From a virus (Duplodnaviria > Caudoviricetes): a DNA stretch of 64,000 bases. The position numbers and the translations under genes were made by a program. Below, one piece after another: positions 1-64,000 of the stretch. The stretch lies in the IMG/VR virus record IMGVR_UViG_3300037420_002493, positions 1-64,000 of that record; one strand, given 5' to 3'. A model generated the notes under the pieces. That model worked only from the letters and a program-made list of their open reading frames with translations. It had not been told where the DNA came from and did no database searches. How positions within the stretch are numbered: position 1 is the first letter of the stretch; every line of letters begins with the position of its first letter.

Positions 1-684
1 TCATGCCGCAACCACATCTGCTGTACTTGTTCCCAGGTTCAAGGCGATTCGATAGGTTCTCGAATTGCCGGGTAGTAGCTGCAATGATCCGGTATTCTCA
101 ACTGCTTCGACATTGCCGTTCGCGAATCGGCAATAGATCGGTAAAGTTGCCGCAGAAAAGTCAATGGCAGAGCCGCCACTGGTAAGCGAAAGTTGGATGG
201 TTGTTCCCGTGTCATTCACCACATAAAGAATCCTGGGATTGCCGGAACTGAGTAATTCAGGTGGCACAACCCCTCCGACTCCTGCGGTCAGAATCACCTT
301 ATCGCCATTGCTTAAGCCTGGGTCGCTGGCGAAGCTAATCGTGTTCGCTGTGGCGTCTGCACTGTCTACCGGAACGTTCGCTGTTGCCGATGCGCCGGAT
401 AGTAGAACCACCCGATCGTAAGAGATGGTGACTCCTGTAGGAGGATTCTCTAGCAAGACATCCACTGTCGGGAATTCAGCGCGGGATTGAACCGTGTCAA
501 AGGTGGCGGTTCCCAGCGTGAGCGCTTGCCGACTGTAACTATCACTTTGAATTAGCTCCTGTTGAACGACTTCAAGCATGGTGGGGTCCGCGCCAAAAGT
601 ACTTGAATCGGTCAGAATCACATACCAAGTTTCGCCTGTGTAAGTATTCCAGAGTCTTGCCAAAGCACTGCCAGTAAATTCCAT
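1..684 (-). CDS. Putative tail/virion structural protein
   Basis: 227 aa, T/S/G-rich beta-type sequence, downstream of tail-tip gene in same operon. Confidence 0.55.
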   Translation of the reverse strand: MEFTGSALARLWNTYTGETWYVILTDSSTFGADPTMLEVVQQELIQSDSYSRQALTLGTATFDTVQSRAEFPTVDVLLENPPTGVTISYDRVVLLSGASATANVPVDSADATANTISFASDPGLSNGDKVILTAGVGGVVPPELLSSGNPRILYVVNDTGTTIQLSLTSGGSAIDFSAATLPIYCRFANGNVEAVENTGSLQLLPGNSRTYRIALNLGTSTADVVAA

Positions 685-693
685 CGCATCTCC

Positions 694-3321
694 TTAGGGG
701 TAATAAGTTCCGGTCTGTACCGTGTAGCCGCCACCTGATGGCAGCAACACCAGTGATGTATTGTCGGTCAGTCCCAATTCGGTGTAATTGCTGCCCGTTC
801 CATCGGTGACAACTTCCGACTGGTAGGAACTGGGTATCGTTGTGACCACAACCATGATTGCGCCATCTGGGAATAATGTGACCTCCCATTCAAACGGATC
901 ACTGCCACCTGGATTGGTTAAGCCCTCCCATCTCACGCGGAACCGATCGGACTCCGCCTTGACCCAAACATTAGTCCATGCCCGATCGTCAGAACGAATG
1001 TGCAGCGCCCGACCTGGATTGGTTGGATCTAGCGAAGAATACTCCTCGCTGGAAAACCCAAACGTGAGATAGCTGTTTGAGACGGCATAAATATCGCTGC
1101 GGTAGCTGCCATCGTAGAACGGGAAGTCAAACCCGATATCGGGTAGCGCAACAGAGGTATCATCTCCCTCCACATCGACTAGATGAGTCATGCCGTCGCT
1201 GCCCTGCGGCGTCGAGATTTCTGGACTGACCCCGCCAGGTTGCCCGAATCGGACTCCTGCCCGCGCTCCAAGTGGAAGATGAATCAAGTTGTCTGGGAAC
1301 GGTCGCGTAACGCTACCTCCTGCTCTAGCTCCACATCTGAGATTAACCAGTTCCGACGTAAAGGCGTAGGGTCGCGATGAAGCAGAGATACCTGCTTTGA
1401 TGCCGCAGGTTAGGGGCGCGATCGTATTTGGTGGAGTTGGAACCACCAAATCCAAGCCTGACAACGAATAGTAGGGAGGTAATGCATTTTCTGGACTATA
1501 GGATGTTCCCGCTGGTGTTGACGCCAGCCAAATGCCTTGAAAGCTCACAAGTCCTTCTGTTGGACTGTGGCTGATTTGTAGAGCGTCGGTGAGGTAGCTC
1601 AGAATTGTGCCGTCTGACTCAACGACATTCACCTGCATAAACGGTGAGCCATCGTTCAGAAACACGTCATAGAGCGGCACTTGAACGACCGAGCCTTGGG
1701 CACTGCCGATGATCTCAACGCCTCTAATTTGAGCAATTTTATTGAGCTGATCTTCAGCAACAATGCCGCCTTCGACTTGAATGGTACGCTCTCGCTCTTG
1801 GTTCGCAATCACCGTGGGAGCAAGCTGAAATTCCGCCTTGCCTTCTAATGGATATTCCTCTTCAGTGAACGGCTCGATTCGTCGCTCTGGAGCAGGAGGA
1901 TTCGCCTGACCTGACACCGAGAACAGGCGGCTCCGCTTCGATTGCAGCAGGGATAGTTGAGTGCGGACGCTTGCGGCTTCATCCTCATCGTCGCCTTGCA
2001 ACCCTGGGAATGCTTTCCCGATCGCTTGGCTCAGAGTCTCAATTTTCTTGCCAATGCGCGGATTGGTTCGTTCGTACCTCTGAATCTCAACTTCACCACT
2101 GCTCAGGGCTTGTGGGTCAGACAGCGTAATGCCTTTCACGATGCTGGCAACGGGTTCACGCAGTAATCGAACCTGCTTTTCTAGCGTGTCTTTGTCTGTG
2201 TAGAAATAATCTACTCGCGTTGTCGAAATTGCCAGTGCCAGTTTCAGCGCAGCCTGCGCGGATGTAGGTAAGCTTTCCCAATACTCGGCACACATTGCCA
2301 CAAACAAGCGGGTGAGCGTGGTTTTCAGACTCTCTAAATTGCCACCAAACCCATAGAGGTATTTTTCCTCTGTGTAGGAGTCTAAAACAATCGAGGTGCT
2401 TCGAGGGAATGCCGTCGGCGACACAATTCCCGCTGGCGCACGAACCATCTCCGTTCGACTTCTCCCCCCAGCATCGACGGTTTCAACGGTTTCGATATAC
2501 TTAGCGAGAATCACACCATCTGCGTTGGGGTCTAGCGTGGCAGCGGGTGCATACTCCTCGTCAATGGTTCGCTCTTGCCCATAGTTAGAAATGAGGCGTT
2601 TCCCAGTCCCAGCGCATTTAAGCACTTCGCAAGGGGTTTCACTGCCCTCGCTGGGTTGGTAGAGTAGTTCGTCTCTACCTTCTTGGATGGTAACGATCGG
2701 GATACCAAGCAACAGCGCAATGCTGGCAGCCCGAATTTGCCCTAAATTGTCCTGATAGAGGGAAAACAGCCCTGCATAGGCAATCTTCCCCGCTTGTTCC
2801 ACATAACTACCACCCTGCTTGGCTTGTGGGGCAGAGAGAGGGTAAAGAGGCAGCGTATCAATACAAGGTGGGCAGCCAGCCGCTTCTAGCAGGGCATTGA
2901 TAATCTCATGCCGTGGTTTTTCCTCTCCCGGTTGCACTCCAGATTGGTCATCGTCGGGCTGCTCAAAGTTCTTCAAACTCAAGATGCAGCCGAGTTCTAA
3001 AGTGAGGCTGTCTACGGGTGGCTGTGGTGCTTTGAGAATGTAGAGTTGTCCAAATCGATGCTTGACAAATGATCCGGTTGAATCGGTGCATTCGATCGTT
3101 ACTGCCTGCCCTCGATACCATCGTTCTCGCCCATCGATCGACCTCGGATTCATTGACCCTGGTGAATTGGTCACCAGCTTCAGCGTGAGTGTTCCGGTAA
3201 TGTAAATCACGCCGCTCATGCTGCGTTTGTCATAGCCTGCGTCAAACGTATCTACGGCACGGCTCCAGTCTTCCGTTCCGATGAACACTTTTAGTTTGTG
3301 AGCAGAAGCGTTAGCAGGCAT
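694..3321 (-). CDS. Putative tail-tip/baseplate hub protein with C-terminal nidogen(NIDO)-like domain
   Basis: 875 aa. C-terminal DIGFDFPFYDGSY..IYAVSNSYLTFG resembles the nidogen-like motif; tail context. Confidence 0.55.
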   Translation of the reverse strand: MPANASAHKLKVFIGTEDWSRAVDTFDAGYDKRSMSGVIYITGTLTLKLVTNSPGSMNPRSIDGRERWYRGQAVTIECTDSTGSFVKHRFGQLYILKAPQPPVDSLTLELGCILSLKNFEQPDDDQSGVQPGEEKPRHEIINALLEAAGCPPCIDTLPLYPLSAPQAKQGGSYVEQAGKIAYAGLFSLYQDNLGQIRAASIALLLGIPIVTIQEGRDELLYQPSEGSETPCEVLKCAGTGKRLISNYGQERTIDEEYAPAATLDPNADGVILAKYIETVETVDAGGRSRTEMVRAPAGIVSPTAFPRSTSIVLDSYTEEKYLYGFGGNLESLKTTLTRLFVAMCAEYWESLPTSAQAALKLALAISTTRVDYFYTDKDTLEKQVRLLREPVASIVKGITLSDPQALSSGEVEIQRYERTNPRIGKKIETLSQAIGKAFPGLQGDDEDEAASVRTQLSLLQSKRSRLFSVSGQANPPAPERRIEPFTEEEYPLEGKAEFQLAPTVIANQERERTIQVEGGIVAEDQLNKIAQIRGVEIIGSAQGSVVQVPLYDVFLNDGSPFMQVNVVESDGTILSYLTDALQISHSPTEGLVSFQGIWLASTPAGTSYSPENALPPYYSLSGLDLVVPTPPNTIAPLTCGIKAGISASSRPYAFTSELVNLRCGARAGGSVTRPFPDNLIHLPLGARAGVRFGQPGGVSPEISTPQGSDGMTHLVDVEGDDTSVALPDIGFDFPFYDGSYRSDIYAVSNSYLTFGFSSEEYSSLDPTNPGRALHIRSDDRAWTNVWVKAESDRFRVRWEGLTNPGGSDPFEWEVTLFPDGAIMVVVTTIPSSYQSEVVTDGTGSNYTELGLTDNTSLVLLPSGGGYTVQTGTYYP

Positions 3322-3372
3322 CTAGGCAGAGGGATGAAGGATGACAGGTGAAATCGGTCACGTATGACCGAT

Positions 3373-3888
3373 TTAAGGTGGAACAATATCGCTCTCTGAA
3401 AGCAGCATTTGCACTACAACGCTGTCCCCAAGTTCAGGGTAGTAGACGTTTTCCAGAATTTCTGGATACTTCACAAATACGGCATTGAACTGAGCAAAGT
3501 ACTCGACGTAGCTGCCCCCGATCGTGCTCACCGTATCGTTCGGACTCGGAGCAGTGGCGCGAGTTCTGGTTTTCTCTCGAACCGGAACAAAGGTGTCAAT
3601 GAGTAGCAGGTTTGGGTTATCAGCATCATCGGGAGTGGGATTGCCCGCACTTCTGCGGCGGCGATCGTCGTACTCCCAGAAAAGCAGCTCTAGTGTGGGG
3701 TAGTCGGACAATGCCAACAAGCCTTGAAACTCCCACAGAAAAGGCAACTCATAAGCACTGCCTTTTAGAATTGTTGCGCCTCCTGCAGATCGTTCGGGTG
3801 CGGCAAATTCTGCCCGGATTCGTGGAACTTTTGCATCCATGAAAGCGGGAAAAGCAACGGATAGTGTCCCGATCGAAATCGTAATCAT
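3373..3888 (-). CDS. Putative distal tail (Dit-like) protein
   Basis: 171 aa, first gene of minus-strand tail-tip block, size/position typical of Dit. Confidence 0.45.
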   Translation of the reverse strand: MITISIGTLSVAFPAFMDAKVPRIRAEFAAPERSAGGATILKGSAYELPFLWEFQGLLALSDYPTLELLFWEYDDRRRRSAGNPTPDDADNPNLLLIDTFVPVREKTRTRATAPSPNDTVSTIGGSYVEYFAQFNAVFVKYPEILENVYYPELGDSVVVQMLLSESDIVPP

Positions 3889-4117
3889 GCAACGGTGGGA
3901 ACTTCTTTGTTATTGTGCCTGCAAATCCTTGATTTGAGCCTGTATCGACCAATTTCAATCTTCACGATCGTTGCCGTGGATAACGATATCCACAATCTTT
4001 GCTGTCAACTCGATTTGAGTTTTCAGACTTGTTGTAACAGCCTCACCAAATCGGTCACGTCTGACCGATTTCAATTGAGGTAAACCATAATGGGGTGAAC
4101 TAATCACCTTACGCTTT

Positions 4118-7100
4118 ATGACCGTTCGCATTCCCCTTGAATTTGGCTCTTCTGGTACAGGCAAAACAGTTCAGGAGATTCTCGCAATTCGAGATGCGAT
4201 TAAACGGACATCTAATGAGCGGAGTGGATTTATTCAGCTCTCCGAGGCACTCGGAACCACATACAAAGAAGCAAAGCAGGTAGCCAAGGAATTGGGGGCG
4301 AGCGGAGCACTCATTACTCAGGCTGCGGATGCACTGAAACGATTAGATGCAGCTGGAGCGAACGCCACAACAAAGCTAAATGTTTTACAGCAACGCTTTG
4401 GATTAAGCGCAAAACAAGCCGAAAAGTTTAGTGCCACGATCGAGCAGTATCAAAAGTCTGCGGCTGAATCGACAGAGCAAACCTCAGCGTTTGGCGGTGG
4501 AGTTGCGGAACTGGCATTCAAATTCAACAACGTCATTCAAGCGATTGGAGCATTGGTAGCAGCCGCGAAACCTGCCTATGATTTCTTGATTGGTAGCAAT
4601 GAGAGGCTGAATGCTCAGATCTTAAAAAGTCAGACGAACCTTGCTTCTGCTACTCGCCTGTCTCAAGGGGGGCAGGAAATTACCGACCCTACCGCGAAGA
4701 TTCAAGCTACGCGCTCTCAAATCGAATCTGCGCTAAGGCAGATTGAGAAGGATACCGAAAATCTTGTTGGTGTCACATCTGAACAGGTTAATTCATTTTT
4801 TGACGCCACTCTGACAAACGCGACTCAATTAATTGGTCAGTCGAAGCAATTTGCTGATCCCATTCAATCTGCGACTGCATTGACTAAAGGGTTTGCAGCC
4901 GCTTTTAAGGTAGCTGGTCTGTCGGCAGATCAAGTGTCATCTGAAATTCGCTCAATTTTGACAGGTCAAGAGCTGGAAAACTCCACGATCGCGAAGTCGC
5001 TACAGCTATCTAAAACTCAAATCGATCAATTCAAACAGCAGGGTACTCTGGTTGACCAGTTAAACCAGCGACTTGAGACGTTTGTAGCAGGTAATGCGAT
5101 CGCAGCAAAAACGATTGAGGGAGCTGGCTCTAACATCGTAGACTTTTTGCAGCGGTTAGGTCGGGTGGCTGGCGAACCATTGCTGCAACCCATTACAGAT
5201 GCACTCACCGATCTCTTTGCATTTCTGAAGAAAAATGAAGCTGCAATTTTTGCATTCTTTAAAGGCTTCGTTGAAGGCGGAGTTGCAACCGCTAGGCAGG
5301 TTTCAGCGACCCTAAAGCCTGCCCTTGAAGGATTGCTTGAGTTTGTTCAAAAGGGTGCGCCGCTAGTTCAAAATCTATTCACCCTCTTTAGTACTGGAGT
5401 CATTACCACGGCTGACGCCATCGCTAATAGTCCGATCCTGCAACTCTTGGGACAAATTATTATCACCGCAACTGACGGACTAAGCAAGCTCAGCGAACTA
5501 GTTCTGCTGCGGCAGATTAACGATGGCGTAGATGCGCTTGAAGCTCTGAATCAACAATCCCAACGACTGACGGACGAAACCTCAAAAACAGTTCTCACCC
5601 TAAAACAACTGAACGACCAACGCTCCAAGGGTATTCCACTGACAGAAGAGCAGCAGTTGCAGGAGAAGGCGTTGCAGCAGAATGCAAAAAATCTTGTTCC
5701 CGCGATCGACGGAATGATTGAATCATATAAACAACTGAAGGCGATCGCTCCTGAAACTGCAAAAGGTCGAGAAGCAGAAATTGCGAATTTGGAGAAACTG
5801 AAGGAGTCTTTGCAGGGGGCAAACGGAGCGCTCACCATTCAAGGCAAAGAAGCTCAGAATCTAGGCGATTCCTATACTCAGTTGAAAAACAAGACGGAAG
5901 CTGCCCAGCGAATTATTAACGCTGGGCTAGAGACGCCTGAACTTCAACAAGCTTTTAAGGATCGATTGGAGACAACTCAAGAACTTGTTGAATTGGGAAA
6001 AATCACCTCTCAAGAGGCGGCTCGTCGTCTCGAAGAAATTCAGAATAATGCGAAGGCTGATGTCGATACTCAACTGAAGGCAAAGCAAGATGCTGTCAAA
6101 ATTAAAAAGGATCAGGTCGATGCCGAAATCGCTCTAATTCAGGCTGGTCAAGCTGAAATCGAAGCATCACAGGCAGCGGGGCGAATCGGAGAGGCAGAAG
6201 CCGATAAGGAACTCACTGATTCTAAAGCCGAAGAAATTCAGAAACGGATTGAGGCGAATAAAGCGGCACTCGAAACAGCATCGGGACCGGAACGAGAAAA
6301 ATTACTGGCTGAAGAACGGAAACTGCAATCGGAACTTGAAAAGGTGCGCGAAGAGTTCCGTAAACGTGAGAACAAACGTCGATTAGAAGATTTCGACGAA
6401 CAGCGCAAAGTTTTAGAAGGTCAATTCGCGCGCGGTGCCACCGATCGGGCAACGTACAATCAGCAACTCACCCAGATTGACCAGCAACAATCCGCTGAGG
6501 AATTGCGCCAATTGGGTGAGGACTTACAGCGACTAGAATCGACCGACAAAGAGGGTCGGGAGGCTATCAACGCCAAGATAGGTGAGGCTTACAAGAAACG
6601 GTCTGAACTGGCAAAACAAGCCTTCGATCGGGAAGTGAAACTCCTAGATGACGCTCTAGCAAAATCCAATGATCTGATTAAGCTGGCTGAAACCGAGTTT
6701 CAAACCGATGTGCAGGCACTGCAAAATATTGGAGCTATTTCGACGGAAGAAGCTGACAAGCGACGACTTGATTCGACGCTTAACCGCATTTCTAAAGAGT
6801 TTGATGCGGAACAAGAAAAATACGATGCATTAGCGGCGCTGCCCTCGTTGGATGACCCGCTTGCACAAGAAGAGCAGCAAAAAGTTCTGCGTGCTCAGCA
6901 ACAAAAACTAGCCGATTTACGCTTACAGAATTTGCAGGTCATCGAGCAGCGTGAGCAGAAGTTGCGTGACATCGCTATTAAGGGTATTCAGCAACAAACG
7001 GCACTTGAGAAAGCCCGAATCGACTCCACGATCGGACTGCTTGCAAAACGCAAATCAGTAGAAGATGCAGTCGCTCGCTCTATTGACCGACAAGGAAAAT

Positions 7101-8212
7101 TGCAACAGTCATCAGCAAACCTACAAAAAGCGCTATCTGGGTCTAGAGAAGGGGCAATTTCTTCGGAATTATCTGGGATTGAAAAAGCCATTGAATTGCG
7201 TCGTCAGCTTGAACAGGAAACTGATCCAATCAAAAAACGGGCATTGAGAGAAGCGTTAAGCAAATTAGGTATTAATCAAAGCACAACCGAACTAGAGCTG
7301 GTTCGACAGAAACAGGACGCCGAGAATCGTCTTGCGCAACAAAAGCGGGCTGCACTGTTGGCAGAGCAGGCACGAACTCGACTATCACTTGATTTAGATT
7401 TAAAGAGAGAAGCGAGTGCCGCTAGGCGAGCGGTGACCGAAGCGAAAATTGCCGAAGATAAAGCTAGACAAGCGGTGATAGAAGCACGAGCTTCGCTGTC
7501 ACAAGCAAATCTGATTAAAGATCCAAAAGAGCGAGAAATTGCGATCTCAAACGCCCAAAATCAGCTCAATGAGGCAACTCAAGGAATCAGCGAAGCAACT
7601 GCAACACGCAAAGATGCTGAGCAAAGTTTAGAAGACCAGAAATCGATCGCCGCTGAATCTCGTGAAACTCTCGCAATTCAGCAGCAGACAGAACTCAGTG
7701 CATTTAATACCGCTGAAAATTTTCGTCAAATAGACCAAGCTTTAGAACTGGCAAACGCAAAAGCAGCGGAGTTTCAGCAATCACTTCAAGGGGCAGCCAA
7801 TGCTGCAAGATCTTTTGGTGGATTAGGTGCTCCTACCCCACGACGATCGGGTGGACCCGTTGAGGCAGGTCAACCCTACTTGGTGGGAGAGGAAGGACCG
7901 GAGTTAATTCTCCCCAGCCGGAACGGCTTCGTCATGACTGCAAATCAAACCGCTGCCATGTTGGGTGGTGTAGCAATGCCAGCGTTGCAAGCGGGTCAAG
8001 CGGTAATGTCGAATCGAATTGGAGGCATGGGAGGAGCGCAAGACGCCGCCCTGCTTGAGGAAGTGCAAAATCTCAACCAATCCCTGAAGGAAGTTGCAGA
8101 GCAGGCAGCTTACCCGCGAACCGTAGTGATTCCCAGCGAAGCGCCGATTTCCAGTGCTGCTCAGATTTGGTCTGATATATCGAAGTATCGAGTCAGACGA
8201 AGCGGTAAATGA
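4118..8212 (+). CDS. Tail tape measure protein
   Basis: 1364 aa, A/Q/E/K-rich helical; C-terminal RRSGGPV..GQPYLVGEEGPELILP motif typical of tape measures. Confidence 0.9.
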   Translation: MTVRIPLEFGSSGTGKTVQEILAIRDAIKRTSNERSGFIQLSEALGTTYKEAKQVAKELGASGALITQAADALKRLDAAGANATTKLNVLQQRFGLSAKQAEKFSATIEQYQKSAAESTEQTSAFGGGVAELAFKFNNVIQAIGALVAAAKPAYDFLIGSNERLNAQILKSQTNLASATRLSQGGQEITDPTAKIQATRSQIESALRQIEKDTENLVGVTSEQVNSFFDATLTNATQLIGQSKQFADPIQSATALTKGFAAAFKVAGLSADQVSSEIRSILTGQELENSTIAKSLQLSKTQIDQFKQQGTLVDQLNQRLETFVAGNAIAAKTIEGAGSNIVDFLQRLGRVAGEPLLQPITDALTDLFAFLKKNEAAIFAFFKGFVEGGVATARQVSATLKPALEGLLEFVQKGAPLVQNLFTLFSTGVITTADAIANSPILQLLGQIIITATDGLSKLSELVLLRQINDGVDALEALNQQSQRLTDETSKTVLTLKQLNDQRSKGIPLTEEQQLQEKALQQNAKNLVPAIDGMIESYKQLKAIAPETAKGREAEIANLEKLKESLQGANGALTIQGKEAQNLGDSYTQLKNKTEAAQRIINAGLETPELQQAFKDRLETTQELVELGKITSQEAARRLEEIQNNAKADVDTQLKAKQDAVKIKKDQVDAEIALIQAGQAEIEASQAAGRIGEAEADKELTDSKAEEIQKRIEANKAALETASGPEREKLLAEERKLQSELEKVREEFRKRENKRRLEDFDEQRKVLEGQFARGATDRATYNQQLTQIDQQQSAEELRQLGEDLQRLESTDKEGREAINAKIGEAYKKRSELAKQAFDREVKLLDDALAKSNDLIKLAETEFQTDVQALQNIGAISTEEADKRRLDSTLNRISKEFDAEQEKYDALAALPSLDDPLAQEEQQKVLRAQQQKLADLRLQNLQVIEQREQKLRDIAIKGIQQQTALEKARIDSTIGLLAKRKSVEDAVARSIDRQGKLQQSSANLQKALSGSREGAISSELSGIEKAIELRRQLEQETDPIKKRALREALSKLGINQSTTELELVRQKQDAENRLAQQKRAALLAEQARTRLSLDLDLKREASAARRAVTEAKIAEDKARQAVIEARASLSQANLIKDPKEREIAISNAQNQLNEATQGISEATATRKDAEQSLEDQKSIAAESRETLAIQQQTELSAFNTAENFRQIDQALELANAKAAEFQQSLQGAANAARSFGGLGAPTPRRSGGPVEAGQPYLVGEEGPELILPSRNGFVMTANQTAAMLGGVAMPALQAGQAVMSNRIGGMGGAQDAALLEEVQNLNQSLKEVAEQAAYPRTVVIPSEAPISSAAQIWSDISKYRVRRSGK

Positions 8213-8309
8213 AATCGGTCACGTCTGACCGATTGTTTACGATCGTCAAAAAGTTGAGCAGTTAACGAGTGACGGGAATATTGAGAAAAGAGTTTTCTAG
8301 CCACACGAA

Positions 8310-8714
8310 ATGAGCCAACCAAAGAACCCTTTTACCGATCCGAAGTTTTGGAAAATTTCAGGACCGATCGCGGTGGGTGTACTTTTTTTGATGATCTTCT
8401 CAGAACTGACGATGCCTAAACCCAAGGCAGCGGCAAAACCGCAGCAGACAGAGGTTGCAGCAAAAGCTGAATGCAAGTCTGCTGGCGGTAGGATGTATAC
8501 GGGTGTTCGCTTGTACCTCGATCCAGGCTGCTCAAAACCGTTTGCCAAAATCCTGGGAGGAGGAAAGCGGGAAGATGGCGCAAAAATGGTAAAAATCGAG
8601 TTTGACGCTGGTGCGATTGAGTGGAAGACTCGTGATGCTGTGAGAGATCAGGCGTATGTTCAATCTAACGATCCAGCGATAGAAGCAGGACTATGGCAGG
8701 AGTTTAGTAACTAG
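8310..8714 (+). CDS. Membrane-anchored hypothetical protein (moron-like)
   Basis: 134 aa, one N-terminal hydrophobic helix, flanked by palindromes at 8212 and 8727. Confidence 0.65.
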   Translation: MSQPKNPFTDPKFWKISGPIAVGVLFLMIFSELTMPKPKAAAKPQQTEVAAKAECKSAGGRMYTGVRLYLDPGCSKPFAKILGGGKREDGAKMVKIEFDAGAIEWKTRDAVRDQAYVQSNDPAIEAGLWQEFSN

Positions 8715-8838
8715 CCTTTGTCCCTGAAATCGGTCACGTCTGACCGATTTGCGAAAGTATGACACCTCCGTAGAATTGCTCACGGTCGAAACTGTGAAAC
8801 TCTTGCTATTATTCAGTTTCACGCATTACTTTGAACTG

Positions 8839-9420
8839 ATGCCGGGGTTAAACGACAAACAGCAGAAATTTTGTGAAGAGTACCTGATTGACCTGAATGC
8901 AACACAGGCAGCAATTCGGGCTGGATATAGCTCTAAAACAGCTCGCTCTATCGGGCAACGATTGTTGACAAATGTTGACATTCAGGCTCGAATCCAAGAA
9001 CTTCAGTTAAAGCGCTCCGATCGTACGAGCATCAAAGCAGATCGGGTTCTTCAAGAGTTAGCTCGCGTTGCATTTGCTGATGTCACAGATGTCATTCGCT
9101 TTGACGACGGAGGCATTATGTTTAATGACTCCAGTGCATTAGATAAAGATGTGACAGCGGCGATCGCATCGATTAGCCACCAAAAGACGGATAAAGGCAC
9201 TACCCGATCGGTGCGAATGCACAACAAAGTGGGGGCGTTACTAAAGCTGGTTGACCATCTTGGCTTGGCTGACGATGAAAACAAAGCCCTTTCTACGTTA
9301 CGGCGCTATGGTTACAAGGTCGAACGAACTGAAACAGGCTACCTCTTGACGGATAGTTACTTAAACGATGCTGACTCTGGAGAAACCGAAACGTCATCGG
9401 CTGAGAGCGACGAACCATAA
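8839..9420 (+). CDS. terS: Terminase small subunit
   Basis: LNDKQQKFCEEYLIDLNATQAAIRAGYS motif; ATG at 8839 preferred over the longer ORF call. Confidence 0.92.
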   Translation: MPGLNDKQQKFCEEYLIDLNATQAAIRAGYSSKTARSIGQRLLTNVDIQARIQELQLKRSDRTSIKADRVLQELARVAFADVTDVIRFDDGGIMFNDSSALDKDVTAAIASISHQKTDKGTTRSVRMHNKVGALLKLVDHLGLADDENKALSTLRRYGYKVERTETGYLLTDSYLNDADSGETETSSAESDEP

Positions 9421-10951
9421 AGCTTCTATTCCGAAAGAGAAGCAGATTACAGGTAAGTCGCCCATCCTGGAAATCTTGGAGCAGAAACAGGCGCAAAATC
9501 TAGCGATCGGAGTTGTCACATCCCTGTGGGCACTGTTTGCGCCGATGTTGAGCATCCAGACATCGGGAACAGTCAAGCCGTTTGAACCCTACGACTATCA
9601 GATAGACCTGATTCAAACGATCGAGGAAAACACCAATATTGCCTGCGTCAAAAGTCGGCAGATGGGAGTGAGCGAGTGCGCCTGCTCCTACCTTCTGATG
9701 CGGGCACTGACCGAACCGGGTTTCTCTGCCGTCGTGTTCTCAAAAACGCAGGAAGACAGTTCAGAATTGGGAAGACGTATCAGGGATTCTGCCCTTTCAC
9801 TCGGTTCGTTGTGCCCTGAACTTGCCAGCGAGAGTGCCAAGAAACTCGCGTTTAAGGGACTTGGAAAGATTTACTTTTTACCTGTGACAGCTCGTGCAGC
9901 ACGAGGCATTCCCTCTGTTTCGGTAGTGCTGTTTGATGAGGCAGCATTCATCGACGGCATTGACGGAGTGTATCAGGCTGCAATGCCTACGCTGTCAATG
10001 CTTGGGGATAAAGGCAAGGTTATTTTCCTTTCAACTCCCAACGGTCGATCGGGCTTGTTCTACCGATTATTAGTGGCTGGTGTTGGTGAAGCGCAACGTG
10101 TGACAACCTCACTTCAAGAAGTACGTCAGGCTGCCAATGATATCAAGCCGTTTGAGCGCAAAGATAAGCACACCCGATCGTGGGTGTGTCGTAAATGGGC
10201 AAAAGTATTCCTGCACTGGCGGGTTCACCCCATCTACGGACACGATCCGAATTGGGCGGAGAAAACACGGGAAGAACGGCAGCTCACCCAAGCTCAGTGG
10301 GATCAGGAATACGAACTAGACTTTGGGGTTAGCGGTCGGTTTGTCTTTGACCTAGAGAAGATTGAGCAACTGTCGATCGGGGCATGGCAAGCCCCTCAAT
10401 TTGCTCATCGCTATCTTGCAGGCATCGACCCCAGTTTCGGTGGGGAAGACTTTTTCACGGTGCGGATTTGGGACATTACAAAACTGCCCTATCAGCTCGT
10501 GGCGGAGTTTCGACAGAACTTTAAATCTAAGGACTACTACGTCGAGCAGACCCTAACTCTGTTAGACCGTTACAAACCAGTGCTGACTGGAATTGAGACA
10601 AATTCCGGTGGAGCACTTTATTTCCAAGACTTGATTAAGCAGCGACCCAGGATGACGATCGCGGGTCTGAATATGAGCGGTACGAGTAAGCCTGTTCATA
10701 CCGATCGTTTGGTGCTAATGGCAGAACGCTCTGAACTGAACTTCCCACCGGATGCAGCCACAGAGTATTTACACTTTGTGGAGCACATTAGCAAATCTCG
10801 TACTCGCAAGGCAGAAGCCGGATATCACGACGATACGGTGATGGCAGATGCGGTAGCGTTTGCGTTTATTGACGAGGTTCCACCTGTCCGATCGTACACA
10901 TCCTCATCTAGTGGAAACAGAGAAGTGCATTCGTCGGCAAGTGTCATTTGA
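9368..10951 (+). CDS. terL: Terminase large subunit
   Basis: KSRQMGVS (Walker A-like), VVLFDEAAF (Walker B), STPNG, LAGIDPSFGG and HDDTVMA nuclease motifs. Confidence 0.95.
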   Translation: MLTLEKPKRHRLRATNHKASIPKEKQITGKSPILEILEQKQAQNLAIGVVTSLWALFAPMLSIQTSGTVKPFEPYDYQIDLIQTIEENTNIACVKSRQMGVSECACSYLLMRALTEPGFSAVVFSKTQEDSSELGRRIRDSALSLGSLCPELASESAKKLAFKGLGKIYFLPVTARAARGIPSVSVVLFDEAAFIDGIDGVYQAAMPTLSMLGDKGKVIFLSTPNGRSGLFYRLLVAGVGEAQRVTTSLQEVRQAANDIKPFERKDKHTRSWVCRKWAKVFLHWRVHPIYGHDPNWAEKTREERQLTQAQWDQEYELDFGVSGRFVFDLEKIEQLSIGAWQAPQFAHRYLAGIDPSFGGEDFFTVRIWDITKLPYQLVAEFRQNFKSKDYYVEQTLTLLDRYKPVLTGIETNSGGALYFQDLIKQRPRMTIAGLNMSGTSKPVHTDRLVLMAERSELNFPPDAATEYLHFVEHISKSRTRKAEAGYHDDTVMADAVAFAFIDEVPPVRSYTSSSSGNREVHSSASVI

Positions 10952-11011
10952 AATCGGTCACGTATGACCGATTTGATAGGGCGCGGTTCACCTCCACCGC
11001 AAGGCTTGGAA

Positions 11012-11626
11012 CTAGGCAGCAGAAGCGGGTAACTCTTCTGGCAGTCCTGCGAGTAGCGTGACCATATCGTACTTGGACAAATGCTTGTTCCGACCTTTGG
11101 CATTGCGCCACTTAATACCCGCTTGCTGGCAACGCTTCCGCAACTCTTGAGGAGTTAGTTCGTTCAGGTCTACCGTGACCGTTGCCGCGGAGATGGCAGC
11201 AGGTAGCAAACCAGAGATCGTAACCACCGGAGTAACTAGGACAGGCAGGGGGAAGTAGAGAACCTCAGTAATTGGCTCTGCTGCGGGAGGAAGCAAGCCG
11301 ATGACAGGTGAAGCGGGTAGAGCAAGAACTTCAGCCTCAATAGGCTCTTCGATGCCGTAGTAGCCAGCACCGACAATCTTGCCGGACTCATACGCACATT
11401 GGCAGGCGTAGGTGAAGAAGGCGATCGTGCAGACAATCGCACGAATGACATGGGCATAGACACGGAATGCACGTCTGCTGGTCAGTGCGTTGACGGTGCG
11501 ACCGACACCCCAGCACAGGATGCTGAGTGCATCGCGAGTGAAACGGTCTGTAGCGAAGAAGGCGTTGCGAACGACGGTAGCGATGTCGAATGCGGTGTCG
11601 AGGTGGTTGATGAAAGCGTATTGCAT
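11012..11626 (-). CDS. Hypothetical protein with C-terminal HeH/SAP/Rho-N-like helical domain
   Basis: C-terminal LNELTPQELRKRCQQAGIKW..KYDMVTLL; likely start MQYAF at 11626 downstream of a consensus promoter. Confidence 0.55.
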   Translation of the reverse strand: MQYAFINHLDTAFDIATVVRNAFFATDRFTRDALSILCWGVGRTVNALTSRRAFRVYAHVIRAIVCTIAFFTYACQCAYESGKIVGAGYYGIEEPIEAEVLALPASPVIGLLPPAAEPITEVLYFPLPVLVTPVVTISGLLPAAISAATVTVDLNELTPQELRKRCQQAGIKWRNAKGRNKHLSKYDMVTLLAGLPEELPASAA

Positions 11627-11690
11627 TGTGAAAAGCCCGTGTAGTGAGTGGGTTGACCGTGAGGCGCTTGGAACGATTGCCTCTATAATC

Positions 11691-11719
11691 AGAATATGCC
11701 CGTTAACAGGCAATGTCAA
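11691..11719 (-). promoter_or_regulatory. Sigma70-type promoter TTGACA-17-TATTCT with imperfect palindrome TGCCcGTTAACaGGCA in the spacer
   Basis: Read directly on minus strand; palindrome 11697-11712. Confidence 0.6.
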
Positions 11720-11728
11720 GAGGGAAAA

Positions 11729-11926
11729 ATGGGAAACTCAAATCCTAAAACTGATCACCTGAAACCTTACCGATATCCAGAGCACGATCGACCGCTCGGA
11801 AAAGTCATTGGGGTACGGTTCCCGATCGATGTCGAAGCTGTTTTAGCGGTCATGAGTAGCGCTGATCGGTCTGACTATGTTCGAGATGCTGTTGAGGAAA
11901 AGATGAAACGTGATGGCTTGCTGTAG
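11729..11926 (+). CDS. Small ribbon-helix-helix-like DNA-binding protein (paralog of 48772-48969)
   Basis: GKVIGVRFP..DYVRDAVEEKMKRDG vs GKVIGTRYP..DYIRQAVEEKLRADG. Confidence 0.65.
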   Translation: MGNSNPKTDHLKPYRYPEHDRPLGKVIGVRFPIDVEAVLAVMSSADRSDYVRDAVEEKMKRDGLL

Positions 11927-11985
11927 CCTACAATTCGGTCAGGCTGTTTGCTTGCATCTTCCCCGCAGGGGTAATCGATTTCACC

Positions 11986-12507
11986 ATGCCTGATCAGTTT
12001 TTCCAACTCGACATCGACACCTCCCAAATCGACAGCTATTTGGGTGAGTTAACCGTGCGACTGCAAGGGCTTGATCCGCTCTACGACACGATCGCAACCG
12101 ACATCATTCAGCCATTTCTAGACCAACGCTTCGACACTGAAACTGATCCGACTGGGGCACCTTGGGCAGACCTAAAGCCTGCGACCATTCGGCAACGACA
12201 GCGTAAAGGATTAGTGCCGATTAAGAAACTCAACGCCACAGGTAAAGGACGAAAAAATATCAAGGTTGCTGCTGACTCTGGCGGCGTGAAAGTGTCCTAT
12301 GGGGACGATGACACCGATTACATGGATTTGCACAACACGGGGACAGAACGCATGGCTCAGCGTCGGTTTGTCCCCACTCCGCAGGAGGTTGAATCGGGAG
12401 AAGTGGGACGGCAGATTCGGGAAGCGACGGAGAACTACCTAACGCCTGGAATCGGTCGGTTCGTGAAAGGTGAGATTCGACGAACGAAGCGGATTTTGCG
12501 GGGTTAA
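11986..12507 (+). CDS. Phage virion morphogenesis protein (Mu gpG / tail completion S-like)
   Basis: QRF..ETDPTG.PWA.LK..T..R..K....L..TG; YMDLHNTG...M.QRRF motifs. Confidence 0.8.
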   Translation: MPDQFFQLDIDTSQIDSYLGELTVRLQGLDPLYDTIATDIIQPFLDQRFDTETDPTGAPWADLKPATIRQRQRKGLVPIKKLNATGKGRKNIKVAADSGGVKVSYGDDDTDYMDLHNTGTERMAQRRFVPTPQEVESGEVGRQIREATENYLTPGIGRFVKGEIRRTKRILRG

Positions 12508-12509
12508 AT

Positions 12510-13637
12510 CTAACATCTTCTAAACTTGACTCGACGCGCTTTACCAGCAGACAGTGAAATATTCCCCTGTGTCTCGCTTTCGCATACAGGGTAGTCATGA
12601 AATGTTGCGTCGGTCATTTCGCTACCTATCCTTATATTTTTTCTTGTTCCATGCATAGTATAAGCCAGCCCACCACAGCGTTCTAGCTTTCTATCCCAGT
12701 AAACTTTAAGACTTATAAAACGAAGGCTTTTAAGAATGTATCGACGCTCTTTTAGTTCTGAGATTTCCTCGCCCTGTTGCCTGCGATAAACAAGAATCCA
12801 ACAAATTCGGATGAGACGATCGCGCCTTTCATCCTCAACCCTGCTGTCGGTATTGCGCCAATACGATCGCGGTTGCGTGTATCGCAAATATTTTTCAAGG
12901 AGATCCCCCGCTTCTTTTGGATAAGGGTTTGGCGTGGGAGGATACCACAACCCCCACGCATGTTTAGAGCGATCGCCGCAATTTATCTGCTGATTTGCTT
13001 TTGTATATTGCAGTAGCTTGGATTTGCTCCATTCAGATGTTCCGCCACAGTCGCACTGCATTAACCATGTCGGCTTGTGAGCGCGATCGCGTTTTCCGGT
13101 CAATCTGACTGCAACAAGTTCACCGAACCGCTGACCGGAAATGTCGTGCGGTCTGCGCTTGTTGTCCACTAATTCTTTCCTGCGTTGTTTCCCCAGGCAT
13201 CCGCACGACTTGCGTTTACCTGAGTCTATGTCATGCCTAGTATCCTGAAACGTCTGTCCGCAGTAGCCGCATTCAAAATTCCAGGGTTGCCGATGCCGCC
13301 CATTTTTAACTCCTTGTTCTGCCTTGCCCAAAACAAGGATCATTCCAATTTTTTGACCAGCAATGAGATCTGGCTTTGCTCTCAATCTGCCATTTCTACG
13401 GGAAGCTTCAGCTTTTGTGCATCCACAAGATGGGTTTGGCTTGCTTGGGCTGTCAAAATAATTGCGCGGTTTCTGAACAGTTCTGCTGCATTCACATTGA
13501 CACCAATACAATTGGATGGAAACTTTGCCACTCTTGTATTTTGGATTGCTAGTTGATTTGAAGACACGATCGCCCTTTCCCAAAACCGTGAGCTTTCCAA
13601 ATCTTTGCCCTGTCGGATCTGGTTTTGCTGCTACCAC
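12510..13637 (-). CDS. Protein with three tandem GQ(R/K)(F/I)G..V...W/Y.C.C.C repeats
   Basis: Repeats of the type found in phage HNH/AP2-associated proteins; no HNH motif recognised. Confidence 0.6.
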   Translation of the reverse strand: MVAAKPDPTGQRFGKLTVLGKGDRVFKSTSNPKYKSGKVSIQLYWCQCECSRTVQKPRNYFDSPSKPNPSCGCTKAEASRRNGRLRAKPDLIAGQKIGMILVLGKAEQGVKNGRHRQPWNFECGYCGQTFQDTRHDIDSGKRKSCGCLGKQRRKELVDNKRRPHDISGQRFGELVAVRLTGKRDRAHKPTWLMQCDCGGTSEWSKSKLLQYTKANQQINCGDRSKHAWGLWYPPTPNPYPKEAGDLLEKYLRYTQPRSYWRNTDSRVEDERRDRLIRICWILVYRRQQGEEISELKERRYILKSLRFISLKVYWDRKLERCGGLAYTMHGTRKNIRIGSEMTDATFHDYPVCESETQGNISLSAGKARRVKFRRC

Positions 13638-13996
13638 GGATCTCTACACCATTCGTCCCTTTCTACAAATCCATCCAGCTTGGCGTCAAAACGCAATCCA
13701 AACAGTCTGACACCTCCCGAGACGAAACTCAGAATGGTGATAGTTTTTCTAAAAACAAGTAGTGATTGATGCAGTACTTTGGCATCTCTAGGGTAGAGCA
13801 AACACGAGTCCGCTCTCATCAGGACATTGATTGGTCGGTAGTCGTTAGGGTCATCATTATTGTCTTGCTGTAACCACGCCCAATCTCGATCGTTGACCCC
13901 ACCTCGATTGAGTACCGCTTGAATCTCTTTCGGTACTTCACACCTCAGAAATTCTTGCATTGATTGATATTGCTTCTGCTCAAGGTCTGTCATCAT
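13631..13996 (-). CDS. Hypothetical protein
   Basis: 121 aa ORF coupled to XRE gene and next gene. Confidence 0.6.
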   Translation of the reverse strand: MMTDLEQKQYQSMQEFLRCEVPKEIQAVLNRGGVNDRDWAWLQQDNNDDPNDYRPINVLMRADSCLLYPRDAKVLHQSLLVFRKTITILSFVSGGVRLFGLRFDAKLDGFVERDEWCRDPW

Positions 13997-14245
13997 TTAC
14001 AACCACTGCTCAAACACATCTTCTCTGGTCAGTACCAGCGGGTTGTTTAGTTTCAGAACTTGCCCGATCGCGGGCAACAACTCAGTTGGCAAGCTGACTT
14101 CTCCGCGTTCAATTCGCCCAACCTGCCGACGAGAGTACCCGATCGCCAACGCTAACACCTCTTGTGTGATTCCGAGTGATTTGCGTCGAGTTGAAATGTT
14201 ATTGCCAACAATCTGAGGAGCGGTTTTCGGGCGAACCTGAGACAT
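13997..14245 (-). CDS. XRE/Cro-C1 HTH regulator
   Basis: RRKSLGITQEVLALAIGYSRRQVGRIERGE; divergent from head operon. Confidence 0.85.
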   Translation of the reverse strand: MSQVRPKTAPQIVGNNISTRRKSLGITQEVLALAIGYSRRQVGRIERGEVSLPTELLPAIGQVLKLNNPLVLTREDVFEQWL

Positions 14246-14322
14246 TGCGTACCGAATCAGAACCAGCAACGCCATTTTACTCAAACTCTATCTATTGTGA
14301 TGGTCAGATTACAGAATTCACA

Positions 14323-15762
14323 ATGGCAACTGCAACACAAACGCCACTCAGCATTCTAGGTGTAGAACTATTTCTTCCTGGTGTACGCCGGGATAGTCTA
14401 GGTCGAACAAAAGAATGGGAGGACTGGGAATTAAATGAAATGGCGAGCTCTTACAACTCTGTTGTAAGAGATGTGCATGATGCTCCAGTCTTGATTGGTC
14501 ACGATGGAAAGACCCTAGAACAAGATCAAGGGCTTCCTGCAAACAGCTACGCATCTCCTGAGATGACTCCGCAGGGAGAAGCCTCGTATGCTTGGCTAGA
14601 ACGCGCCTATGTTGAGAACGGAAAACTTAAAGGCGACTATCGAAAAGTCAATCCTAGTTTTGCTCAAGCGCTAGAAAACGAGACCTACAAAAAGCGTTCA
14701 ATTTCAATCTATCCGCGCAACCATCCAGACAATCCCACTCCTGGTAAGCTCAACATTCGCCATGTTGCATACGTTGCCATTCCTGCTGTGAAGGGAATGA
14801 AAGATCACGCTTTTGGAGAGGGCAATTTTTTTGAGTTTGAATTTGCTGAATTTTACGGTTCTGCGTGGAGCGCGATCGCTCGGCTCATGCAAGGACTGCG
14901 CGATCGGATGATTGAAGATGCAGACCTAGAAACTGCTAACGCCACATTTCCCACAGAACTGCTGGATGCGATTCAACGACAGGCAAACGACTCTAACGAT
15001 TACGTCACCGTGAGTCAGTTTGTTGACGCGCTGAACAGTGTTGACGCATTACGCGCTCAAGTTTCCCAACTATCCATGCTCATGCAAGGCTCTGACCTTG
15101 CCTACTCGGAATCAACTATGAATCTCAAGAAAATGATGGCTGACAAGGGAGTAACCGCTGTCAAAGGCATTGCTCCTATGGATTTGCAGGCAATTATCAA
15201 AGGTGACAAAACCGCCACATCGGAGCAGATGCAAATGATTGCTGACGCTTTAGGAGTCAGCGTTGATGAGTTAAAACCGAAAACTACCAACATGAGCGAA
15301 CCAGAAGACTATCAGCAACTCAAGGCGCAAGTTGCCGCCTTAGCCACCGAAAACAAACAACTGCGCGACGATCGTGAGCGCGATCGGGTGACGAATTTCG
15401 TTGAAAAATTGGTTCAAGAACGCAAGGTTCTCCCTGCTAACAAGGCAGAAGTAATTGAACTAGCAATCAGCTTGCCCAATGATAAAACGCTCAACTACAG
15501 CGAAGGAACGGGGAGCGTTGAAGCCACACCGCGCGATCGTTATCTCAGCCAGCTTCAAAAAGGCAAGGAACTCTGGAGCAATTCCCAGATGCCAACCAAC
15601 CCTTCAGACGCGCCGAACAATTTTAGCGAAACCGCCAAGCTCGAAGGGTTTGACGCTGAATCGACCAAAACAGACCAACTGATTAAGCAGCGCATGAAAG
15701 ACCAAGGCTGTGACTATGCCGAAGCGGTCAATCAACTCATTTCTACTGGCGAAATTCGCTAG
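14323..15762 (+). CDS. Mu gpI-like prohead protease/scaffold with internal XRE-like HTH
   Basis: APVLIGH, AYAW/YAWL, YKKRSISIY, RHVAYVAIPAVKGM motifs; coiled-coil scaffold C-terminus; precedes cement and capsid genes. Confidence 0.85.
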   Translation: MATATQTPLSILGVELFLPGVRRDSLGRTKEWEDWELNEMASSYNSVVRDVHDAPVLIGHDGKTLEQDQGLPANSYASPEMTPQGEASYAWLERAYVENGKLKGDYRKVNPSFAQALENETYKKRSISIYPRNHPDNPTPGKLNIRHVAYVAIPAVKGMKDHAFGEGNFFEFEFAEFYGSAWSAIARLMQGLRDRMIEDADLETANATFPTELLDAIQRQANDSNDYVTVSQFVDALNSVDALRAQVSQLSMLMQGSDLAYSESTMNLKKMMADKGVTAVKGIAPMDLQAIIKGDKTATSEQMQMIADALGVSVDELKPKTTNMSEPEDYQQLKAQVAALATENKQLRDDRERDRVTNFVEKLVQERKVLPANKAEVIELAISLPNDKTLNYSEGTGSVEATPRDRYLSQLQKGKELWSNSQMPTNPSDAPNNFSETAKLEGFDAESTKTDQLIKQRMKDQGCDYAEAVNQLISTGEIR

Positions 15763-15801
15763 TCAATTTTTCCCTAGAATCCCCTCAAGAGGAATCCATC
15801 A

Positions 15802-16146
15802 ATGGCATTTAGACAAGATCCACACTGCTTATCCGTTCCGATAGCAGGAACCGTTACCAAAAAACGGTTTGTTAACTACAACGGAACTCAAGCCGTTGCT
15901 AACCAGAACACGATCGGGGTCGCTGTGTATGGCGGTGTATCTGGCGATTGCATCGAAGTTGACCATCTCGGAGTTACGGCAGTAGAAGCCGGAGCGGTGA
16001 TTAACGGTTCTGAACTGCGCTTGCAAACCGATGCTCAAGGACGCGCCGTTCCCTACACCACAGGTCCAACCGTCGCGAAACTCTTTCCCGGTCAAACTGC
16101 GACGGCAGCAGGGCAAGAAATCTCCGTCACTCTCATGCCGAACTAA
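15802..16146 (+). CDS. Capsid cement/decoration protein (DUF2190-like)
   Basis: 114 aa between protease and capsid; G.T.VEAG.VI..G..L.TDAQGRAV motif. Confidence 0.75.
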   Translation: MAFRQDPHCLSVPIAGTVTKKRFVNYNGTQAVANQNTIGVAVYGGVSGDCIEVDHLGVTAVEAGAVINGSELRLQTDAQGRAVPYTTGPTVAKLFPGQTATAAGQEISVTLMPN

Positions 16147-16201
16147 TCTCTAATCCTTCCCAACCCCTTAAGTCCCTACCCGATAAGGAATATCAAAATC
16201 C

Positions 16202-17197
16202 ATGGCAGTCATTACCGGAATGAATGTGAGAGATGTCAAGGCAGGTGATAACCGTGTCTTGACTAATCTCGCAAACGGCTACACCAACGCTGAATTTGTT
16301 GGAAAGTACCTTTCTCCCTTTGTTAAAGTCAAAAGCCGCACTGGCTTGGTAATCAGTTTCGATAAGTCTACGTTTCGTCGCCACAAGGACGATCGGGCAC
16401 CCGGCGGACCCTACAACATCATTGAAGCGGGCTACGAATCAGATCCGTATTCGGTGAAGAACAAGGGTCTGATGTACAAGGTGCCTGTTGAGCACCAGGA
16501 AGAAGCTGCTCAGGCATCTATCAATCTGGGCATGATGGCTCAAAGCGCCTTATCTGACGCTGAAGCACTCAACATCGAACTTGAGCAACGAGATATGGCA
16601 ATCAATCCCGCCAACTACAACGGCTCTACAGCCGCGCTGTCGGGAACAGATAGGTTTGATGATCCCACCTCAACCCCTGGCTTGTTGGTTCGTGATGTCA
16701 GTTCAGACACCGCTCGCAAATGCGGTCGAAGACCAAACTTGATTCTCACTGGACCGGATGTGACAAATGCCTTGGCGGTGCATCCTGACGTGAAACAGCA
16801 GTTTCATCAAACAAATAGCGGATCCATCACCGATGACATGCTGAAAGAGTACTTCGGGCTTCCGAAGGAAGGGCGTTACATTACAGGCGAAGCCATCGAA
16901 GAAGTCAACCCAGCTACTGGTGAAACGGATTTTATTTGGGGTAAATACTTCATTCTGGCGTATGTCAACCCAGCGGCTTTGAAGTCTGGCGAGATTGCCT
17001 ACACCGCTAACAACAACCTCAACCGTATCACTCAGCCCTCCAAGTTCTACACCTACGTGCTAGATGGCAACCCAACGGTTTCTAACCCCTTCTGGGATGA
17101 GTTCCACGATTCTTGGTTCTACAAAATCAAGTTTGAGCGGTCCACAGAAAACACAGGTATCGATTCGGGCTACCTGCTTTCAACGGTGGTGAGCTAA
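16202..17197 (+). CDS. Major capsid protein
   Basis: 331 aa; LTNLANGY.N..FVG..L.P.V.V and GRRPN.IL.G.DV..AL..HP motifs of Mu-like capsids. Confidence 0.88.
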   Translation: MAVITGMNVRDVKAGDNRVLTNLANGYTNAEFVGKYLSPFVKVKSRTGLVISFDKSTFRRHKDDRAPGGPYNIIEAGYESDPYSVKNKGLMYKVPVEHQEEAAQASINLGMMAQSALSDAEALNIELEQRDMAINPANYNGSTAALSGTDRFDDPTSTPGLLVRDVSSDTARKCGRRPNLILTGPDVTNALAVHPDVKQQFHQTNSGSITDDMLKEYFGLPKEGRYITGEAIEEVNPATGETDFIWGKYFILAYVNPAALKSGEIAYTANNNLNRITQPSKFYTYVLDGNPTVSNPFWDEFHDSWFYKIKFERSTENTGIDSGYLLSTVVS

Positions 17198-17233
17198 TCA
17201 CTGCCTTGTTCTAAACTACTCTCTCGTGAACTC

Positions 17234-17479
17234 ATGGAAAACTACACCGTCAAAAGCCGAGTTCGGCACAACAAGGAATGGTATAACGCTGGAGATACGA
17301 TCGCGCTCACTCCGAAAGAAGCTGAACCCCTGATTGCAGATGGCGCGATCGACCCCAATGGAACTCCCATTCCAGAGCCAAAACCAGACACCCCGATCGA
17401 GACCGAAACCCCTCCCAAATCGGTCAGCGTGACCGATTCTGAAAAGCCATCCACCAAAAAGCCCGCTAAAGAGGCGTAA
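17234..17479 (+). CDS. Small head-associated protein (paralog of 18351-18521)
   Basis: Y.V...VRHN...Y.AGD.I.LTPKEAEPLIA; P/T/K-rich tail. Confidence 0.7.
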   Translation: MENYTVKSRVRHNKEWYNAGDTIALTPKEAEPLIADGAIDPNGTPIPEPKPDTPIETETPPKSVSVTDSEKPSTKKPAKEA

Positions 17480-17482
17480 CTT

Positions 17483-17902
17483 GTGGCATACATCACACCC
17501 GATGACATGATTGTGCTCTTTGAGGAGCCGGAACTTGTGGAGGCAACCAACCTCCGCAACGCTTCAGCGGTGCTCATCAACATGGAGAAGTTACAACTCG
17601 CGTGTGATAGTGCCCAAGGGATTATTGATGGCTGGATTGGTCAGCGGTACTCGTTGCCACTCACCGATATGTCAGATCATCTGGCTCAGACCCTGAGAAT
17701 CCATGCTGCCAACATTGCGCGGCATCAACTCGACGGATCTACCGAGGAGGTTCGGAATAAGTATGAGGATGCAATTCAGTGGCTGAAGTGGTTTAGCGGC
17801 AACAGTACGGGCAGTACTGGCTCGAATACTGTGAGTTCGGTGAACTACGACATCAGCAAGCAGTCGAATTCAAAGCTAAGCTGCGCGGCGGAGTGGTTCT
17901 GA
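17483..17902 (+). CDS. Mu gp36-like head-tail adaptor (DUF1320)
   Basis: MAYIT.DD....F...EL; A...IDG.IG.RY.LPL; IARHQL..YE.AI.WL. Confidence 0.85.
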   Translation: MAYITPDDMIVLFEEPELVEATNLRNASAVLINMEKLQLACDSAQGIIDGWIGQRYSLPLTDMSDHLAQTLRIHAANIARHQLDGSTEEVRNKYEDAIQWLKWFSGNSTGSTGSNTVSSVNYDISKQSNSKLSCAAEWF

Positions 17903-18348
17903 TGAGCATTGCCACGATCGAGGCTGACTTAATCACCCGACTGCAAACCCTGGAAGCCGATCAGAACCTCAAGGTGATTGCGTTTCCCACGAATCCCGAT
18001 GAGCTGTATCGTCCCCCCTGCGATCGCATTATCGTCGGATTCAACCGGGAAAGCCTATCTCGTCCGAATACCACGAGCTTTACAGCCCCCATCATTCAAG
18101 AACGGCAACTCGACTTTGGCATTTACGTTCAGATTCGAGACCTTCGAGGACGGAAGCAATCAAACCCAAGGCTGGTTGAGCTAATGGATTTGATTCGAGA
18201 CCTGATTACTGGGATGCGTCCCACAGGCGACAAGACTCATTGGTTTTACCAAACCGCAGGCAGCTTTGTTCAATTAGCCGAAGCGTTTTGGTTGTATTCG
18301 ATGAACTTTTCCATCTCGGTGCCCTATACCAAACGCGATCGGAGTTAA
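17902..18348 (+). CDS. Mu gp37-like tail completion/terminator protein
   Basis: IEA.LI.RL at N-terminus, LMD.IRD.ITG.RP; position after gp36-like; ATG overlaps upstream TGA. Confidence 0.7.
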   Translation: MSIATIEADLITRLQTLEADQNLKVIAFPTNPDELYRPPCDRIIVGFNRESLSRPNTTSFTAPIIQERQLDFGIYVQIRDLRGRKQSNPRLVELMDLIRDLITGMRPTGDKTHWFYQTAGSFVQLAEAFWLYSMNFSISVPYTKRDRS

Positions 18349-18350
18349 AT

Positions 18351-18521
18351 ATGTCCAGCGAAACCAAAGAAAAATACCGCGTCGTTCAGCAAATCACGTT
18401 TAAGTCAGGTGATGTTTTTCCAGATCAGGAAATTGAACTGACCCCCAAAGAGGCTGAACCACTCGTAGCAGCTTCTGCCCTCGTTCCGGTTAAGGCAGAA
18501 GAGAAAGCTAAGAGCAAGTAA
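18351..18521 (+). CDS. Small virion protein (paralog of 17234-17479)
   Basis: Shares LTPKEAEPL(I/V)A. Confidence 0.65.
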   Translation: MSSETKEKYRVVQQITFKSGDVFPDQEIELTPKEAEPLVAASALVPVKAEEKAKSK

Positions 18522-18542
18522 TTATTTAGGAGCAACTCAGTA

Positions 18543-19289
18543 ATGGCAATTTTAACGGGTTGGGGACTCCCTGACTTTCTGGTGAATGGTTATTTGTTGG
18601 ATGTCGAGCCGATGGAGATTTCCGTCGATGCGAGTTCTGACACTAAGAAGGCGAAGAAGTTTGTCGGCGGCAAGCTCGTCACGGCAGGTACAGCAACGGG
18701 TGAAGAAACCTATGTGCTGAAGTTGGGAATTGAAGCCATTAAGTGGCAAGACATCCAGTTCGCGTTAGGGCAACTTTCTACCGTGGCATCTACACTCAGC
18801 TTGCCAGAGCGCAAAGAGGCAACGGTACCGTTGACCACGCCTTACGAAATTACGGATGCCGATATTACCGATACCAGCGTGTGGGTAACGTTGCGAGATA
18901 AAGGAGCGTGGGGGCTACCAAAACCACTTACTAAAGTCATCACAACGCCTTCAACAGGGCAGTTTCAGGTTGACGCAGAGAACAACAAGCTGATTTTCCC
19001 TGCCGCTTATGCAGGGGCACGCATTTTGTACCGAGTGTTTGTTGAGCAAACCGCGATCGATGCAATTGGCGTCAGCGCAACTCCAACCTTGCTCAATGAG
19101 CTTTCCTTTAGTGGTGTGACCTACGGTGACACCGAAACAGGACAGTTCAAGTTCTACATTCCCAAGGCAACCCGCTCATCAGCTCCGTCGATTAACCCCA
19201 GTGATGTGACAAAGCTCGAAATTGAGTATGAGCTAGTTCCAACCACCTCAAACCCGCTACCGTTCATCACCGTTCCAATCAGTGCCTAA
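18543..19289 (+). CDS. Major tail (tube) protein
   Basis: 248 aa beta-rich, between gp37-like and chaperone; no sheath gene. Confidence 0.7.
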   Translation: MAILTGWGLPDFLVNGYLLDVEPMEISVDASSDTKKAKKFVGGKLVTAGTATGEETYVLKLGIEAIKWQDIQFALGQLSTVASTLSLPERKEATVPLTTPYEITDADITDTSVWVTLRDKGAWGLPKPLTKVITTPSTGQFQVDAENNKLIFPAAYAGARILYRVFVEQTAIDAIGVSATPTLLNELSFSGVTYGDTETGQFKFYIPKATRSSAPSINPSDVTKLEIEYELVPTTSNPLPFITVPISA

Positions 19290-19860
19290 CTGGATTGAGT
19301 TTGCTCCGCCTGCTGAATTTCAAGATCGGGATGGCATTGTCCGCCCGATCGCAACTTGCTCTTTAATTGGTCGGTTTGAGTTCAATGAACGAATTGAGCA
19401 AATTCAATCTCGCCTTGCTCTGGCAGAAGCGGGGGAGTCGTGGCAAGTCTTGTACGATCGGGATAAGCGACTTCGGTTTTATGTCGATCGATGCCTCCAA
19501 TTGAACGGCATTAGTCCGGAGTGGGTGACGCTGGAAATGGTGGAAGCATTCCTGTTTCACCGTTTTGATGAGGAGACTGACGAGTATCTTCCGGGTTGGT
19601 TGGTGGAGTTAAATTCGCCCAAACAAGCACCTCACAAGGTAGCACCAGAGAAGCCTTTGACGTTGGCAGAAATCCTTGCAGCATTGTCACTGCAAACCAG
19701 TGTTAGCGACGCTTTAGAGGTTGCCAGTTCCATTCCTGCTGAGATGGTGACAGCAATTAGTGAGGAGCGGAATCGAATGATGAGGCAGGCTCACGAGGGC
19801 AAGCCGCCTCAATCATCGAAACCTACTCGTGAAGAGTTGATGGAGTTGCTCAACAAGTAA
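19282..19860 (+). CDS. Putative tail assembly chaperone
   Basis: Directly follows and overlaps tube gene; acidic helical. Confidence 0.55.
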   Translation: MPNWIEFAPPAEFQDRDGIVRPIATCSLIGRFEFNERIEQIQSRLALAEAGESWQVLYDRDKRLRFYVDRCLQLNGISPEWVTLEMVEAFLFHRFDEETDEYLPGWLVELNSPKQAPHKVAPEKPLTLAEILAALSLQTSVSDALEVASSIPAEMVTAISEERNRMMRQAHEGKPPQSSKPTREELMELLNK

Positions 19861-19865
19861 GCAAC

Positions 19866-20168
19866 CTACCCTTTTCGCTTGGTCTGAGAATCTGAATCTT
19901 TACGATCGGGTGACTGTAAAGACTTTTGCGACTCTTCAGGGGTTACCTTGGGAGTTGGCTGGACAGGTAGTGAGTTGGGCTTGCTGAATGTAAAACTGTT
20001 GTTTCCAGACTTCAAGTCAACATTGTAACCTTGGTGGATTGCGTAGATAGACAGAATGAAAATCTGCGAAGCAATTATTAGTGCTGTGAAATTTTTATTC
20101 ACCGGGGAGTGGGTGTTGTATCGTACCCGCCCCTGGCTAAAGCATCGTTGACAAATAAATCCTAGCAC
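19866..20168 (-). CDS. Small membrane protein (moron-like); start uncertain
   Basis: One hydrophobic helix plus P/S/K-rich tail; palindrome upstream at 20205. Confidence 0.5.
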   Translation of the reverse strand: MLGFICQRCFSQGRVRYNTHSPVNKNFTALIIASQIFILSIYAIHQGYNVDLKSGNNSFTFSKPNSLPVQPTPKVTPEESQKSLQSPDRKDSDSQTKRKG

Positions 20169-20413
20169 AAGGATTTAGAAAGGTCTCCTCCTAGAGTAGG
20201 AGCCAAATCGGTCAGCTATGACCGATTTCAAAAACATTGTTACAGCATTTCTAAACTTAACTACAATGACAGCTAAGTTTTATACGAAATTCTATAAAGA
20301 TCAGCAGCTTTGCAGTCGATCGGTCCCTGTCACCACAGGGATTTTTTGTATCTGTCCGTCGATCGCTGAATTCAGCGTTATATTTGTCAAAGTCTTTGTC
20401 CTGACTTCGCTTC

Positions 20414-22231
20414 ATGCCGATCGCAGCTTCAGCAAGAATTGACCTAATCGACTCTGACCCGAATGTTGTTTCTAACATCCAAGGTGGTCCAGAGCCACAG
20501 GATGAATGGCTGCATTTTCGCTTCTCACAGGACTATCCTCAATACCAGCGAATGCGGCGTGACCCGCATGTTCGGTCTCGCCTAGATAAACGAGTTGATG
20601 CAATCCTAGGTCGCAGTGTTTTGGTTGAGGCTCCCAAGAAGCGGGGAGCTGCAAAAGCCGCAGAGAAAGTTCAGTCCATTCTCGATAAGGTCAAGTACGA
20701 AGCGCTTTGTAAGGCGGTACTGAAGTCAGGAATGCTGATTGGATTCAGCGTGCTGCAAATCGATTTTGTGGAAGATGAGGACGACAAGACTCTACTGATT
20801 CCAAAGTGGAAGTTTGTTCCACAATCACGCTTCACCTTTGCCTATCACAAGCCGGACGATCGGGCAGTTCTAGTGGTCAATGATGATGATCTTGACCCCG
20901 CAACCGAGATTTTATTAGTTCATGGCTATGAGCTGAGGCTACTCACCAAACGTGCTCCTATCTACGGGGAGCGAGTTCCCAAGAACCGATTTCTATGTTT
21001 TACGTTTGACTCTGAAGATAGCCCGTGGGGTTTGGGACTGGGCTACTCCATTTTCCCGTGGTGGGAAGTCAAACGGTGTGCGCTCAAAGCGTGGTTGCTG
21101 CACTCCGATCGACAAGGTTCACCACCGACGATCGGAACCACCCCAGCCGACCTAGACCCCAGCCATAACGACGACCACAAGAAGATCATTGCTGACTTTG
21201 AGGGGTTTCTGAAGGCGTTATCTCCGAGCAATTGGGCATCGTTTCCTGAAGGGTTTACGGCTCAGTTATTGGAAACGATCGGGCAGAGTGGACCAGAGGT
21301 GCATCAAGCCCTCATTCGGGAAGCAGACAACCAAATCAGTAAAGTTGTGTTGGGAGAAGTCCCCTTCTCGGACAAAGACACAGGCAGTTATGCCGCAAAT
21401 GCATCTCAGGTCGAAGATAGAAGCTCAACCCTGACCGACGGGGATTGCAACCTACTGGATGAGCAACTCTATGACGGGTTGTGGTTGCCAACTTTTGAGC
21501 TAAACAGCATCGTCGATGATGCCCCGATCGTGCGTCGGGAATCATTCGCAGACACGCGCAAAGCCGCCCTTGAGAAGCAGAAGCTAGAGCATTCCAAGGC
21601 GGTAGCTGACCGAGACAAAGAACTGCAAGAACTGGGCTATCGTCGCACCGCTCAGAGTGTACTAGAAATTCATGGTGAAGGGCTGGAGTCGATTCAAACT
21701 GACACCGAGAAGCCGCCATTGGTGAGCACGATCGGGGTCGGTGGAACGCAAGCTCTATTAGGGTTGCTACAGCAAGCGTCGTCTGGAGAGTTGCCGAAAG
21801 AGAATGCGGTGGCAGCAATGGTTGCGATGTTTGGGCTTGACGAGAAAACCGCTGGCGCGATCGTGCCAGAACCGAAGCAAGAAAACTCGCAATCGTCGTC
21901 GCTCGATCAGCTTTTTGGAGGAGATACCGCGCCGACGGATACGACTAACTCAGATACCCCAGCACCTCAACCGCAGTTTACCGAGCCAGAGTCAGAGCAG
22001 GTTGAGACGGTACGGGATGAATTACCCAGCGAGTTTGCCGCAGCCGTTGCAGCGTTGAGCCGACTGGATACGATCGGGCTTGAGGAATTTGGACTGGTAT
22101 GGGATGACACGACCGAGTTTGATGAAGCGATCGCAGCGCTAAACCGAATTGAGGTAGATGGAATAGAGGTTGATATCTCCCTTGACTTTGAGGAGTGGGG
22201 GATTTGCCAACCCGATCGTAGTTACTCATGA
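20414..22231 (+). CDS. Portal protein (DUF935 / Mu gp29-like) with long acidic C-terminal extension
   Basis: DPHV.S.L.KR..AIL; IGFSV.QI; PWGLGLG..IFP.W..KR..LK.W; QISKVVLG motifs. Stop codon lies in last CRISPR repeat. Confidence 0.9.
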   Translation: MPIAASARIDLIDSDPNVVSNIQGGPEPQDEWLHFRFSQDYPQYQRMRRDPHVRSRLDKRVDAILGRSVLVEAPKKRGAAKAAEKVQSILDKVKYEALCKAVLKSGMLIGFSVLQIDFVEDEDDKTLLIPKWKFVPQSRFTFAYHKPDDRAVLVVNDDDLDPATEILLVHGYELRLLTKRAPIYGERVPKNRFLCFTFDSEDSPWGLGLGYSIFPWWEVKRCALKAWLLHSDRQGSPPTIGTTPADLDPSHNDDHKKIIADFEGFLKALSPSNWASFPEGFTAQLLETIGQSGPEVHQALIREADNQISKVVLGEVPFSDKDTGSYAANASQVEDRSSTLTDGDCNLLDEQLYDGLWLPTFELNSIVDDAPIVRRESFADTRKAALEKQKLEHSKAVADRDKELQELGYRRTAQSVLEIHGEGLESIQTDTEKPPLVSTIGVGGTQALLGLLQQASSGELPKENAVAAMVAMFGLDEKTAGAIVPEPKQENSQSSSLDQLFGGDTAPTDTTNSDTPAPQPQFTEPESEQVETVRDELPSEFAAAVAALSRLDTIGLEEFGLVWDDTTEFDEAIAALNRIEVDGIEVDISLDFEEWGICQPDRSYS

Positions 22232-22430
22232 TCGTTGCAGGAGTTGATCTTCAGTTGGGTTTTGAGGAAGCTTGAGTTGCCAACCCACTCTCAATCTTCA
22301 AGCTCGTTGCAGGTTTAGGATCAGGCACTTGCCAACCCACTCTCAATCTTCAAGCTCGTTGCAGTTGCTGCATTTCAGCAACATACCGACGCCCTTGCCA
22401 ACCCGCTCTCAGTCTTTATGATCGTTGCAG
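22204..22430 (-). CRISPR. Mini CRISPR array, 4 repeats (36-37 nt) and 3 spacers (30, 16, 36 nt)
   Basis: Repeats at 22395-22430, 22329-22364, 22277-22312, 22204-22240. Minus-strand consensus CTGCAACGA(N~17)GGGTTGGCAA; middle two identical; immediately downstream of Cas12-like gene. Confidence 0.88.
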
Positions 22431-24367
22431 GGCAACTCCCAAAGCGAAAGCTGGATGTGGTTTTGAAGCCGTTTTGACAAGCGCTTTCTTGAAGATCTTG
22501 AAGATACCCCAGTTTTGCGGGTTGCTGACTCGCTACAGGTGTCACGAAGTCTAGCTGTGTCAGGGATTTCAGAATTTACAAGCATCCCTTTTCCTCCACT
22601 TGCCTGCGTCCTTCGCAATGTATGCGGATTGCGGGCAGTTCTAGGGATCGGAGGCACTAACACAACGGTTAATCCCTGACCAGACGAATCCGGTGATCCT
22701 TTGGCTGCATCCTCAGCAGGTTCACAAACAGTCGTGACTTGTACTTGACTGTTAGGCTCTGGCATGAGCAAGCCTTGTCGAATCGCTGGGGCAATTCGCA
22801 AGGTTCTGTTTTGGACGGGCATCAACTTGCCACACGTCCCGTAAGTGACAGAGCTAAGGAAGTTTGCACTTCCCACTCCGTCTCTGTCTCCTCTCCACCC
22901 ACAACCCCCGTGTTTGGGATTGCAGTAGTAGACGCGGTTTCGCGGCTTGTGCCTGCGTCCGCATTGAGGGCACACTTGAGAGGTAAAGGCTTCACTGGCT
23001 TTCTCGGTTCCGATTCCGCCCGCCAGTTGCATCTTTTCCTCTAAATACTTCGCTTGGGTGGGCATCTCCCACATGTTGTTTCGAGACACTTGTTTGATGC
23101 GACGATTGCCCTTCTTTCTGCCCTTGGGCAATCGGTCCAAATCACCCACGTAAATTTTGCCGACCTTACGTTCAACTGCCCAATCGACAGCGGTACGAGT
23201 AATGGTGTGGTTGGCATAGTTAAGTCTGATCCGGTAATAATCAGCGGCTTTTTGCTGACCCATGTAGAGACGATAATCCCGCTTGCTTCTGCGTCTCAAG
23301 GGTTTGGTGGATTGCTGATTGAGTGCAATGAGTGAGCGTCCCTTACCATCCAGCCCTTCTCTACGACGTTGCCGAATCATTCGCCATGCGTACTTGGCAT
23401 CGCTGCCTGTGCGCTTTTTGCCTTGCCGTTGTCGCTCATTATCTTCTTCCTGCAATCTGCGATAGGTAGCCTTCTCCTCAACAGAGAGGTATTGTCGGAA
23501 TTGCCCCTTAAACACTCGCGCTCTTGCACGATTAATAGCTCGGTAGCGTCCGTCTCGCTCCCGCTTGAGAGCACAGATATCTTTGCCAGAAATAGTTGCC
23601 GTTTCTGCGGTTCCCTCTCCGTTCTGCACGGCAATGACAATGGCACGCTTCTGTCCAAAGTCTACGGCTGCCACTTGGGTGAGTTCAGGATTCGGTTCAA
23701 CGGTGTGCTTTGTGCAGAGATGAAGATAGTAATGACCACTGCGAGATTTAGAAATCTTAGCGTCACCGTCTAGCACTTTACCCTTTAGCTCTGGAAGTCG
23801 CAGCTTCAGTAGATAGGGCTTTGCACCCAGAATTAGCGTGTCTCCTTGGCGCTTGACGTGTAAGCCGCTGAAAGGAACTGGATAGTAGGACTTGAATCGT
23901 TTAGGTAGTTCAGCCTCGTGATCGCCCCGCTTGCGACGAGTAAAACATGCCTTAATAGCTGCCTCAAAGGTGCGACAAATCGCATCTGCTGACTGTGCTG
24001 GAATGCCATAATCAGGTTTCTTGCTCTTACGGACAGCGATAACCAACCGCTCGACACCCTTCTCTTTTCCTTGTTTGGCAGGCTTATTCTCCAACTGCTG
24101 AGGGTAGAGACTGTATTCCTGATTGGTGAACGTGCGAGTCAGTTCGTGTGCCCATCCAAGCTGGAATAGATTTAAGTAGCTGTTCACCTCGTAAGGTTTG
24201 CAGCTTGGGTCAGCCTCTTTTAGGCGCTTGTACTCGTTGCGTTTGTACTGGAGATGTTCAACCAACTGGTTATAGATGCGACGACTCGCTGCAAACATTC
24301 CTTCCAGCATGACTCTCTGGGTTGGAGTAGGAAAGAATTCAATTGTGAGGGTGCGAGTCGCTTCCAT
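22409..24367 (-). CDS. TnpB-derived compact Cas12-like (type V) effector
   Basis: OrfB-type N-terminus; RuvC-I VAAVDFGQK; RuvC-II IYVGDL with alternative Glu in SEAFTSQ; CPQC...C...C zinc finger; RuvC-III DRDGVGSANF; ~85-aa insertion after bridge helix; adjacent array. Confidence 0.88.
   Translation of the reverse strand: MEATRTLTIEFFPTPTQRVMLEGMFAASRRIYNQLVEHLQYKRNEYKRLKEADPSCKPYEVNSYLNLFQLGWAHELTRTFTNQEYSLYPQQLENKPAKQGKEKGVERLVIAVRKSKKPDYGIPAQSADAICRTFEAAIKACFTRRKRGDHEAELPKRFKSYYPVPFSGLHVKRQGDTLILGAKPYLLKLRLPELKGKVLDGDAKISKSRSGHYYLHLCTKHTVEPNPELTQVAAVDFGQKRAIVIAVQNGEGTAETATISGKDICALKRERDGRYRAINRARARVFKGQFRQYLSVEEKATYRRLQEEDNERQRQGKKRTGSDAKYAWRMIRQRRREGLDGKGRSLIALNQQSTKPLRRRSKRDYRLYMGQQKAADYYRIRLNYANHTITRTAVDWAVERKVGKIYVGDLDRLPKGRKKGNRRIKQVSRNNMWEMPTQAKYLEEKMQLAGGIGTEKASEAFTSQVCPQCGRRHKPRNRVYYCNPKHGGCGWRGDRDGVGSANFLSSVTYGTCGKLMPVQNRTLRIAPAIRQGLLMPEPNSQVQVTTVCEPAEDAAKGSPDSSGQGLTVVLVPPIPRTARNPHTLRRTQASGGKGMLVNSEIPDTARLRDTCSESATRKTGVSSRSSRKRLSKRLQNHIQLSLWELPCNDHKD
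22431..22510 (-). promoter_or_regulatory. Putative CRISPR leader
   Basis: Minus strand ...GCGCTTGTCAAAACGGCTTCAAAACCACATCCAGCTTTCGCTTTGGGAGTTGCC|repeat resembles cyanobacterial leaders (judged by eye). Confidence 0.45.
22515..22800 (-). ncRNA. Candidate tracrRNA/scaffold RNA (boundaries approximate)
   Basis: Minus-strand CAACCCGC (22517-22524) is complementary to repeat GCGGGTTG; lies between RuvC-III coding end and leader, as in tracr-dependent small Cas12 loci. Confidence 0.45.
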
Positions 24368-24576
24368 CACGATTCCTCAACTAACTCATCTTCATGGGCA
24401 GAGTCTTCAAACAGGTGTGGACGATCGAACTGGACAAAATACGTGAATCCAGGACGCGACCAGCATGAACCGGGAGCGGTTAACGCATAGAGCACAGCAC
24501 GAATCACACCCGCATCGTTATCGCTCGTTCTGACCCGTTGCCCAATTTGAAACCGACAGGGAGGCAGACTATACAC
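24367..24576 (-). CDS. Small SH3/KOW-like barrel protein (paralog of 58443-58664)
   Basis: F.(I/L).QRV.T...(A/S)G.I......PGFTYF(V/I).FD....FED(S/T)AHE.EL shared; TGA overlaps Cas12-like start. Confidence 0.7.
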   Translation of the reverse strand: MYSLPPCRFQIGQRVRTSDNDAGVIRAVLYALTAPGSCWSRPGFTYFVQFDRPHLFEDSAHEDELVEES

Positions 24577-24838
24577 GGTGACACTCCCCCTGTGGAATCT
24601 GGGCTAATAACTCAGGCGCATCAGCTTCTAGATGAGTAAGATTCTCGTTGACCAACCTTCTCCCAGCCCTCCAAGTCTCTTCGGTAGAGGGAAGAATCCG
24701 ATCGGTCTCAGTGTCTCCTATCTCCTGCCCAAAGGGGTCAAGAACGGCTGTTTTGTAGCCTCCGATGACTTCGATCGGGCAGATTAAATGACCGCGATAT
24801 CTAAAGCTGCAACCCCACAGATAAATGTCTTCTCTCAT
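24569..24838 (-). CDS. Hypothetical protein (paralog of 58183-58446)
   Basis: RG.LI.P(I/V)E.......VL.PFG.EIGDT shared. Confidence 0.7.
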   Translation of the reverse strand: MREDIYLWGCSFRYRGHLICPIEVIGGYKTAVLDPFGQEIGDTETDRILPSTEETWRAGRRLVNENLTHLEADAPELLAQIPQGECHRV

Positions 24839-25125
24839 GACTCAACTACTCCAATAATCCTGTCTTCGTGAATGGTTTCTACCTCATCTCCTTCGTCTCC
24901 ACTCTCAAGGTGGTAATCCCATCCAGGCTCACAGTTCTCCGCAAAGGCAATGGCAACGCGAGTAAACCGACAGCCGCAAATTCTGCCTTCAGCAATCTCG
25001 TCTTTGCTGCTCCCTCTCACTTTGTAGCGAACGGTTTGCCAAATCTCGTATTTGGGCTTTGGAGTAGGGTTACTCAGGTAGTGGTAGAGTTTTTGTTCAA
25101 GTTTGGTTAATGCTGCTTTTGCCAT
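24835..25125 (-). CDS. Small barrel-like protein (paralog of 25129-25446)
   Basis: PKY.(I/L)WQ.V.Y...GR(I/V)CG..F.RV.IAF....PGW.Y shared. Confidence 0.7.
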   Translation of the reverse strand: MAKAALTKLEQKLYHYLSNPTPKPKYEIWQTVRYKVRGSSKDEIAEGRICGCRFTRVAIAFAENCEPGWDYHLESGDEGDEVETIHEDRIIGVVES

Positions 25126-25128
25126 GTC

Positions 25129-25446
25129 TCAGTCCTCCACAATGTCAGTTTCGTAAACCTCGATAATCCTGGCATCGGCTTCGATGCGGTAATACCAGCC
25201 GGGGTCTTCGCCTCGACCTTGAAGAAAGGCAATACCGACGCGCACGAAATGGAAGCCACAGACCCGACCTTGTTTAATTTCTGGGTTGTCGTTGTCGTAA
25301 GATTTATCGTCGTAAGACGTGTATTGAACGAGTTGCCACAAGTTGTATTTGGGCTGAGTTCTGGGGTGATTCAGCAACTCTTGCAAGTGCTGCTCAAATT
25401 CCTCAACCGGATCTGGCGTCACGCCAGTATTGATAGGGGTGGTCAT
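25129..25446 (-). CDS. Small barrel-like protein (paralog of 24835-25125)
   Basis: As above; start MTTPIN. Confidence 0.7.
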   Translation of the reverse strand: MTTPINTGVTPDPVEEFEQHLQELLNHPRTQPKYNLWQLVQYTSYDDKSYDNDNPEIKQGRVCGFHFVRVGIAFLQGRGEDPGWYYRIEADARIIEVYETDIVED

Positions 25447-25460
25447 AAAAACCTCGTAAA

Positions 25461-25913
25461 TTAGCCCAACTGATAAAGACAAACTTGCTCTGCATTGCTC
25501 AGTCCCAACTCGCGCAGAATGAAGCGCGAAATCTCCGAAGGGAACTGAGTTAAAGACAGCTCAATGCGGTTGCTAAACACACCGAGAAAGTGAGCGCGTC
25601 CTTGCTGTGACACTGCTTCTTCGATCAGGGCGTCTAAATCCTCAATCACCGATTGCAGAATCTCAGACTCATCGATCGCAAAGCCCTCTTGGATGTAACT
25701 CACTAAACGCCTTGCTTTTGGAGGTAAGCCCCCATGCTTGAGAATTAGGTCGGTATCTACCTGGTCAAGACATTCTCTTGCCAGTTCTCGTGCGGCAAGT
25801 TCTGCCTCAGTGACAGTGCCAGTGGCGTATTCCTTGCCGTTGATTTTGAAGACGATTAAGCCGTAGAAGTCGTCTTGGGACTTCTGAATTGCGGTTCTAA
25901 CTGCTGTGAGCAT
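25461..25913 (-). CDS. Hypothetical protein
   Basis: 150 aa ORF in the operon leading to the Cas12-like gene. Confidence 0.65.
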   Translation of the reverse strand: MLTAVRTAIQKSQDDFYGLIVFKINGKEYATGTVTEAELAARELARECLDQVDTDLILKHGGLPPKARRLVSYIQEGFAIDESEILQSVIEDLDALIEEAVSQQGRAHFLGVFSNRIELSLTQFPSEISRFILRELGLSNAEQVCLYQLG

Positions 25914-25951
25914 GACTCGCCTAATTCCTAGTTCAGTGGTGTAGAGGGTGA

Positions 25952-25976
25952 GGCATCCTGATCGGATCAGGATGCC
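25952..25976. other. Perfect 11-bp stem-loop GGCATCCTGAT-CGG-ATCAGGATGCC
   Basis: Intergenic, between first and second genes of the minus-strand operon. Confidence 0.7.
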
Positions 25977-25984
25977 AAAGGGAG

Positions 25985-26251
25985 TTAGAAGGCTTGGCAG
26001 GTCTGAGCGAGTTCTTTCTCTTCGACGCGCCAGTCTTGACCCGTAGCAGCTTTTAAGGTTCGGTTGAGCTGGTCGTTAGCCCAGATATCTTGACGAACCA
26101 GGACATCGAAATCTTGAAAATCTAGGGTGGCTTGGCAGCTTTCAAAGCGTCTGGCTTTGACGTGGTAGCGACGAGTAACGACTCCGGTATAGGTAGCGCT
26201 CGGAGCGGTGATGAGACGGGTTTGCTTGGAGGGTGCGATCGTTGTTAGCAT
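25985..26251 (-). CDS. Hypothetical protein, first gene of the operon ending in Cas12-like gene
   Basis: 88 aa; divergent from XRE gene. Confidence 0.6.
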   Translation of the reverse strand: MLTTIAPSKQTRLITAPSATYTGVVTRRYHVKARRFESCQATLDFQDFDVLVRQDIWANDQLNRTLKAATGQDWRVEEKELAQTCQAF

Positions 26252-26418
26252 GACGTAAATCCTTTCGTGGGGTTTGTGGAGGAAGCGCTTGAAGTTGTCC
26301 AGACCCAGAGCGCTTTCTCTATGCTTTCAATATTACCTATTAAGTAATGCTTGTCAAGTAATACCTATGAAGATAAGATATATCTGTAGGCAAACGAGAT
26401 ACTTGAGAGGTGATACCT

Positions 26419-26673
26419 ATGGGGCAATTCTTGGTGAAGATCACCTATACGAAGGACTTTCCGGGAATTGGAAAGCAGATACGCGAATACAGACGGCAAT
26501 CAGATAAGCCTCTAGCTGAGTTGGCAGCAGAGGCAGGTATCAGCGTTCCTCACTGGAACCGAGTTGAAAACGAAAAAGTTGGAGAGCTGCCACTAGAAAC
26601 GCTTCGAGGTATCGAAAAGGCTCTTGGCGTTGATCTAGGAGTACGCTTCGATGATTCATCCTCAAGCCAGTAA
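26419..26673 (+). CDS. XRE/Cro-C1 HTH regulator
   Basis: IREYR...KPLAELAAEAGISVPHWNRVEN...LRGIEKALGVDL. Confidence 0.85.
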   Translation: MGQFLVKITYTKDFPGIGKQIREYRRQSDKPLAELAAEAGISVPHWNRVENEKVGELPLETLRGIEKALGVDLGVRFDDSSSSQ

Positions 26674-26810
26674 CCCTCTCGCTCTTCCATCGGTTTCCTT
26701 GGAGAGCCGATCGCGGGTTAGCAAAGCAAATAGAGGATAATGAAATTAGTCGATTTAAGAGTGTTCGCCAGTTTCTCAACTCAATTCCCACACGTCAACA
26801 TGAGATCACT

Positions 26811-27260
26811 ATGATCCCGATGTTCAGTGCTAACGGAAAATTACCGCCTGGTATCCATCGTTGTACATGGAAAGAATTTGTGGAGCGCTTTGGAATCACG
26901 CCCCATCGCTTGAACCTAATTGCTGGGCTTAAAAGGGCAATGGAGCACTTACAGATAGCGGGATGTTCCATTATTTACATTGACGGCAGTTTTGTAACCG
27001 ACAAAGTAGTGCCTGGCGATTTCGATGCTTGTTGGGAAACTAGAGGTGTTGATGCAAAAAAACTAATCTCGATCGCTCCCTCCTTGTTGGACTTTTCTAA
27101 CAGACGAGCTGCTCAGAAAGCAGAGTACGGCGGAGAGTTATTTTTTGCTGGAGTACCCGCAGATAATGCTGGAAATTTATTTCTAGATTTCTTCCAGATG
27201 GATAGAGATGGTCAGCCCAAAGGGATTATTGCTATTGATTTAGAGAGGTGGCAGCCGTGA
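26811..27260 (+). CDS. Nucleotidyltransferase-fold protein (DUF6932-like)
   Basis: G.LPPGIH..TW.EF..RFG; IYIDGSFVT.K..PGDFD. Confidence 0.75.
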   Translation: MIPMFSANGKLPPGIHRCTWKEFVERFGITPHRLNLIAGLKRAMEHLQIAGCSIIYIDGSFVTDKVVPGDFDACWETRGVDAKKLISIAPSLLDFSNRRAAQKAEYGGELFFAGVPADNAGNLFLDFFQMDRDGQPKGIIAIDLERWQP

Positions 27261-27676
27261 TTGAAAACGAGCAGCAATATCACATCACGCAGGCTCAAGC
27301 TCAGAAGTTTGAAAAGGCTTTAGAGCGTATGCTTCAATCATCCGAGCAAGAGCGCGAGACAAATCCTCTGCTTTGGCAAGCTCAAATCTCTGCTTTGGAG
27401 AGTCAGCTTAGCGACCTGCGCGAAGAAATAGAGGAATACAACACAAGCCGCGTGAAGAGCGAGGGGCTTGAGACTAGATACGGTGAACTGATTACGGTAC
27501 TGGTTGAAGATGTAATACGGGTAAAACAGGAAAATCGACCGCTTTCTAAAATTATTGCCTCGATTGCAGTTGCAAGAGTAGTGGTGACAATCTTGCATGT
27601 TTTATGGAGTATGCCTATAGAGGGTACTATCTCTCTAAGCTCAGCACTTAAAGAAAAGAAGCAATCTGAAGGATGA
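27257..27676 (+). CDS. Partner of NTase-fold protein (antitoxin-like coiled-coil)
   Basis: IENEQQY..T.AQA.KFE.AL N-terminus typical of genes coupled to DUF6932; no clear C-terminal HTH. Confidence 0.55.
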   Translation: MIENEQQYHITQAQAQKFEKALERMLQSSEQERETNPLLWQAQISALESQLSDLREEIEEYNTSRVKSEGLETRYGELITVLVEDVIRVKQENRPLSKIIASIAVARVVVTILHVLWSMPIEGTISLSSALKEKKQSEG

Positions 27677-27777
27677 TCGATTTCAGCGACGATCGTGATG
27701 ACTGAATCGGATTGACGGGCGATCATTTGTCCTAGTTTGGTAATCTTGTAGAATTAACCCCCTAGCTTAGGAATTCT

Positions 27778-28116
27778 ATGAGTAGCCAGAATCAGATTAC
27801 AGCGATGTTAATGCTCAAAGTCTCCGGTCGAGACACCTGGCAAGGCATGGGAGAAAAAGCCTATAGTGTCCTTCCACGAACCGGAGAGTTTATCGAGATA
27901 GACGTTGATGGGACAGCCTATTGGTGCAAGGTTGTCGCTGTTGCTCATTCATCCGAGCCAACGACCAATATTGGCGACATTTATGCCGTCCCACTGGGAA
28001 AATCAACGGACGTGCTAAAACAACTTTTTGATTCTACTGAGTCACCTCATTTTGATTCTGCTGAGTGGTCTCAGGAGCTTGAGGAGAAAGATGCAGGGTG
28101 GATTGGTAAGGTATAG
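27778..28116 (+). CDS. Hypothetical protein
   Basis: 112 aa ORF. Confidence 0.55.
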   Translation: MSSQNQITAMLMLKVSGRDTWQGMGEKAYSVLPRTGEFIEIDVDGTAYWCKVVAVAHSSEPTTNIGDIYAVPLGKSTDVLKQLFDSTESPHFDSAEWSQELEEKDAGWIGKV

Positions 28117-28395
28117 CAGGGCTGGCATTTTTGCTGCGATCTCCTTTGTTGATTTTGCTGATCAAGGACTTGAAATCGGTCAGACGTGACCGATTTGGAT
28201 TGCTTTTTGACTTGTCGAATTCAACAAGTTATCTGCTAGAGATCTGATCGCAGCCCTAGATAGTGATTAGCAAACCTGATTGACAGTCCTCCATTCATCA
28301 AGATATATTGGGGTTAAGTCATCACCAGTTGGGCTTTATTAGCTCGCTGGCTCCCGCTGGGTTACGATCCAGTGGGTATTTTGCTTTATAAGGGC

Positions 28396-29034
28396 ATGGA
28401 TCGCGTAACTTTTATCATTGACGGATTTAATCTGTATCACTCAGTTCGTCAAGCTTCTAGGGATTCAGGTGGTTCGTCTACAAAATGGCTTGATATCAAA
28501 AGCTTGTGTTCGTCGTATCTCTATCTTTTTGGTAGAGCCGCCGTCCTCCATGAGATTTATTATTTTTCTGCTCTAGCTAACCACCTAGAAGCCGTTAATC
28601 CTGACGTAACCGAAAGACACAGGAGCTTCATCAAGTGTTTACAGGCAACGGGTGTGAAGACGGAACTTAACCGATTTAAAAGAAAGTCCATGACCTGTCC
28701 CTCATGCAGGCACGGTTTTAACAGGTATGAGGAGAAAGAAACAGATGTGGCAGTGGCAGTCAAACTGCTGGAGCTATTTTTCACTGATAACTGTGACATA
28801 GCGGTACTTATAACAGGCGACACTGATTTGGCTCCAGCTGTTAGAACCGCCAATCAGATTTTTGCCAGCAAGAAAGTTGTTTTCGCCTTCCCTTACAAGC
28901 GAAAGAATCAGGAGCTATTGAGATTAGCGCCAGGGTCGTTTGACATCAATAAGAGGAAGTATTTGGCGCATCAATTTTCTGATCCATATATACTGCCAGA
29001 CGGTTCAAAGATTCACAAACCTAGCAGTTGGTAA
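28396..29034 (+). CDS. NYN/LabA (DUF88) PIN-fold ribonuclease
   Basis: FIIDGFNLYH, EEKETDVAVA, LITGDTDL.PAV catalytic acidic motifs. Confidence 0.9.
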   Translation: MDRVTFIIDGFNLYHSVRQASRDSGGSSTKWLDIKSLCSSYLYLFGRAAVLHEIYYFSALANHLEAVNPDVTERHRSFIKCLQATGVKTELNRFKRKSMTCPSCRHGFNRYEEKETDVAVAVKLLELFFTDNCDIAVLITGDTDLAPAVRTANQIFASKKVVFAFPYKRKNQELLRLAPGSFDINKRKYLAHQFSDPYILPDGSKIHKPSSW

Positions 29035-29117
29035 AAACTCTATAGATTAAACATAAGGCTATGCTTTAAAGGCAAAAGTTATTGCTATTGCTACCCTACA
29101 AGCATTTAGGCAGTCCT

Positions 29118-29657
29118 ATGACCGTATCCACCTACAAATGGACGATCGACCGTTATCATCAAGCCGTTGATGCTGGGATTTTTCATGACCAGTCGATCGA
29201 GCTATTGAAGGGAGAACTTGTTTTAATGCCACCTGAAGGACCGGAACACGCTCATCGCTGCGAGACGGCTGCACGGTATTTAGAGCGTCTGTTTGGTGAG
29301 GGTTGGTGGTCACGTCAGGGTAAGCCCATCACTCTAGCCGATTCTGAGCCGCAGCCTGATATCGCGATCGTGCGTGAGCAAGATTACACGAACGGGCATC
29401 CTACCCCTAACGACATTCGGCTTGTGGTGGAATACGCCTACAGCACTCAAGCAAAAGATACGGGCATGAAGCGAGACGTTTATGCAGAAGCAGGCATTTT
29501 AGATTATCTAGTGATTGACCTGAAACGATCTGCCGTGATTCATTACGCTAATCCTGTTGAGGGCAGCTACACCACAGAGCAAACGTTCACCGATGGCATG
29601 ATTCAGATTGGGCAGGTCACGATCGATGTTCGGAGACTGCTGAGATCTGTACTTTAG
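29118..29657 (+). CDS. Uma2 family (PD-(D/E)xK) endonuclease
   Basis: W(T)IDRYHQ..ELL.GEL..M.PEGP.H; SEPQPDIAIV; LVVEYA.ST..KD...K...YA.AGI. Confidence 0.9.
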   Translation: MTVSTYKWTIDRYHQAVDAGIFHDQSIELLKGELVLMPPEGPEHAHRCETAARYLERLFGEGWWSRQGKPITLADSEPQPDIAIVREQDYTNGHPTPNDIRLVVEYAYSTQAKDTGMKRDVYAEAGILDYLVIDLKRSAVIHYANPVEGSYTTEQTFTDGMIQIGQVTIDVRRLLRSVL

Positions 29658-29731
29658 AAGTGATGACCAAATCGGTCAGCAGTCCTGCTACAGTAACCTG
29701 GTTGTAGCTGCAATTTCTAAGAGTATCAGTA

Positions 29732-30325
29732 ATGGATAATGACCCTCTACTAACAGAGAGTGAAATTGAAAGGCTTCAGGAGCGGCTGAGTCAGGAGGTA
29801 GGAGATTTTGTTGTGGGTCTTGCAAGGGAAGGGGAGCGAGCAGCGGTGGTTTTGGGTGCCGCTCGCTTAGATGTAAGCCTTGAAAACCTTCTCAAGAAGT
29901 TAATGCACCCTCATCCTGGTGGTTCGGATAATCTCTTTGATTCTCAGCGTCCTCTTAGCTCCTTTTCTACCAAAATTGCTCTTGCATATAGATTAGGCGT
30001 GATCGACAGAAGCTTTGAACACGCTTTGCAGATGGTAAGAAAAATTCGGAATGATTTTGCTCATTCCATTGCTGTTGCGAGTCTTTCTGCCCCACCCTAC
30101 AAAAATCAGCTTAACGAGCTAATTAAAGACGTTAAAAAAGATGGGGATTCTTTCGACAATATAGCGAGTGGCTTGAGAGAACAAAGATTTCCTGAAGAAG
30201 TATTGGATTTCTGTGCTGCCGTTATGATATTGCTCATGCGACTTGAAATGCTGACAGAAGTGAGCGTTCAGTTCCAACCAGCCAGGACAGCAAAACTAGA
30301 TAAAACTCGATTTCTAGAAAATTGA
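29732..30325 (+). CDS. MltR-like / HEPN-superfamily protein
   Basis: ERAAVVLGAA.LD..LE.LL; PLSSFS.KI.LAYRLG.I; IRKIRNDFAH-type RxxxxH motif (RNDFAH). Confidence 0.8.
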   Translation: MDNDPLLTESEIERLQERLSQEVGDFVVGLAREGERAAVVLGAARLDVSLENLLKKLMHPHPGGSDNLFDSQRPLSSFSTKIALAYRLGVIDRSFEHALQMVRKIRNDFAHSIAVASLSAPPYKNQLNELIKDVKKDGDSFDNIASGLREQRFPEEVLDFCAAVMILLMRLEMLTEVSVQFQPARTAKLDKTRFLEN

Positions 30326-30486
30326 AGCTGCTTGAGTCGCACAACAACAATTGGTCATAGCTGACCAATTTCAGGAAGGGACGATCGTCCCTTCCACTGA
30401 ATCCATTCGGTGAAGCCAACACATAAATCATCCCTTCTTTTCTAAACAGCGTGTGCTAATGTCAGGGAAAGAGTTAACGCTGTATT

Positions 30487-30702
30487 ATGCCAAGAAGCAC
30501 AAAGATTTCGACAAACATTGTTTTAGGTGACACAGCCGATGAGCGCGATCGTCGCCTAAATTCATTACGTGAAATCGCCTCATACTGCGGCTATACAGGT
30601 AGGTATGGCGGTAATATTAGCGAGTTGCTATGTGCGATTGCCGATTTACCGGAAGAGGATAGAAAGGTGATTGCGGGCGTGCTCCAGAAATTTTTGAAAT
30701 AG
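30487..30702 (+). CDS. Small putative DNA-binding protein
   Basis: 71 aa; G...R.GGNISELL.AIA pattern; directly upstream of strong promoter. Confidence 0.5.
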   Translation: MPRSTKISTNIVLGDTADERDRRLNSLREIASYCGYTGRYGGNISELLCAIADLPEEDRKVIAGVLQKFLK

Positions 30703-30705
30703 GGG

Positions 30706-30791
30706 TTGACGCTTCATTTAGCATACGCTAAATTAGATTCATCGAGAGCAAACGCCACACACCGCTCTCCCAAGTTTTAGGAATCGCTACC
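30706..30791 (+). promoter_or_regulatory. Promoter TTGACG-17-TAAATT plus leader hairpin GAGAGC...GCTCTC-CCAAG (copy 1)
   Basis: Leader nearly identical to 59415-59455. Confidence 0.6.
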
Positions 30792-31019
30792 ATGCCTCAA
30801 GCTACTCAAGCCCAAGTCCAGTCTCTCATCGCTCAAGGTTACGTTTGCCCGGAGCGGATTGCCGCTCTACCATCCGACGCGGTTCTAACCCGTATCCACT
30901 GGGTTTATATCAGTGACGAAGAGTATTCGTTAGACCTTGACGCATGGATTAACTATGCCGAGGCTCAATACCCTGGTCTCGATGTCGAAGCTCTCGACAT
31001 GGCGATCGGGTGCTGCTAG
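30792..31019 (+). CDS. Hypothetical protein
   Basis: 75 aa, AGGA RBS upstream. Confidence 0.6.
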   Translation: MPQATQAQVQSLIAQGYVCPERIAALPSDAVLTRIHWVYISDEEYSLDLDAWINYAEAQYPGLDVEALDMAIGCC

Positions 31020-31112
31020 TGCGACAAAGCCGCGATGGTGCCGGATCGAATCCGGTTCGCTCTCTCGCCTCATTCGAGGCACAACGTAAACACTTTTTTG
31101 GAGAATTCAATC

Positions 31113-31625
31113 ATGCTGACTATCAAAACCCTCGCAACCGCTTCTCTCGAACAACTCAGAGCCTTTGCAGCAGAACACGGCATCGTTCCCGTTGGCGATA
31201 AGCGCCGTTTGGATACTTACCGTGATGCGATTCAAGACTTCTTCGCTGCTATGAAAGAGGTGGTTACAGAAGGCGTTGTTGTAGCTGCCCGCGTTGCTGA
31301 CCAAGTAGCAGAAGCTGTCACCAGCAAAGAGGCGAAAGCATTCTATGGCAAGGTTTACGCTGCTGCTAAGGTGGTTGGGAAAATTTTCATCCATCTCATG
31401 CTGATCACGATCGCTCTTGGAATGCTTGCCCGTGACGTGTGGCAGAGTCGGGAGGAGGTGAAAGCCTCGATCGTGACTCTCTATCACCGCTCAATCTGCT
31501 CTACACAGGATTGGCTCAAAGCTCAGTCGAGAAAGGGTAGAGACGCGGTGAGGATCAACATTATTCAGCCCGTTCTCAACCATCGTGAGCGGATTCGGGC
31601 AATGGCAAGAGCAGCCGCTAGGTGA
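31113..31625 (+). CDS. Protein with N-terminal HeH/Rho-N-like domain and central hydrophobic helix (paralog of 59465-59992)
   Basis: LATASL.QL..FA.EHGI.PVGDKR.L.T.RDA.QDFFAA and identical MARAAA end. Confidence 0.75.
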   Translation: MLTIKTLATASLEQLRAFAAEHGIVPVGDKRRLDTYRDAIQDFFAAMKEVVTEGVVVAARVADQVAEAVTSKEAKAFYGKVYAAAKVVGKIFIHLMLITIALGMLARDVWQSREEVKASIVTLYHRSICSTQDWLKAQSRKGRDAVRINIIQPVLNHRERIRAMARAAAR

Positions 31626-31719
31626 TGGTAGTCGTAATGAAATCGGTCATAGCTGACCGATTTCACCTGCATAAAGTCAGGCATAATGGGGCAGCCTCTA
31701 CGACTCTACACCTCACCTA

Positions 31720-33045
31720 ATGTCGATCAATTTTTCAGAGCTTAAAACAACTGAAGATGTTTACATCGAAATTGGTCGCCGCTATGTCGCTGAAACGCGG
31801 CTCCAGGAAGCGATCGCGGCTGCATTAAACGGCACTTACTATGAATTTGCTGCCGCCAAGAAGAAGGCGTCAGGTAAGAAAAACTGTAATCCCGCAAAGA
31901 GTCATTTCTGCCAGACCCCAAACGGAACAGGAAGCTGTGTCTCGCTGGGCAAGCAATGCAAATTCAAGCCAAGTGGCAGCGTCAAGCAAGCCGCAGTTTA
32001 CACTGGCGAAAATGCGTCATCCGCGATCGCGGCACCTGAAAAACCTAAAAAATCAACAAAGAAAACGACCAAGAAGGCAGAAGCGGTTCCTGTAAAAGAA
32101 ATTGACACAGCAGGAATTCATGAAGATTTTGTTCCTCTTTATAAAATGGCTAATGGTTTCAAGCCTGATGAGATTAAACTGACGGATGATCAAGTCGAGG
32201 CTGCGAAGGGGTTTATGGAAGACAAATATAAAGGGACTCCAAAACAAAAGCAGATCAAAAAAGAAGGCAAAACCACAGACGAGGAGTCGCAGGCTTTGGC
32301 TAATTGGCTAGGAATCTCCTATCAAGAAATGAGTGCCAGGATCTGGAAAGCTACTTCGGTAGAAGATTCTGACGGGGGAATTCTAGCGGCGGATATTTTA
32401 GCAGCTAAAGCTTTGCATAAATTACCATCCGCTACAGCCGAACAAATCGCCAAAGGTGCTGAAAAGAAAGGGGTTTACGATTTTGATCCTACCAAGCCAT
32501 TAAAACGATGGATGAGGATTAAAGGCGAGGGTGGGGCAGAAGAGTTTATCAAAAAATACCAAGATAATATTGGGAAAGAGATCACCGAGGATAATTTTTT
32601 TGGAACTTCCCACCTTAGCGCCAATCAAATGTCGGCATTCTCAACAGGTGCAAACGTAATCTATCAGGTTGAGGCAAAACTTGATGGGACGGGGCAAGGG
32701 AAATATGTAGATCACTACAAGAAGACAATGAGCGAAGGGGAGATTCTATTCCCTCCATACTCAAAATTCAAAGTTGTCAAAGTCGTCGCGCCAAAAACAG
32801 ATCCCCTAAGCAAAGAGGAACATACTTCTATTGCTATCCATGATGCAGTCGAGGAAGCAAAATTTATGTCGTCTTTGATTGGAACCTCAATGAAGGGGCA
32901 ATACAAGTATCTCACAGGAAAAACACTACCAAAAGACTGGAAAGACCAAGTAGAGCTTGCCAAGAAAGCCAAAGAAAAATTGAAAAACTTCGATAGCCAA
33001 GATGGGCATCTTGATGCCTATACCATCCATTTACAGGAGATCTAA
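31720..33045 (+). CDS. ADP-ribosyltransferase (R-S-E clade, VIP2/Alt-like), probably head-packaged
   Basis: LKRW.RI (R), FFGTS (S), SEGEILFP (ExE); N-terminal Cys cluster; NFSE motif. Confidence 0.75.
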   Translation: MSINFSELKTTEDVYIEIGRRYVAETRLQEAIAAALNGTYYEFAAAKKKASGKKNCNPAKSHFCQTPNGTGSCVSLGKQCKFKPSGSVKQAAVYTGENASSAIAAPEKPKKSTKKTTKKAEAVPVKEIDTAGIHEDFVPLYKMANGFKPDEIKLTDDQVEAAKGFMEDKYKGTPKQKQIKKEGKTTDEESQALANWLGISYQEMSARIWKATSVEDSDGGILAADILAAKALHKLPSATAEQIAKGAEKKGVYDFDPTKPLKRWMRIKGEGGAEEFIKKYQDNIGKEITEDNFFGTSHLSANQMSAFSTGANVIYQVEAKLDGTGQGKYVDHYKKTMSEGEILFPPYSKFKVVKVVAPKTDPLSKEEHTSIAIHDAVEEAKFMSSLIGTSMKGQYKYLTGKTLPKDWKDQVELAKKAKEKLKNFDSQDGHLDAYTIHLQEI

Positions 33046-33053
33046 TAAATCAA

Positions 33054-33302
33054 ATGTCTGACAATGAAGAGTATGTTTTAGACAGCGCAAAAGAAGAGCA
33101 GTTTGTTAAAGAACTGAAAGGTTTACTTGCTGGTGATGGCAACGCATTCGATCGAATGAATGCGGGACAGGGCGGCGAAGGATTGCCAAAGTGGTTTTTA
33201 GATCTTGCAGAAAACCTAAGAAAGCAGGGTGTTACCGACGAAAATTTTGATGAATGGTACGCAAAAAACAAGAAAGACAAGGGAAAGAAATTCGACGATT
33301 AA
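33054..33302 (+). CDS. Small charged protein directly downstream of ART
   Basis: 82 aa, D/E/K-rich, 8 nt after ART stop. Confidence 0.65.
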   Translation: MSDNEEYVLDSAKEEQFVKELKGLLAGDGNAFDRMNAGQGGEGLPKWFLDLAENLRKQGVTDENFDEWYAKNKKDKGKKFDD

Positions 33303-33420
33303 AACCTATGTCCGAGAGTCGATCGTAAAACTCATTACAACAGCCAAGCAAATCGGTCATAGCTGACCGATTTCAACTAGATAAAAACGAGCAGATTTAA
33401 CCCAAGACAAGCCCCTCTCA

Positions 33421-34158
33421 ATGCTCAAACTTCCCACCAATCCAACTGCCGATCAGATTAAAGCGATCGTCACCGCCACCATCCGTGAAACATTCGAGGA
33501 CGACGCCACTCTCACAGGCGATATCAAGCCCTATGGGAAAAGCGGATGGCAGGTTACGTACAAAAGTGGTGATATTGAGTTCATCCTCGAATGGGACGGC
33601 AACGAATTCACCAAATATCCCAAGCCTAGTAACTTCAGCGAGTTTGAGTTTGGTGCCATCATTGACAAGGTTCTGAAGTGGAACGGTCTAGATATTGGCG
33701 TTGAGTACAACCCAGGTCAAGTAAGGTTCCCAGGTCGTAAGAACTCAAAGAAACTACGATCGGGTTATGGGCATATCCGTAACCATGTGGGGGCAGACGG
33801 AGAGGCATTAGACTGCTACATCTATTCAGGGTTGCTAAATGACTCGCAATCTGGGTCTAATTTGATTTTCCGCGTCACTCAGCTTGCCGACGATGGCGAC
33901 TTCGACGAGTACAAGTTTATGCTCGGGTATGCCAGTAAGGGAGCTGCTCAGGATGCATACTTGCAGGAGATGCCCAAAGAGTTCTTCGGAGGAATTGAAG
34001 CGGTCGATCGGGAGCACATTGACGACTACCGCAAACCCTCGAACTACGCAGAATCTGAGGTTCTGTCAGATAGTGAGTGGGATGGATTAGCAGGAATTGA
34101 TGATGCGTCGATCGCGGATGCGCTAGACACGATGGCTGATCCTGGAAATCGGTCATAG
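33421..34158 (+). CDS. Protein with inorganic-pyrophosphatase-like domain (polyvalent-protein type)
   Basis: IGVEY..G.VR; YGHI....GADGEALD.YI; FRVTQ....G.FDEYK.MLGY.S...A..AYL. Confidence 0.8.
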   Translation: MLKLPTNPTADQIKAIVTATIRETFEDDATLTGDIKPYGKSGWQVTYKSGDIEFILEWDGNEFTKYPKPSNFSEFEFGAIIDKVLKWNGLDIGVEYNPGQVRFPGRKNSKKLRSGYGHIRNHVGADGEALDCYIYSGLLNDSQSGSNLIFRVTQLADDGDFDEYKFMLGYASKGAAQDAYLQEMPKEFFGGIEAVDREHIDDYRKPSNYAESEVLSDSEWDGLAGIDDASIADALDTMADPGNRS

Positions 34159-34176
34159 CTGACCGATTTGATAACC

Positions 34177-34875
34177 ATGCAAGCATTAGCAATTCAATTC
34201 GACGAATGGTTTGATGGGATTAAGTGGGATCGGCGCGTGGGGCGCTATCGTCGCAGTGATGGCAAACTCATTTCTCGTGACACGGTTCTACAACTCACCC
34301 GCAATAATATCGACGAACAGCGACAAGAGTTGCTGAAGTTAGCTGACCAATATGATGCAGGCGGAATTGATTTAATTGGGCTCCAACGATCGGTAGCCCA
34401 AATCATCAAACGGATTCATATTCAGAGCGCGATTCTGGGAAAAGGAGGCGTCGATCGGGTCACGGATGCGGATTGGCTCACTGTTGCCCGTGAACTAAAG
34501 CGGCAATACTACACGGGCATCGACCCCATTACAGGTCAGCGCTTTGGTTTAAAGTATCTCGCTCAGAAGTTAGCAAATCAACAACTGTCTCTGGCTCAAC
34601 TGAAAAACAGTCTGACCATGTTTGCGGCATCTGGGAAAGTGTCATATTTCCGTATGGCAACTGCGGCATCAAAAGCAGATGGGTTGCTGTACGGCATTCG
34701 AGTATTGGGCAAGCTCGATAACTGCGACGATTGCACGGAATATGCTGCTCTGCCACCGCAACCGATCGAAGATGTCATACCGCCTACGCAACGCTGCAAG
34801 TGTCGCACAAATTGCGGCTGTAAAATTGTTCCGCTAACACTGCAAGAAGCAATTTCACGTGGGATGCAGATCTGA
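34177..34875 (+). CDS. Minor head/head morphogenesis protein (gpF/gp7-like)
   Basis: WD...GRYR...G.LIS; C-terminal C.DC..YA...P...C.C..NC.C. Confidence 0.65.
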   Translation: MQALAIQFDEWFDGIKWDRRVGRYRRSDGKLISRDTVLQLTRNNIDEQRQELLKLADQYDAGGIDLIGLQRSVAQIIKRIHIQSAILGKGGVDRVTDADWLTVARELKRQYYTGIDPITGQRFGLKYLAQKLANQQLSLAQLKNSLTMFAASGKVSYFRMATAASKADGLLYGIRVLGKLDNCDDCTEYAALPPQPIEDVIPPTQRCKCRTNCGCKIVPLTLQEAISRGMQI

Positions 34876-34939
34876 TCTTGGAAATGACAACTAGAATGAA
34901 TTGTCCAAAGGCGATGGACAAAGCGGGGGACCGGGAAGC

Positions 34940-35689
34940 ATGACTCAGAAGCGAACTGTAACTGGACGGATTCAACGCCCGGATCTAACTGGTTGGGCAA
35001 ACGCATCAGTTGCATTTAAACTTCAGCCCTATTCTTATACGGACAGTAGTGTACTACCACGCTCGATCGTGTCGGCAACAACCGACGAGAATGGCGAGTT
35101 TGAGGCTGATCTTTGGGTTAATGAAGAAGGAATTCAGCCTTGTGAATATCGATGTCGTTTGCCGTCAGGTGAAGAAGTTGTGTTTGTGCTTCCATCTGGC
35201 GAGGGAGAGATTAGTTTACCCGCGCTGATTGAGCTTGGACAGCCGCCTGCGCCGTCAAGCGATACTCTAGTCACTCTGATTCAGTCCCAAATTGAGCAGA
35301 TTGCTCGCGATGTTCTAGACGCACAGTTGCAACCCCTTTCGGGTGTGGCGGCAATTAATCTCAGCGCTCTCCGGGTTGTAGTTTTAAGCGATGACTATGA
35401 ACTCATTTATGCTGACAGCACCAATCTGGATCATGCTTTTTCTGCACTGGGCATCACGACTCAAGCGTTTAATATCGGCACTCAAGCTAGTGGCGTGACT
35501 CGCGATCGCGTGAGTGATCCTTCCTGGAATTGGGATATTCGCAAACCAATCTACTTGGGTCAAAACGGACAGCTAACCCAAACTTTTCCGACTACAGGTT
35601 TCGAGCGGCAAGTCGCGCAAGCTCTTAGCCCGACTGACATTCTATTTTCTGCCGAGGAGGCGATCGTATGGCAAGCAACGTCTTTCTAG
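34940..35689 (+). CDS. Putative virion structural protein
   Basis: Ig-like N-terminal region; C-terminal W.W.....IYLG..G.LTQ..PT.GF...VA.A. Confidence 0.55.
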   Translation: MTQKRTVTGRIQRPDLTGWANASVAFKLQPYSYTDSSVLPRSIVSATTDENGEFEADLWVNEEGIQPCEYRCRLPSGEEVVFVLPSGEGEISLPALIELGQPPAPSSDTLVTLIQSQIEQIARDVLDAQLQPLSGVAAINLSALRVVVLSDDYELIYADSTNLDHAFSALGITTQAFNIGTQASGVTRDRVSDPSWNWDIRKPIYLGQNGQLTQTFPTTGFERQVAQALSPTDILFSAEEAIVWQATSF

Positions 35690-36174
35690 GACTACTCAAC
35701 AATGTCCGAACCTGGATTACAGCAATTTCTCAAAGTGCGGGTGTGGCAGACGCTAACAAGATTGTCGCGACTGACTCAACGGGGAAGCTGCACATCTCCC
35801 TCATGCCGACAGGCGTAAATGCGGAAGCTCTCGCGGTTCCAGTATCCGAGGCGCTTTCAGCGGGCGACTTTGTAAATCTCTACGATGTAAGCGGCACTCT
35901 AACGGCACGAAAAGCAGACGCAAGCAACGGACGCGCTGCACATGGATTTGTCCTGGCGGCAGCACCATCAGGAACGGCAACGGTCTATCAGGAAGGGCTA
36001 AATAATGCTGTTTCTGGTCTAACTGATGGGGCGACCGCCTACCTTGGCACTGCTGGAGCCGCAGTTACAACCGCGCCATCTTATGTTAGCGGGCGGATCT
36101 ATCAGGAGTTAGGCTATACCACTTCTGCCACTGCGGTCTTTTTCCAGTTCTCTAACGCAATCCCCTACCAATAA
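35668..36174 (+). CDS. Putative virion/fibre-associated protein
   Basis: 168 aa A/G/T-rich; N-terminus paralogous to next gene. Confidence 0.6.
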   Translation: MASNVFLGLLNNVRTWITAISQSAGVADANKIVATDSTGKLHISLMPTGVNAEALAVPVSEALSAGDFVNLYDVSGTLTARKADASNGRAAHGFVLAAAPSGTATVYQEGLNNAVSGLTDGATAYLGTAGAAVTTAPSYVSGRIYQELGYTTSATAVFFQFSNAIPYQ

Positions 36175-37070
36175 TGCCGAGCGTTCTTGCCCTAGTTAAC
36201 AACGTCAAGAATTGGGTTTCCGCGATCGCTGTGTCTGCGGGGATTGCTGATGCCAGCAAGGTTCCACTTACCAATAGCAGCGGAATACTTGATAACTCGC
36301 TGATTAACTGGGCATCGCCAGGAGCGATCGGAAGCACAACAGCAAGTACGGTTCGATGCTCTCAGTTTACGGTTGCGGGTTCATCGGGAATAACGAAGGA
36401 TATTCGTTGGTTTACAGGTACTATTCCGCTTTGGAATCTGTTCTCTAACTCTTCTGATAACCTGGTTTTGTCCTACTACGATGCGGCGGGCGCTTATTTG
36501 GGCGATGCTCTAAGCGTCAATAAAGCAACCGGGGTTATCACCTTCCCAAAGACGAACATCTTCACGCCGGCTCAAACTTTTAGTGCAGGGCTGAATAGCT
36601 CAGGAACGATCGCCGTTACGGGTAGCCAATCTCAGATCACGCTCACGCCGTCCTCACCCTCGCCAGGTGGGGGTTTTAGATACGTCTATACATCGGGATC
36701 ATCGATCGGACTGGTGTTTGCGGGCAATGGCTGTAACTTGCAATTCGGTTTAGGTACATCACTCGCCGCGATTTTTAATTCGGGCAGCCCGTTAACGTTT
36801 CAAGCCGATGCATCGGGTACAGCTCAAGGAATGATGTTTGTCGGCACAGGTTCCGCATTTAGCAGCAGCGATCGGTTACAGGTCAATGGAAATATTGCAT
36901 CAAACGGATCGGTAAGAGTTGGCTCTTACACGGTTGCTACCGTTCCCGCTAATAACGCCAATACTATTGGCGCAATGATTTACGTTTCAAATGAATCTGG
37001 CGGCGCAACGATCGCGTTTAGCGACGGAACAAATTGGAGACGAGTGCACGATCGGGCAATCATTAGCTAG
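36174..37070 (+). CDS. Putative tail fibre protein
   Basis: S/G/T-rich; C-terminal YTVAT(V)P...GAMIYVS..GG...AFSDGTNWRRV motif. Confidence 0.7.
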   Translation: MPSVLALVNNVKNWVSAIAVSAGIADASKVPLTNSSGILDNSLINWASPGAIGSTTASTVRCSQFTVAGSSGITKDIRWFTGTIPLWNLFSNSSDNLVLSYYDAAGAYLGDALSVNKATGVITFPKTNIFTPAQTFSAGLNSSGTIAVTGSQSQITLTPSSPSPGGGFRYVYTSGSSIGLVFAGNGCNLQFGLGTSLAAIFNSGSPLTFQADASGTAQGMMFVGTGSAFSSSDRLQVNGNIASNGSVRVGSYTVATVPANNANTIGAMIYVSNESGGATIAFSDGTNWRRVHDRAIIS

Positions 37071-37077
37071 GTGAAAT

Positions 37078-37776
37078 ATGAAACCCTATGAATTTCTAGT
37101 TCGGTGGAACTCAGAAGGTGTGCTGCAAGGGGCACACGTCATTTTTCAAGAGCAGTTAACGGATTCTCTTGGGAACACGACTCCTGTGATTCATCCGGCT
37201 CAACCTGTGGCGATCGGAGAAGCGCAGGGCTTTCCCTTGGAAGATGTTCTAGGGGAAGTAAATGCAGCAGCACTAAAGACTATTGATGAGTTAAAGCAGT
37301 CTCACCAAGACGAGACTGAGGCAAACACCGCGGCACATAATGCTGCAATTCAGCAGCTTCAAGACGCGCATCAGACCGAATTGCTCGTTCTAAAACAAGA
37401 GCACGAAGCGAGTTTGAGCCAGTTGCGGCAATCCTATGAGCAACAGCTTGAGCAACTCACCCAAGAACTAGAATCGTTCAAGAACCCTCCCATTAAGTGG
37501 AGTCAGTTTCGTTTAGCCATGATGGGTAATGCGGCTTACGATCGGGTGGAAGAATCGCTATCTGACAGCAAAGAGGGAACGCGGCTGCTGATTAAGTTGA
37601 CCACAGTGGTTAGCATGGACAATCCGAACCTTGTGGTGCTCCAATCGGTCTGGAATACAGCGCTTGATTTAGTGGGCTATCCAACCGCAGATGACATTGC
37701 AGAGTGGAATGCAAACGCAACGGGCACGAATGTTCCGATCCGATTCGATGACAACGGGAAAATCACAATAATCTAA
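37078..37776 (+). CDS. Hypothetical protein with coiled coil (possible fibre chaperone)
   Basis: YEFLVRW...G.LQGAH N-terminus; follows fibre gene. Confidence 0.55.
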   Translation: MKPYEFLVRWNSEGVLQGAHVIFQEQLTDSLGNTTPVIHPAQPVAIGEAQGFPLEDVLGEVNAAALKTIDELKQSHQDETEANTAAHNAAIQQLQDAHQTELLVLKQEHEASLSQLRQSYEQQLEQLTQELESFKNPPIKWSQFRLAMMGNAAYDRVEESLSDSKEGTRLLIKLTTVVSMDNPNLVVLQSVWNTALDLVGYPTADDIAEWNANATGTNVPIRFDDNGKITII

Positions 37777-37912
37777 ATAGCGTCAGTGGTTCTGTTGATG
37801 CCGTTTTCAGAACATCAGGCATAATGGCGTGAGCAACGATTCAGCTACACGATCGGGATTACCAACCGTGTCTAAGCCCTCTCTCTCAAACTACAAACTT
37901 TTGGAGCTTTTC

Positions 37913-38296
37913 ATGACGACATTTACTCGATTGGTTGAACTTGTCCACGCTAGCCGCGCTGCTGATCAAGCATTAATTGCGAATTATCAAGCGCAAATCA
38001 CTGAAAAGGATGCTGAGATTGCTCGGTTGAAATCAGAAGATGAAGTTGAAGATGCGGGCTACGAAGCAACGATCGAAGAGTTGCAAGCCAAAAAAGCGGA
38101 ATTAGAAGCAGCAGCAGCAGAAATTCAAGCAGGAATCGACCAACTTGCGTCTGAGTACCAGCCTGAAGCGCCTGCTCCTACGCCCACTGAAGAGCCTGTC
38201 CCAACGGAAGAACCTACTCCTACTGACAATTCTGGTGAGACGACTCCTGCTGAGGAGCCCGCTCCTGATGTAGTTGTTGAAGAGGGTGGATTCTAG
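37913..38296 (+). CDS. Acidic coiled-coil protein with PTEEP repeats
   Basis: GGAG RBS before ATG 37913. Confidence 0.6.
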   Translation: MTTFTRLVELVHASRAADQALIANYQAQITEKDAEIARLKSEDEVEDAGYEATIEELQAKKAELEAAAAEIQAGIDQLASEYQPEAPAPTPTEEPVPTEEPTPTDNSGETTPAEEPAPDVVVEEGGF

Positions 38297-38329
38297 ATCT
38301 TCAAATCACATCAGCGTTAAATCCCTTCC

Positions 38330-38361
38330 AAATCTCCTCTCAAAACAGAGGAGATTTTTTA
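38330..38361 (+). terminator. Rho-independent terminator
   Basis: AAATCTCCTCT-CAAAAC-AGAGGAGATTT followed by T run. Confidence 0.8.
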
Positions 38362-38459
38362 TTGGCAAATCGGTCACGTCTGACCGATTTCAAAGGAGCA
38401 GGTTGAGGATTGATATCTGTATGGCAGAATTCAATTTCTGAGTTCCTGTCACCATCTTT

Positions 38460-40229
38460 ATGACAACAAAGACAAGGCGTGAAATTCAAAAGTTTGCAGA
38501 ACAACACATTGGACTCGTCCGCAAAATTGCTCATCAGATCAAATTTAAATGCGAAACTGAAACCTTTGATGATTTGGTGAGCATCGGCACGATCGGGCTA
38601 ATGAAAGCTGTCGAAAAGTTCGATGACAGTCAGGGCAGTGCTTTTAGCAGTCTTGCTGTGCCCTACATTCGTGGTGAAATCCTGCACTACTTGCGTGATG
38701 CCAAAGGTGAACTGATCCGCCACCGACGCGGCGAACAACGGCAGTTCATTAACAGTCTTGATGCTCCTCTATCCCATGATTCTGAAACCACGCTACTCGA
38801 AACCATTGCAAACACGACGGCAACGATCGAGACACAAGACAGCGAAGCAGTTGCACAGCTCAGTACCTTGTTGAACCGGTTGACTTATCCCTATCGCGAA
38901 GTTCTGATCTTGATCGAGCTCAACGGACTTTTGAACAAAGAAGCGGCGGAATGGTTTGAGGTCAGTCCAGTGACAATTACTCGCTGGCTTGCCAACGCAC
39001 AGCAGCAACTTCAACAATTAAAAGATCAGCCTGAGAAATTTAAAACCAAAACCTACAAGCGCGATCGCAATGCCTTACCCTACCGCGATGAACTAAAACA
39101 ACTCCACGTTCCTGAAATTAAACGTCGATGCGAAGTGTGCGATCGCGTGTTTGGGTTATGGGAAAAAGCCTATTGCATTGCTAAATCCAATATTCCTAAA
39201 ACCTGTTCTAGCGTTTGTGCTCGTAAATTGTCGGGACAATCCAACCCTAACTTCAACGGTTGGAGCGATCTGGAAATCAAATTTCTCAAAGACCGCATTG
39301 GCAAAATGCCTACCATCAAAATTATTGAGGAATTTCAGAAACGCTGGACACATCGCACTAATACCGCGCTCAAAGTTAAGCTCAAACGCATTGCTAAATC
39401 CCTTAAATGCACTGACGACGGCTGGAGTATGCGCGATTTAGCTCGACTCCTCGATATACCCGCAGATCGAGTGCGAGTTTGGAAAAAGCGTGGACTCAAG
39501 ATGGACAAGATTCCCCGCGCTACAGTTGGGCAGTGCGTAATCTATCGCAAAGATTTACACGAATTCTGCACTGAGCAATATTGGCGATTTAGCGGTATCG
39601 ACGTTGAGAAGCTGACAGAAGTATTACAAGATCGCGCCCTCGCCGAAAAATGCGCCACTCAACCCTTAAGAAAGAAACGGGTTGAAGTTCAACATTTAGG
39701 CTCAAAGAGGGTGTATCGCAGTGCCCGCGAAGCCGCAAGAGAAATGGGCGTCGATCGCCAATTCGTGTTGCGTGAAATTAAACGTAAAGATACTGCCTTG
39801 ATGAAACAAAGCCATGTCGAAACGGTTGGGCTAGCAACACTACCTATCAAGTCATTGCACGAGCGGCGCGATGAACGATCTGTCATTGACCCATCCTTAC
39901 CAATGAACATTCGTAGACTTCGACATCCCGACGGCAGAATCTACGAAACTAATAATCTAAGCTTGTTTGCCAATATTCACGACCTTACCGATTCGCTTTT
40001 GTCGCAACTTTGTCTGGGTCGGCAAGGCACTCACAAAGGATGGAGATTTATTGATTTTTCTGACCGCCAAAGTAGATACACTTCACAACTCAATCAGAAA
40101 ACAGCCGCTCGGAAACGGCTTGATGAACCAGAGCCAAAGCAGGTGAATTTTTTACATGAACCCAAGACTTGGGAAGATTTTGCGAAACTGTTTGATCTAT
40201 TGGTTCCGGTTGAAATCGGTCAGCTATGA
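38460..40229 (+). CDS. Sigma-70 family (FliA/SigF-like) factor fused to multiple C-terminal DNA-binding domains
   Basis: GLVRKIA, FDDLVSIG.IGLMKAVEKFD...G.AFSS.AVPYIRGEILHYLRD (region 2); region-4 HTH; ~400 extra aa. Confidence 0.88.
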   Translation: MTTKTRREIQKFAEQHIGLVRKIAHQIKFKCETETFDDLVSIGTIGLMKAVEKFDDSQGSAFSSLAVPYIRGEILHYLRDAKGELIRHRRGEQRQFINSLDAPLSHDSETTLLETIANTTATIETQDSEAVAQLSTLLNRLTYPYREVLILIELNGLLNKEAAEWFEVSPVTITRWLANAQQQLQQLKDQPEKFKTKTYKRDRNALPYRDELKQLHVPEIKRRCEVCDRVFGLWEKAYCIAKSNIPKTCSSVCARKLSGQSNPNFNGWSDLEIKFLKDRIGKMPTIKIIEEFQKRWTHRTNTALKVKLKRIAKSLKCTDDGWSMRDLARLLDIPADRVRVWKKRGLKMDKIPRATVGQCVIYRKDLHEFCTEQYWRFSGIDVEKLTEVLQDRALAEKCATQPLRKKRVEVQHLGSKRVYRSAREAAREMGVDRQFVLREIKRKDTALMKQSHVETVGLATLPIKSLHERRDERSVIDPSLPMNIRRLRHPDGRIYETNNLSLFANIHDLTDSLLSQLCLGRQGTHKGWRFIDFSDRQSRYTSQLNQKTAARKRLDEPEPKQVNFLHEPKTWEDFAKLFDLLVPVEIGQL

Positions 40230-40235
40230 CCAATT

Positions 40236-40685
40236 TCACTTTAGCAGTGGTTGAGGATTAATCGCGCTCCATCCCATTACTGTGCGTTGGTGCACTTCAA
40301 AATGCAAATGCGGTCCTGTGCTTCGACCCGTGGAACCGACTCGCCCGATCGTGCTTCCAGCTTCTACCTGTTGACCAGCCTGCACATCAATTTCTGATAG
40401 ATGACCATAAAGCGTTCTACGAGCAAAGCCTTCGATCATGATGCACTTGCCGTAACCCCCATACCAACCTGCCTTAACGACCTTTCCTGCGTGGGCAGCG
40501 AGCACGATCGTTCCTAATGGGGCTACCAAATCAATTCCTCTGTGCGGACGGCAGATACCAGTAAGACAACGATTGGGGGAGAACGGGGAACTGACAGGGG
40601 CACGATCGGACAGGGGATATTGCAGCGTTTCTGTTAGAGGTCGAACATACGCTAGTTGAGCCGCAAACAAGAGAGAAACAAACAT
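40236..40685 (-). CDS. M23 family metallopeptidase
   Basis: H.GIDL..P.GT, LYGHL, GSTGRSTGPHLHFEV. Confidence 0.93.
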   Translation of the reverse strand: MFVSLLFAAQLAYVRPLTETLQYPLSDRAPVSSPFSPNRCLTGICRPHRGIDLVAPLGTIVLAAHAGKVVKAGWYGGYGKCIMIEGFARRTLYGHLSEIDVQAGQQVEAGSTIGRVGSTGRSTGPHLHFEVHQRTVMGWSAINPQPLLK

Positions 40686-40801
40686 AGTGAGGAGATGTAG
40701 GGTTGCATTGTGTTTGTCGAATAAATTTGATTGGGCTTTTTGTAAAGTTAGCGTGAAGCTTCTATTGATTGGTACGTTATACCTTGCATTGCAGGATACG
40801 G

Positions 40802-41512
40802 CTAAAACAATTCAGGCATTCCGACAAACCACCCCTGTTGGAATTCGACGCCTAACTCTCTTAAAAAGACTTGAACTGCTCTCGTCTCAACCCCTTCCGC
40901 GATCGTGGTGGCGCGTGTGAGCCGTGCTGCATTCACTAGAAAATCGACGGTGAGGAAATCGATCGGGCAATGACTGACCCCAGCCACAATGGAGCGGTCT
41001 AATTTCACCGCATTAATCGGCAGAAACTTGAGCAGCGCTAGATTTGTGTAGCCCACACCAAAATCATCCAGAGCAAATTGCCCCCCTTCACACCGCCAAA
41101 ATTCAGCAAAGGCACGAATTCGATTCAGGTCGGGAGCAATAGCCGTTTCAGTGAGTTCAAATGTGATGCGCGACGGGCTGATGTTGTACTCTGTGCAGGT
41201 ATCCACAACCCAGTGGGGCAAATCGGGATCAGAGGCAGTGATGGCAGAGAGGTTAATTGAGTATTCAGCGGCATCTTTGGCGATGCGTTGAAGTGCCTGT
41301 TCGATGATGATTCGGTCTAGAACTGGAATCCATCCGCCCTGCTCAGCAGACCGAATGATTGCATCTGGAGACGAGGGACGATCGTCTAAGTTTAGCCTCA
41401 GTAATATTTCATATTTGTCACCACAAATTTGCCCTAGCAAAGGTTTAATTGGTTGACGCATGAGCATTAACCAATCCGATCGTAGTAATGGTTGTAGTGC
41501 CGTAAAAACCAA
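40802..41512 (-). CDS. Stand-alone EAL-domain c-di-GMP phosphodiesterase
   Basis: EILLR, SINLS, FELTE, ALDDFG.GY, KLDRS, AEGVE, QQGW all present. Confidence 0.9.
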   Translation of the reverse strand: MVFTALQPLLRSDWLMLMRQPIKPLLGQICGDKYEILLRLNLDDRPSSPDAIIRSAEQGGWIPVLDRIIIEQALQRIAKDAAEYSINLSAITASDPDLPHWVVDTCTEYNISPSRITFELTETAIAPDLNRIRAFAEFWRCEGGQFALDDFGVGYTNLALLKFLPINAVKLDRSIVAGVSHCPIDFLTVDFLVNAARLTRATTIAEGVETRAVQVFLRELGVEFQQGWFVGMPELF

Positions 41513-41670
41513 TGCTAAGGAATACGAAAAACTGAACCTATTCTAAAAGAATTGAGTAGCATTATAGGCAATTAGATAGATGGCAAATAAAAACAGGTTC
41601 AGTAGTTACAGCGATATCAGGTCAAAAAATAAAGAGATAATAAAGGAAGAAAGTTTGTTTGGGGATTCTG

Positions 41671-42120
41671 ATGTACAGTCCAGAATCGCAAGTTGCGGTT
41701 TTGAATCAAGCGGTCGAACTGCTAAAAGCAGCAACAGATCGGTTGTACAGCCGCTTTGAAAACCTCGATAAAAGTATCATTGATGCTGTAAAGTCGATCG
41801 GTCAAGACATGAGAGCTACTCAGGATGCGTTGAAGTTGGACATCGAGAAAGTTCAAGAAGAAGCTGAAACGCATCTGAGAGAAATGCAGCGCAAGTTCGA
41901 CGCCGATTTGAAAGAGACGCAGAACAAGTTTGACGCCAAGCTAGAATTGGTGCGCTCTGAAGTAACGTTAGACAAGATTAAGATTGGTCAATTGACCCAG
42001 ATTGCGACTGCTGCGTGCGTTGTCGCTACTGTGTCATTTACAGGTCTCGCAGGGATTGCTATCACCAACGTTTTCAAACAACCTCAAGTAGCTGCCAGCG
42101 TGGCTGATGTCAAAAAGTAA
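41671..42120 (+). CDS. Coiled-coil protein with C-terminal TM helix (holin/spanin candidate)
   Basis: Coupled to downstream peptidase. Confidence 0.55.
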   Translation: MYSPESQVAVLNQAVELLKAATDRLYSRFENLDKSIIDAVKSIGQDMRATQDALKLDIEKVQEEAETHLREMQRKFDADLKETQNKFDAKLELVRSEVTLDKIKIGQLTQIATAACVVATVSFTGLAGIAITNVFKQPQVAASVADVKK

Positions 42121-42908
42121 TGCCTACCCTGAAAATCATCAAACCAACGATCGCGAAGCAAAGTACTGCTCAAGCGTCAACACTTCCTCCCTGCTATCGA
42201 GTCAATTTGGAAGCAGGAACCTACTCAATCCTGAAGATTGAATACGCAGGCTCGAAGCACTACAAGGTAGGGTTTCCTAAACCTATCCAGTCATCCGACA
42301 AAACCAAGTCTTTTCAAACCTGGTGTATCTTTGCTGAGGATTTAGAAATTCCAGGGGATGCAGAAACGATCGTGGGCACAACGGGTGAAGTAAAACTCGG
42401 AATGCGCTACCGATCGCAGCGCAATAATGAACTGAATCCCGATGGTTCCTGTAACGTGACATCATTTGCCATGTGCCTCGACTTCCTAGGAGCCAAGCGC
42501 AAAGAGAGTGAGGGGCAGTTTGAGGATGAACTGTATCGCTACTGCGAAAACCACGATTTGTGCCGTCACACTCCGGAGGGTTTAAAGTCGCTAGCAGAAG
42601 CCTATGGAGTGAAAGATGATTTTCACTCAGATGCAGATATTGAGCAGATTAAAGCCCATCTGAGATTGGGGCTTCCAGCAGTGCTGCAAGGGTACTTCAC
42701 TGGCTTTGGTCATGTTGTCGCGCTGAACGGCTGTAATGATGATGGATTCTGGGTGTACGACCCCTATGGGGAGTGGAATATTTGGGGCTACACCCGCAAC
42801 AGTATCTGGGGTGAAGATGGACCGGGAGACAATATCTTTTACTCCGATCGTCTGATTCAAGATACGTGCGATCGGGATGGCATTTGGGCACATTTACTGT
42901 CGAAGTGA
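42120..42908 (+). CDS. C39-like cysteine peptidase (endolysin candidate)
   Basis: Q..N......CNVTS.AM.L, GHVV.L.G, VYDPYG catalytic triad. Confidence 0.85.
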   Translation: MPTLKIIKPTIAKQSTAQASTLPPCYRVNLEAGTYSILKIEYAGSKHYKVGFPKPIQSSDKTKSFQTWCIFAEDLEIPGDAETIVGTTGEVKLGMRYRSQRNNELNPDGSCNVTSFAMCLDFLGAKRKESEGQFEDELYRYCENHDLCRHTPEGLKSLAEAYGVKDDFHSDADIEQIKAHLRLGLPAVLQGYFTGFGHVVALNGCNDDGFWVYDPYGEWNIWGYTRNSIWGEDGPGDNIFYSDRLIQDTCDRDGIWAHLLSK

Positions 42909-42935
42909 AATCGGTCATAGCTGACCGATTGTTCA

Positions 42936-43400
42936 CTAGAACACGAGTCTAAATAATCCAGAGATTCTCAACTTCCACAAATAGCCGTACTTATTGCGAT
43001 TCGCCCACGGGTCAGCTTTGAAGGCTTGATAATTGCCGAAGTTATGGGCACATCCGGGGCGATTGGAGTGGTGCAAGTCACACAATGGGAACACCTGCCA
43101 GAGTGGAATCTCGAACCCTGGAAGCGGTAGGCTATAACCCCACAGAATAGGGATGAGTGACAATCCAAATAAGGACAATGGAGTGATTAAGGCAACGATC
43201 GACGAAAGAATCGTAATCGGATACACGATCGGAAGTCCATAGTAAGCGTGATGCACTTCGGTGGCAGGAGAGGAGCAGCACACGCATTTACCACGAGTGA
43301 GAGCCTTTGCTCGTTTAGCAGTCTTGCGCCATTTCTGAGGATGGTAGCGCTTGATTGCGTTGGGATTGCTGACCCAACCATCGCGTTTTAGATATGACAT
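42936..43400 (-). CDS. HNH-like protein with internal hydrophobic insertion
   Basis: CVCC...ATEVHH..Y ... LFPLC-like (VFPLCDLHH) split by ~35 hydrophobic residues. Confidence 0.55.
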   Translation of the reverse strand: MSYLKRDGWVSNPNAIKRYHPQKWRKTAKRAKALTRGKCVCCSSPATEVHHAYYGLPIVYPITILSSIVALITPLSLFGLSLIPILWGYSLPLPGFEIPLWQVFPLCDLHHSNRPGCAHNFGNYQAFKADPWANRNKYGYLWKLRISGLFRLVF

Positions 43401-43660
43401 TACACTTCAGCCGTTTTTGCCGCATTCAGAAAATCAGCCCCTAATATTTCCATCATTTCTGGTAAATGTTTGGGGATTGAAAAGCTGATTGGGAAAGTTT
43501 CCCCGTTTTTATCGAGAAACGCTTTCATCGCCTCGTCGATCGTGTTTTCAACAGTGAAGTCTACAGGTACTCCGTCTTGCTCTAGCTGAGCGCAAATCAC
43601 GCATCCTTGAGGGATTTTGGAATAGATGTCGTTTTGGTATTTCCAGATCTTTACTTTCAT
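43400..43660 (-). CDS. Hypothetical protein
   Basis: 86 aa, coupled in operon. Confidence 0.55.
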   Translation of the reverse strand: MKVKIWKYQNDIYSKIPQGCVICAQLEQDGVPVDFTVENTIDEAMKAFLDKNGETFPISFSIPKHLPEMMEILGADFLNAAKTAEV

Positions 43661-43663
43661 TGC

Positions 43664-44044
43664 TTATTTCCGAGAAGTACAAATTGCTGCGATCGCGGAG
43701 GGGAAAACCCACACGGCAGACTGAGGAGCAGAGAAGCCCACTAACAGAGAGGCGATTCCTGAAACTCCAGTAAAGAGGGTGGTTTTGAGCGCGATCGTGA
43801 TTAAGGTTTTCCGTCGTTCCTCTAGCAATGCAGCCGCGAGCTGCTGACCTGCAATCCGATCATTCTCAAGTTCAACTCCACACTGCTGCTGAATAAAGCT
43901 ATTGATTCCAGGCTGATACCGCTCACTAAACCCTTGTTGTAATGCGGCTAGTTTGGCATCAGCCACAATTGCCCCTAGCTCTAGGTCGTCATCAATTCCC
44001 AGGTCTAGCGGAATATCCGAGGGTAGAGGCTTGATTCGCTTCAT
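43664..44044 (-). CDS. Hypothetical membrane protein
   Basis: C-terminal hydrophobic segments. Confidence 0.6.
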   Translation of the reverse strand: MKRIKPLPSDIPLDLGIDDDLELGAIVADAKLAALQQGFSERYQPGINSFIQQQCGVELENDRIAGQQLAAALLEERRKTLITIALKTTLFTGVSGIASLLVGFSAPQSAVWVFPSAIAAICTSRK

Positions 44045-44270
44045 AGGGTCTGAGGGTTTGGGCTACAGCCACAACGCAGGATAGGGTAAGAGCACTTAGA
44101 GCAAGCAATGCCACGATCGTGATGAGGTTTTGCCGCAATTCTGATCGTCTATGCTCTTGCGCCTGCCTTCTGGCATGAGCCGTTAAGGTATCAATCACCT
44201 CCGGATCATCCCCAGAGCAGGACAGATAACCTGTAGGGGTGACAGTGAATTGAATCGGGGAATTACTCAT
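43992..44270 (-). CDS. Hypothetical single-pass membrane protein
   Basis: Start MSNSPIQF; one TM helix. Confidence 0.55.
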   Translation of the reverse strand: MSNSPIQFTVTPTGYLSCSGDDPEVIDTLTAHARRQAQEHRRSELRQNLITIVALLALSALTLSCVVAVAQTLRPYEANQASTLGYSARPGN

Positions 44271-44604
44271 CTTTGCCGTCTCCATACAGGTCGGATTCGT
44301 TGACTCCATGAGCTTCATAGATGGCATTCTTCAGCAGAGTGTTGACCTTGCGCTGGGAATCTCGAATATGACCTTGAAATAGTTTCAGGTTGTTTGAGAA
44401 GCGCTCCTCATAGACCTGATATGCCTTAGCAAAGGGAGCATCAGCCGCTGCGATCGCCGCTTCGCTTAACTCTTCACTCAGCTCAATTTTGGGCGCTTCC
44501 TTGGTTTGAGGTGTTAGCTTCTGTTTCTGCTCAGATTGAGGCTTGACGAGTTGAGATTGGGGTTTGGGTTGTTGAGATTGTTGGGGTTTAACTAAATCAG
44601 ACAT
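44263..44604 (-). CDS. Hypothetical protein
   Basis: Q/K/P-rich N-terminus, coiled coil. Confidence 0.6.
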   Translation of the reverse strand: MSDLVKPQQSQQPKPQSQLVKPQSEQKQKLTPQTKEAPKIELSEELSEAAIAAADAPFAKAYQVYEERFSNNLKLFQGHIRDSQRKVNTLLKNAIYEAHGVNESDLYGDGKDE

Positions 44605-44613
44605 TCTGAACTC

Positions 44614-45009
44614 CTATACGATTAATGGTTTGGTAAGTTTTTTGGCAAGAAAGTTTTCAATCAGTCGGTCGCAATCTTCGCGAGAGCCACCCGCCAGCTT
44701 GACAAACTCTAGAGCCACCTCATCGCCTTGTTGAGTACACAGTTCAACAAAGCTTTTTCGTGAGGCAAAGGGGTGAGCCCGTTTGTAGCAGGCAAGAACA
44801 TAGAGCCGCCACACTCCCTCTTTATTGATGGGTTTATATTCTGTTAGCCCGATCGCGACGGCATCACGACTCACGATCGAGGGGTCAATCCCTCCAAACA
44901 TCTCCGCAACTTCGCGACGAGTAAAGGAAACAGGTTCTACCGTCACTGGAGTTGGGAGATGAGGTAAAGGGTCTTTCGGGGGTCTTCTCATGCAAAGCGT
45001 GTTAGGCAT
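44614..45009 (-). CDS. Putative HTH DNA-binding protein
   Basis: FTRREVAEMFGGIDPSIVSR. Confidence 0.55.
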   Translation of the reverse strand: MPNTLCMRRPPKDPLPHLPTPVTVEPVSFTRREVAEMFGGIDPSIVSRDAVAIGLTEYKPINKEGVWRLYVLACYKRAHPFASRKSFVELCTQQGDEVALEFVKLAGGSREDCDRLIENFLAKKLTKPLIV

Positions 45010-45169
45010 GTGAGTTCTTAAAACGTGCGATTACCATGCGATTACCATGCAAACAATTCGAGCGCGTCGGTTAGCTAAAGTTGCACGAAGCCTAAAAGGT
45101 GGAAATTTTCATAATTGAGGCTGAGTAGGGATTACAGAGACTCTGAAAAAGTCGAGATAGCATGTCGTG

Positions 45170-46552
45170 CTACATCACCGCTTTGAACGACTTCAGATCG
45201 GGCAGAAGCTGAAGCTTAGACCCAATGGTTGAGAAGATCACAGGCGTTTTCACTTGCATTGATTTAGCTTTTAGTCCTTCTAACTCTGTGAGTAAACGAT
45301 CTCCATCTACAGGAACTAGGTATCGATTTCTCAGCAAAGTAGCAATCATGTTGAAGTCGCCCCGCTGCCTGCCTAACTCATCCACCCATGCGTAGCCCTG
45401 GCAGAGAATGTTGAGGTTGTTGCGAATGTTAGCGTCTTCTGCGATTCCCAATGCTGCAACGTTATAACTTTGAGTATCCACAATCAGCCCAACGTTCATC
45501 TCTCTTCCTACGGTGACGAGAGTGGAGAGCTTTTTAGAATAGTTGGACTTGTACCACTTCTCATCCTTAACGGTCTCCCAGATGGAATGCCAGTCGGACA
45601 GAATGAGACGAACCGGACGATCTTTAAAGTCACGCTGCGACTCAAGCGCCTGCCGCCGCTCATTGAAAATGTTGTAGACAGAATCAATGGTTTGAATGGC
45701 GGTTAGAGGGTTAACGGGGTCAAAAACGGTCAGCCGTCCCCGTTCTCTCAACCCACAGAAACTGTCATTTTTTTGAGCAATCACCCACGCTTCGAGGTTG
45801 GGATATTTAGCAAACATCCGGTTCAAAATGTATGCCTCAGAGACACTCTTTCCAGTTCCTGTAGCCGATGCGAAGACAGTCGAGATATCGGTGACGACAA
45901 TTTCATCGAGTGCCTGACAGATGCCAGGTTGTTCGATGGGTTGTTCAACGATCGGTGGTTCTGGATCTGCGACGGGCGTGGGGACTGCGACTGGCTGAAT
46001 TGGCTGAACGATCGGAACTGGGGTAACAATCTGAGAGGGCTGAACCTGTGGAGCAGGCTCTTGAGTTAGTGCAGGTTGACTTACAGGTTGAGAGACTTGC
46101 TTGGGTTCGTCTTCCGGCTCCTCCTCGTCTTCTAGGTCTACATCGATATCATCGGGATCAACTCCTAGATATTCGGCGTAGTACCGACGCGCATCATCCT
46201 CGGCAATCACTTCATCGACTTGCAGTTTCGCGCCTGCATGGAGTTGAAGCTTTTGAACCTTGTGCTGGGCGATCGTTTGGTTTTGGGCGTAAGCGATATC
46301 CTCCTCTTGTTGCCTAAATCGTTCTTCGATGCGCTCTGCCTTCTCAATTTCTTCAGAAGCCTTAATCGTGAAAGCGAATGCACCACCCCCGATCGCGGCG
46401 GAAAACAGAGACGCGAGCAGCGTTCCACCGGATTTCTGCTCAGAGGATAGCGAGCTAGTCGCACAGATGATCCCTAACACCCCAATCGCTAATCCTATGC
46501 CGACGTGGGTTCGGTTGAGTCGTTCCGTGTGGGGCATGTGCTGTACGGTCAT
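45170..46552 (-). CDS. Membrane-anchored P-loop ATPase (FtsK/VirB4/TraB-like architecture)
   Basis: Two N-terminal TM helices, coiled coil, P/Q/E linker, Walker A ASATGTGKS, Walker B-like LILSDW. Confidence 0.75.
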   Translation of the reverse strand: MTVQHMPHTERLNRTHVGIGLAIGVLGIICATSSLSSEQKSGGTLLASLFSAAIGGGAFAFTIKASEEIEKAERIEERFRQQEEDIAYAQNQTIAQHKVQKLQLHAGAKLQVDEVIAEDDARRYYAEYLGVDPDDIDVDLEDEEEPEDEPKQVSQPVSQPALTQEPAPQVQPSQIVTPVPIVQPIQPVAVPTPVADPEPPIVEQPIEQPGICQALDEIVVTDISTVFASATGTGKSVSEAYILNRMFAKYPNLEAWVIAQKNDSFCGLRERGRLTVFDPVNPLTAIQTIDSVYNIFNERRQALESQRDFKDRPVRLILSDWHSIWETVKDEKWYKSNYSKKLSTLVTVGREMNVGLIVDTQSYNVAALGIAEDANIRNNLNILCQGYAWVDELGRQRGDFNMIATLLRNRYLVPVDGDRLLTELEGLKAKSMQVKTPVIFSTIGSKLQLLPDLKSFKAVM

Positions 46553-47019
46553 CGTGACCTCCGAAACAGTAAACTTGCCCCCACTGCCGCCATGAGCACG
46601 ATCGCCGGGACGCTAATCTGTAGCCCTAGCTTTTGGCTAGAGGGTTCTGCCATCGTGCCGTAGATGGCATCCCACGAGCCGCCGATAATGCCGAAGACGA
46701 CGATCACGCCGATCATCACTGCCATGATGCGCTCGGAGGTGCGACGAGATAGACAGGTGTAGACGATACAGCCCACGATCGCAATACCGACAATGAGCAG
46801 GTATCCGGGCAGTACACCCGGAATCAAGCGGGCAAATAGCGTAGAGCCAAGCCCGATTGAGAACAGCAGCCCGATCCGAGAAACGCCCCGAACGATGTCG
46901 TGGAACGTCATCGGTTTAGGTGCTTCCTCAACCTCCCAATCTCCGCCCGGAACGAGAAACGAGTTGCCCTGCTTCAGCCTGCGCGGGTCATAGATGAATG
47001 ATTCGTCGTTGTCGAACAT
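46549..47019 (-). CDS. Four-TM membrane protein
   Basis: Four hydrophobic helices; overlaps ATPase start. Confidence 0.7.
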   Translation of the reverse strand: MFDNDESFIYDPRRLKQGNSFLVPGGDWEVEEAPKPMTFHDIVRGVSRIGLLFSIGLGSTLFARLIPGVLPGYLLIVGIAIVGCIVYTCLSRRTSERIMAVMIGVIVVFGIIGGSWDAIYGTMAEPSSQKLGLQISVPAIVLMAAVGASLLFRRSR

Positions 47020-47028
47020 GGCTCAACC

Positions 47029-47688
47029 CTAGTTAAACAGCGCTGTCATTGGACTGCCCTTTCTGGGCGATACCGTCTTGCCGTTGATCAAGTCGTTAAA
47101 CTGACGCCGCTCGTCTGATCTAACTTTCGCTTCGGCGGGCTGCTCTCTGATTCGAGTTAAGTCATCAGCAACCTTTTCGCGACTGACTTGTTTATCGACC
47201 CTCATTTGGGCGATCGCTTTCTTCCGCATGGCAGCAAGTTCTAATTTGAATTTGTTCTTGCCAGCGGTGAGGTCTAGCTTGCCTTTGCGGTTAGCGAGCT
47301 GGATGCCATGCTGAGTATCTTGGGCGATTTTGCTTAGGGTTTGATGATGCTTGGCGACGGTGATCTCTAACTGAGACACCATCTTTTCGATTTGCTCTTT
47401 TCTGGAGAGGGACGCCTCGATCGCTTCCTTGCGAAGTTTCTCAATCTCAACAGTGCATTCAGTAATGATTTTGATGCTTTCAAGTAAGGACTTAGCAACG
47501 TCTACCTGAATCTTCATTGAGTTGGCGTAGTTGCGTAACTCGTGGGCATCTTGCCCTGTGGCATTGCCCAGTTTGGTGATATCAAAGCCGAATTGAGCTG
47601 ACAACCCTTGGAGTAAACCAGGGGTGCTACCCTCAACACCTACTCGAAATTTTGGGATTCTGCCGTTTGAAGAGTTTGTGCTGGTCAT
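47029..47688 (-). CDS. Coiled-coil hypothetical protein
   Basis: Start MTSTNSS; first gene of ATPase cluster. Confidence 0.65.
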   Translation of the reverse strand: MTSTNSSNGRIPKFRVGVEGSTPGLLQGLSAQFGFDITKLGNATGQDAHELRNYANSMKIQVDVAKSLLESIKIITECTVEIEKLRKEAIEASLSRKEQIEKMVSQLEITVAKHHQTLSKIAQDTQHGIQLANRKGKLDLTAGKNKFKLELAAMRKKAIAQMRVDKQVSREKVADDLTRIREQPAEAKVRSDERRQFNDLINGKTVSPRKGSPMTALFN

Positions 47689-47772
47689 GCTGCACCATGT
47701 AGGGAATGCAATTACTAAAAAACATACTCCCGTCAAGAGAGTATGTCAACTTGCCATAAGTCATTTGTTCTA

Positions 47773-48003
47773 TTAATCCTGGCTGTCAATGATATCAGAC
47801 AGGTTTTTAACTTGAGGCGGTATTATCCTTATGGTTTGTAACCATGCATCAGTCAGATCAAGATAATTCAAAATTTGCTGTGTTGGCTGTCGATCGCTGT
47901 TCGGCGCAATCCAGTGATAGACCGTCGTAGGGTTGACGCCTAGAAAGTCGGCAAGCTGTAAACCAGTGATGCCATATTTTTCGATAAATTCTTTCGGGTG
48001 CAA
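47773..48003 (-). CDS. Cro-like HTH protein
   Basis: GITGLQLADFLGVNPTTVYHW. Confidence 0.8.
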   Translation of the reverse strand: MHPKEFIEKYGITGLQLADFLGVNPTTVYHWIAPNSDRQPTQQILNYLDLTDAWLQTIRIIPPQVKNLSDIIDSQD

Positions 48004-48004
48004 G

Positions 48005-48652
48005 CTACAAACCTCGTTGCTTCAGCAGTGCGATCGCATCCGCTTTCGATGCGATTTCCATTCTGTACAGATCGCACCCATCTGGCATACTTTCTCCGGA
48101 TTTCACCCGACTGAAGCCCATTAGACCCAAAATTCTCGCGCCGATTTCGTATTCCGCGATCGAGAAGATGGTAAGCGGAAAGGCGATATGACCTGACTCG
48201 AGCCAATAACGCAACCCCTGACGCAGCAACGGACGTAAGAACGGGTTTTCTGCCCCTCAAACTGGCTCAACAGCAACAATCCCACTGGCATACCAAAACG
48301 ACTGAGGCGATTCTTGGCACTCCTGAACTGACACAGGCTGCAAAACAGATTCATGAATCTCGCCATTTTGAAACGAAATTGCCATCTCAGCGGCGATCGG
48401 GTAAATGCCGATGCTGGCTTGAATCTGATCGTTGGCAAGCAAAACTCGACTGCCGAACGGGTAAAGCTCCCACCATTGCTTGAATCGCTCAAAGGACAGG
48501 GAGCACTCTTGGTAAGCGTCCTGGTCAATCACAAACAGTTCTTCGAGTCGTTGTAGGCTTTCTACGGGTTGCATAACGTAGCGGTGAGGTTGACTTAGAA
48601 GCGACTCTAGCGACTGACAAGCGGTAATGTTTGGAGACACCAGGATCGACAT
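48005..48652 (-). pseudogene. GNAT-like protein interrupted by one in-frame TGA at 48257-48259
   Basis: The two ORF-track pieces are in the same frame: ...VEPV*GAENPFLRPLLRQGL... Confidence 0.65.
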
Positions 48653-48771
48653 GGCTTATGGCAAAAAGACAGTGCCCTCAGCATATCCATGCCACCTCTA
48701 AAATGTCAAAAAGCCCGATCGACACTTCCATCGATCGAGCTTCTTAGCAAATCGGTCATACGTGACCGATT

Positions 48772-48969
48772 TCAGAGTTTTCCATCGGCTCTCAACTTTT
48801 CCTCAACCGCTTGCCGAATGTAGTCCTGATGGTTGGGAATCAACCGCAACGCTTCATCTACATCCACCGGATAGCGCGTTCCAATTACTTTTCCTAACGC
48901 CCGATCGCCATGTTTCGGAACCTGTTGCGCTTTGAATTCTGGAGTCTGAACGGGTTGCTTGTTTGCCAT
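48772..48969 (-). CDS. Small RHH-like DNA-binding protein (paralog of 11729-11926)
   Basis: See 11729. Confidence 0.65.
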   Translation of the reverse strand: MANKQPVQTPEFKAQQVPKHGDRALGKVIGTRYPVDVDEALRLIPNHQDYIRQAVEEKLRADGKL

Positions 48970-49159
48970 ATTCTTACCCTGTGATATACGGATGTTAACA
49001 GGGAATCAGGCTATTCTTGAATCAGTAAATTCAAGGGATTTTTTTATTCAGTTTTGACAGAAAGTTCAGTGTAAATACTCCCTGTATCCGTTGTTAACAA
49101 GGAATACAATAGAAGCATGAGAGGAAAACACTCTACCCTCTCATCAGGAGGTGAAGACC

Positions 49160-49351
49160 ATGACACAGGCTGGAGGTAACGGGCATAAGCCAGATGTTGA
49201 TTCCGACGACATCACAGTTTATGAACCCGCGTCCCTACCAGAGAGCGGTGAACCCATCGGCTGGTACGAAACCGATCCGAAGGGTGAAGAGGGAGAAATC
49301 ACTCCCAACCTACCGCCCGAACTCGATGACGACACCGAATCGTCGAACTAG
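49160..49351 (+). CDS. Small acidic low-complexity protein
   Basis: Strong AGGAGG RBS; D/E/P-rich. Confidence 0.6.
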   Translation: MTQAGGNGHKPDVDSDDITVYEPASLPESGEPIGWYETDPKGEEGEITPNLPPELDDDTESSN

Positions 49352-49413
49352 CGCCTAGCTAGACAGCCCTCAAGCTCACTTTGGGGGCTGCCCCTCTATC
49401 ACGGAGTATAGCA

Positions 49414-49731
49414 ATGTCAGATTCAAATGTGACTCATCCTGATTACATCCGTATCGTGGAACGAGTGCCAGAAGGATGGATGTTCAAAAAAGGTCGATTG
49501 GTCTATAAGCGGTTGCCGATCGCTAGCGCCGATTTAGATAATCTTGAATTGATGTACGGAATCTCGAAGCAGCAAGTGACCATTGAACTATTCCGCATCA
49601 ATGGCGGCAAAGCAGGCTACTACCTGGCAGACTTGCGGCACAAACAGTACTACTACTGTGGAACTGAGACAGAAGACATCAAAGCGGTGCTTCTGAAGCT
49701 TGGGATTGGACGCGCTGACCCAATGAACTGA
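49414..49731 (+). CDS. Hypothetical protein
   Basis: 105 aa, GGAG RBS. Confidence 0.65.
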   Translation: MSDSNVTHPDYIRIVERVPEGWMFKKGRLVYKRLPIASADLDNLELMYGISKQQVTIELFRINGGKAGYYLADLRHKQYYYCGTETEDIKAVLLKLGIGRADPMN

Positions 49732-49837
49732 TGGAAGGTGAATTATCCCGATCGTCTCCTATCAAATCGGTCAGCGTGACCGATTGTGACATCACGCAAT
49801 AGGGCATACTCAAGCCGACCCCTCAACTCCATCCCCA

Positions 49838-50047
49838 ATGACCGACCCCCTATCACCCTTCACGATTCGCCCTAAGAAACTGTTGATTCCCCTGCTGGTC
49901 TCGCTATCAGCACTTGGCGTTCTAGCGGTAACAATCGTGTTCTCCTACCATCCGGTGATGGTCTGGCTCAATCACGGGCAATGGTGCGCGGATGTAACCG
50001 GAGAAGCTAAGGTCGTAGCGGTTCACTATGGGGCTGATTGCGATTGA
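49838..50047 (+). CDS. Small membrane protein
   Basis: One TM helix, two C-terminal Cys. Confidence 0.45.
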   Translation: MTDPLSPFTIRPKKLLIPLLVSLSALGVLAVTIVFSYHPVMVWLNHGQWCADVTGEAKVVAVHYGADCD

Positions 50048-50217
50048 GGGGTGGGGAGTGTCGATCGCATCTTCTAAACCGTCGATCGCACCAGTTGAAA
50101 CACCTCCGATTTGAAATCGGAACTGAGGGGTGCGATCGCACCTTCCAACCCAAGCGATCGCATCTTCCAATCTGGCGATCGCACCCCTCACAAATCGGTC
50201 ACGTCTGACCGATTTCA

Positions 50218-51844
50218 AAAGCGACAATGGTTATCCTTCTACAGCAACTCTGATTGGCTATGAGAGCGAAAACGCCTAGCTTTGTAACCAATATCCCCCT
50301 GAGAGTCAGCCCCTCAGAGGAGCAAATCTTGTTGACTCGACTGGAAGCAGGTCGCCAACTCTACAATGCCTGCCTGGGAGAAGCGATTAAGCGAGTAGGA
50401 CTTTACAAACAATCGAAGCTCTACCAGCTCGCTAAGACATTGCCGAAAGGGAAGGAACGAACCAAAGCCTTTCAAGCCGCACGGGAATCTGCGGGCTACA
50501 CCGAATACGCTCTGCACTCCTACGCAACCCAAATCCGCAATGGTGGAGGTAAATGGATTGCAAAACACATTGATGCCAATACTGCTCAGAAACTTGCAAC
50601 TCGCGCATTTGAAGCAACAGAACGGGTCAATTTTGGCAAAGCTAAAAAGGTTCGATTCAAGAGCAAGAATCAGCTTGACAGCCTGGAAGGAAAGACCAGC
50701 ACAAGGGGAATTCGCTGGAAGAATGAGCAAGTCCATTGGTCAGGATTGGTTTTGAACCCGCTGATTGATGAGAATGATCCGGTTGTCCTGCACGGATTGA
50801 ATAGTCCTGTCAAATATGTTCGTTTGGTGCGTCGTAAAGTCAGAGGGCAAAATTTGTTCTATGTGCAATTAATCAACGAAGGGCAGCCTTTCCGGAAGCC
50901 CAAACACCAAATGAGAGAAGGTGTTGTTGGATTGGATATTGGAACATCCACCATTGCCATTGTTGGAGGTGGACAAGCCGAACTGAAACCGTTTTGCAAT
51001 GAATTGGCAGACAGGCATAAAGAGATTCGGCAGTTGCAACGCAAAATGGAACGGCAACGCAGAGCCAACAATCCCGATAATTTTGAGCCTGATTCTATCG
51101 ATTCCAAAGAACGCAAGAAGAAAGGGAAGGTCAAGAAGGGTGCAAGGCATTGGAAACACTCAAAGACCTATCTCAAAACCCGTCAGCGCAAGGCAGAGAT
51201 TGAGCGTCAACTGACGGCACACAGAAAAAGTTTGCAGAACCAGCTTGCCCATGAGGTATTCAGTTTGGGTAATGTGGTGAAGCTAGAAAAGCTTTCGTAC
51301 AGAGCCTTCCAACGGATGTACGGGAAGTCGGTGGGCAGACGTGCCCCCGGTATGTTTGTAGAACGGTTGCGACGGATAGCTGAAACTGCTGCGTCAGCCA
51401 CCGTATTTGAGTTTCCAACCAGGGAAACCAAACTATCTCAACGTTGTCTCTGTGGTCGAATCCACAAAAAATCGCTCTCTCAACGAGTACACCAGTGCGA
51501 GTGCGGCATTGTTGCCCAACGGGATCTGTTCAGCGGATTCTTAGGGCAATTTGTGGATCTTGAAACCGCCTGTTTCAATGCGACCCTTGCAAATCAAGTC
51601 TGGGGTCAAGGTTGGGACACCATCCTGATGACGGCTTGGCAACAGGCGACCACGCTCTATAACCAATCTTCGATAGGGAGGCTAAATGCCAACCAACGTG
51701 GCGACAATGCTGCGTCGGAGAAGATCGTCTCGAAAGCTTTAGGGGAACGTTTTAAGACCCAGGATGCTGTAGCCTTGCGCGAGAGCCTGGGGGAAAAACT
51801 GATAACCTAAAGAACCCCCGCATTCTATGCGCGGGGAGTCGTCA
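50218..51844 (+). mobile_element. Non-autonomous IS200/IS605-family (IS1341-like) element, tnpB only
   Basis: tnpB followed by right-end hairpin CCCCCGCA-TTCTA-TGCGCGGGG and terminal ..GTCA (51844); left boundary inferred; no tnpA. Confidence 0.7.
50260..51810 (+). CDS. tnpB: TnpB RNA-guided endonuclease
   Basis: RuvC VGLDIG (D), VKLEKL (E), QRD (D); C.CG...C.C zinc finger. Confidence 0.92.
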   Translation: MRAKTPSFVTNIPLRVSPSEEQILLTRLEAGRQLYNACLGEAIKRVGLYKQSKLYQLAKTLPKGKERTKAFQAARESAGYTEYALHSYATQIRNGGGKWIAKHIDANTAQKLATRAFEATERVNFGKAKKVRFKSKNQLDSLEGKTSTRGIRWKNEQVHWSGLVLNPLIDENDPVVLHGLNSPVKYVRLVRRKVRGQNLFYVQLINEGQPFRKPKHQMREGVVGLDIGTSTIAIVGGGQAELKPFCNELADRHKEIRQLQRKMERQRRANNPDNFEPDSIDSKERKKKGKVKKGARHWKHSKTYLKTRQRKAEIERQLTAHRKSLQNQLAHEVFSLGNVVKLEKLSYRAFQRMYGKSVGRRAPGMFVERLRRIAETAASATVFEFPTRETKLSQRCLCGRIHKKSLSQRVHQCECGIVAQRDLFSGFLGQFVDLETACFNATLANQVWGQGWDTILMTAWQQATTLYNQSSIGRLNANQRGDNAASEKIVSKALGERFKTQDAVALRESLGEKLIT

Positions 51845-52231
51845 GGAAGCAACCTTCTCAACCGCCCTACTCCGCTTTCCACCTCTCCGTTTCCGCGTCT
51901 TTTTCACCCGTGTGACAGGTTTACTCTTACAATCCTTCAAATCTGCTTCCTGCACAGCCTTAGACGCGATTTTCTCATCTGTGACAGCAGCCGGAATTTG
52001 CATCTCTAAAACCTTCGCTACAGCCCGCAATTGCCCTTCCAAATGTGCGGGCAATCGGATTGTCTTGGTGGGCGATGTGAAAGTGTGACACGCTTTGGGA
52101 AATTCGAGCCAGTGCGCGGGCAATATCGCGTGATTGCCATCGACTACAACGGTCGCGTGATGGGCGTCGAAAGCTCCGAGGAAATGGGCAGATTGGTTTG
52201 TGAAATAGCCTTGGGTAACTGTGACAAGCAT
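51842..52231 (-). CDS. Hypothetical protein with basic C-tail
   Basis: 129 aa; its TGA is the terminal TCA of the IS right end. Confidence 0.6.
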   Translation of the reverse strand: MLVTVTQGYFTNQSAHFLGAFDAHHATVVVDGNHAILPAHWLEFPKACHTFTSPTKTIRLPAHLEGQLRAVAKVLEMQIPAAVTDEKIASKAVQEADLKDCKSKPVTRVKKTRKRRGGKRSRAVEKVAS

Positions 52232-52463
52232 TGCTGATCCGGGTAGGGGTGGGATCAGCTTAGACGAAGTTTTGAGAAGTGCGATCGTGGGTTTTGGGGT
52301 GGGCGATCGTGGGTTTTAGAAGACGCAGCAAGAGTGCAAGTTTAAAGGGCTAACAGCTTAAGAGAAGAGATGGTCACAAATTGCCCACTTTCGCAGCCCA
52401 TCTCTAACGGAGACTCCTAACCATGAGGAGTCAACGGACCCTCTTAAACTTGCAACGAAAGTA

Positions 52464-52670
52464 ATGAAAACAATAAAACGCCCAATTTTCAAGATTTCTA
52501 GCCGCTTTGCTCAATTTGTAGTTACAGCACTAGCAGCAGGACTGTTTACCGCGATCGTGATGCAATACCCCGGACTCATTGATGTACAGGTGAGTCCAAC
52601 TGGTGGTCATATTACGATCGATGGACGCTCAACCGTTCAACCCGCTCTACCTCCGCGTGACCAAATGTAA
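52464..52670 (+). CDS. Small single-TM protein
   Basis: 68 aa. Confidence 0.5.
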   Translation: MKTIKRPIFKISSRFAQFVVTALAAGLFTAIVMQYPGLIDVQVSPTGGHITIDGRSTVQPALPPRDQM

Positions 52671-52756
52671 GGCTTAAGACTAAGGGGGAGTAACCTTGCT
52701 CTCCCTTAGAGCCGCTTCCCCGAGGTTACCGTAATCAATTACGGTGAGCAGTGTAA

Positions 52757-53551
52757 TTAAATGCCTTGGATCTCGGTCATGCTCCTGTACTGACGCCATC
52801 CCCGAAAATTCTTGGAAAGTTCATCGTAGCTCGCAACGGCACAATGCTCGAATGGGGATAGATGCCCATTTTCTAGCAACGAATCGTGCAACTTCTGATC
52901 AGCTTCGTAACTGTATTCACCCAGGTGGGTGCTGTAACTTAGTCGAGCGCATCGAGCGGTAGCCACTTTCAACTTTTGCCTGATCGTCAAGCTGGCACAA
53001 AAATCATCGTCCGCAAACGGAATGTGCCATTCATGCAGCTTGAGCGGAATTGGTTGGTGCTCCTTGCGTAGTCTCAGCATCTCGACCGCGTATTCCCTAA
53101 ATTCGGGCTGTGCGGTTGGATGGGTTCGCAGTTTAAAGAAATTCTCCCATTCGGTTGCCGAAACGATGACAGGCACCTTCATGAACGGTTCTAGAAGCCG
53201 GTTTGCATTCTGTTTATGAATGCCGATCGCAATTAGCTCATAGACCTGCTCTACAGCAGCATCAAGAGCTTTCAGCCAAACATCTCTAGCAATGCGAATC
53301 TCATGCGGCTGCAAGTCCTCAACACCCTGCATTCCTTTCTGATTGCGGGTGAAATGTGGGATGAATGGGTCTGCTTTGACCTTCTCAATCATCTTCTCGA
53401 TCGGGATAGCGCGAGATGATGCCGCATTGCGTGAGAACATCCGGTGCGTGTTTAATTCAGCAAGCAGACACTTCGGGAAATCCGAAATTAGAAACGTCGT
53501 GAGCCGATTGCCGTAGGGGTTGATTGAATCCGCCAGAATTTTAATTTGCAT
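52757..53551 (-). CDS. thyX: FAD-dependent thymidylate synthase
   Basis: THRMFSRNAASSRA (RHRxxSxxxxSxR-type), AQPE, ARCARLSY, HLSPFEH. Confidence 0.88.
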   Translation of the reverse strand: MQIKILADSINPYGNRLTTFLISDFPKCLLAELNTHRMFSRNAASSRAIPIEKMIEKVKADPFIPHFTRNQKGMQGVEDLQPHEIRIARDVWLKALDAAVEQVYELIAIGIHKQNANRLLEPFMKVPVIVSATEWENFFKLRTHPTAQPEFREYAVEMLRLRKEHQPIPLKLHEWHIPFADDDFCASLTIRQKLKVATARCARLSYSTHLGEYSYEADQKLHDSLLENGHLSPFEHCAVASYDELSKNFRGWRQYRSMTEIQGI

Positions 53552-53552
53552 C

Positions 53553-53984
53553 TCAGAATTTCCGGGAGTCTAATGAGTAACTGATCTCGGCAATCAAATC
53601 AAACAGGTCTTTTAGGTCAAATGCGGGTTTTCCTATCCCGATCGACCACAGGAGACGCGTCATAAAACTGGGGTTGATTTGGTTGAAGGTTTGGCGAATG
53701 GCGTACCATCGTGCTTTACTCAAACACTTCTCGATCGAGTCTTTCTCTCCCAGTCGCCACAGATACTTAACAAGGCAGGCTTCAGAGAAGTTCAACTTGT
53801 TCGCCTCAATGAAGTTGATGCACTTCATCTCAAGTTCTTCGGGCGTCAACCTCAAATACAGCAGAAAAGGTCTACCTGCATCCGACACCCTTTCGTATCG
53901 GCTTGGGTTATGAACATCAGTATTAGAGGAGATTTCGCTGTCTGTGTCGAATTGCTTGAGATATTGCTCGAAGGTTAGCGCCAT
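53553..53984 (-). CDS. DUF3310-like protein
   Basis: V.NP..Y ... C..FI....F.E....KYLWR.G.K...E.L.KA.WY. Confidence 0.7.
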   Translation of the reverse strand: MALTFEQYLKQFDTDSEISSNTDVHNPSRYERVSDAGRPFLLYLRLTPEELEMKCINFIEANKLNFSEACLVKYLWRLGEKDSIEKCLSKARWYAIRQTFNQINPSFMTRLLWSIGIGKPAFDLKDLFDLIAEISYSLDSRKF

Positions 53985-54289
53985 AGGTTCAGGGGTTAAA
54001 AAGCAATCTATGTGTAAAAGAGTTTAGTTGACAAATTGAGTTTGGTTGACAGCGCCATTATGTCAACTAAACTCGCATTCACCAGTATCGATCGACATCA
54101 AACCTTCTTCAATATCCTCGTCAATATCCACCAATGTTTCTGCTCCTTCTCAAACCAGCAAAATGTATGGAGTGGCAAATCAAATGGTTTTTCACAGACG
54201 ATCGCAACTCTATTGGTCGGAGTAATAACCCGATCGTCCTTAAAAAATATCGTTGTTGATTGCGTTGCCGTCTTCATAGATCAAATCGG

Positions 54290-54532
54290 TCACGTCTGAC
54301 CGATTTGGGAGAGGTGCGATCGCTGGAAACCTTCTTCTAATTCCTGCATTGCGCGTTGCGATCGCTTCACTCGCTTCTCATATCCAGAGCGATCGCACTC
54401 GTGTTCTGTCCAGTCGAGGTTATAACTCTTCGACTTGCCATACACAAAGCGCCACTGGATGTCTGCTGAGCAGAATCGACAGATTTGAGTTTTCGTTGGT
54501 TTTTGCGTTTGATCGACTTCGTCCATCATCAA
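54290..54532 (-). CDS. Hypothetical protein (possible zinc binding)
   Basis: C..C...H.C; stop supplied by palindrome 54283. Confidence 0.55.
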   Translation of the reverse strand: MMMDEVDQTQKPTKTQICRFCSADIQWRFVYGKSKSYNLDWTEHECDRSGYEKRVKRSQRAMQELEEGFQRSHLSQIGQT

Positions 54533-54735
54533 TCCTCCAAGACGAGTGTTTGTGTATGACGCTGTTCTACAAAACGTTGCGATTCTCGAATTTGCTGAAC
54601 GTGCTGCTCAAAATTTAACTTTGAACTTGCTAATTCAGGGAAATATTTTCGCAAGGCAAGGGCGATCGCTACAGGATCAGAACCGGCAGCCACGATCGCG
54701 GCTTTACCTTCGGAATTAAACTCTACGGTATTCAT
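54529..54735 (-). CDS. Hypothetical protein
   Basis: 68 aa coupled to dnaB. Confidence 0.5.
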   Translation of the reverse strand: MNTVEFNSEGKAAIVAAGSDPVAIALALRKYFPELASSKLNFEQHVQQIRESQRFVEQRHTQTLVLED

Positions 54736-56099
54736 GAGCTTACCAAATTTCTAAACCGAGTAAATTGGGGTTCAAATAGCAATTTCACAGTTCCAACCGG
54801 ACCGTTGCGCTGCTTTGTGATGATGAGTTCCGTGATTCCCCGATCGACGCTTTCCGGGTTGTAATATTCATCGCGATACAGCATCACCACCACATCCGCG
54901 TCTTGCTCGATCGCACCTGACTCTCTCAGGTCCGACATCATGGGTCGCTTGTCAGAGCGAGATTCAACACTACGGCTTAACTGCGATAGAACAACGATCG
55001 GAACGTCTAGTTCACGAGCCAACGCTTTCAAAGCGCGGGTAATTTTTGCAATTTCTTGAACTCGGTTTTCGCTGCTGCCTTCCATCAGTTGCAAATAATC
55101 GATCGCGATCATTCCAAGCTGCCCCACTTGAGCCATTAGCTTTCGACTTTTAGATCGGATGGTAGCAACGCTGATTACAGGAGAATCGTCGATGTAGATT
55201 GGTCTTCCTGATAGCTTGCTCACCCCAATACCGAGCTGCTCCCAATCACGATCGCTAACTTTTCCCGTTCGCAGCGCTCCAGAGGTAACACTCGACTCCA
55301 GCGACATAAAGCGCTGTGCAATCTGAGTTTTAGACATCTCTAGACTGAAAATTACAGTTGGTAAATTCAGAGTGCCGACGTGGTTCATTGCGTTCAACAC
55401 CCACGCGGTTTTACCCATCGATGGGCGTCCAGCAACGATAATCAAGTCTTGTCGCTGAAAACCTTGAGTCATGCCATCGAGGTCATAGAACCCTGTGGGG
55501 ATGCCAGGGGGCTTACCCTCCGACTGCAAGAGAGAAATGCTTTCATACTCGCTTTGAACTAAAGAACCAAGCTCTGCAAAATCCTGATTCCTGTCCTGCT
55601 CAAAGACGCCCATCAAAAGTCGTTCAGCTTCGTTCTGAAGTAAATCATCGTTCACCGTCTCGTCATAGGCTAGAGAGGCAATTTGGTGGCAGATAGAAGC
55701 GGTTCTACGCCGCATCCACTTCTTACGAATTGCGTGAGCGTATGCATCAATGTTTGCAGCCGTCATGCAAACTTCGTAAAGTTCAACCAGTCGAGACTTC
55801 CCCCCAACCTTGTCTAGAAGGTTTTGTTCTTGCAGCCAATTCGAGACGGTGAATAAATCTACAGGTTGCTGATTCTGATGAAGCACGATCGCGGCTTTGT
55901 AGGTTTCTTTGTTAGACGAGTAGTAGAAATGCTCTGCTTTCAGAAAGTCTGCGACACGTTCTAGAGCGTTGGGGTCAAACAAGATTCCGCCGATTACAGC
56001 CTCTTCCATTGCTTGCGATGAAGGAGGGGCGGATTGCTGTCTTGTGATGTGGATGACGTTCGATCTGGAGTCGGAGTTATCAGCAGAAAGTTCAGTCAT
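54732..56099 (-). CDS. dnaB: Replicative DNA helicase
   Basis: AGRPSMGKT, FSLEM, IDYLQL, SQLSR.VE.R.DKRP..SDLRESGAIEQDAD, KQRNGPVG. Confidence 0.98.
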   Translation of the reverse strand: MTELSADNSDSRSNVIHITRQQSAPPSSQAMEEAVIGGILFDPNALERVADFLKAEHFYYSSNKETYKAAIVLHQNQQPVDLFTVSNWLQEQNLLDKVGGKSRLVELYEVCMTAANIDAYAHAIRKKWMRRRTASICHQIASLAYDETVNDDLLQNEAERLLMGVFEQDRNQDFAELGSLVQSEYESISLLQSEGKPPGIPTGFYDLDGMTQGFQRQDLIIVAGRPSMGKTAWVLNAMNHVGTLNLPTVIFSLEMSKTQIAQRFMSLESSVTSGALRTGKVSDRDWEQLGIGVSKLSGRPIYIDDSPVISVATIRSKSRKLMAQVGQLGMIAIDYLQLMEGSSENRVQEIAKITRALKALARELDVPIVVLSQLSRSVESRSDKRPMMSDLRESGAIEQDADVVVMLYRDEYYNPESVDRGITELIITKQRNGPVGTVKLLFEPQFTRFRNLVSS

Positions 56100-56151
56100 G
56101 ACGAATCCGGGGTAATTGAGGGTTGATGCTGTAGATGCTCAGGAATTGCTT

Positions 56152-56556
56152 TTAGCTGGCAAATCTTCTTTTGGCTGCTGCCTGCCTTGCTTGCATTTCG
56201 CGTTTAGCTGCCTGTACCATCTCTTGGACGTGGGGAGGTGGAGGGTTGAAGCCTTCTTGCCGCTTGCGGTAAAGCTCGGCTTCTTCTTCAGGGGTAAGAA
56301 CGCGGTATTCCAGTTTGGGTTGCTGCTGTTTGCGGAACTGCAATCCTAAATCAATGAAATCTTTTGGGCGTGGAAGAAAACTGCTGTCTCTGAAAAGTTG
56401 ATTTGCAGCAAAAGTAAACTCTTCGTCGTTCAGCTCTTCAGAAATTAGGTCGTAGTATTTCGCGATCGCTGAATCATCCAGCTTCTTGCTGGTGTTGAAC
56501 ATGATTCGGCTGACAATGTTGAAAAAATGCTCTGCAAAAACTTCTTGGCTAATCAT
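56152..56556 (-). CDS. Putative helicase loader/replication accessory protein
   Basis: Between initiator and dnaB; F.P.P.D motif. Confidence 0.5.
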   Translation of the reverse strand: MISQEVFAEHFFNIVSRIMFNTSKKLDDSAIAKYYDLISEELNDEEFTFAANQLFRDSSFLPRPKDFIDLGLQFRKQQQPKLEYRVLTPEEEAELYRKRQEGFNPPPPHVQEMVQAAKREMQARQAAAKRRFAS

Positions 56557-57782
56557 GACGCTATCTCTGTATGGTTTTCTTTCTGAGCTTTTTCTGCGGC
56601 TCTCATGGAAACTACGCGAAGGAAGCGAGCGCGTTCATCTTGGTTCGCACGATCGCCAGCGCTTTGAGGCTGAAAGGCTGATTGAGGTAATTGAGACTGG
56701 ATTTCTTCACGTCGGCATTCGTCCAGCCAAACAGCATCTTCTAAAAATTTTTTAGCCCCATACATTGCCGCTCTACCTGTCCGAGCTTTGTCTTCCGCGC
56801 ACTTCTTCAGGTAAAGCTCGGTTCCTCTCATGAGTTCAGGAACGCGATCAGACAGGTTTAGTCGTTGAAACGTCGATCGGGCAATATACTCTGGACCCGC
56901 ACGACCATCTAGAGCCAAACTTCCAGTATCAAAAACATTCCACCAAGCCTTGAACGGATCGGATGAGCCTAAGCGCATTCGATCTTCAAAATCCCGTGTT
57001 GGGTTATAAGCCTGCAAAGAATTATTTTCTTCTCGTGAAACTTTTTCGCGGCGCGTCGGAATACTTGTCTCACTAAGAATCTCCCCGTCATAAACGACAG
57101 CCTCTTTGTTTTTTTGACAAGGAACAGGAGTGATTGATTCTCTGGTCTTCGGTCTTGAAAATTCTTTTGATTTTTCTTCTTGAGGGGTGGGGGAGTCTTC
57201 TCTCTCTGTAGAAGTCTCTGGAGTAATTTCTGTATATAGATCAATCTCGATTTCTCGGTTGTCGCTTGCGGTTTTCCCGTCGTCGCTTGCGGTTTCTCGC
57301 TCCTCCTTGACCGATTTTCCGCTATTGCTTAAATTCAAGCTTTCCTTGTGCTTTTCAAGCCAACACCGCACATTGTCTTCCTCAAGAAGAAAGTACCGAG
57401 TTTGGTCAAATTTGTAGCGATCGTTTGGATTCTTGTGAACAGAGATAAATCGCTTTTCGACAAGCAGTTTGATAGAGGATCTAATTTTGTCCTTTTTGTA
57501 AATGCCAAGAATTCCCCTTTGTAATTCGGCTTCGCTGTGAAACTGAAGCAAAGATGTGTCTTGAGTGGGTTCATCCCCGTGAGCCTGAGCAACTTTGTTA
57601 AGATGTCTCGCTTTAGAAGATTGATCAATTTTAATGCTGTGCCAGTATTCAAAAAAACTGAGCAGCATTGCGGCGCAAGGATTATTGTCACAGGCTATAA
57701 CTTGCCATTCACGAACAAGAATGAGTGGCTGTTTCGCGGGGTGGTCAAAACAGAAATTCATTTCAGCGTCCCCCTTCTGCAA
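56553..57782 (-). CDS. Phage replication initiator protein
   Basis: N-terminal wHTH-like region, low-complexity linker with direct repeats, upstream of dnaB. Confidence 0.7.
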   Translation of the reverse strand: MQKGDAEMNFCFDHPAKQPLILVREWQVIACDNNPCAAMLLSFFEYWHSIKIDQSSKARHLNKVAQAHGDEPTQDTSLLQFHSEAELQRGILGIYKKDKIRSSIKLLVEKRFISVHKNPNDRYKFDQTRYFLLEEDNVRCWLEKHKESLNLSNSGKSVKEERETASDDGKTASDNREIEIDLYTEITPETSTEREDSPTPQEEKSKEFSRPKTRESITPVPCQKNKEAVVYDGEILSETSIPTRREKVSREENNSLQAYNPTRDFEDRMRLGSSDPFKAWWNVFDTGSLALDGRAGPEYIARSTFQRLNLSDRVPELMRGTELYLKKCAEDKARTGRAAMYGAKKFLEDAVWLDECRREEIQSQLPQSAFQPQSAGDRANQDERARFLRVVSMRAAEKAQKENHTEIAS

Positions 57783-58135
57783 TCAGTTCGCTTATCTTGT
57801 CTGTCAACTTGTAAAAAGCTTTAGAAATTAAGCGATGGTACTCGCAATGACAGTTAGGGCGAATCACATTGCCTGTGATATTTATTTGTCCTAGCGCTAA
57901 AACGCTGGAAGTCGGGTCTGAGTAGCCTTTCAATGTGTTACACTCCAGTTAGTTGATTGATTGTCGCAAGGCATCATTTAGTGGCGAACTGAAGATATTT
58001 TTGGAAGCGGACTGTTTGCAGCGGTCCGCTTCTGCTTTTAAAGAATCTCATCGATAAAAGATCTGGGATTCATCATTTATCGATTAAATAAACCTAAACT
58101 ATTTTGTGCGGAAACGATCGTTAAGAGTTTGAAAA

Positions 58136-58188
58136 TTCCGCTGAAGCGGAACCTAAATTTAAAAGTTCCGCTTGACCGGAATCTAAAT
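58136..58188. repeat. Two 23-bp imperfect direct repeats TTCCGCT..A.CGGAA.CTAAAT (period 30)
   Basis: 58136-58158 and 58166-58188. Confidence 0.65.
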
Positions 58189-58446
58189 ACTGCCTGCACG
58201 CTGCAGTAGTGGAATGAGTTCTGGAGCTGTTTCAACGATCGCGGCAATATCACGATCGACAAAACTCTTTCCTGCAATCAGGCACTCGTCCACCGAAGCA
58301 AACCGACGGCTTAAAGGTGTGTCTCCAATTTCGTCCCCGAACGGATTGAGGACAGTTGCTTCAAAATGCTCAGAATGCTCAACGGGCACAATCAAGTAGC
58401 CGCGCCATTTCTGGGAAAATTGATAACGATAAATTCCATCCATCAT
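58183..58446 (-). CDS. Hypothetical protein (paralog of 24569-24838)
   Basis: See 24569. Confidence 0.7.
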   Translation of the reverse strand: MMDGIYRYQFSQKWRGYLIVPVEHSEHFEATVLNPFGDEIGDTPLSRRFASVDECLIAGKSFVDRDIAAIVETAPELIPLLQRAGSI

Positions 58447-58664
58447 TGTGCCTCTAGTTCTGATTCGTGGGCGGTGTCCTCAAAAGACGGTTCGCAATTG
58501 GCATCAAATTCAATGAAGTAGGTGAACCCTGGAAGCCGCCAGAATGAACCATTTGAGCGACGAGTATAAAAAATTCCGTAGATGATGCCGGACTCACCCT
58601 GAGTTGTTGTAACGCGCTGGTCTAAGCCGAATTGGGGGTTAGGGAATGATAAATTATTAACCAT
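58443..58664 (-). CDS. Small SH3/KOW-like protein (paralog of 24367-24576)
   Basis: See 24367; start MVNNL. Confidence 0.7.
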   Translation of the reverse strand: MVNNLSFPNPQFGLDQRVTTTQGESGIIYGIFYTRRSNGSFWRLPGFTYFIEFDANCEPSFEDTAHESELEAQ

Positions 58665-59008
58665 GTTCAATCCTCTCCAGAGGGGCAAGTGGACAGAGGG
58701 GGCGATTCGCGTGGCTTTGGTAGGTTAGCGATCGTCCCTTTGAAATTGAAATCGGTCACGTCTGACCGATTTGGTGAAGTTTTTCCCTAAAAATTTGGTT
58801 TTGGTAGCCACAAATGCGCTTGCTACGTTTCATGCTTGTTGCTTCTCGAAAGAGGGGTGATTTTTATTTGTACATCCCTAAGATGTGGGTTCTTTAGGTC
58901 AATCTACTCTTCACGTAGATTTTTGTCAAACTCACAAGTAGATTAATAGTATTGACACGTCAATTTACTACGCTAGACTTTGAGAAGTACACTTTAAGAG
59001 ACGAGTAT

Positions 59009-59272
59009 ATGGAAGAAATCAAGGTGATCCACTGGAAGTTAAACGAGGTGATGGCACGAAAACGTGTCCGAAATAAAGAATTGGCGACGGCTCTAGGAAT
59101 CTCGGAGAACTCTGTCTATAGACTCCGCAAAACGGATGAAATGCCACGTTTAACCCCAGACAGGCTGAATGGAATTTGCACGGCGTTAAGTTGTCAGCCT
59201 GGTGAACTTCTGCAATGGGAGCCTGACAGCGAAAAGGATCGCAAGGTGATTCCGATCGTGGAGGCAAGTTAG
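59009..59272 (+). CDS. XRE (HTH_26-like) regulator
   Basis: WKL.EVMA.....NKELA.ALG...NSV.RL....L.GIC.AL.CQPGELL. Confidence 0.88.
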   Translation: MEEIKVIHWKLNEVMARKRVRNKELATALGISENSVYRLRKTDEMPRLTPDRLNGICTALSCQPGELLQWEPDSEKDRKVIPIVEAS

Positions 59273-59376
59273 CGCTGGGAATATGAACACCTTGAAAGTC
59301 AAGCCCTTCACGATTCTGGAGGGCTATTATTTTGCTCGTTTTTCTACGCGAGACTTGGAAAAATCTACTTGAGGTA

Positions 59377-59464
59377 TTGACATTTGTTCTACGTCTGGCG
59401 TAGATTAGATGCATGAGAGCAAACACACCTCAACGCTCTCCCAAGTATTTAAGGAGTCTTTCAA
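59377..59464 (+). promoter_or_regulatory. Promoter TTGACA-18-TAGATT plus leader hairpin GAGAGC...GCTCTC-CCAAG (copy 2)
   Basis: Leader matches 30744-30783. Confidence 0.6.
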
Positions 59465-59992
59465 ATGCTGAATATCGCAAACCTTGCTACTGCTTCTCTG
59501 GCTCAACTCAAGTCCTTCGCCTCTGAGCACGGGATCAACCCCGTGGGTGACAAGCGCCTACTGACCACATGGCGCGATGCAGTTCAAGACTTCTTTGCTG
59601 CTACCGCTAAGGAAGCCGTTTCTCTCACGCAGGAGACGATCGAGGGTGCGATTGAATGCGCCCGTGAAGTCGTCACCCATGACAACACGGTGGTTGCTGC
59701 AAATGCCGCCTATACCTGGACACGCAAGGCAGTCAAGTTCACCGTCAAAGCGGCATGGTCATCAATTCTGGTGGGTATCGCTCTCATCTGCATTGCCGTA
59801 GACCTTTGGCAAACCCGATCGGAAGTGAAGGAAGTTTTGATAACTGTCTACCGACGCCAAGTGTCACGGATGCAGGACAGATGGTGCATCTGGCGAGAAA
59901 TGGGCGACGCGGTAATTCAGGTGCACGTCACCGAAAGAATTGTCGACTACCGTGAGCGGCTCCAAGCCATGGCTCGCGCTGCTGCCAAGTAA
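59465..59992 (+). CDS. Paralog of 31113-31625
   Basis: See 31113. Confidence 0.75.
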   Translation: MLNIANLATASLAQLKSFASEHGINPVGDKRLLTTWRDAVQDFFAATAKEAVSLTQETIEGAIECAREVVTHDNTVVAANAAYTWTRKAVKFTVKAAWSSILVGIALICIAVDLWQTRSEVKEVLITVYRRQVSRMQDRWCIWREMGDAVIQVHVTERIVDYRERLQAMARAAAK

Positions 59993-60242
59993 GTTTTCGG
60001 GCTGAAGCCTACAGCCCCAAGTGAAGGCAGATACGACAAAGCGATCGCCACTCTTTGGACGGATAAGCGATCGCCCCGCAAACCCTAGTTAAAGGTTCTC
60101 CCATCATGGTATCTCAATCTCTCAATCTCAAAGCTGCTCACATCAAAGCCGGTCTAGACAAACGCGATCTTCAGTACCTTGGCAACGCCACCGTCCCCAC
60201 CAGCCGCCCAGCCACCTATCGAGGACGGACGATCGACTAGAG

Positions 60243-60506
60243 ATGATGCGGGCATCTCGCCCGCTCCTCAGTCATCGGCATTCAGCCATGATCAGCACTA
60301 TTTCCCCGATCGTCCACGCTGACGAGCTTATTGAAGGAATCGTCATTCAGCATCTTGGCGAAACCTGGAAAGTCTACAGCGCTCCCGTGTACACCGATCG
60401 CGGCATCGAGTTCGACGTTTTGCCGCTTTCCTCGAATAGTCCTACTCGAACAGTTCAGTTTGATCCGCAATGGCGCTTCACCCGCGTCCCAAATCGGTCA
60501 CGCTGA
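60243..60506 (+). CDS. Hypothetical protein; start uncertain
   Basis: Stop supplied by palindrome 60491. Confidence 0.45.
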   Translation: MMRASRPLLSHRHSAMISTISPIVHADELIEGIVIQHLGETWKVYSAPVYTDRGIEFDVLPLSSNSPTRTVQFDPQWRFTRVPNRSR

Positions 60507-60599
60507 CCGATTTCACTTTACTAAATCAAACGGGCAACTGCTTCCGACTCGCAATCTTGACAGTTGCCCCAACCCCCGAACTTTAAAGGAGTTGTTATT

Positions 60600-60824
60600 A
60601 TGCTACGACACATTATTTCTGCTGCTTCTGTTCCCACGATCGTTGCTACTTCTGCCCTACTCCCCTCCGTTGCTCATGCCCACGGGACTTTCAAGGAGTG
60701 TATCGACGAAGCTGGGCGCATCTACGCGCAGAATATCAAGAATGGAACGCCCCGTGATGCGGCGGCTGCACTGTTTGCTTCGGACATAGCAGGCTGTGAG
60801 GCAGAATTCAAAGCCAAACGCTAA
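60600..60824 (+). CDS. Small secreted-like protein
   Basis: AAGGAG RBS, signal-peptide-like N-terminus, two Cys. Confidence 0.55.
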   Translation: MLRHIISAASVPTIVATSALLPSVAHAHGTFKECIDEAGRIYAQNIKNGTPRDAAAALFASDIAGCEAEFKAKR

Positions 60825-60897
60825 TATCCCTCGATCGTGTCGTGTGTTTCCTGTTCCTAATCCACAAATCAGGAGCAATATTAATCTGGAGTCGATC

Positions 60898-61272
60898 ATG
60901 AACAACGAAGATCTTAAAAAACTGAAGCAAGACTGGTACAGCGAAGCGTCCAGCAATGGCACGATCGCAATGCTTTGGAAGATTGCGAAGGAACTTGGAA
61001 CGAGTCTGAATGCCAAGTGCCCTCCCAAGTGGCAATGGACGCAAGGCAATATAAAGATTTACGCCGATGGCTATGGCAACTATCTAACCGTTCACGTAGC
61101 TGGGAAAGAGGTTGTCTCGACTCACGAAACCGAGCGCTTGTTTGTTCCGGGCGACTGGTTGAAGGAGATTCAACCGTTTGTCTCAGAGGCTGAGTCTCAC
61201 GCCTTAGAGCAGCGTCGAATCCGGTATCAATCCGAACGCCAAAAATTATTGGAAGAACTTGGGTTGATTTAA
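60898..61272 (+). CDS. Hypothetical protein
   Basis: 124 aa from MNNED. Confidence 0.65.
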   Translation: MNNEDLKKLKQDWYSEASSNGTIAMLWKIAKELGTSLNAKCPPKWQWTQGNIKIYADGYGNYLTVHVAGKEVVSTHETERLFVPGDWLKEIQPFVSEAESHALEQRRIRYQSERQKLLEELGLI

Positions 61273-61318
61273 CGATCGTGTCGTGTGTTCCCTGCCCCTC
61301 TAAAACCCTATAGCTACC

Positions 61319-61513
61319 ATGCTGACAATCAACGATATCCAGAACGCCATCTACCAAGAAGGCTCGATCGCGTTCCTAAACAAAGTTCATGATGCTCTCA
61401 CTCAAATTGGCAAGCATGACCCCTTCTCTGCACATCTGGCAGAACAGATGCAAGAGGTGATTCTCTGGCAAGAAGATTTTTCTCAATTTCAAGACGCTGA
61501 TCTTGTTGCTTAA
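61319..61513 (+). CDS. Hypothetical protein
   Basis: 64 aa. Confidence 0.55.
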   Translation: MLTINDIQNAIYQEGSIAFLNKVHDALTQIGKHDPFSAHLAEQMQEVILWQEDFSQFQDADLVA

Positions 61514-61524
61514 ATCGGTCAGCT

Positions 61525-61929
61525 ATGACCGATTTGCTGAACCATATTAAGTTGCTCCTAAAAATGCTGAAATTATCCGAATATCCCAGCGCGATCGCTG
61601 ACGCTTCAATGGCTGTAAACGATGCTGACGCTCAAATCACAAAACTCAGACGACTTATTGTTCAGGCGGAAAATGCGGCGGATGTCGAAGTTGCCTATGC
61701 TTTAGATCTGAAAAATGATAATCAGCGCAAAGCTAGACGATTGGAGATTCTCAACTCTGATTTGTCTTATCTCGCCACCCTGCAATCGTTAGATGAGGGT
61801 GTTGCCGAGAAGTCGAAGAAAATGGCAGAACTTGAACGGCTTCGGAATGAATTTTCTGTAATCAAATTAGAAACTCGATTGGCGATCGCTCAAATTGGTG
61901 TGGAAGCTCGCGAGTTAGCTGGGCTGTAG
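61525..61929 (+). CDS. Coiled-coil hypothetical protein
   Basis: ATG lies inside palindrome 61512; alternative start 61564. Confidence 0.6.
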   Translation: MTDLLNHIKLLLKMLKLSEYPSAIADASMAVNDADAQITKLRRLIVQAENAADVEVAYALDLKNDNQRKARRLEILNSDLSYLATLQSLDEGVAEKSKKMAELERLRNEFSVIKLETRLAIAQIGVEARELAGL

Positions 61930-61994
61930 TTGGCGATCGTGTCGTGCGTTCCCTGTTTTTAACCACTTTCAAGAATGTATTTCGGGGGCTGATT

Positions 61995-62732
61995 ATGTCA
62001 AAAGGATTCCAAAGCGATGCTGACGAAACCAAGATTCAAATCGGAGTTAAACGTCTTTTACCCTCTGCCAAGCGCAGAGATATTCATGCTTTCGCGGATG
62101 GGGTAAGGCAGCTTCAGCAACGCTATGGTCATGATGTCGCAGATGAGTCAATGCGCCGAGTAATGGAAAGCCATCCAGACATTGCAGACGGGATCATTGA
62201 TGTAATGCCGGATGACATTCAGAGAGAGTTCCACGCGAAGTCGATCGAGATAATGGTTGATGTAATTGAAGAAGCAGGTTTGAAGATCGAAGAAAATATC
62301 AGGGTTTCCGATGAAGGAATTGGATTGACAAAAGCAGCAGTGAAAGCGATCGCTGCAACTGGATATCCTCAAATCAAAAAGTTCGGAGAAGGAAATGAGA
62401 CTCTGGAAGGTATGGGGCTGAAGCGGCTAGGAGGCTTTATGCACCCCTTGTCAGAAACTCATAACGCAAAAGAGCTAGGGCTACCAGAAGATGGCATGAA
62501 TATGTGGGCAGTCGCCAGCATTATTGTCTCTGGCGCGTTTGGATGGATTGAGGCAAGCGTAGAGAAGTGTGAGGGGGCTTTAAAGGAGGCGGTCTTAGTC
62601 GCCGCTCCTACAACAGACGTTGCGACGCTAATGAAGCGTTCTCGGTATGACGATCGGGCGCTTCTGCGGCTCTGCAACCTGGTTCAGTCTGGGATGGACG
62701 CAAAAGCTAGAGCAGTGTTTGAAAGCCGTTAA
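61995..62732 (+). CDS. Hypothetical protein
   Basis: 245 aa from MSKGF. Confidence 0.65.
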   Translation: MSKGFQSDADETKIQIGVKRLLPSAKRRDIHAFADGVRQLQQRYGHDVADESMRRVMESHPDIADGIIDVMPDDIQREFHAKSIEIMVDVIEEAGLKIEENIRVSDEGIGLTKAAVKAIAATGYPQIKKFGEGNETLEGMGLKRLGGFMHPLSETHNAKELGLPEDGMNMWAVASIIVSGAFGWIEASVEKCEGALKEAVLVAAPTTDVATLMKRSRYDDRALLRLCNLVQSGMDAKARAVFESR

Positions 62733-62799
62733 AACCGTCGTCACATATTCCCTATTTTCACAATCGGTCAGCCATGACCCATTCTTTTGGAGAAATGCC

Positions 62800-63501
62800 A
62801 TGCCAACCGTAAAATCTGGCGATCGTATCACCCTTAAACCAGGGAGATTACCGTTAGCAAATCAAGTCCCCGAATGGGGGGACGATCGAGCCTTCAAACC
62901 GTTTGATGACGATCAGGTTTTCACCGTACTTGCGGTCAAAGGCTCCAAAGTTGAACTCGAAGCATACGACCACTTCGAGACTCGTTCCTTCACTTGGTTC
63001 AAGAATGCGATCGCGAAGGTTCAGTCAGCCGATGCTAGCGAGTCTGTCAACACTGCTAGCAGTGAGCCTGCCAAGCCTTCCGTAGATGACGATTGGGACG
63101 CTCCTGATCCTATGCTTGTGAACGATCGAGAAGTTCAGCGAACCAGACGCACTACATTATCGAGTGGTGTCACTGTTGAGTTGGACGATCGACAAAAGCC
63201 AGTCTGGTTTCCAAAAACACCAGAAGAGCTTCAAAAGGAGTCGGAGCCGAAACCGAAGACAATAAAATTCCCAGCTACCCAGGCAGAATTTGCTACAGGC
63301 ATTGCGCCCTATAAAGGGTGTAGTTATTGGGTAGAAGGTCGTCATGCTAAGGGTAAAACTCCTGCCGAGTATTACTATTGCATCCAGCGAAACGGCACCG
63401 TCACAAAATCCGACGTACCGTATGACTCTGTTTACTATGCAGGCAGGTGGGCGCGAGAAGCGATCGATAAACTTGCCGACCTGGAGGGTGTCGCGTCATG
63501 A
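62800..63501 (+). CDS. Hypothetical protein with N-terminal SH3/KOW-like region
   Basis: VKSGDR(I)TL...VF.VLAV.G..VEL. Confidence 0.6.
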   Translation: MPTVKSGDRITLKPGRLPLANQVPEWGDDRAFKPFDDDQVFTVLAVKGSKVELEAYDHFETRSFTWFKNAIAKVQSADASESVNTASSEPAKPSVDDDWDAPDPMLVNDREVQRTRRTTLSSGVTVELDDRQKPVWFPKTPEELQKESEPKPKTIKFPATQAEFATGIAPYKGCSYWVEGRHAKGKTPAEYYYCIQRNGTVTKSDVPYDSVYYAGRWAREAIDKLADLEGVAS

Positions 63502-64000
63502 GGCTTTGTATTCTTGAGAAAGATGGCACGATCGTGGTTCCAAAATCTGGTCATCAGTTTGTTCAATTTCCCAAAGATCAGATTCTGCTTCCAGGCGTGA
63601 AAGAGCGAATCGCCGAAATGAAAGCAGACGACTACACGTTCGTCGTCTGCTCAAACCAAGGTGGGATTGCAGCGGGGCACAAGACGCTTGAAGACACGAT
63701 CGAGGAGATGCGTTATTGCATGAGTCTACTGCCAGACGTTCACGAAGTTTTGTTTTGCCCTGATTTTGAAGGGGAACAGTGCTACCTCATGGAAACAGGC
63801 GACGTAATTGATCTGGCGCATCCCGATATCAATCACTCATTTCGCGGTTTGTTTCGCAAACCAAATCCAGGGATGCTGCAATATGCGATCGCTACCTGTT
63901 TTTGGAAGCCTTGGGACGCGCCTTTTTTTGATAAATGCCTAATGATTGGCGATCGTCCTGAAGATGAGCAGGCTGCTGAAGCGGCAAATATCTCATTCAT
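63498..64000 (+). CDS. HAD-IIIA phosphatase (GmhB/PNKP-like), truncated by window end; absent from ORF track
   Basis: Translated by hand: MRLCILEKDGT..LLPGV..VCSNQGG..FRKPNPGML..MIGDRPEDEQAA. Confidence 0.85.
   Translation, partial: MRLCILEKDGTIVVPKSGHQFVQFPKDQILLPGVKERIAEMKADDYTFVVCSNQGGIAAGHKTLEDTIEEMRYCMSLLPDVHEVLFCPDFEGEQCYLMETGDVIDLAHPDINHSFRGLFRKPNPGMLQYAIATCFWKPWDAPFFDKCLMIGDRPEDEQAAEAANISF

Follow-up and report, generated by a model that had tools for sequence, protein, structure and literature searches.

The window, i.e., the whole 64,000-nucleotide stretch of phage DNA analysed here, comes from an IMG/VR provirus record of 74,054 bp and carries the genes of a large terminase (9368-10951), a head protease (14176-15762), a major head protein (16202-17197) and a Mu-like portal (20414-22231). 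Beside the portal gene ends a minus-strand operon of small overlapping ORFs, which runs from 26251 down to 22409 and consists of six ORFs of unassigned function (24367-26251) followed by the gene of a TnpB-derived, Cas12-like effector (P0001; 22409-24370; 653 aa when started at GTG 24370, 652 aa when started at ATG 24367), whose start shares a TGATG overlap with the stop of the preceding ORF (24367-24576). A sigma-70-like promoter match (26330-26357, minus strand; 10/12, a consensus match only) precedes the operon, and the gene of an HTH regulator (26410-26673, plus strand) diverges from it; such a regulator gene also adjoins the cassette at three related loci (L006, L007 and L008). A preliminary description of this DNA had reported a 652-aa protein, encoded by the translationally coupled last gene of a phage operon, with no flanking tnpA and no cas1/cas2. 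All of this is borne out, and for the whole 74-kb provirus record, in which we found neither Y1 TnpA, Cas1, Cas2, TniQ or rve, nor Tn7 genes, nor any transposase or IS partner for the effector gene.

The IS605 OrfB-type N-terminus and the zinc finger noted earlier correspond to the Pfam domains HTH_OrfB_IS605 (aa 2-45) and Cas12f1-like TNB (aa 441-503), the latter with a CCCC finger (C467, C470, C483, C490; 22901-22972, minus strand). The RuvC assignment stands for two of the three acidic residues, i.e., the RuvC-I Asp (D237; 23660-23662), invariant in the effector family and in its nearest TnpB relatives, and the RuvC-III Asp of the DRD motif (D497; 22880-22882), but not for the canonical RuvC-II Glu: an invariant Gly takes its place (G409, in YVGDL; 23144-23146), and an invariant Glu in a WE motif (E435; 23066-23068), presumably the relocated catalytic residue, lies 26 residues downstream, so that the RuvC site is non-canonical (all on the minus strand). 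The nearest TnpBs, of about 400 aa, have the same Gly and WE arrangement, which has been described as a rearranged, probably still active RuvC-II (PMC10691335), and the effector descends from such TnpBs. Because the canonical Glu is missing, we infer, rather than observe, the nuclease activity of the rearranged site; yet D237, E435 and D497 (along with the four Cys) are invariant across a family of 34-61% identity, which suggests that an active site has been maintained.

The effector exceeds its TnpB neighbours by 200-250 aa. Part of this excess is a basic helical insertion of about 75-80 aa past the helix that follows RuvC-I (roughly aa 283-360; 23291-23524, minus strand), missing from the nearest TnpBs and close to the ~85-aa insertion after the bridge helix that had been announced. 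Another part is a C-terminal tail (aa 531-653; 22412-22780, minus strand), which AF2 predicts to be disordered (pLDDT <50 from about aa 531, against a confident core) and whose DNA would also encode a guide-RNA scaffold; its frame is nonetheless open across the family, with 0 stops in 14 x 120 codons, whereas the alternative frames contain 54 and 129. The preliminary description had proposed structure prediction and HMM placement as checks. The former returned a TnpB/Cas12f-like fold, the closest matches being ISDra2 TnpB (Z 19.2, rmsd 3.5, 332 aligned) and Cas12f (Z 17-18). As to the latter, the assignments to V-U4/Cas12n and to V-U2 were both rejected, neither model being properly matched, and the score against NCBIfam guided_TnpB is 77 bits for a cut-off of 100 bits.

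The array occupies positions 22204-22430 (minus strand) and, as reported before, comprises four repeats of 36-37 nt and spacers of 30, 16 and 36 nt. Repeat 1 (22395-22430) overlaps the last seven codons and the stop of the effector gene (TGA, 22409-22411) and differs at five positions from repeats 2 and 3; it is followed by spacer 1 (30 nt; 22365-22394), repeat 2 (22329-22364), spacer 2 (16 nt; 22313-22328), repeat 3, identical to repeat 2 (22277-22312), spacer 3 (36 nt; 22241-22276) and repeat 4 (37 nt; 22204-22240), in which the middle is degenerate and both ends are kept. The antisense of repeat 4 supplies the end of the portal gene (the last nine codons plus the stop). There is no leader between the effector gene and the array, where the preliminary description had placed one.

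Nor does the anti-repeat follow the gene, as had been thought: it lies within the ORF, about 95 nt upstream, in the region of the disordered tail. It belongs to a candidate tracrRNA or omega-RNA-like scaffold (22431-22680, minus strand) with a first helix (22672-22679 with 22578-22585), a hairpin (22623-22626 with 22614-22617) and a third helix (22547-22554 with 22524-22531) enclosing a conserved loop (22532-22546). The anti-repeat itself has two modules, a 5' 8-mer (22517-22524) complementary to repeat nucleotides -12 to -5, and a 3' tandem 9-nt duplication (22488-22505), each copy of which is complementary to nucleotides 11-19 of repeats 2 and 3, and which repeat 1 fits poorly. At a conserved position, the 8-nt module can pair with repeat nucleotides -12 to -5 in 15/15 loci, with 110 of 112 cells paired and up to five pair types per position, a level reached by 0 of 20,000 permutations. 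Across loci, the three scaffold helices are 79% paired, versus 64% in shuffles (0/500 of which match) and 23-43% in slid controls, and 15 pairs have changed on both sides; the single-sequence fold does not exceed shuffles in stability (z -0.32). Covariation therefore supports both the predicted helices and the repeat/anti-repeat pairing.

The effector family is rare: 5.8 billion clusters yielded 24 proteins, which reduce to about 16 representatives at 50% identity, and outside of the family the scores fall sharply, from 270 to 175 bits, down to the ordinary ~400-aa TnpBs. A repeat array starting on the stop codon was found in 14 of the 15 family loci with readable downstream DNA, the remaining one having a single repeat, and the stop codon lies within repeat 1 in 14/14 loci checked. 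These arrays hold 3-13 repeats, with spacers usually of 34-38 nt, even though very short spacers recur (16 nt in the window, 13 nt in L016, 11 nt in L018). At locus L001, one repeat forms a fusion with the beginning of a DUF932 gene, and in one relative the array holds a duplicated unit. The association with an array is conserved across this diverged family (34-61% identity), and the repeats of the window are not a matter of chance. The reading of the gene as an ordinary IS200/IS605-type TnpB, followed by chance repeats or decayed copies of a right end, could invoke the OrfB HTH and TNB domains, the sub-threshold guided_TnpB score and the proximity of the ISDra2 fold, but it is already contradicted by the evidence and we regard it as highly improbable. 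Indeed, the array sits at the same place in 14/15 diverged loci, as established by the homologue search that the preliminary description had called for; the gene is single-copy, both in the provirus and in 3/401 cyanobacterial genomes searched, and has no TnpA; the protein is far larger than its TnpB neighbours; and the gene is set, with translational coupling, in a phage operon.

The three spacers of the window have no match in the full provirus, IMG/VR, INPHARED or the JGI metagenome contigs. Among relatives, two spacers of L006 match an early gene of the same element (33/33 and 27/28 nt) over codons 8-27, with mismatches at the repeat-proximal end; this gene opens the operon divergent from the HTH-led one of the effector. 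One spacer of L007 is a diverged copy of the start of a neighbouring gene, and no PAM can be derived from so few self-like protospacers. Such spacers, which resemble early genes of the relative's own phage, suggest a conflict between related phages. Regarding acquisition, the regular 34-38-nt spacers of relatives are consistent with a measuring integrase acting in trans, and the irregular spacers of the window, together with the duplicated unit of the relative, with decay or recombination. Given its spacer lengths, its degenerate repeat 4 and the poor fit of repeat 1, the array of the window may be decaying.

According to our preferred reading, to which we give a probability of about 75%, the locus is a type V-like CRISPR system that derives from a TnpB, is carried by a prophage and comprises three parts, namely an effector gene, a tracrRNA in the 3' tail of this gene and a mini-array. 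The domestication of a TnpB into a CRISPR effector, as first proposed, is supported by the conserved arrays, the single copy, the missing transposase and the covarying anti-repeat; overall, the preliminary description holds for gene, domains, repeats and phage context, but not for the placement of anti-repeat and leader. We infer transcription, processing, PAM, targets and biological role as follows. Transcription of the operon would begin at about 26,350, cross the effector gene and enter the array, and the final ~250 nt of coding sequence would form a scaffold from the three covarying helices and the anti-repeat. Repeat 1 and spacer 1 would be covalently joined to this scaffold in the primary transcript, yielding a natural single guide with the layout of a TnpB omega RNA, whereas repeats 2-4 with their spacers would give crRNAs pairing in trans with the same anti-repeat, so that the scaffold would double as a tracrRNA. 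The effector, which adds REC and helical insertions to a TnpB/Cas12f-like core and has a rearranged RuvC site (D237, E435, D497), would bind this RNA and cut spacer-complementary DNA beside a 5' motif. Its likely use is in a conflict between mobile elements, the prophage excluding related superinfecting phages.

Two other readings deserve discussion. The effector might be an RNA-guided DNA binder or repressor with an inactive or weak RuvC, akin to TldR, Cas12m or Cas12c, whose guides would steer it to promoters or 5' ends of genes of its own phage or of a relative, thereby controlling the lysis-lysogeny switch. The replacement of the canonical Glu by an invariant Gly, the position of the L006 and L007 matches at or near gene starts, the recurrent very short spacers and the adjoining HTH regulators all point in this direction. 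We nevertheless consider it unlikely, because the three acidic residues are invariant, as expected of a maintained active site, because the same Gly and alternative Glu occur in large TnpB clades that have remained mobile and are judged active (PMC10691335), and because the spacers of the window match nothing in their own provirus; furthermore, the repeat-proximal mismatches of the self-like matches in relatives fit an avoidance of self-cutting better than designed binding.

Also rather unlikely, yet compatible with the CRISPR reading, is the possibility of a selfish homing cassette, in which the terminal repeat and the flanking phage sequence (the antisense of the portal 3' end in the window, the truncated DUF932 gene in L001) would form an omega RNA-type guide. 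Directed by this guide, cleavage would fall on alleles that lack the cassette in co-infecting relatives, which would then receive it by recombinational repair; the internal spacers would be secondary. Repeat 4 does abut and overlap the end of the portal gene, so that the next "guide" would be portal sequence; the fusion in L001, the omega RNA layout and the differing neighbourhoods of the cassette between phages, without any transposase, agree with this idea. Against it, we found no cassette-free allele (a pattern search of IMG/VR returned no close relative of the portal), the middle of repeat 4 is degenerate, and homing has no need of the regular multi-spacer arrays seen in most relatives.

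Among known systems, Cas12n (type V-N, formerly V-U4 or C2c9) likewise combines a compact TnpB-like effector, a disordered C-terminal tail, a tracrRNA overlapping the 3' end of its own ORF and a downstream array without adaptation genes (PMC12216341; bioRxiv 10.64898/2026.03.27.714800). RdCas12n (9J09) is also the best PDB sequence match of the family profile (E 1.8e-7), but only over the N-terminal HTH and the TNB domain, and its fold match (Z 12.4 over a partial chain) is below that of ISDra2 TnpB. The PADLOC Cas12u4 model matches 5/17 family members, and weakly. Moreover, the ORF of the window reads through the entire scaffold into repeat 1, the tail is of about 120-150 aa in the family compared with the ~30-60 aa reported for Cas12n, RuvC-II is rearranged, and the family resides in cyanobacterial prophages, whereas the characterised Cas12n orthologues are from Actinobacteria.

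The TranC, or "transposon-CRISPR intermediates" (Jin et al., Cell 2025, as cited in PMC13565253 and bioRxiv 10.64898/2026.03.27.714800), are presented in these two sources as TnpB lineages that independently gained arrays as the omega RNA split into tracrRNA and crRNA, with short arrays (median of about five repeats of 32-38 bp), no cas accessory genes and some phage-borne members. The window family shares the latter three features, its comparison with the numbered clades being one with published descriptions; yet in the clades that the preprint covers, the C-terminal domains are structured and hold no tracrRNA, unlike the disordered, tracrRNA-holding tail seen here, and LaTranC ranks no higher than the middle of the fold matches (Z 13.1). 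The clades of RuvC-II-rearranged (RIIr) TnpBs (Altae-Tran et al. 2023, PMC10691335) have the same change of the RuvC-II Glu to Gly, with an alternative Glu downstream, to which the window family adds about 200-250 aa (REC insertion, helical insertion and tail) and the tie to an array. From the same study, in which most V-U* variants carry arrays without other cas genes, the candidate subtypes V-U6 to V-U45 were compared by description only.

The V-U2 system of cyanophage vB_AphaS-CL131 (PMC6293099) also has a TnpB-like effector and a downstream array with no other cas genes, and the last 8 nt of its repeat, on the gene strand, are those of the window repeat plus the first spacer base. Its effector gp061, however, is of 466 aa with a canonical RuvC-II Glu, matches P0001 only locally (32 bits) and scores 526 bits with PADLOC Cas12u2, a model that 3/17 members of the window family touch, weakly; its array starts about 255 nt past the stop codon instead of on it. 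Finally, short arrays on viral genomes are reportedly involved in interviral conflicts, with spacers directed at closely related viruses, and the relatives of our locus similarly carry spacers resembling genes of their own phage. To our knowledge, archaeal viruses with such mini-CRISPR arrays have no effector and rely on host Cas proteins, whereas the phage studied here carries its own effector and tracrRNA. The locus is, then, a variation on the recently described transposon-to-CRISPR intermediates rather than a new kind of system.

The effector gene of the window (22409–24370, minus strand) encodes 653 aa when read from a GTG codon and 652 aa from the ATG at 24367. Pfam recognises an IS605 OrfB helix-turn-helix at aa 2–45 and a Cas12f1-like TNB zinc-finger domain at aa 441–503, so that ORF calling and domain search both bear out the 652-aa protein with an OrfB-type N-terminus and a zinc finger that the preliminary description had read from the DNA. 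The translational coupling proposed there is equally clear: the start of the gene overlaps the stop codon of the upstream ORF in a TGATG, and the effector comes last in a phage operon, after six short ORFs that overlap one another (26251 down to 24367, minus strand). A promoter-like site is predicted ahead of this operon (26357–26330, minus strand), while a gene for an HTH repressor-like regulator (26410–26673, plus strand) is divergent from it; the HTH gene and the divergent promoter-like site resemble a phage immunity/switch region. An HTH regulator gene adjoins the effector cassette in four loci, i.e., the window and the loci of three relatives (L006, L007 and L008), and in the window it stands beside a gene for a full-length DUF6932 protein (26811–27260, plus strand; Pfam E 1e-40). 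The effector is surrounded by phage genes (large terminase, head protease, major head protein and Mu-like portal), and an HNH endonuclease gene (PHROG 374; 12510–13637, minus strand) lies between the terminase and head-protease genes, on the strand opposite that of the structural module. In IMG/VR the whole record is listed as a 74,054-bp provirus, with a completeness estimate of 75%.

Read on the gene strand (minus), the array consists of four repeats of 36–37 nt (22430–22395, 22364–22329, 22312–22277 and 22240–22204) separated by spacers of 30, 16 and 36 nt, exactly as first described. Repeats 2 and 3 share one sequence, from which repeat 1 departs at five positions, and repeat 4 is degenerate in its middle, with both ends retained. 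Because the Mu-like portal gene (20414–22231, plus strand) ends within the antisense of this terminal repeat, which supplies its last nine codons and stop codon (22204–22231), the array not only abuts the portal ORF but overlaps it. If a guide were read past repeat 4, it would be the antisense of the 3′ end of the portal gene.

Relatives of the effector number about two dozen among 5.8 billion protein clusters (34–61% identity), and an exhaustive profile search recovered about 16 family representatives before the score fell from 270 to 175 bits, at which point ordinary TnpBs of ~400 aa appear. The named hosts are filamentous cyanobacteria (Leptolyngbya, Trichocoleus and Floridaenema). There is one copy of the gene in the provirus and one copy in each of 3 genomes among the 401 cyanobacterial genomes sampled, while a tblastn search of 50,697 phage records returned only distant TnpBs from Clostridioides and Geobacillus phages (24–33% identity). 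Downstream DNA was covered for 15 family loci besides the window. In 14 of these, an array of 3–13 repeats (35–38 nt, with spacers mostly of 34–38 nt) begins on the stop codon or within a few bases of it, and the stop codon falls inside repeat 1 in all 14 loci checked. The fifteenth locus, from Leptolyngbya FACHB-541 (L001), features a single repeat fused to the next gene, which encodes a DUF932 protein. The association between gene and array is beyond chance, and an array tied to its effector across diverged homologs (14/15 loci) is what is expected of a V-U style type V system. Since repeat sequences differ widely among the loci, the arrays have not been inherited as a single frozen block. 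An identical, more distant family member occurs in genomes of two GTDB species (loci L022 and L023, in genomes G144 and G086), with 13 regular repeats, the 3′ end of which may resemble that of repeats in cyanobacterial class 1 and V-K systems.

The preliminary description had placed a candidate anti-repeat and a leader between the gene and the array, but neither is found there: the final codons and the stop codon are already part of repeat 1, and the anti-repeat lies inside the ORF, as does a guide-RNA scaffold (~22431–22680, minus strand). When applied to an alignment of repeat 1 together with the final ~300 nt of each gene, RNAalifold yielded a hairpin and a long-range helix, with compensatory changes. 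With a third helix, which flanks a conserved 15-nt loop, the three helices are 79% paired, against 64% in shuffles, and include 15 pairs changed on both sides; none of 500 shuffles matches the observed values, and slid controls reach 23–43%. As the single-sequence MFE of the scaffold is indistinguishable from that of shuffles, its support comes from covariation. An Rfam scan of 21,000–25,500 produced a single chance lncRNA match and nothing else. Directly after the third helix, all loci have an 8-nt anti-repeat element (22517–22524 in the window, minus strand) that complements repeat positions −12 to −5, and the two sides covary (110/112 cells paired, up to five pair types per position, 0/20,000 permutations equal). 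On its 3′ side follows a second anti-repeat module, whose pairing partner is the 5′ half of the repeat. In the window, this module (22488–22505, minus strand) is a tandem 9-nt duplication, each copy of which is exactly complementary to nt 11–19 of repeats 2 and 3, whereas repeat 1 fits it poorly. Altogether, scaffold, repeat 1 and spacer 1 are contiguous and overlap the 3′ end of the ORF, which corresponds to an OMEGA-type layout.

Structure prediction (AF2), one of the checks suggested at the outset, gave a confident core (aa 1–530) and a disordered tail (aa 531–653, pLDDT <50). The reading frame of the tail contains 0 stops in 14 × 120 codons, compared to 54 and 129 in the other two frames, and indels among homologs preserve it. 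Because the frame is open despite the disorder of the product, and because the scaffold is encoded in the same DNA, the region acts as both a translated disordered segment and a structured RNA. Towards its end lies a near-invariant QLxLW motif (aa 640–644; window 22439–22453), visible in the alignment of the family and resembling a sliding-clamp-binding peptide; the tail of an outgroup TnpB (P0038) has a QLTLF motif. We considered that QLxLW might be such a peptide. In L022 and L023, however, TAG codons stand in place of both the Q, where the ORF ends, and the W, yet the nucleotides are retained, so that the conservation may lie in the RNA; being conserved beyond what the residues require, these nucleotides are possibly an RNA element instead.

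Regarding the protein itself, the core matches the fold of ISDra2 TnpB with a Z score of 19.2 (rmsd 3.5, 332 aligned residues) and those of Cas12f enzymes with Z scores of 17–18, while weaker matches (Z 12–13) include Cas12k, LaTranC (13.1), Cas12m and a partial RdCas12n chain. Its additions relative to the nearest TnpBs of ~400 aa are an insertion in the REC region (~aa 50–120), a basic helical insertion (~aa 283–360), which matches the ~85-aa insertion noticed earlier, and the C-terminal tail. Invariant positions across the family are D237 (RuvC-I), D497 (RuvC-III, within a DRD motif), E435 and the four Cys of the zinc finger. In place of the canonical RuvC-II Glu there is an invariant Gly (G409), the invariant E435 being located 26 residues downstream. 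A Gly at the RuvC-II position is common to the eight nearest TnpBs aligned, and the combination of this Gly with a downstream alternative Glu assigns the family to the RuvC-II-rearranged TnpB lineage. The same rearrangement has been described in large TnpB clades, for which models argue that activity is kept (PMC10691335). By analogy, we infer that the effector is probably a nuclease in spite of its rearranged RuvC-II. Domain content, fold and invariant residues all identify a single TnpB-like effector with a RuvC domain, as in V-U style type V systems.

These elements can be assembled into a plausible mechanism. The operon transcript would pass through the effector gene into the array, and the 3′ part of the coding region would fold as the scaffold. 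Covalently joined to it, repeat 1 and spacer 1 would constitute an omega-RNA-like single guide, while repeats 2–4, with their spacers, would bind in trans to the anti-repeat of that scaffold, in the manner of a tracrRNA and its crRNAs. Given the perfect fit of the 3′ module to repeats 2 and 3, and given that repeat 1 is constrained by coding, the trans units may be the better guides in the window. Spacer 2 need not be dead, since its 16 nt fall within the guide length reportedly used in ISDra2 TnpB cleavage assays.

How such arrays obtain their spacers is a separate issue. Neither cas1 nor cas2 is present in the provirus, which extends to its whole length the absence reported for the window, and none was called in the 3–8 kb around the effector genes of the relatives, or as far as their contigs reach. 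Likewise, no second array with the same repeat was found elsewhere in three host genomes (G001, G086 and G144). The narrow spacer range of most relatives (34–38 nt) suggests that a measuring integrase may act in trans. In L007 (3534–3638), spacers 3 and 4 share 85% identity and their repeats carry the same variants, a repeat-spacer unit having been duplicated before diverging, and truncated spacers occur in the window, L016 and L018. The duplicated unit and the truncated spacers suggest that arrays which are not being renewed undergo recombination and decay.

Window spacers match nothing in the full 74-kb provirus, even with up to 20% mismatches, nor do they have exact 23-mers in IMG/VR or JGI metagenome contigs (exact-word scans miss imperfect matches) or any blastn match in INPHARED. 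Among the family loci examined, there is no cross-targeting beyond self-like matches in L006 and L007. In L006, spacers 2 and 4 match 33/33 and 27/28 nt at the 5′ end of an early gene located 3 kb away in the same element, over stretches spanning ~60 nt in total (4833–4891) with a 9-nt overlap, and the mismatches are restricted to the repeat-proximal 3–9 nt. Independent acquisitions do not usually place non-adjacent spacers on overlapping stretches of one gene. In L007, the beginning of a neighbouring gene recurs in diverged form as spacer 1. The three self-like protospacers of these relatives share no clear flank that could be compared with the A-rich 5′-AAN PAM of Cas12n.

The simplest reading of these matches is that the guides would target phages closely related to the carrier, with seed-end mismatches sparing the carrier's own copy, and would thus provide superinfection exclusion, a role reportedly proposed for virus-borne mini-arrays. 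Its main rival is that the guides serve a regulatory role without cutting. A homing role for the terminal repeat and its flank, which is the portal 3′ end in antisense here and DUF932 in L001, would be an attractive addition. Combining homing with exclusion, the cassette could be an RNA-guided homing element that temperate cyanophages carry without any transposase and that operates in two modes at once, which we consider unlikely. For homing, the terminal repeat would read into the flanking phage gene, yielding a guide against cassette-free alleles, the repair of which would copy the cassette into related phages in the manner of TnpB homing; for exclusion, the internal repeat-spacer units and the ORF-encoded tracrRNA would keep out competing phages. 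A check for empty sites found no close relatives of the portal in IMG/VR. If true, this two-mode reading would make the locus a living example of how an omega RNA turned into a tracrRNA and a crRNA, its first unit having remained fused to the scaffold.

Returning to superinfection exclusion, the locus suggests an RNA-guided path to it in cyanophages. More broadly, the family is a compact effector lineage (core of ~530 aa) with a guide scaffold inside its own gene, stemming from the RuvC-II-rearranged TnpB branch, and we found no biochemical test of this branch as a CRISPR effector in the published work compared here. If active, the protein would be a small candidate for genome editing whose active site has a different geometry. 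Moreover, omega-like fused and tracrRNA/crRNA split guide forms coexist at one prophage locus, which supports phages as one place where transposon nucleases become CRISPR systems.

Among known systems, an IS200/IS605 or IS607 TnpB is rejected: the effector scores 77.3 bits on NCBIfam guided_TnpB (cut-off 100) and 29.5 bits on IS200_TnpB (cut-off 425), it is single-copy, and a TnpA search by HMM, which covered the Y1 type (Y1_Tnp), has no match in the provirus. The preliminary observation is genuine and makes biological sense, and with conserved arrays, a single copy and no Y1 TnpA, the idea of a TnpB domesticated into a phage CRISPR effector proves right in its main lines. Cas12k and type V-K CAST are also rejected, as the 74-kb record is devoid of TniQ and rve domains, the two Tn7-type markers searched for, and Cas12k is just a mid-rank fold match. 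For V-U2 (C2c8), the Cas12u2 PADLOC model matches 3/17 family members weakly, versus 526 bits for the control, gp061 of cyanophage vB_AphaS-CL131, whose pairwise match to the window effector is only local, and V-U2 identity is rejected on these scores. The CL131 locus (L032; MG209611, 32037–32814) nevertheless has a repeat whose last 8 nt equal, on the gene strand, the end of the window repeat plus the first spacer base, despite the distant relation between the two effectors. Similarly, membership of V-U4/Cas12n (V-N) by sequence is rejected, since the PADLOC Cas12u4 model matches 5/17 members weakly (best E 2e-11), and a V-U2 protein scores 159 bits on that same model. HMM placement, which the preliminary description had left to later work, therefore indicates neither V-U2 nor V-U4 profile membership and no CAST partners. 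RdCas12n is the best PDB sequence match of the family profile, though with only 33 bits over two short domains, and the family shares with Cas12n a disordered C-terminal tail with a tracrRNA overlapping the ORF. The family is a rare, probably uncharacterised lineage of a kind already outlined (Cas12n, TranC, V-U*), and may coincide with one of the 40 V-U* branches of PMC10691335 or with a numbered TranC clade. What makes it distinctive is its descent from RuvC-II-rearranged TnpBs, an ORF that covers the entire tracrRNA and continues into repeat 1, the presence of both fused and split guides, and its residence in cyanobacterial prophages.

Follow-up and report, generated by a model that had tools for sequence, protein, structure and literature searches.

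A mini-CRISPR array beside a TnpB-like effector gene in a cyanobacterial prophage carries spacers that resemble genes of the prophage itself

A cyanobacterial prophage was found to carry a mini-CRISPR array that begins within the 3' end of a gene encoding a TnpB/Cas12f-like protein. The longest of its three spacers is homologous, beyond chance at both the DNA and the protein level, to an InPase-domain gene of the same prophage, and another spacer is probably a diverged copy of a segment of the neighbouring ART-domain gene. Arrays adjoin the effector gene in most related loci, and several of their spacers also come close to sequences of their own genomes. From these sequence comparisons we lean towards the view, which we consider fairly probable, that the array is aimed at related, competing phages while sparing its carrier.

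Results

Anatomy of the locus

The source record is a 74-kb IMG/VR provirus, a cyanobacterial prophage, of which the window (the whole stretch of DNA that was analysed) comprises 64,000 nt. The spacer sequences, coordinates, translations and match counts given in the original prediction were exact on recheck, as were the 5' flanks AATT (S1), GATC (S2) and AATG (S3) of the proposed matches. The locus contains the following features.

26330-26357, minus strand: promoter-like, sigma-70-like site TTGACA-16-TAATAT, by consensus match only, upstream of the six-ORF block
24367-26251, minus strand: six small ORFs that match no Pfam family, in one block with the effector and array
22409-24370, minus strand: effector, 653 aa, with a TnpB/Cas12f-like RuvC nuclease fold (profiles, alignment, predicted fold)
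22204-22430, minus strand: mini-CRISPR array of four repeats and three spacers, adjoining the effector (repeat search)
22395-22430, minus strand: repeat R1, with the effector stop codon within it
22365-22394, minus strand: spacer S1, 30 nt, encoding GRRYVAEMQQ
22329-22364, minus strand: repeat R2, identical to R3
22313-22328, minus strand: spacer S2, 16 nt, encoding VPDPK
22277-22312, minus strand: repeat R3, identical to R2
22241-22276, minus strand: spacer S3, 36 nt, encoding LKLPQNPTEDQL
22204-22240, minus strand: repeat R4, degenerate, 37 nt, overlapping the portal stop codon at 22231
20414-22231, plus strand: Mu-type portal gene (PF06074), with its stop codon beneath R4

The minus-strand block of ORFs, effector and array is flanked by plus-strand genes, with the portal gene on one side. 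Both outer repeats have diverged from R2 and R3, R1 being 86% identical to them. The 5' half of R1 and R4 reads CTGCAACGATCAT and that of R2 and R3 reads CTGCAACGAGCTT; the inner R2-S2-R3 block may have entered an older or single-repeat array by recombination with another array. Both S1 (30 nt) and S2 (16 nt) fall below the spacer norm of 34-38 nt for the effector family described below, and S2 is probably truncated. Given its short S1 and S2 and its degenerate R1 and R4, the array may be decaying.

Contigs identical across R4-S3-R3, R3-S2-R2 and R2-S1-R1 were found in the rhizosphere metagenome of a second study (X2); an assembly artefact can therefore be dismissed, also for the two short spacers. 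The identical effector and array sequence was also present, at low depth, in rhizosphere and freshwater metagenomes of other studies (X2, X3), so that the lysogen or phage is found beyond the source soil sample. Among the metagenome contigs of the source sample and the two low-depth samples there were no variant arrays and no protospacers.

Effector protein and its family

Profile searches identified a Cas12f1-like TNB domain and an OrfB-type HTH domain in the effector. The PF07282 profile scored 42.7 bits (cut-off 26.3), and the NCBIfam guided_TnpB profile NF040570 scored 77.3 bits, which is below its cut-off of 100. The effector family comprises 24 proteins (23 homologues and the window protein) from cyanobacterial genomes (Leptolyngbya, Trichocoleus, Floridaenema) and metagenome contigs. 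In the family alignment (A1), residues D237, E435, E460 and D497 were invariant, as were the zinc-finger cysteines C467, C470, C483 and C490. The RuvC-I and RuvC-III aspartates and the zinc-finger cysteines are all present in the effector; the RuvC-II motif reads IYVGDL, with Gly instead of the canonical Glu throughout the family. The invariant E435 and E460 are candidate alternatives to that residue, and with the canonical RuvC-II Glu missing and the catalytic site rearranged, cleavage by the effector is putative.

The AlphaFold2 (AF2) model of the effector had a pLDDT of 74, and its C-terminal tail (residues 558-653) was predicted to be disordered. The top Foldseek match of the model was AsCas12f (8j3r; E = 5.5e-14, target-normalised TM 0.68), and further matches were TnpB (8h1j) and Cas12m2; the predicted fold is closest to those of Cas12f and TnpB. 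Similarity to LaTranC was weak, and a PDB sequence search with the single effector protein returned nothing useful. The effector is present in a single copy. Cas1 was absent from the 74-kb provirus, and the Y1 transposase (TnpA) was absent from the provirus record. A missing adaptation module is usual for phage-borne and V-U loci.

Eleven family loci were examined, and in nine of these the array starts at, or a few codons from, the effector stop codon. In the remaining two, a single repeat is followed directly by neighbouring DNA (L004) or there is no repeat (L022). The family arrays have repeats of 35-37 nt and 2-10 spacers, typically of 34-38 nt. Other features were observed at individual loci. 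A small Xre-type HTH or RHH gene is found immediately upstream of the effector in L016 (777-1025), L017 (5425-6129) and L024 (130-399), but none is recognisable at that position in the window. The family member of L021 (774-3898 and 10001-11857) is located in a chromosomal island, a few kb from the host cas genes for a Cas3 HD helicase, Cas6 and DevT; these genes might supply functions for adaptation or processing in trans. Spacers S3 and S4 of L016 (3534-3638) are diverged duplicates, in 71-nt units that are 85% alike; repeat-spacer units therefore duplicate in place.

Scaffold RNA and guide orientation

The tail of the effector gene contains a further conserved element.

22431-22760, minus strand: conserved structured RNA, an omegaRNA/tracr-like scaffold within the 3' tail of the effector gene (covariation)

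The fold alignment consisted of the gene tail and the first repeat from six loci. Of the 69 pairs predicted by the alignment-based fold, 37 showed compensatory changes. The fold includes an 8-bp helix between an anti-repeat, CAACCCGC (22507-22514 in plus-strand numbering), and the motif GCGGGTTG, which lies close to the 3' end of the repeat. This helix forms in each of the six sequences, with covariation at six of the eight pairs. The stretch that pairs with the anti-repeat is kept in all four repeats of the window. An RNAduplex-style energy scan for the anti-repeat was noisy, and it was the alignment-based fold that resolved the helix.

The covarying helix between anti-repeat and repeat fixes the transcribed strand and places the guide 3' of the repeat; the PAM is therefore expected 5' of the protospacer, as in TnpB and Cas12. 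It had also been argued that spacers in the sense orientation imply targeting of DNA and not of mRNA. The argument holds when the guide follows the repeat on its 3' side, an orientation that the helix confirms.

The disordered tail of the effector ends in a conserved Q-L-x-L-W motif, with W644 invariant, which lies over the most conserved RNA blocks (22431-22700). The same bases in the gene tail appear to be constrained both as RNA and as protein.

Spacer matches to resident genes

The sites in the window to which the three spacers had been assigned, and the genes in which the S1 and S3 sites lie, are as follows.

31774-31803, plus strand: resident homologue of S1 (22/30), codons 19-28 of the ART-domain gene, 5' flank GAAATT
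31720-33045, plus strand: ART-domain gene (PF03496, ADP-ribosyltransferase)
33424-33459, plus strand: resident homologue of S3 (25/36), codons 2-13 of the InPase-domain gene, directly after the ATG, 5' flank TCAATG
33421-34158, plus strand: InPase-domain gene (PF18823)
21863-21878, plus strand: claimed homologue of S2 (12/16), in the portal gene, no better than chance

At the DNA level the null comprised 300 shuffles and 300 natural k-mers per spacer, searched on both strands of the window with the array masked. At the protein level, ungapped BLOSUM62 scores were obtained from approximately 194 kb of DNA in six frames, with 20 shuffles. The best match of S3 (25/36) was uncommon in both DNA sets (p = 0.007 for shuffles, 0.027 for natural k-mers), and its peptide LKLPQNPTEDQL scored 49 against LKLPTNPTADQI, with a null maximum of 41. 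The match between S3 and the InPase-domain gene thus exceeds chance at both levels.

For S1 the outcome was more divided. Its best match (22/30) was also uncommon (p = 0.01 for shuffles, 0.02 for natural k-mers), but its protein score of 36, from GRRYVAE and three unlike residues, lay within the null (maximum 38) and was not significant alone. A second 22/30 match was found at 37340-37369 (minus strand), in a frame with no amino-acid resemblance; 22/30 by itself is not rare in 64 kb. When S1 and S3 were taken together, 12 of the 19 mismatches fell at third codon positions of the target frames (p = 0.007), both matches were sense and in frame 0 in neighbouring genes 1.6 kb apart, and the joint DNA-level p was approximately 1e-4 to 5e-4. 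The fusion of the two domains in a single protein of a relative (P0029) independently favours both matches. Further support for S1 comes from the third-codon mismatches, the short distance (1.6 kb) to the S3 site and a homologue in which GRRYVAE is retained and the following residues differ. Although marginal by match count alone, S1 is probably a diverged copy of the ART-domain gene segment.

The assignment of S2 to the portal gene failed. The best match of S2 in the window was 13/16 at another site (p = 0.34 for shuffles, 0.58 for natural k-mers), and 12/16 matches occurred at many sites. The expectation that shuffled sequences would seldom reach the observed match counts was borne out for 22/30 and 25/36 (p = 0.01 and 0.007) but not for S2, which was commonly matched.

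The resident alleles differ from the spacers at 8/30 (S1) and 11/36 (S3) positions, with the first mismatch at position 3 and position 6, respectively. A reading in which the spacers were acquired from the carrier itself and the resident targets then mutated away was rejected: 8 and 11 differences far exceed what escape needs, and non-synonymous differences at positions that are variable between homologues also counter it.

Relatives of the target genes and search for donors

Homologues of both target genes, each from a Logan assembly, were recovered from a large protein database: P0028, with 84% amino-acid identity to the ART-domain protein, and P0033, with 79% identity to the InPase-domain protein. 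The spacer sites compare as follows.

ART site: relative P0028, GRRYVAELRF; window, GRRYVAETRL; S1, GRRYVAEMQQ
InPase site: relative P0033, MKLPNNPTPAQI; window, MLKLPTNPTADQI; S3, LKLPQNPTEDQL

The spacers conserve the residues that are conserved between homologues and vary at the positions where homologues vary. At the DNA level the window was 82.5% and 78% identical to two relatives (L013 and L014, respectively), and approximately 20% of the 30- and 36-nt windows in these comparisons were no better than 22/30 or 25/36. The identities of the spacers therefore lie inside the distribution between window and relatives, and the spacers are as distant from the window as a normal relative is. In this respect S1 and S3 resemble orthologous stretches of a phage whose divergence is similar to that of the known relatives. 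The DNA of L013 and L014 matched the spacers no better than the window itself did, so that these two relatives are not the donors.

The searches for a closer match were negative throughout. There was no exact match to S1 in IMG/VR, no match to codon-degenerate patterns of S1 and S3 in IMG/VR or in JGI metagenome contigs, and no match to the 22-nt prefixes of S1 and S3 in IMG/VR. S1 with up to three mismatches was absent from 401 cyanobacterial genomes, a blastn search of the whole array against phage and plasmid collections returned zero matches, and the L018 and Floridaenema (G001) arrays had zero matches to plasmids. IMG/VR contained no relatives of the ART gene and two of the InPase gene, both of which are without the N-terminal segment, and neither an ART nor an InPase homologue was present in the related FACHB-541 phage record (G434). 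The near-perfect matches to ART, InPase and portal homologues that had been predicted were thus not seen in the collections searched. The proposed origin of the spacers in related phages agrees with their homology and divergence, but the donor phage was not found in these collections.

The target genes had been described as head genes. They do belong to the virion block, and their domains are fused to MuF/minor head proteins in relatives, but the label is loose for ART and InPase domains. The two domains are fused to each other in P0029, the ART domain is fused to a MuF/SPP1-gp7 head-morphogenesis domain in P0031, and in the window they are separate neighbours. Both domains appear to be modules of virion cargo that can be exchanged.

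Near-self spacers in sister arrays

The 49 spacers of ten arrays were compared with approximately 257 kb of flanking DNA; the Floridaenema (G001) array was also searched against its own genome and 40 related genomes. Two L017 spacers, S2 (34/36) and S4 (31/35), have matches that overlap within a single 88-aa gene of the same element, located 1.1 kb upstream of its effector. Spacer S1 of L016 matches the 5'UTR and first codons of an array-adjacent gene, with GTG for ATG and a 6-nt indel. In Floridaenema, S10 matches 33/34 on another contig of its own genome, and S3 matches 34/42 on a further contig, with five synonymous third-position changes and two non-synonymous codon changes.

In the near-identical pairs (34/36, 31/35 and 33/34), six of the seven mismatches fall at guide positions 1-7, which are PAM-proximal (p = 3.7e-4; by our own arithmetic, a conservative per-spacer figure is 0.04). 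Mismatches concentrated in the seed are as expected from selection against perfect self-matches by an active, seed-dependent effector. The suggestion in the original prediction that self-targeting would be avoided by seed mismatches is supported by this pattern.

The homologue sites are located at 5002-5063 in L017, 4142-4176 in L016, 1501-1534 in L028, 1497-1538 in L029, and 31774-31803 and 33424-33459 in the window. The protospacer homologues lie early in the gene in five of six genes (Fisher p = 0.02), and the spacers are sense in 6/7 cases; the sample is small. These trends hint at a transcription-linked function or at biased acquisition.

Candidate PAM

The 5' flanks of the seven homologues are ATT, ATG, GCA, ATG, AGT, ATC and GTA, with AT at -3/-2 in 4/7. 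These are flanks of the homologues and not of true protospacers, and the effectors concerned are 40-60% identical to each other. The ATN motif had been derived from two or three diverged flanks. Of the five flanks outside that proposal, two carry AT at -3/-2 (p = 0.03). A 5'-ATN PAM is accordingly a weak-to-moderate lead.

Discussion

Proposed function of the array

In the proposed model, the array would store the guides of a TnpB-derived, type V-like system carried by the prophage. The promoter-like site at 26357-26330 would drive expression of the whole minus-strand block (six small ORFs, effector and array) in the prophage, and the transcript of the effector-gene tail would form an omegaRNA/tracr-like scaffold, with its anti-repeat paired to the 3' part of each 36-nt repeat. 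S1 and S3 would have been captured from orthologues of the ART and InPase genes in related phages, at approximately 70-80% DNA identity. The guides would then direct the effector, possibly by way of the candidate PAM, to the DNA of related phages that superinfect the host or share it with the carrier, and the outcome would be either cleavage or silencing. The carrier's own alleles would be too mismatched for recognition (8/30 and 11/36).

Alternative explanations

It is very unlikely that S1 and S3 are unrelated to the ART and InPase genes and resemble them by chance. Coincidence is favoured by the second, apparently meaningless 22/30 match of S1 at 37340-37369, by an S1 protein score within the null and by the chance-level match of S2, but the joint DNA-level p (approximately 1e-4 to 5e-4) and the third-codon bias (p = 0.007) stand against it. 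Moreover, the two targets are neighbours and both are matched in sense orientation and in frame, variation between homologues falls at the same positions, and the same pattern recurs at 89-97% identity in the sister arrays. A different possibility is that the spacers did come from relatives but that the present copy of the array no longer works, its resemblance to self being a historical trace. We regard such a relic as unlikely. The lengths of S1 (30 nt) and S2 (16 nt) against a norm of 34-38 nt, the 86% identity of R1 to R2/R3, the degenerate R4, the lack of perfect targets in the collections searched and the missing canonical RuvC-II Glu would all fit a relic. Against this, the effector ORF is intact and keeps all the family-invariant residues, R2 is identical to R3, the stretch that pairs with the anti-repeat is found in all four repeats, and the identical array persists in the sample of a second study. 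Functional TnpB-type guides of approximately 16 nt are also known.

Two further readings assign the guides a different task. Free-standing phage homing endonucleases convert a rival's locus by cutting and repair, and the ancestral role of TnpB is homing via cleavage plus recombination. By analogy, the system could act in RNA-guided marker exclusion or homing, in which the rival's allele would be cut and repair from the carrier would convert the locus and possibly spread the effector cassette. Besides the ancestral role of TnpB, several features would suit homing: orthologous targets embedded in sequence homologous to the carrier, the presumed immunity of the carrier allele through site polymorphisms, and the distance of 0.5-1.1 kb between target and cassette in L016 and L017. 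We nevertheless judge it quite unlikely: in the window 9-11 kb separate the targets and the cassette, the short distances in L016 and L017 stem in part from how little flanking sequence was available, and there is no evidence of gene conversion tracts. Highly improbable, in our estimation, is self-regulation, in which partly complementary guides would repress the prophage's own ART and InPase genes near their 5' ends during lysogeny in a CRISPRi-like manner. The clustering of homologues near gene starts (six genes, Fisher p = 0.02), the 6/7 sense spacers, whose guides would pair with the template strand, the absent canonical RuvC-II Glu and the precedents of Cas12m-type silencing and phage TldR repressors would be consistent with repression. 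However, matches of 22/30 and 25/36 with mismatches from position 3 or 6 onward leave no seed, and the seed is where the mismatches of the sister arrays are concentrated, the reverse of the pattern required by a regulator that acts through binding. A more general proposal, which we consider unlikely, is that the whole family is an RNA-guided counterpart of homing endonucleases or silencers, aimed at the 5' ends of rivals' orthologues through template-strand pairing, with the carrier spared by a few seed polymorphisms. Rival alleles would then be converted by cut-and-repair from the carrier, or rival expression would be shut down without cutting.

Significance

If the array is indeed aimed at related phages, its interest lies mainly in what the carrier genome discloses. 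CRISPR systems acting between phages are known, and there are few cases in which the carrier genome reveals both the origin of the spacers and the escape from self. The family would provide a natural read-out of seed positions (6/7 mismatches in the first 7 nt) together with a candidate PAM. It has a compact effector and a gene-embedded scaffold, occupies a position intermediate between TnpB and Cas12, and includes a member with one guide as well as arrays of up to ten spacers. The family thus bears on the origin of type V CRISPR from transposon nucleases and on the exclusion of relatives by temperate cyanophages, and it might yield a small programmable DNA binder or cutter.

Comparison with known systems

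The effector shares a RuvC domain and a zinc finger with TnpB/omegaRNA (IS200/IS605) and with TranC, Cas12n/V-U4 and Cas12f, which are intermediates on the path from transposon to CRISPR. As in TnpB/omegaRNA systems, the scaffold overlaps the 3' end of the gene and is followed on its 3' side by the guide; in one family member (L004) there is a single guide in place of an array. In contrast to IS200/IS605 TnpB, there is no TnpA in the provirus, the gene is present in a single copy, and arrays of 2-10 spacers occur in 9/11 family loci. The window effector is also larger than TnpB, with approximately 530 folded residues plus the tail, and its guided_TnpB score is below the cut-off.

Branches of TnpB/Cas12 with a rearranged RuvC-II (RIIr) are described in the main text of Altae-Tran et al. 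2023 (PMC10691335), which does not mention cyanobacteria. As far as that text describes them, the present family is similar: it has Gly in place of the canonical RuvC-II Glu, other glutamates (E435, E460) are invariant, and it derives from TnpB and is associated with CRISPR. The latter two traits are shared with the approximately 50 independent V-U* lineages.

The V-U2 locus of cyanophage vB_AphaS-CL131 has a TnpB-like protein beside an array with 36-nt repeats and variable spacers, one of which has a mismatched match to a cyanobacterial pseudogene (PMC6293099). The window locus resembles it in being a cyanophage-type element with a TnpB-like protein, 36-nt repeats and spacers of variable length. 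A tblastn search of the effector against the phage collection returned no CL131 record, and the collection may lack CL131. The CL131 effector is either of a different lineage or too distant for detection.

Cas12r of Thermus Lalka phages is a phage-borne type V system that is aimed at rival mobile elements and includes a truncated spacer (preprint 10.64898/2026.04.20.719267). The window locus shares with the Cas12r phages a compact Cas12-type effector, a short array without adaptation genes, and truncated spacers. The spacers themselves differ: those of Cas12r match mobile elements that share the host, which are unrelated integrative elements, whereas those of the window resemble orthologues of the carrier's own genes. 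The window effector also belongs to a different, TnpB-like lineage, and its target and activity are putative. Cas-phi/Cas12j of huge phages and the mini-arrays of archaeal viruses are further virus-borne systems of conflict between elements. Phage-borne type V systems directed against competing mobile elements are thus already known; what is new here is a TnpB-like lineage with a rearranged RuvC-II, a scaffold within the effector gene, an array at the stop codon and a near-self signature in its spacers.
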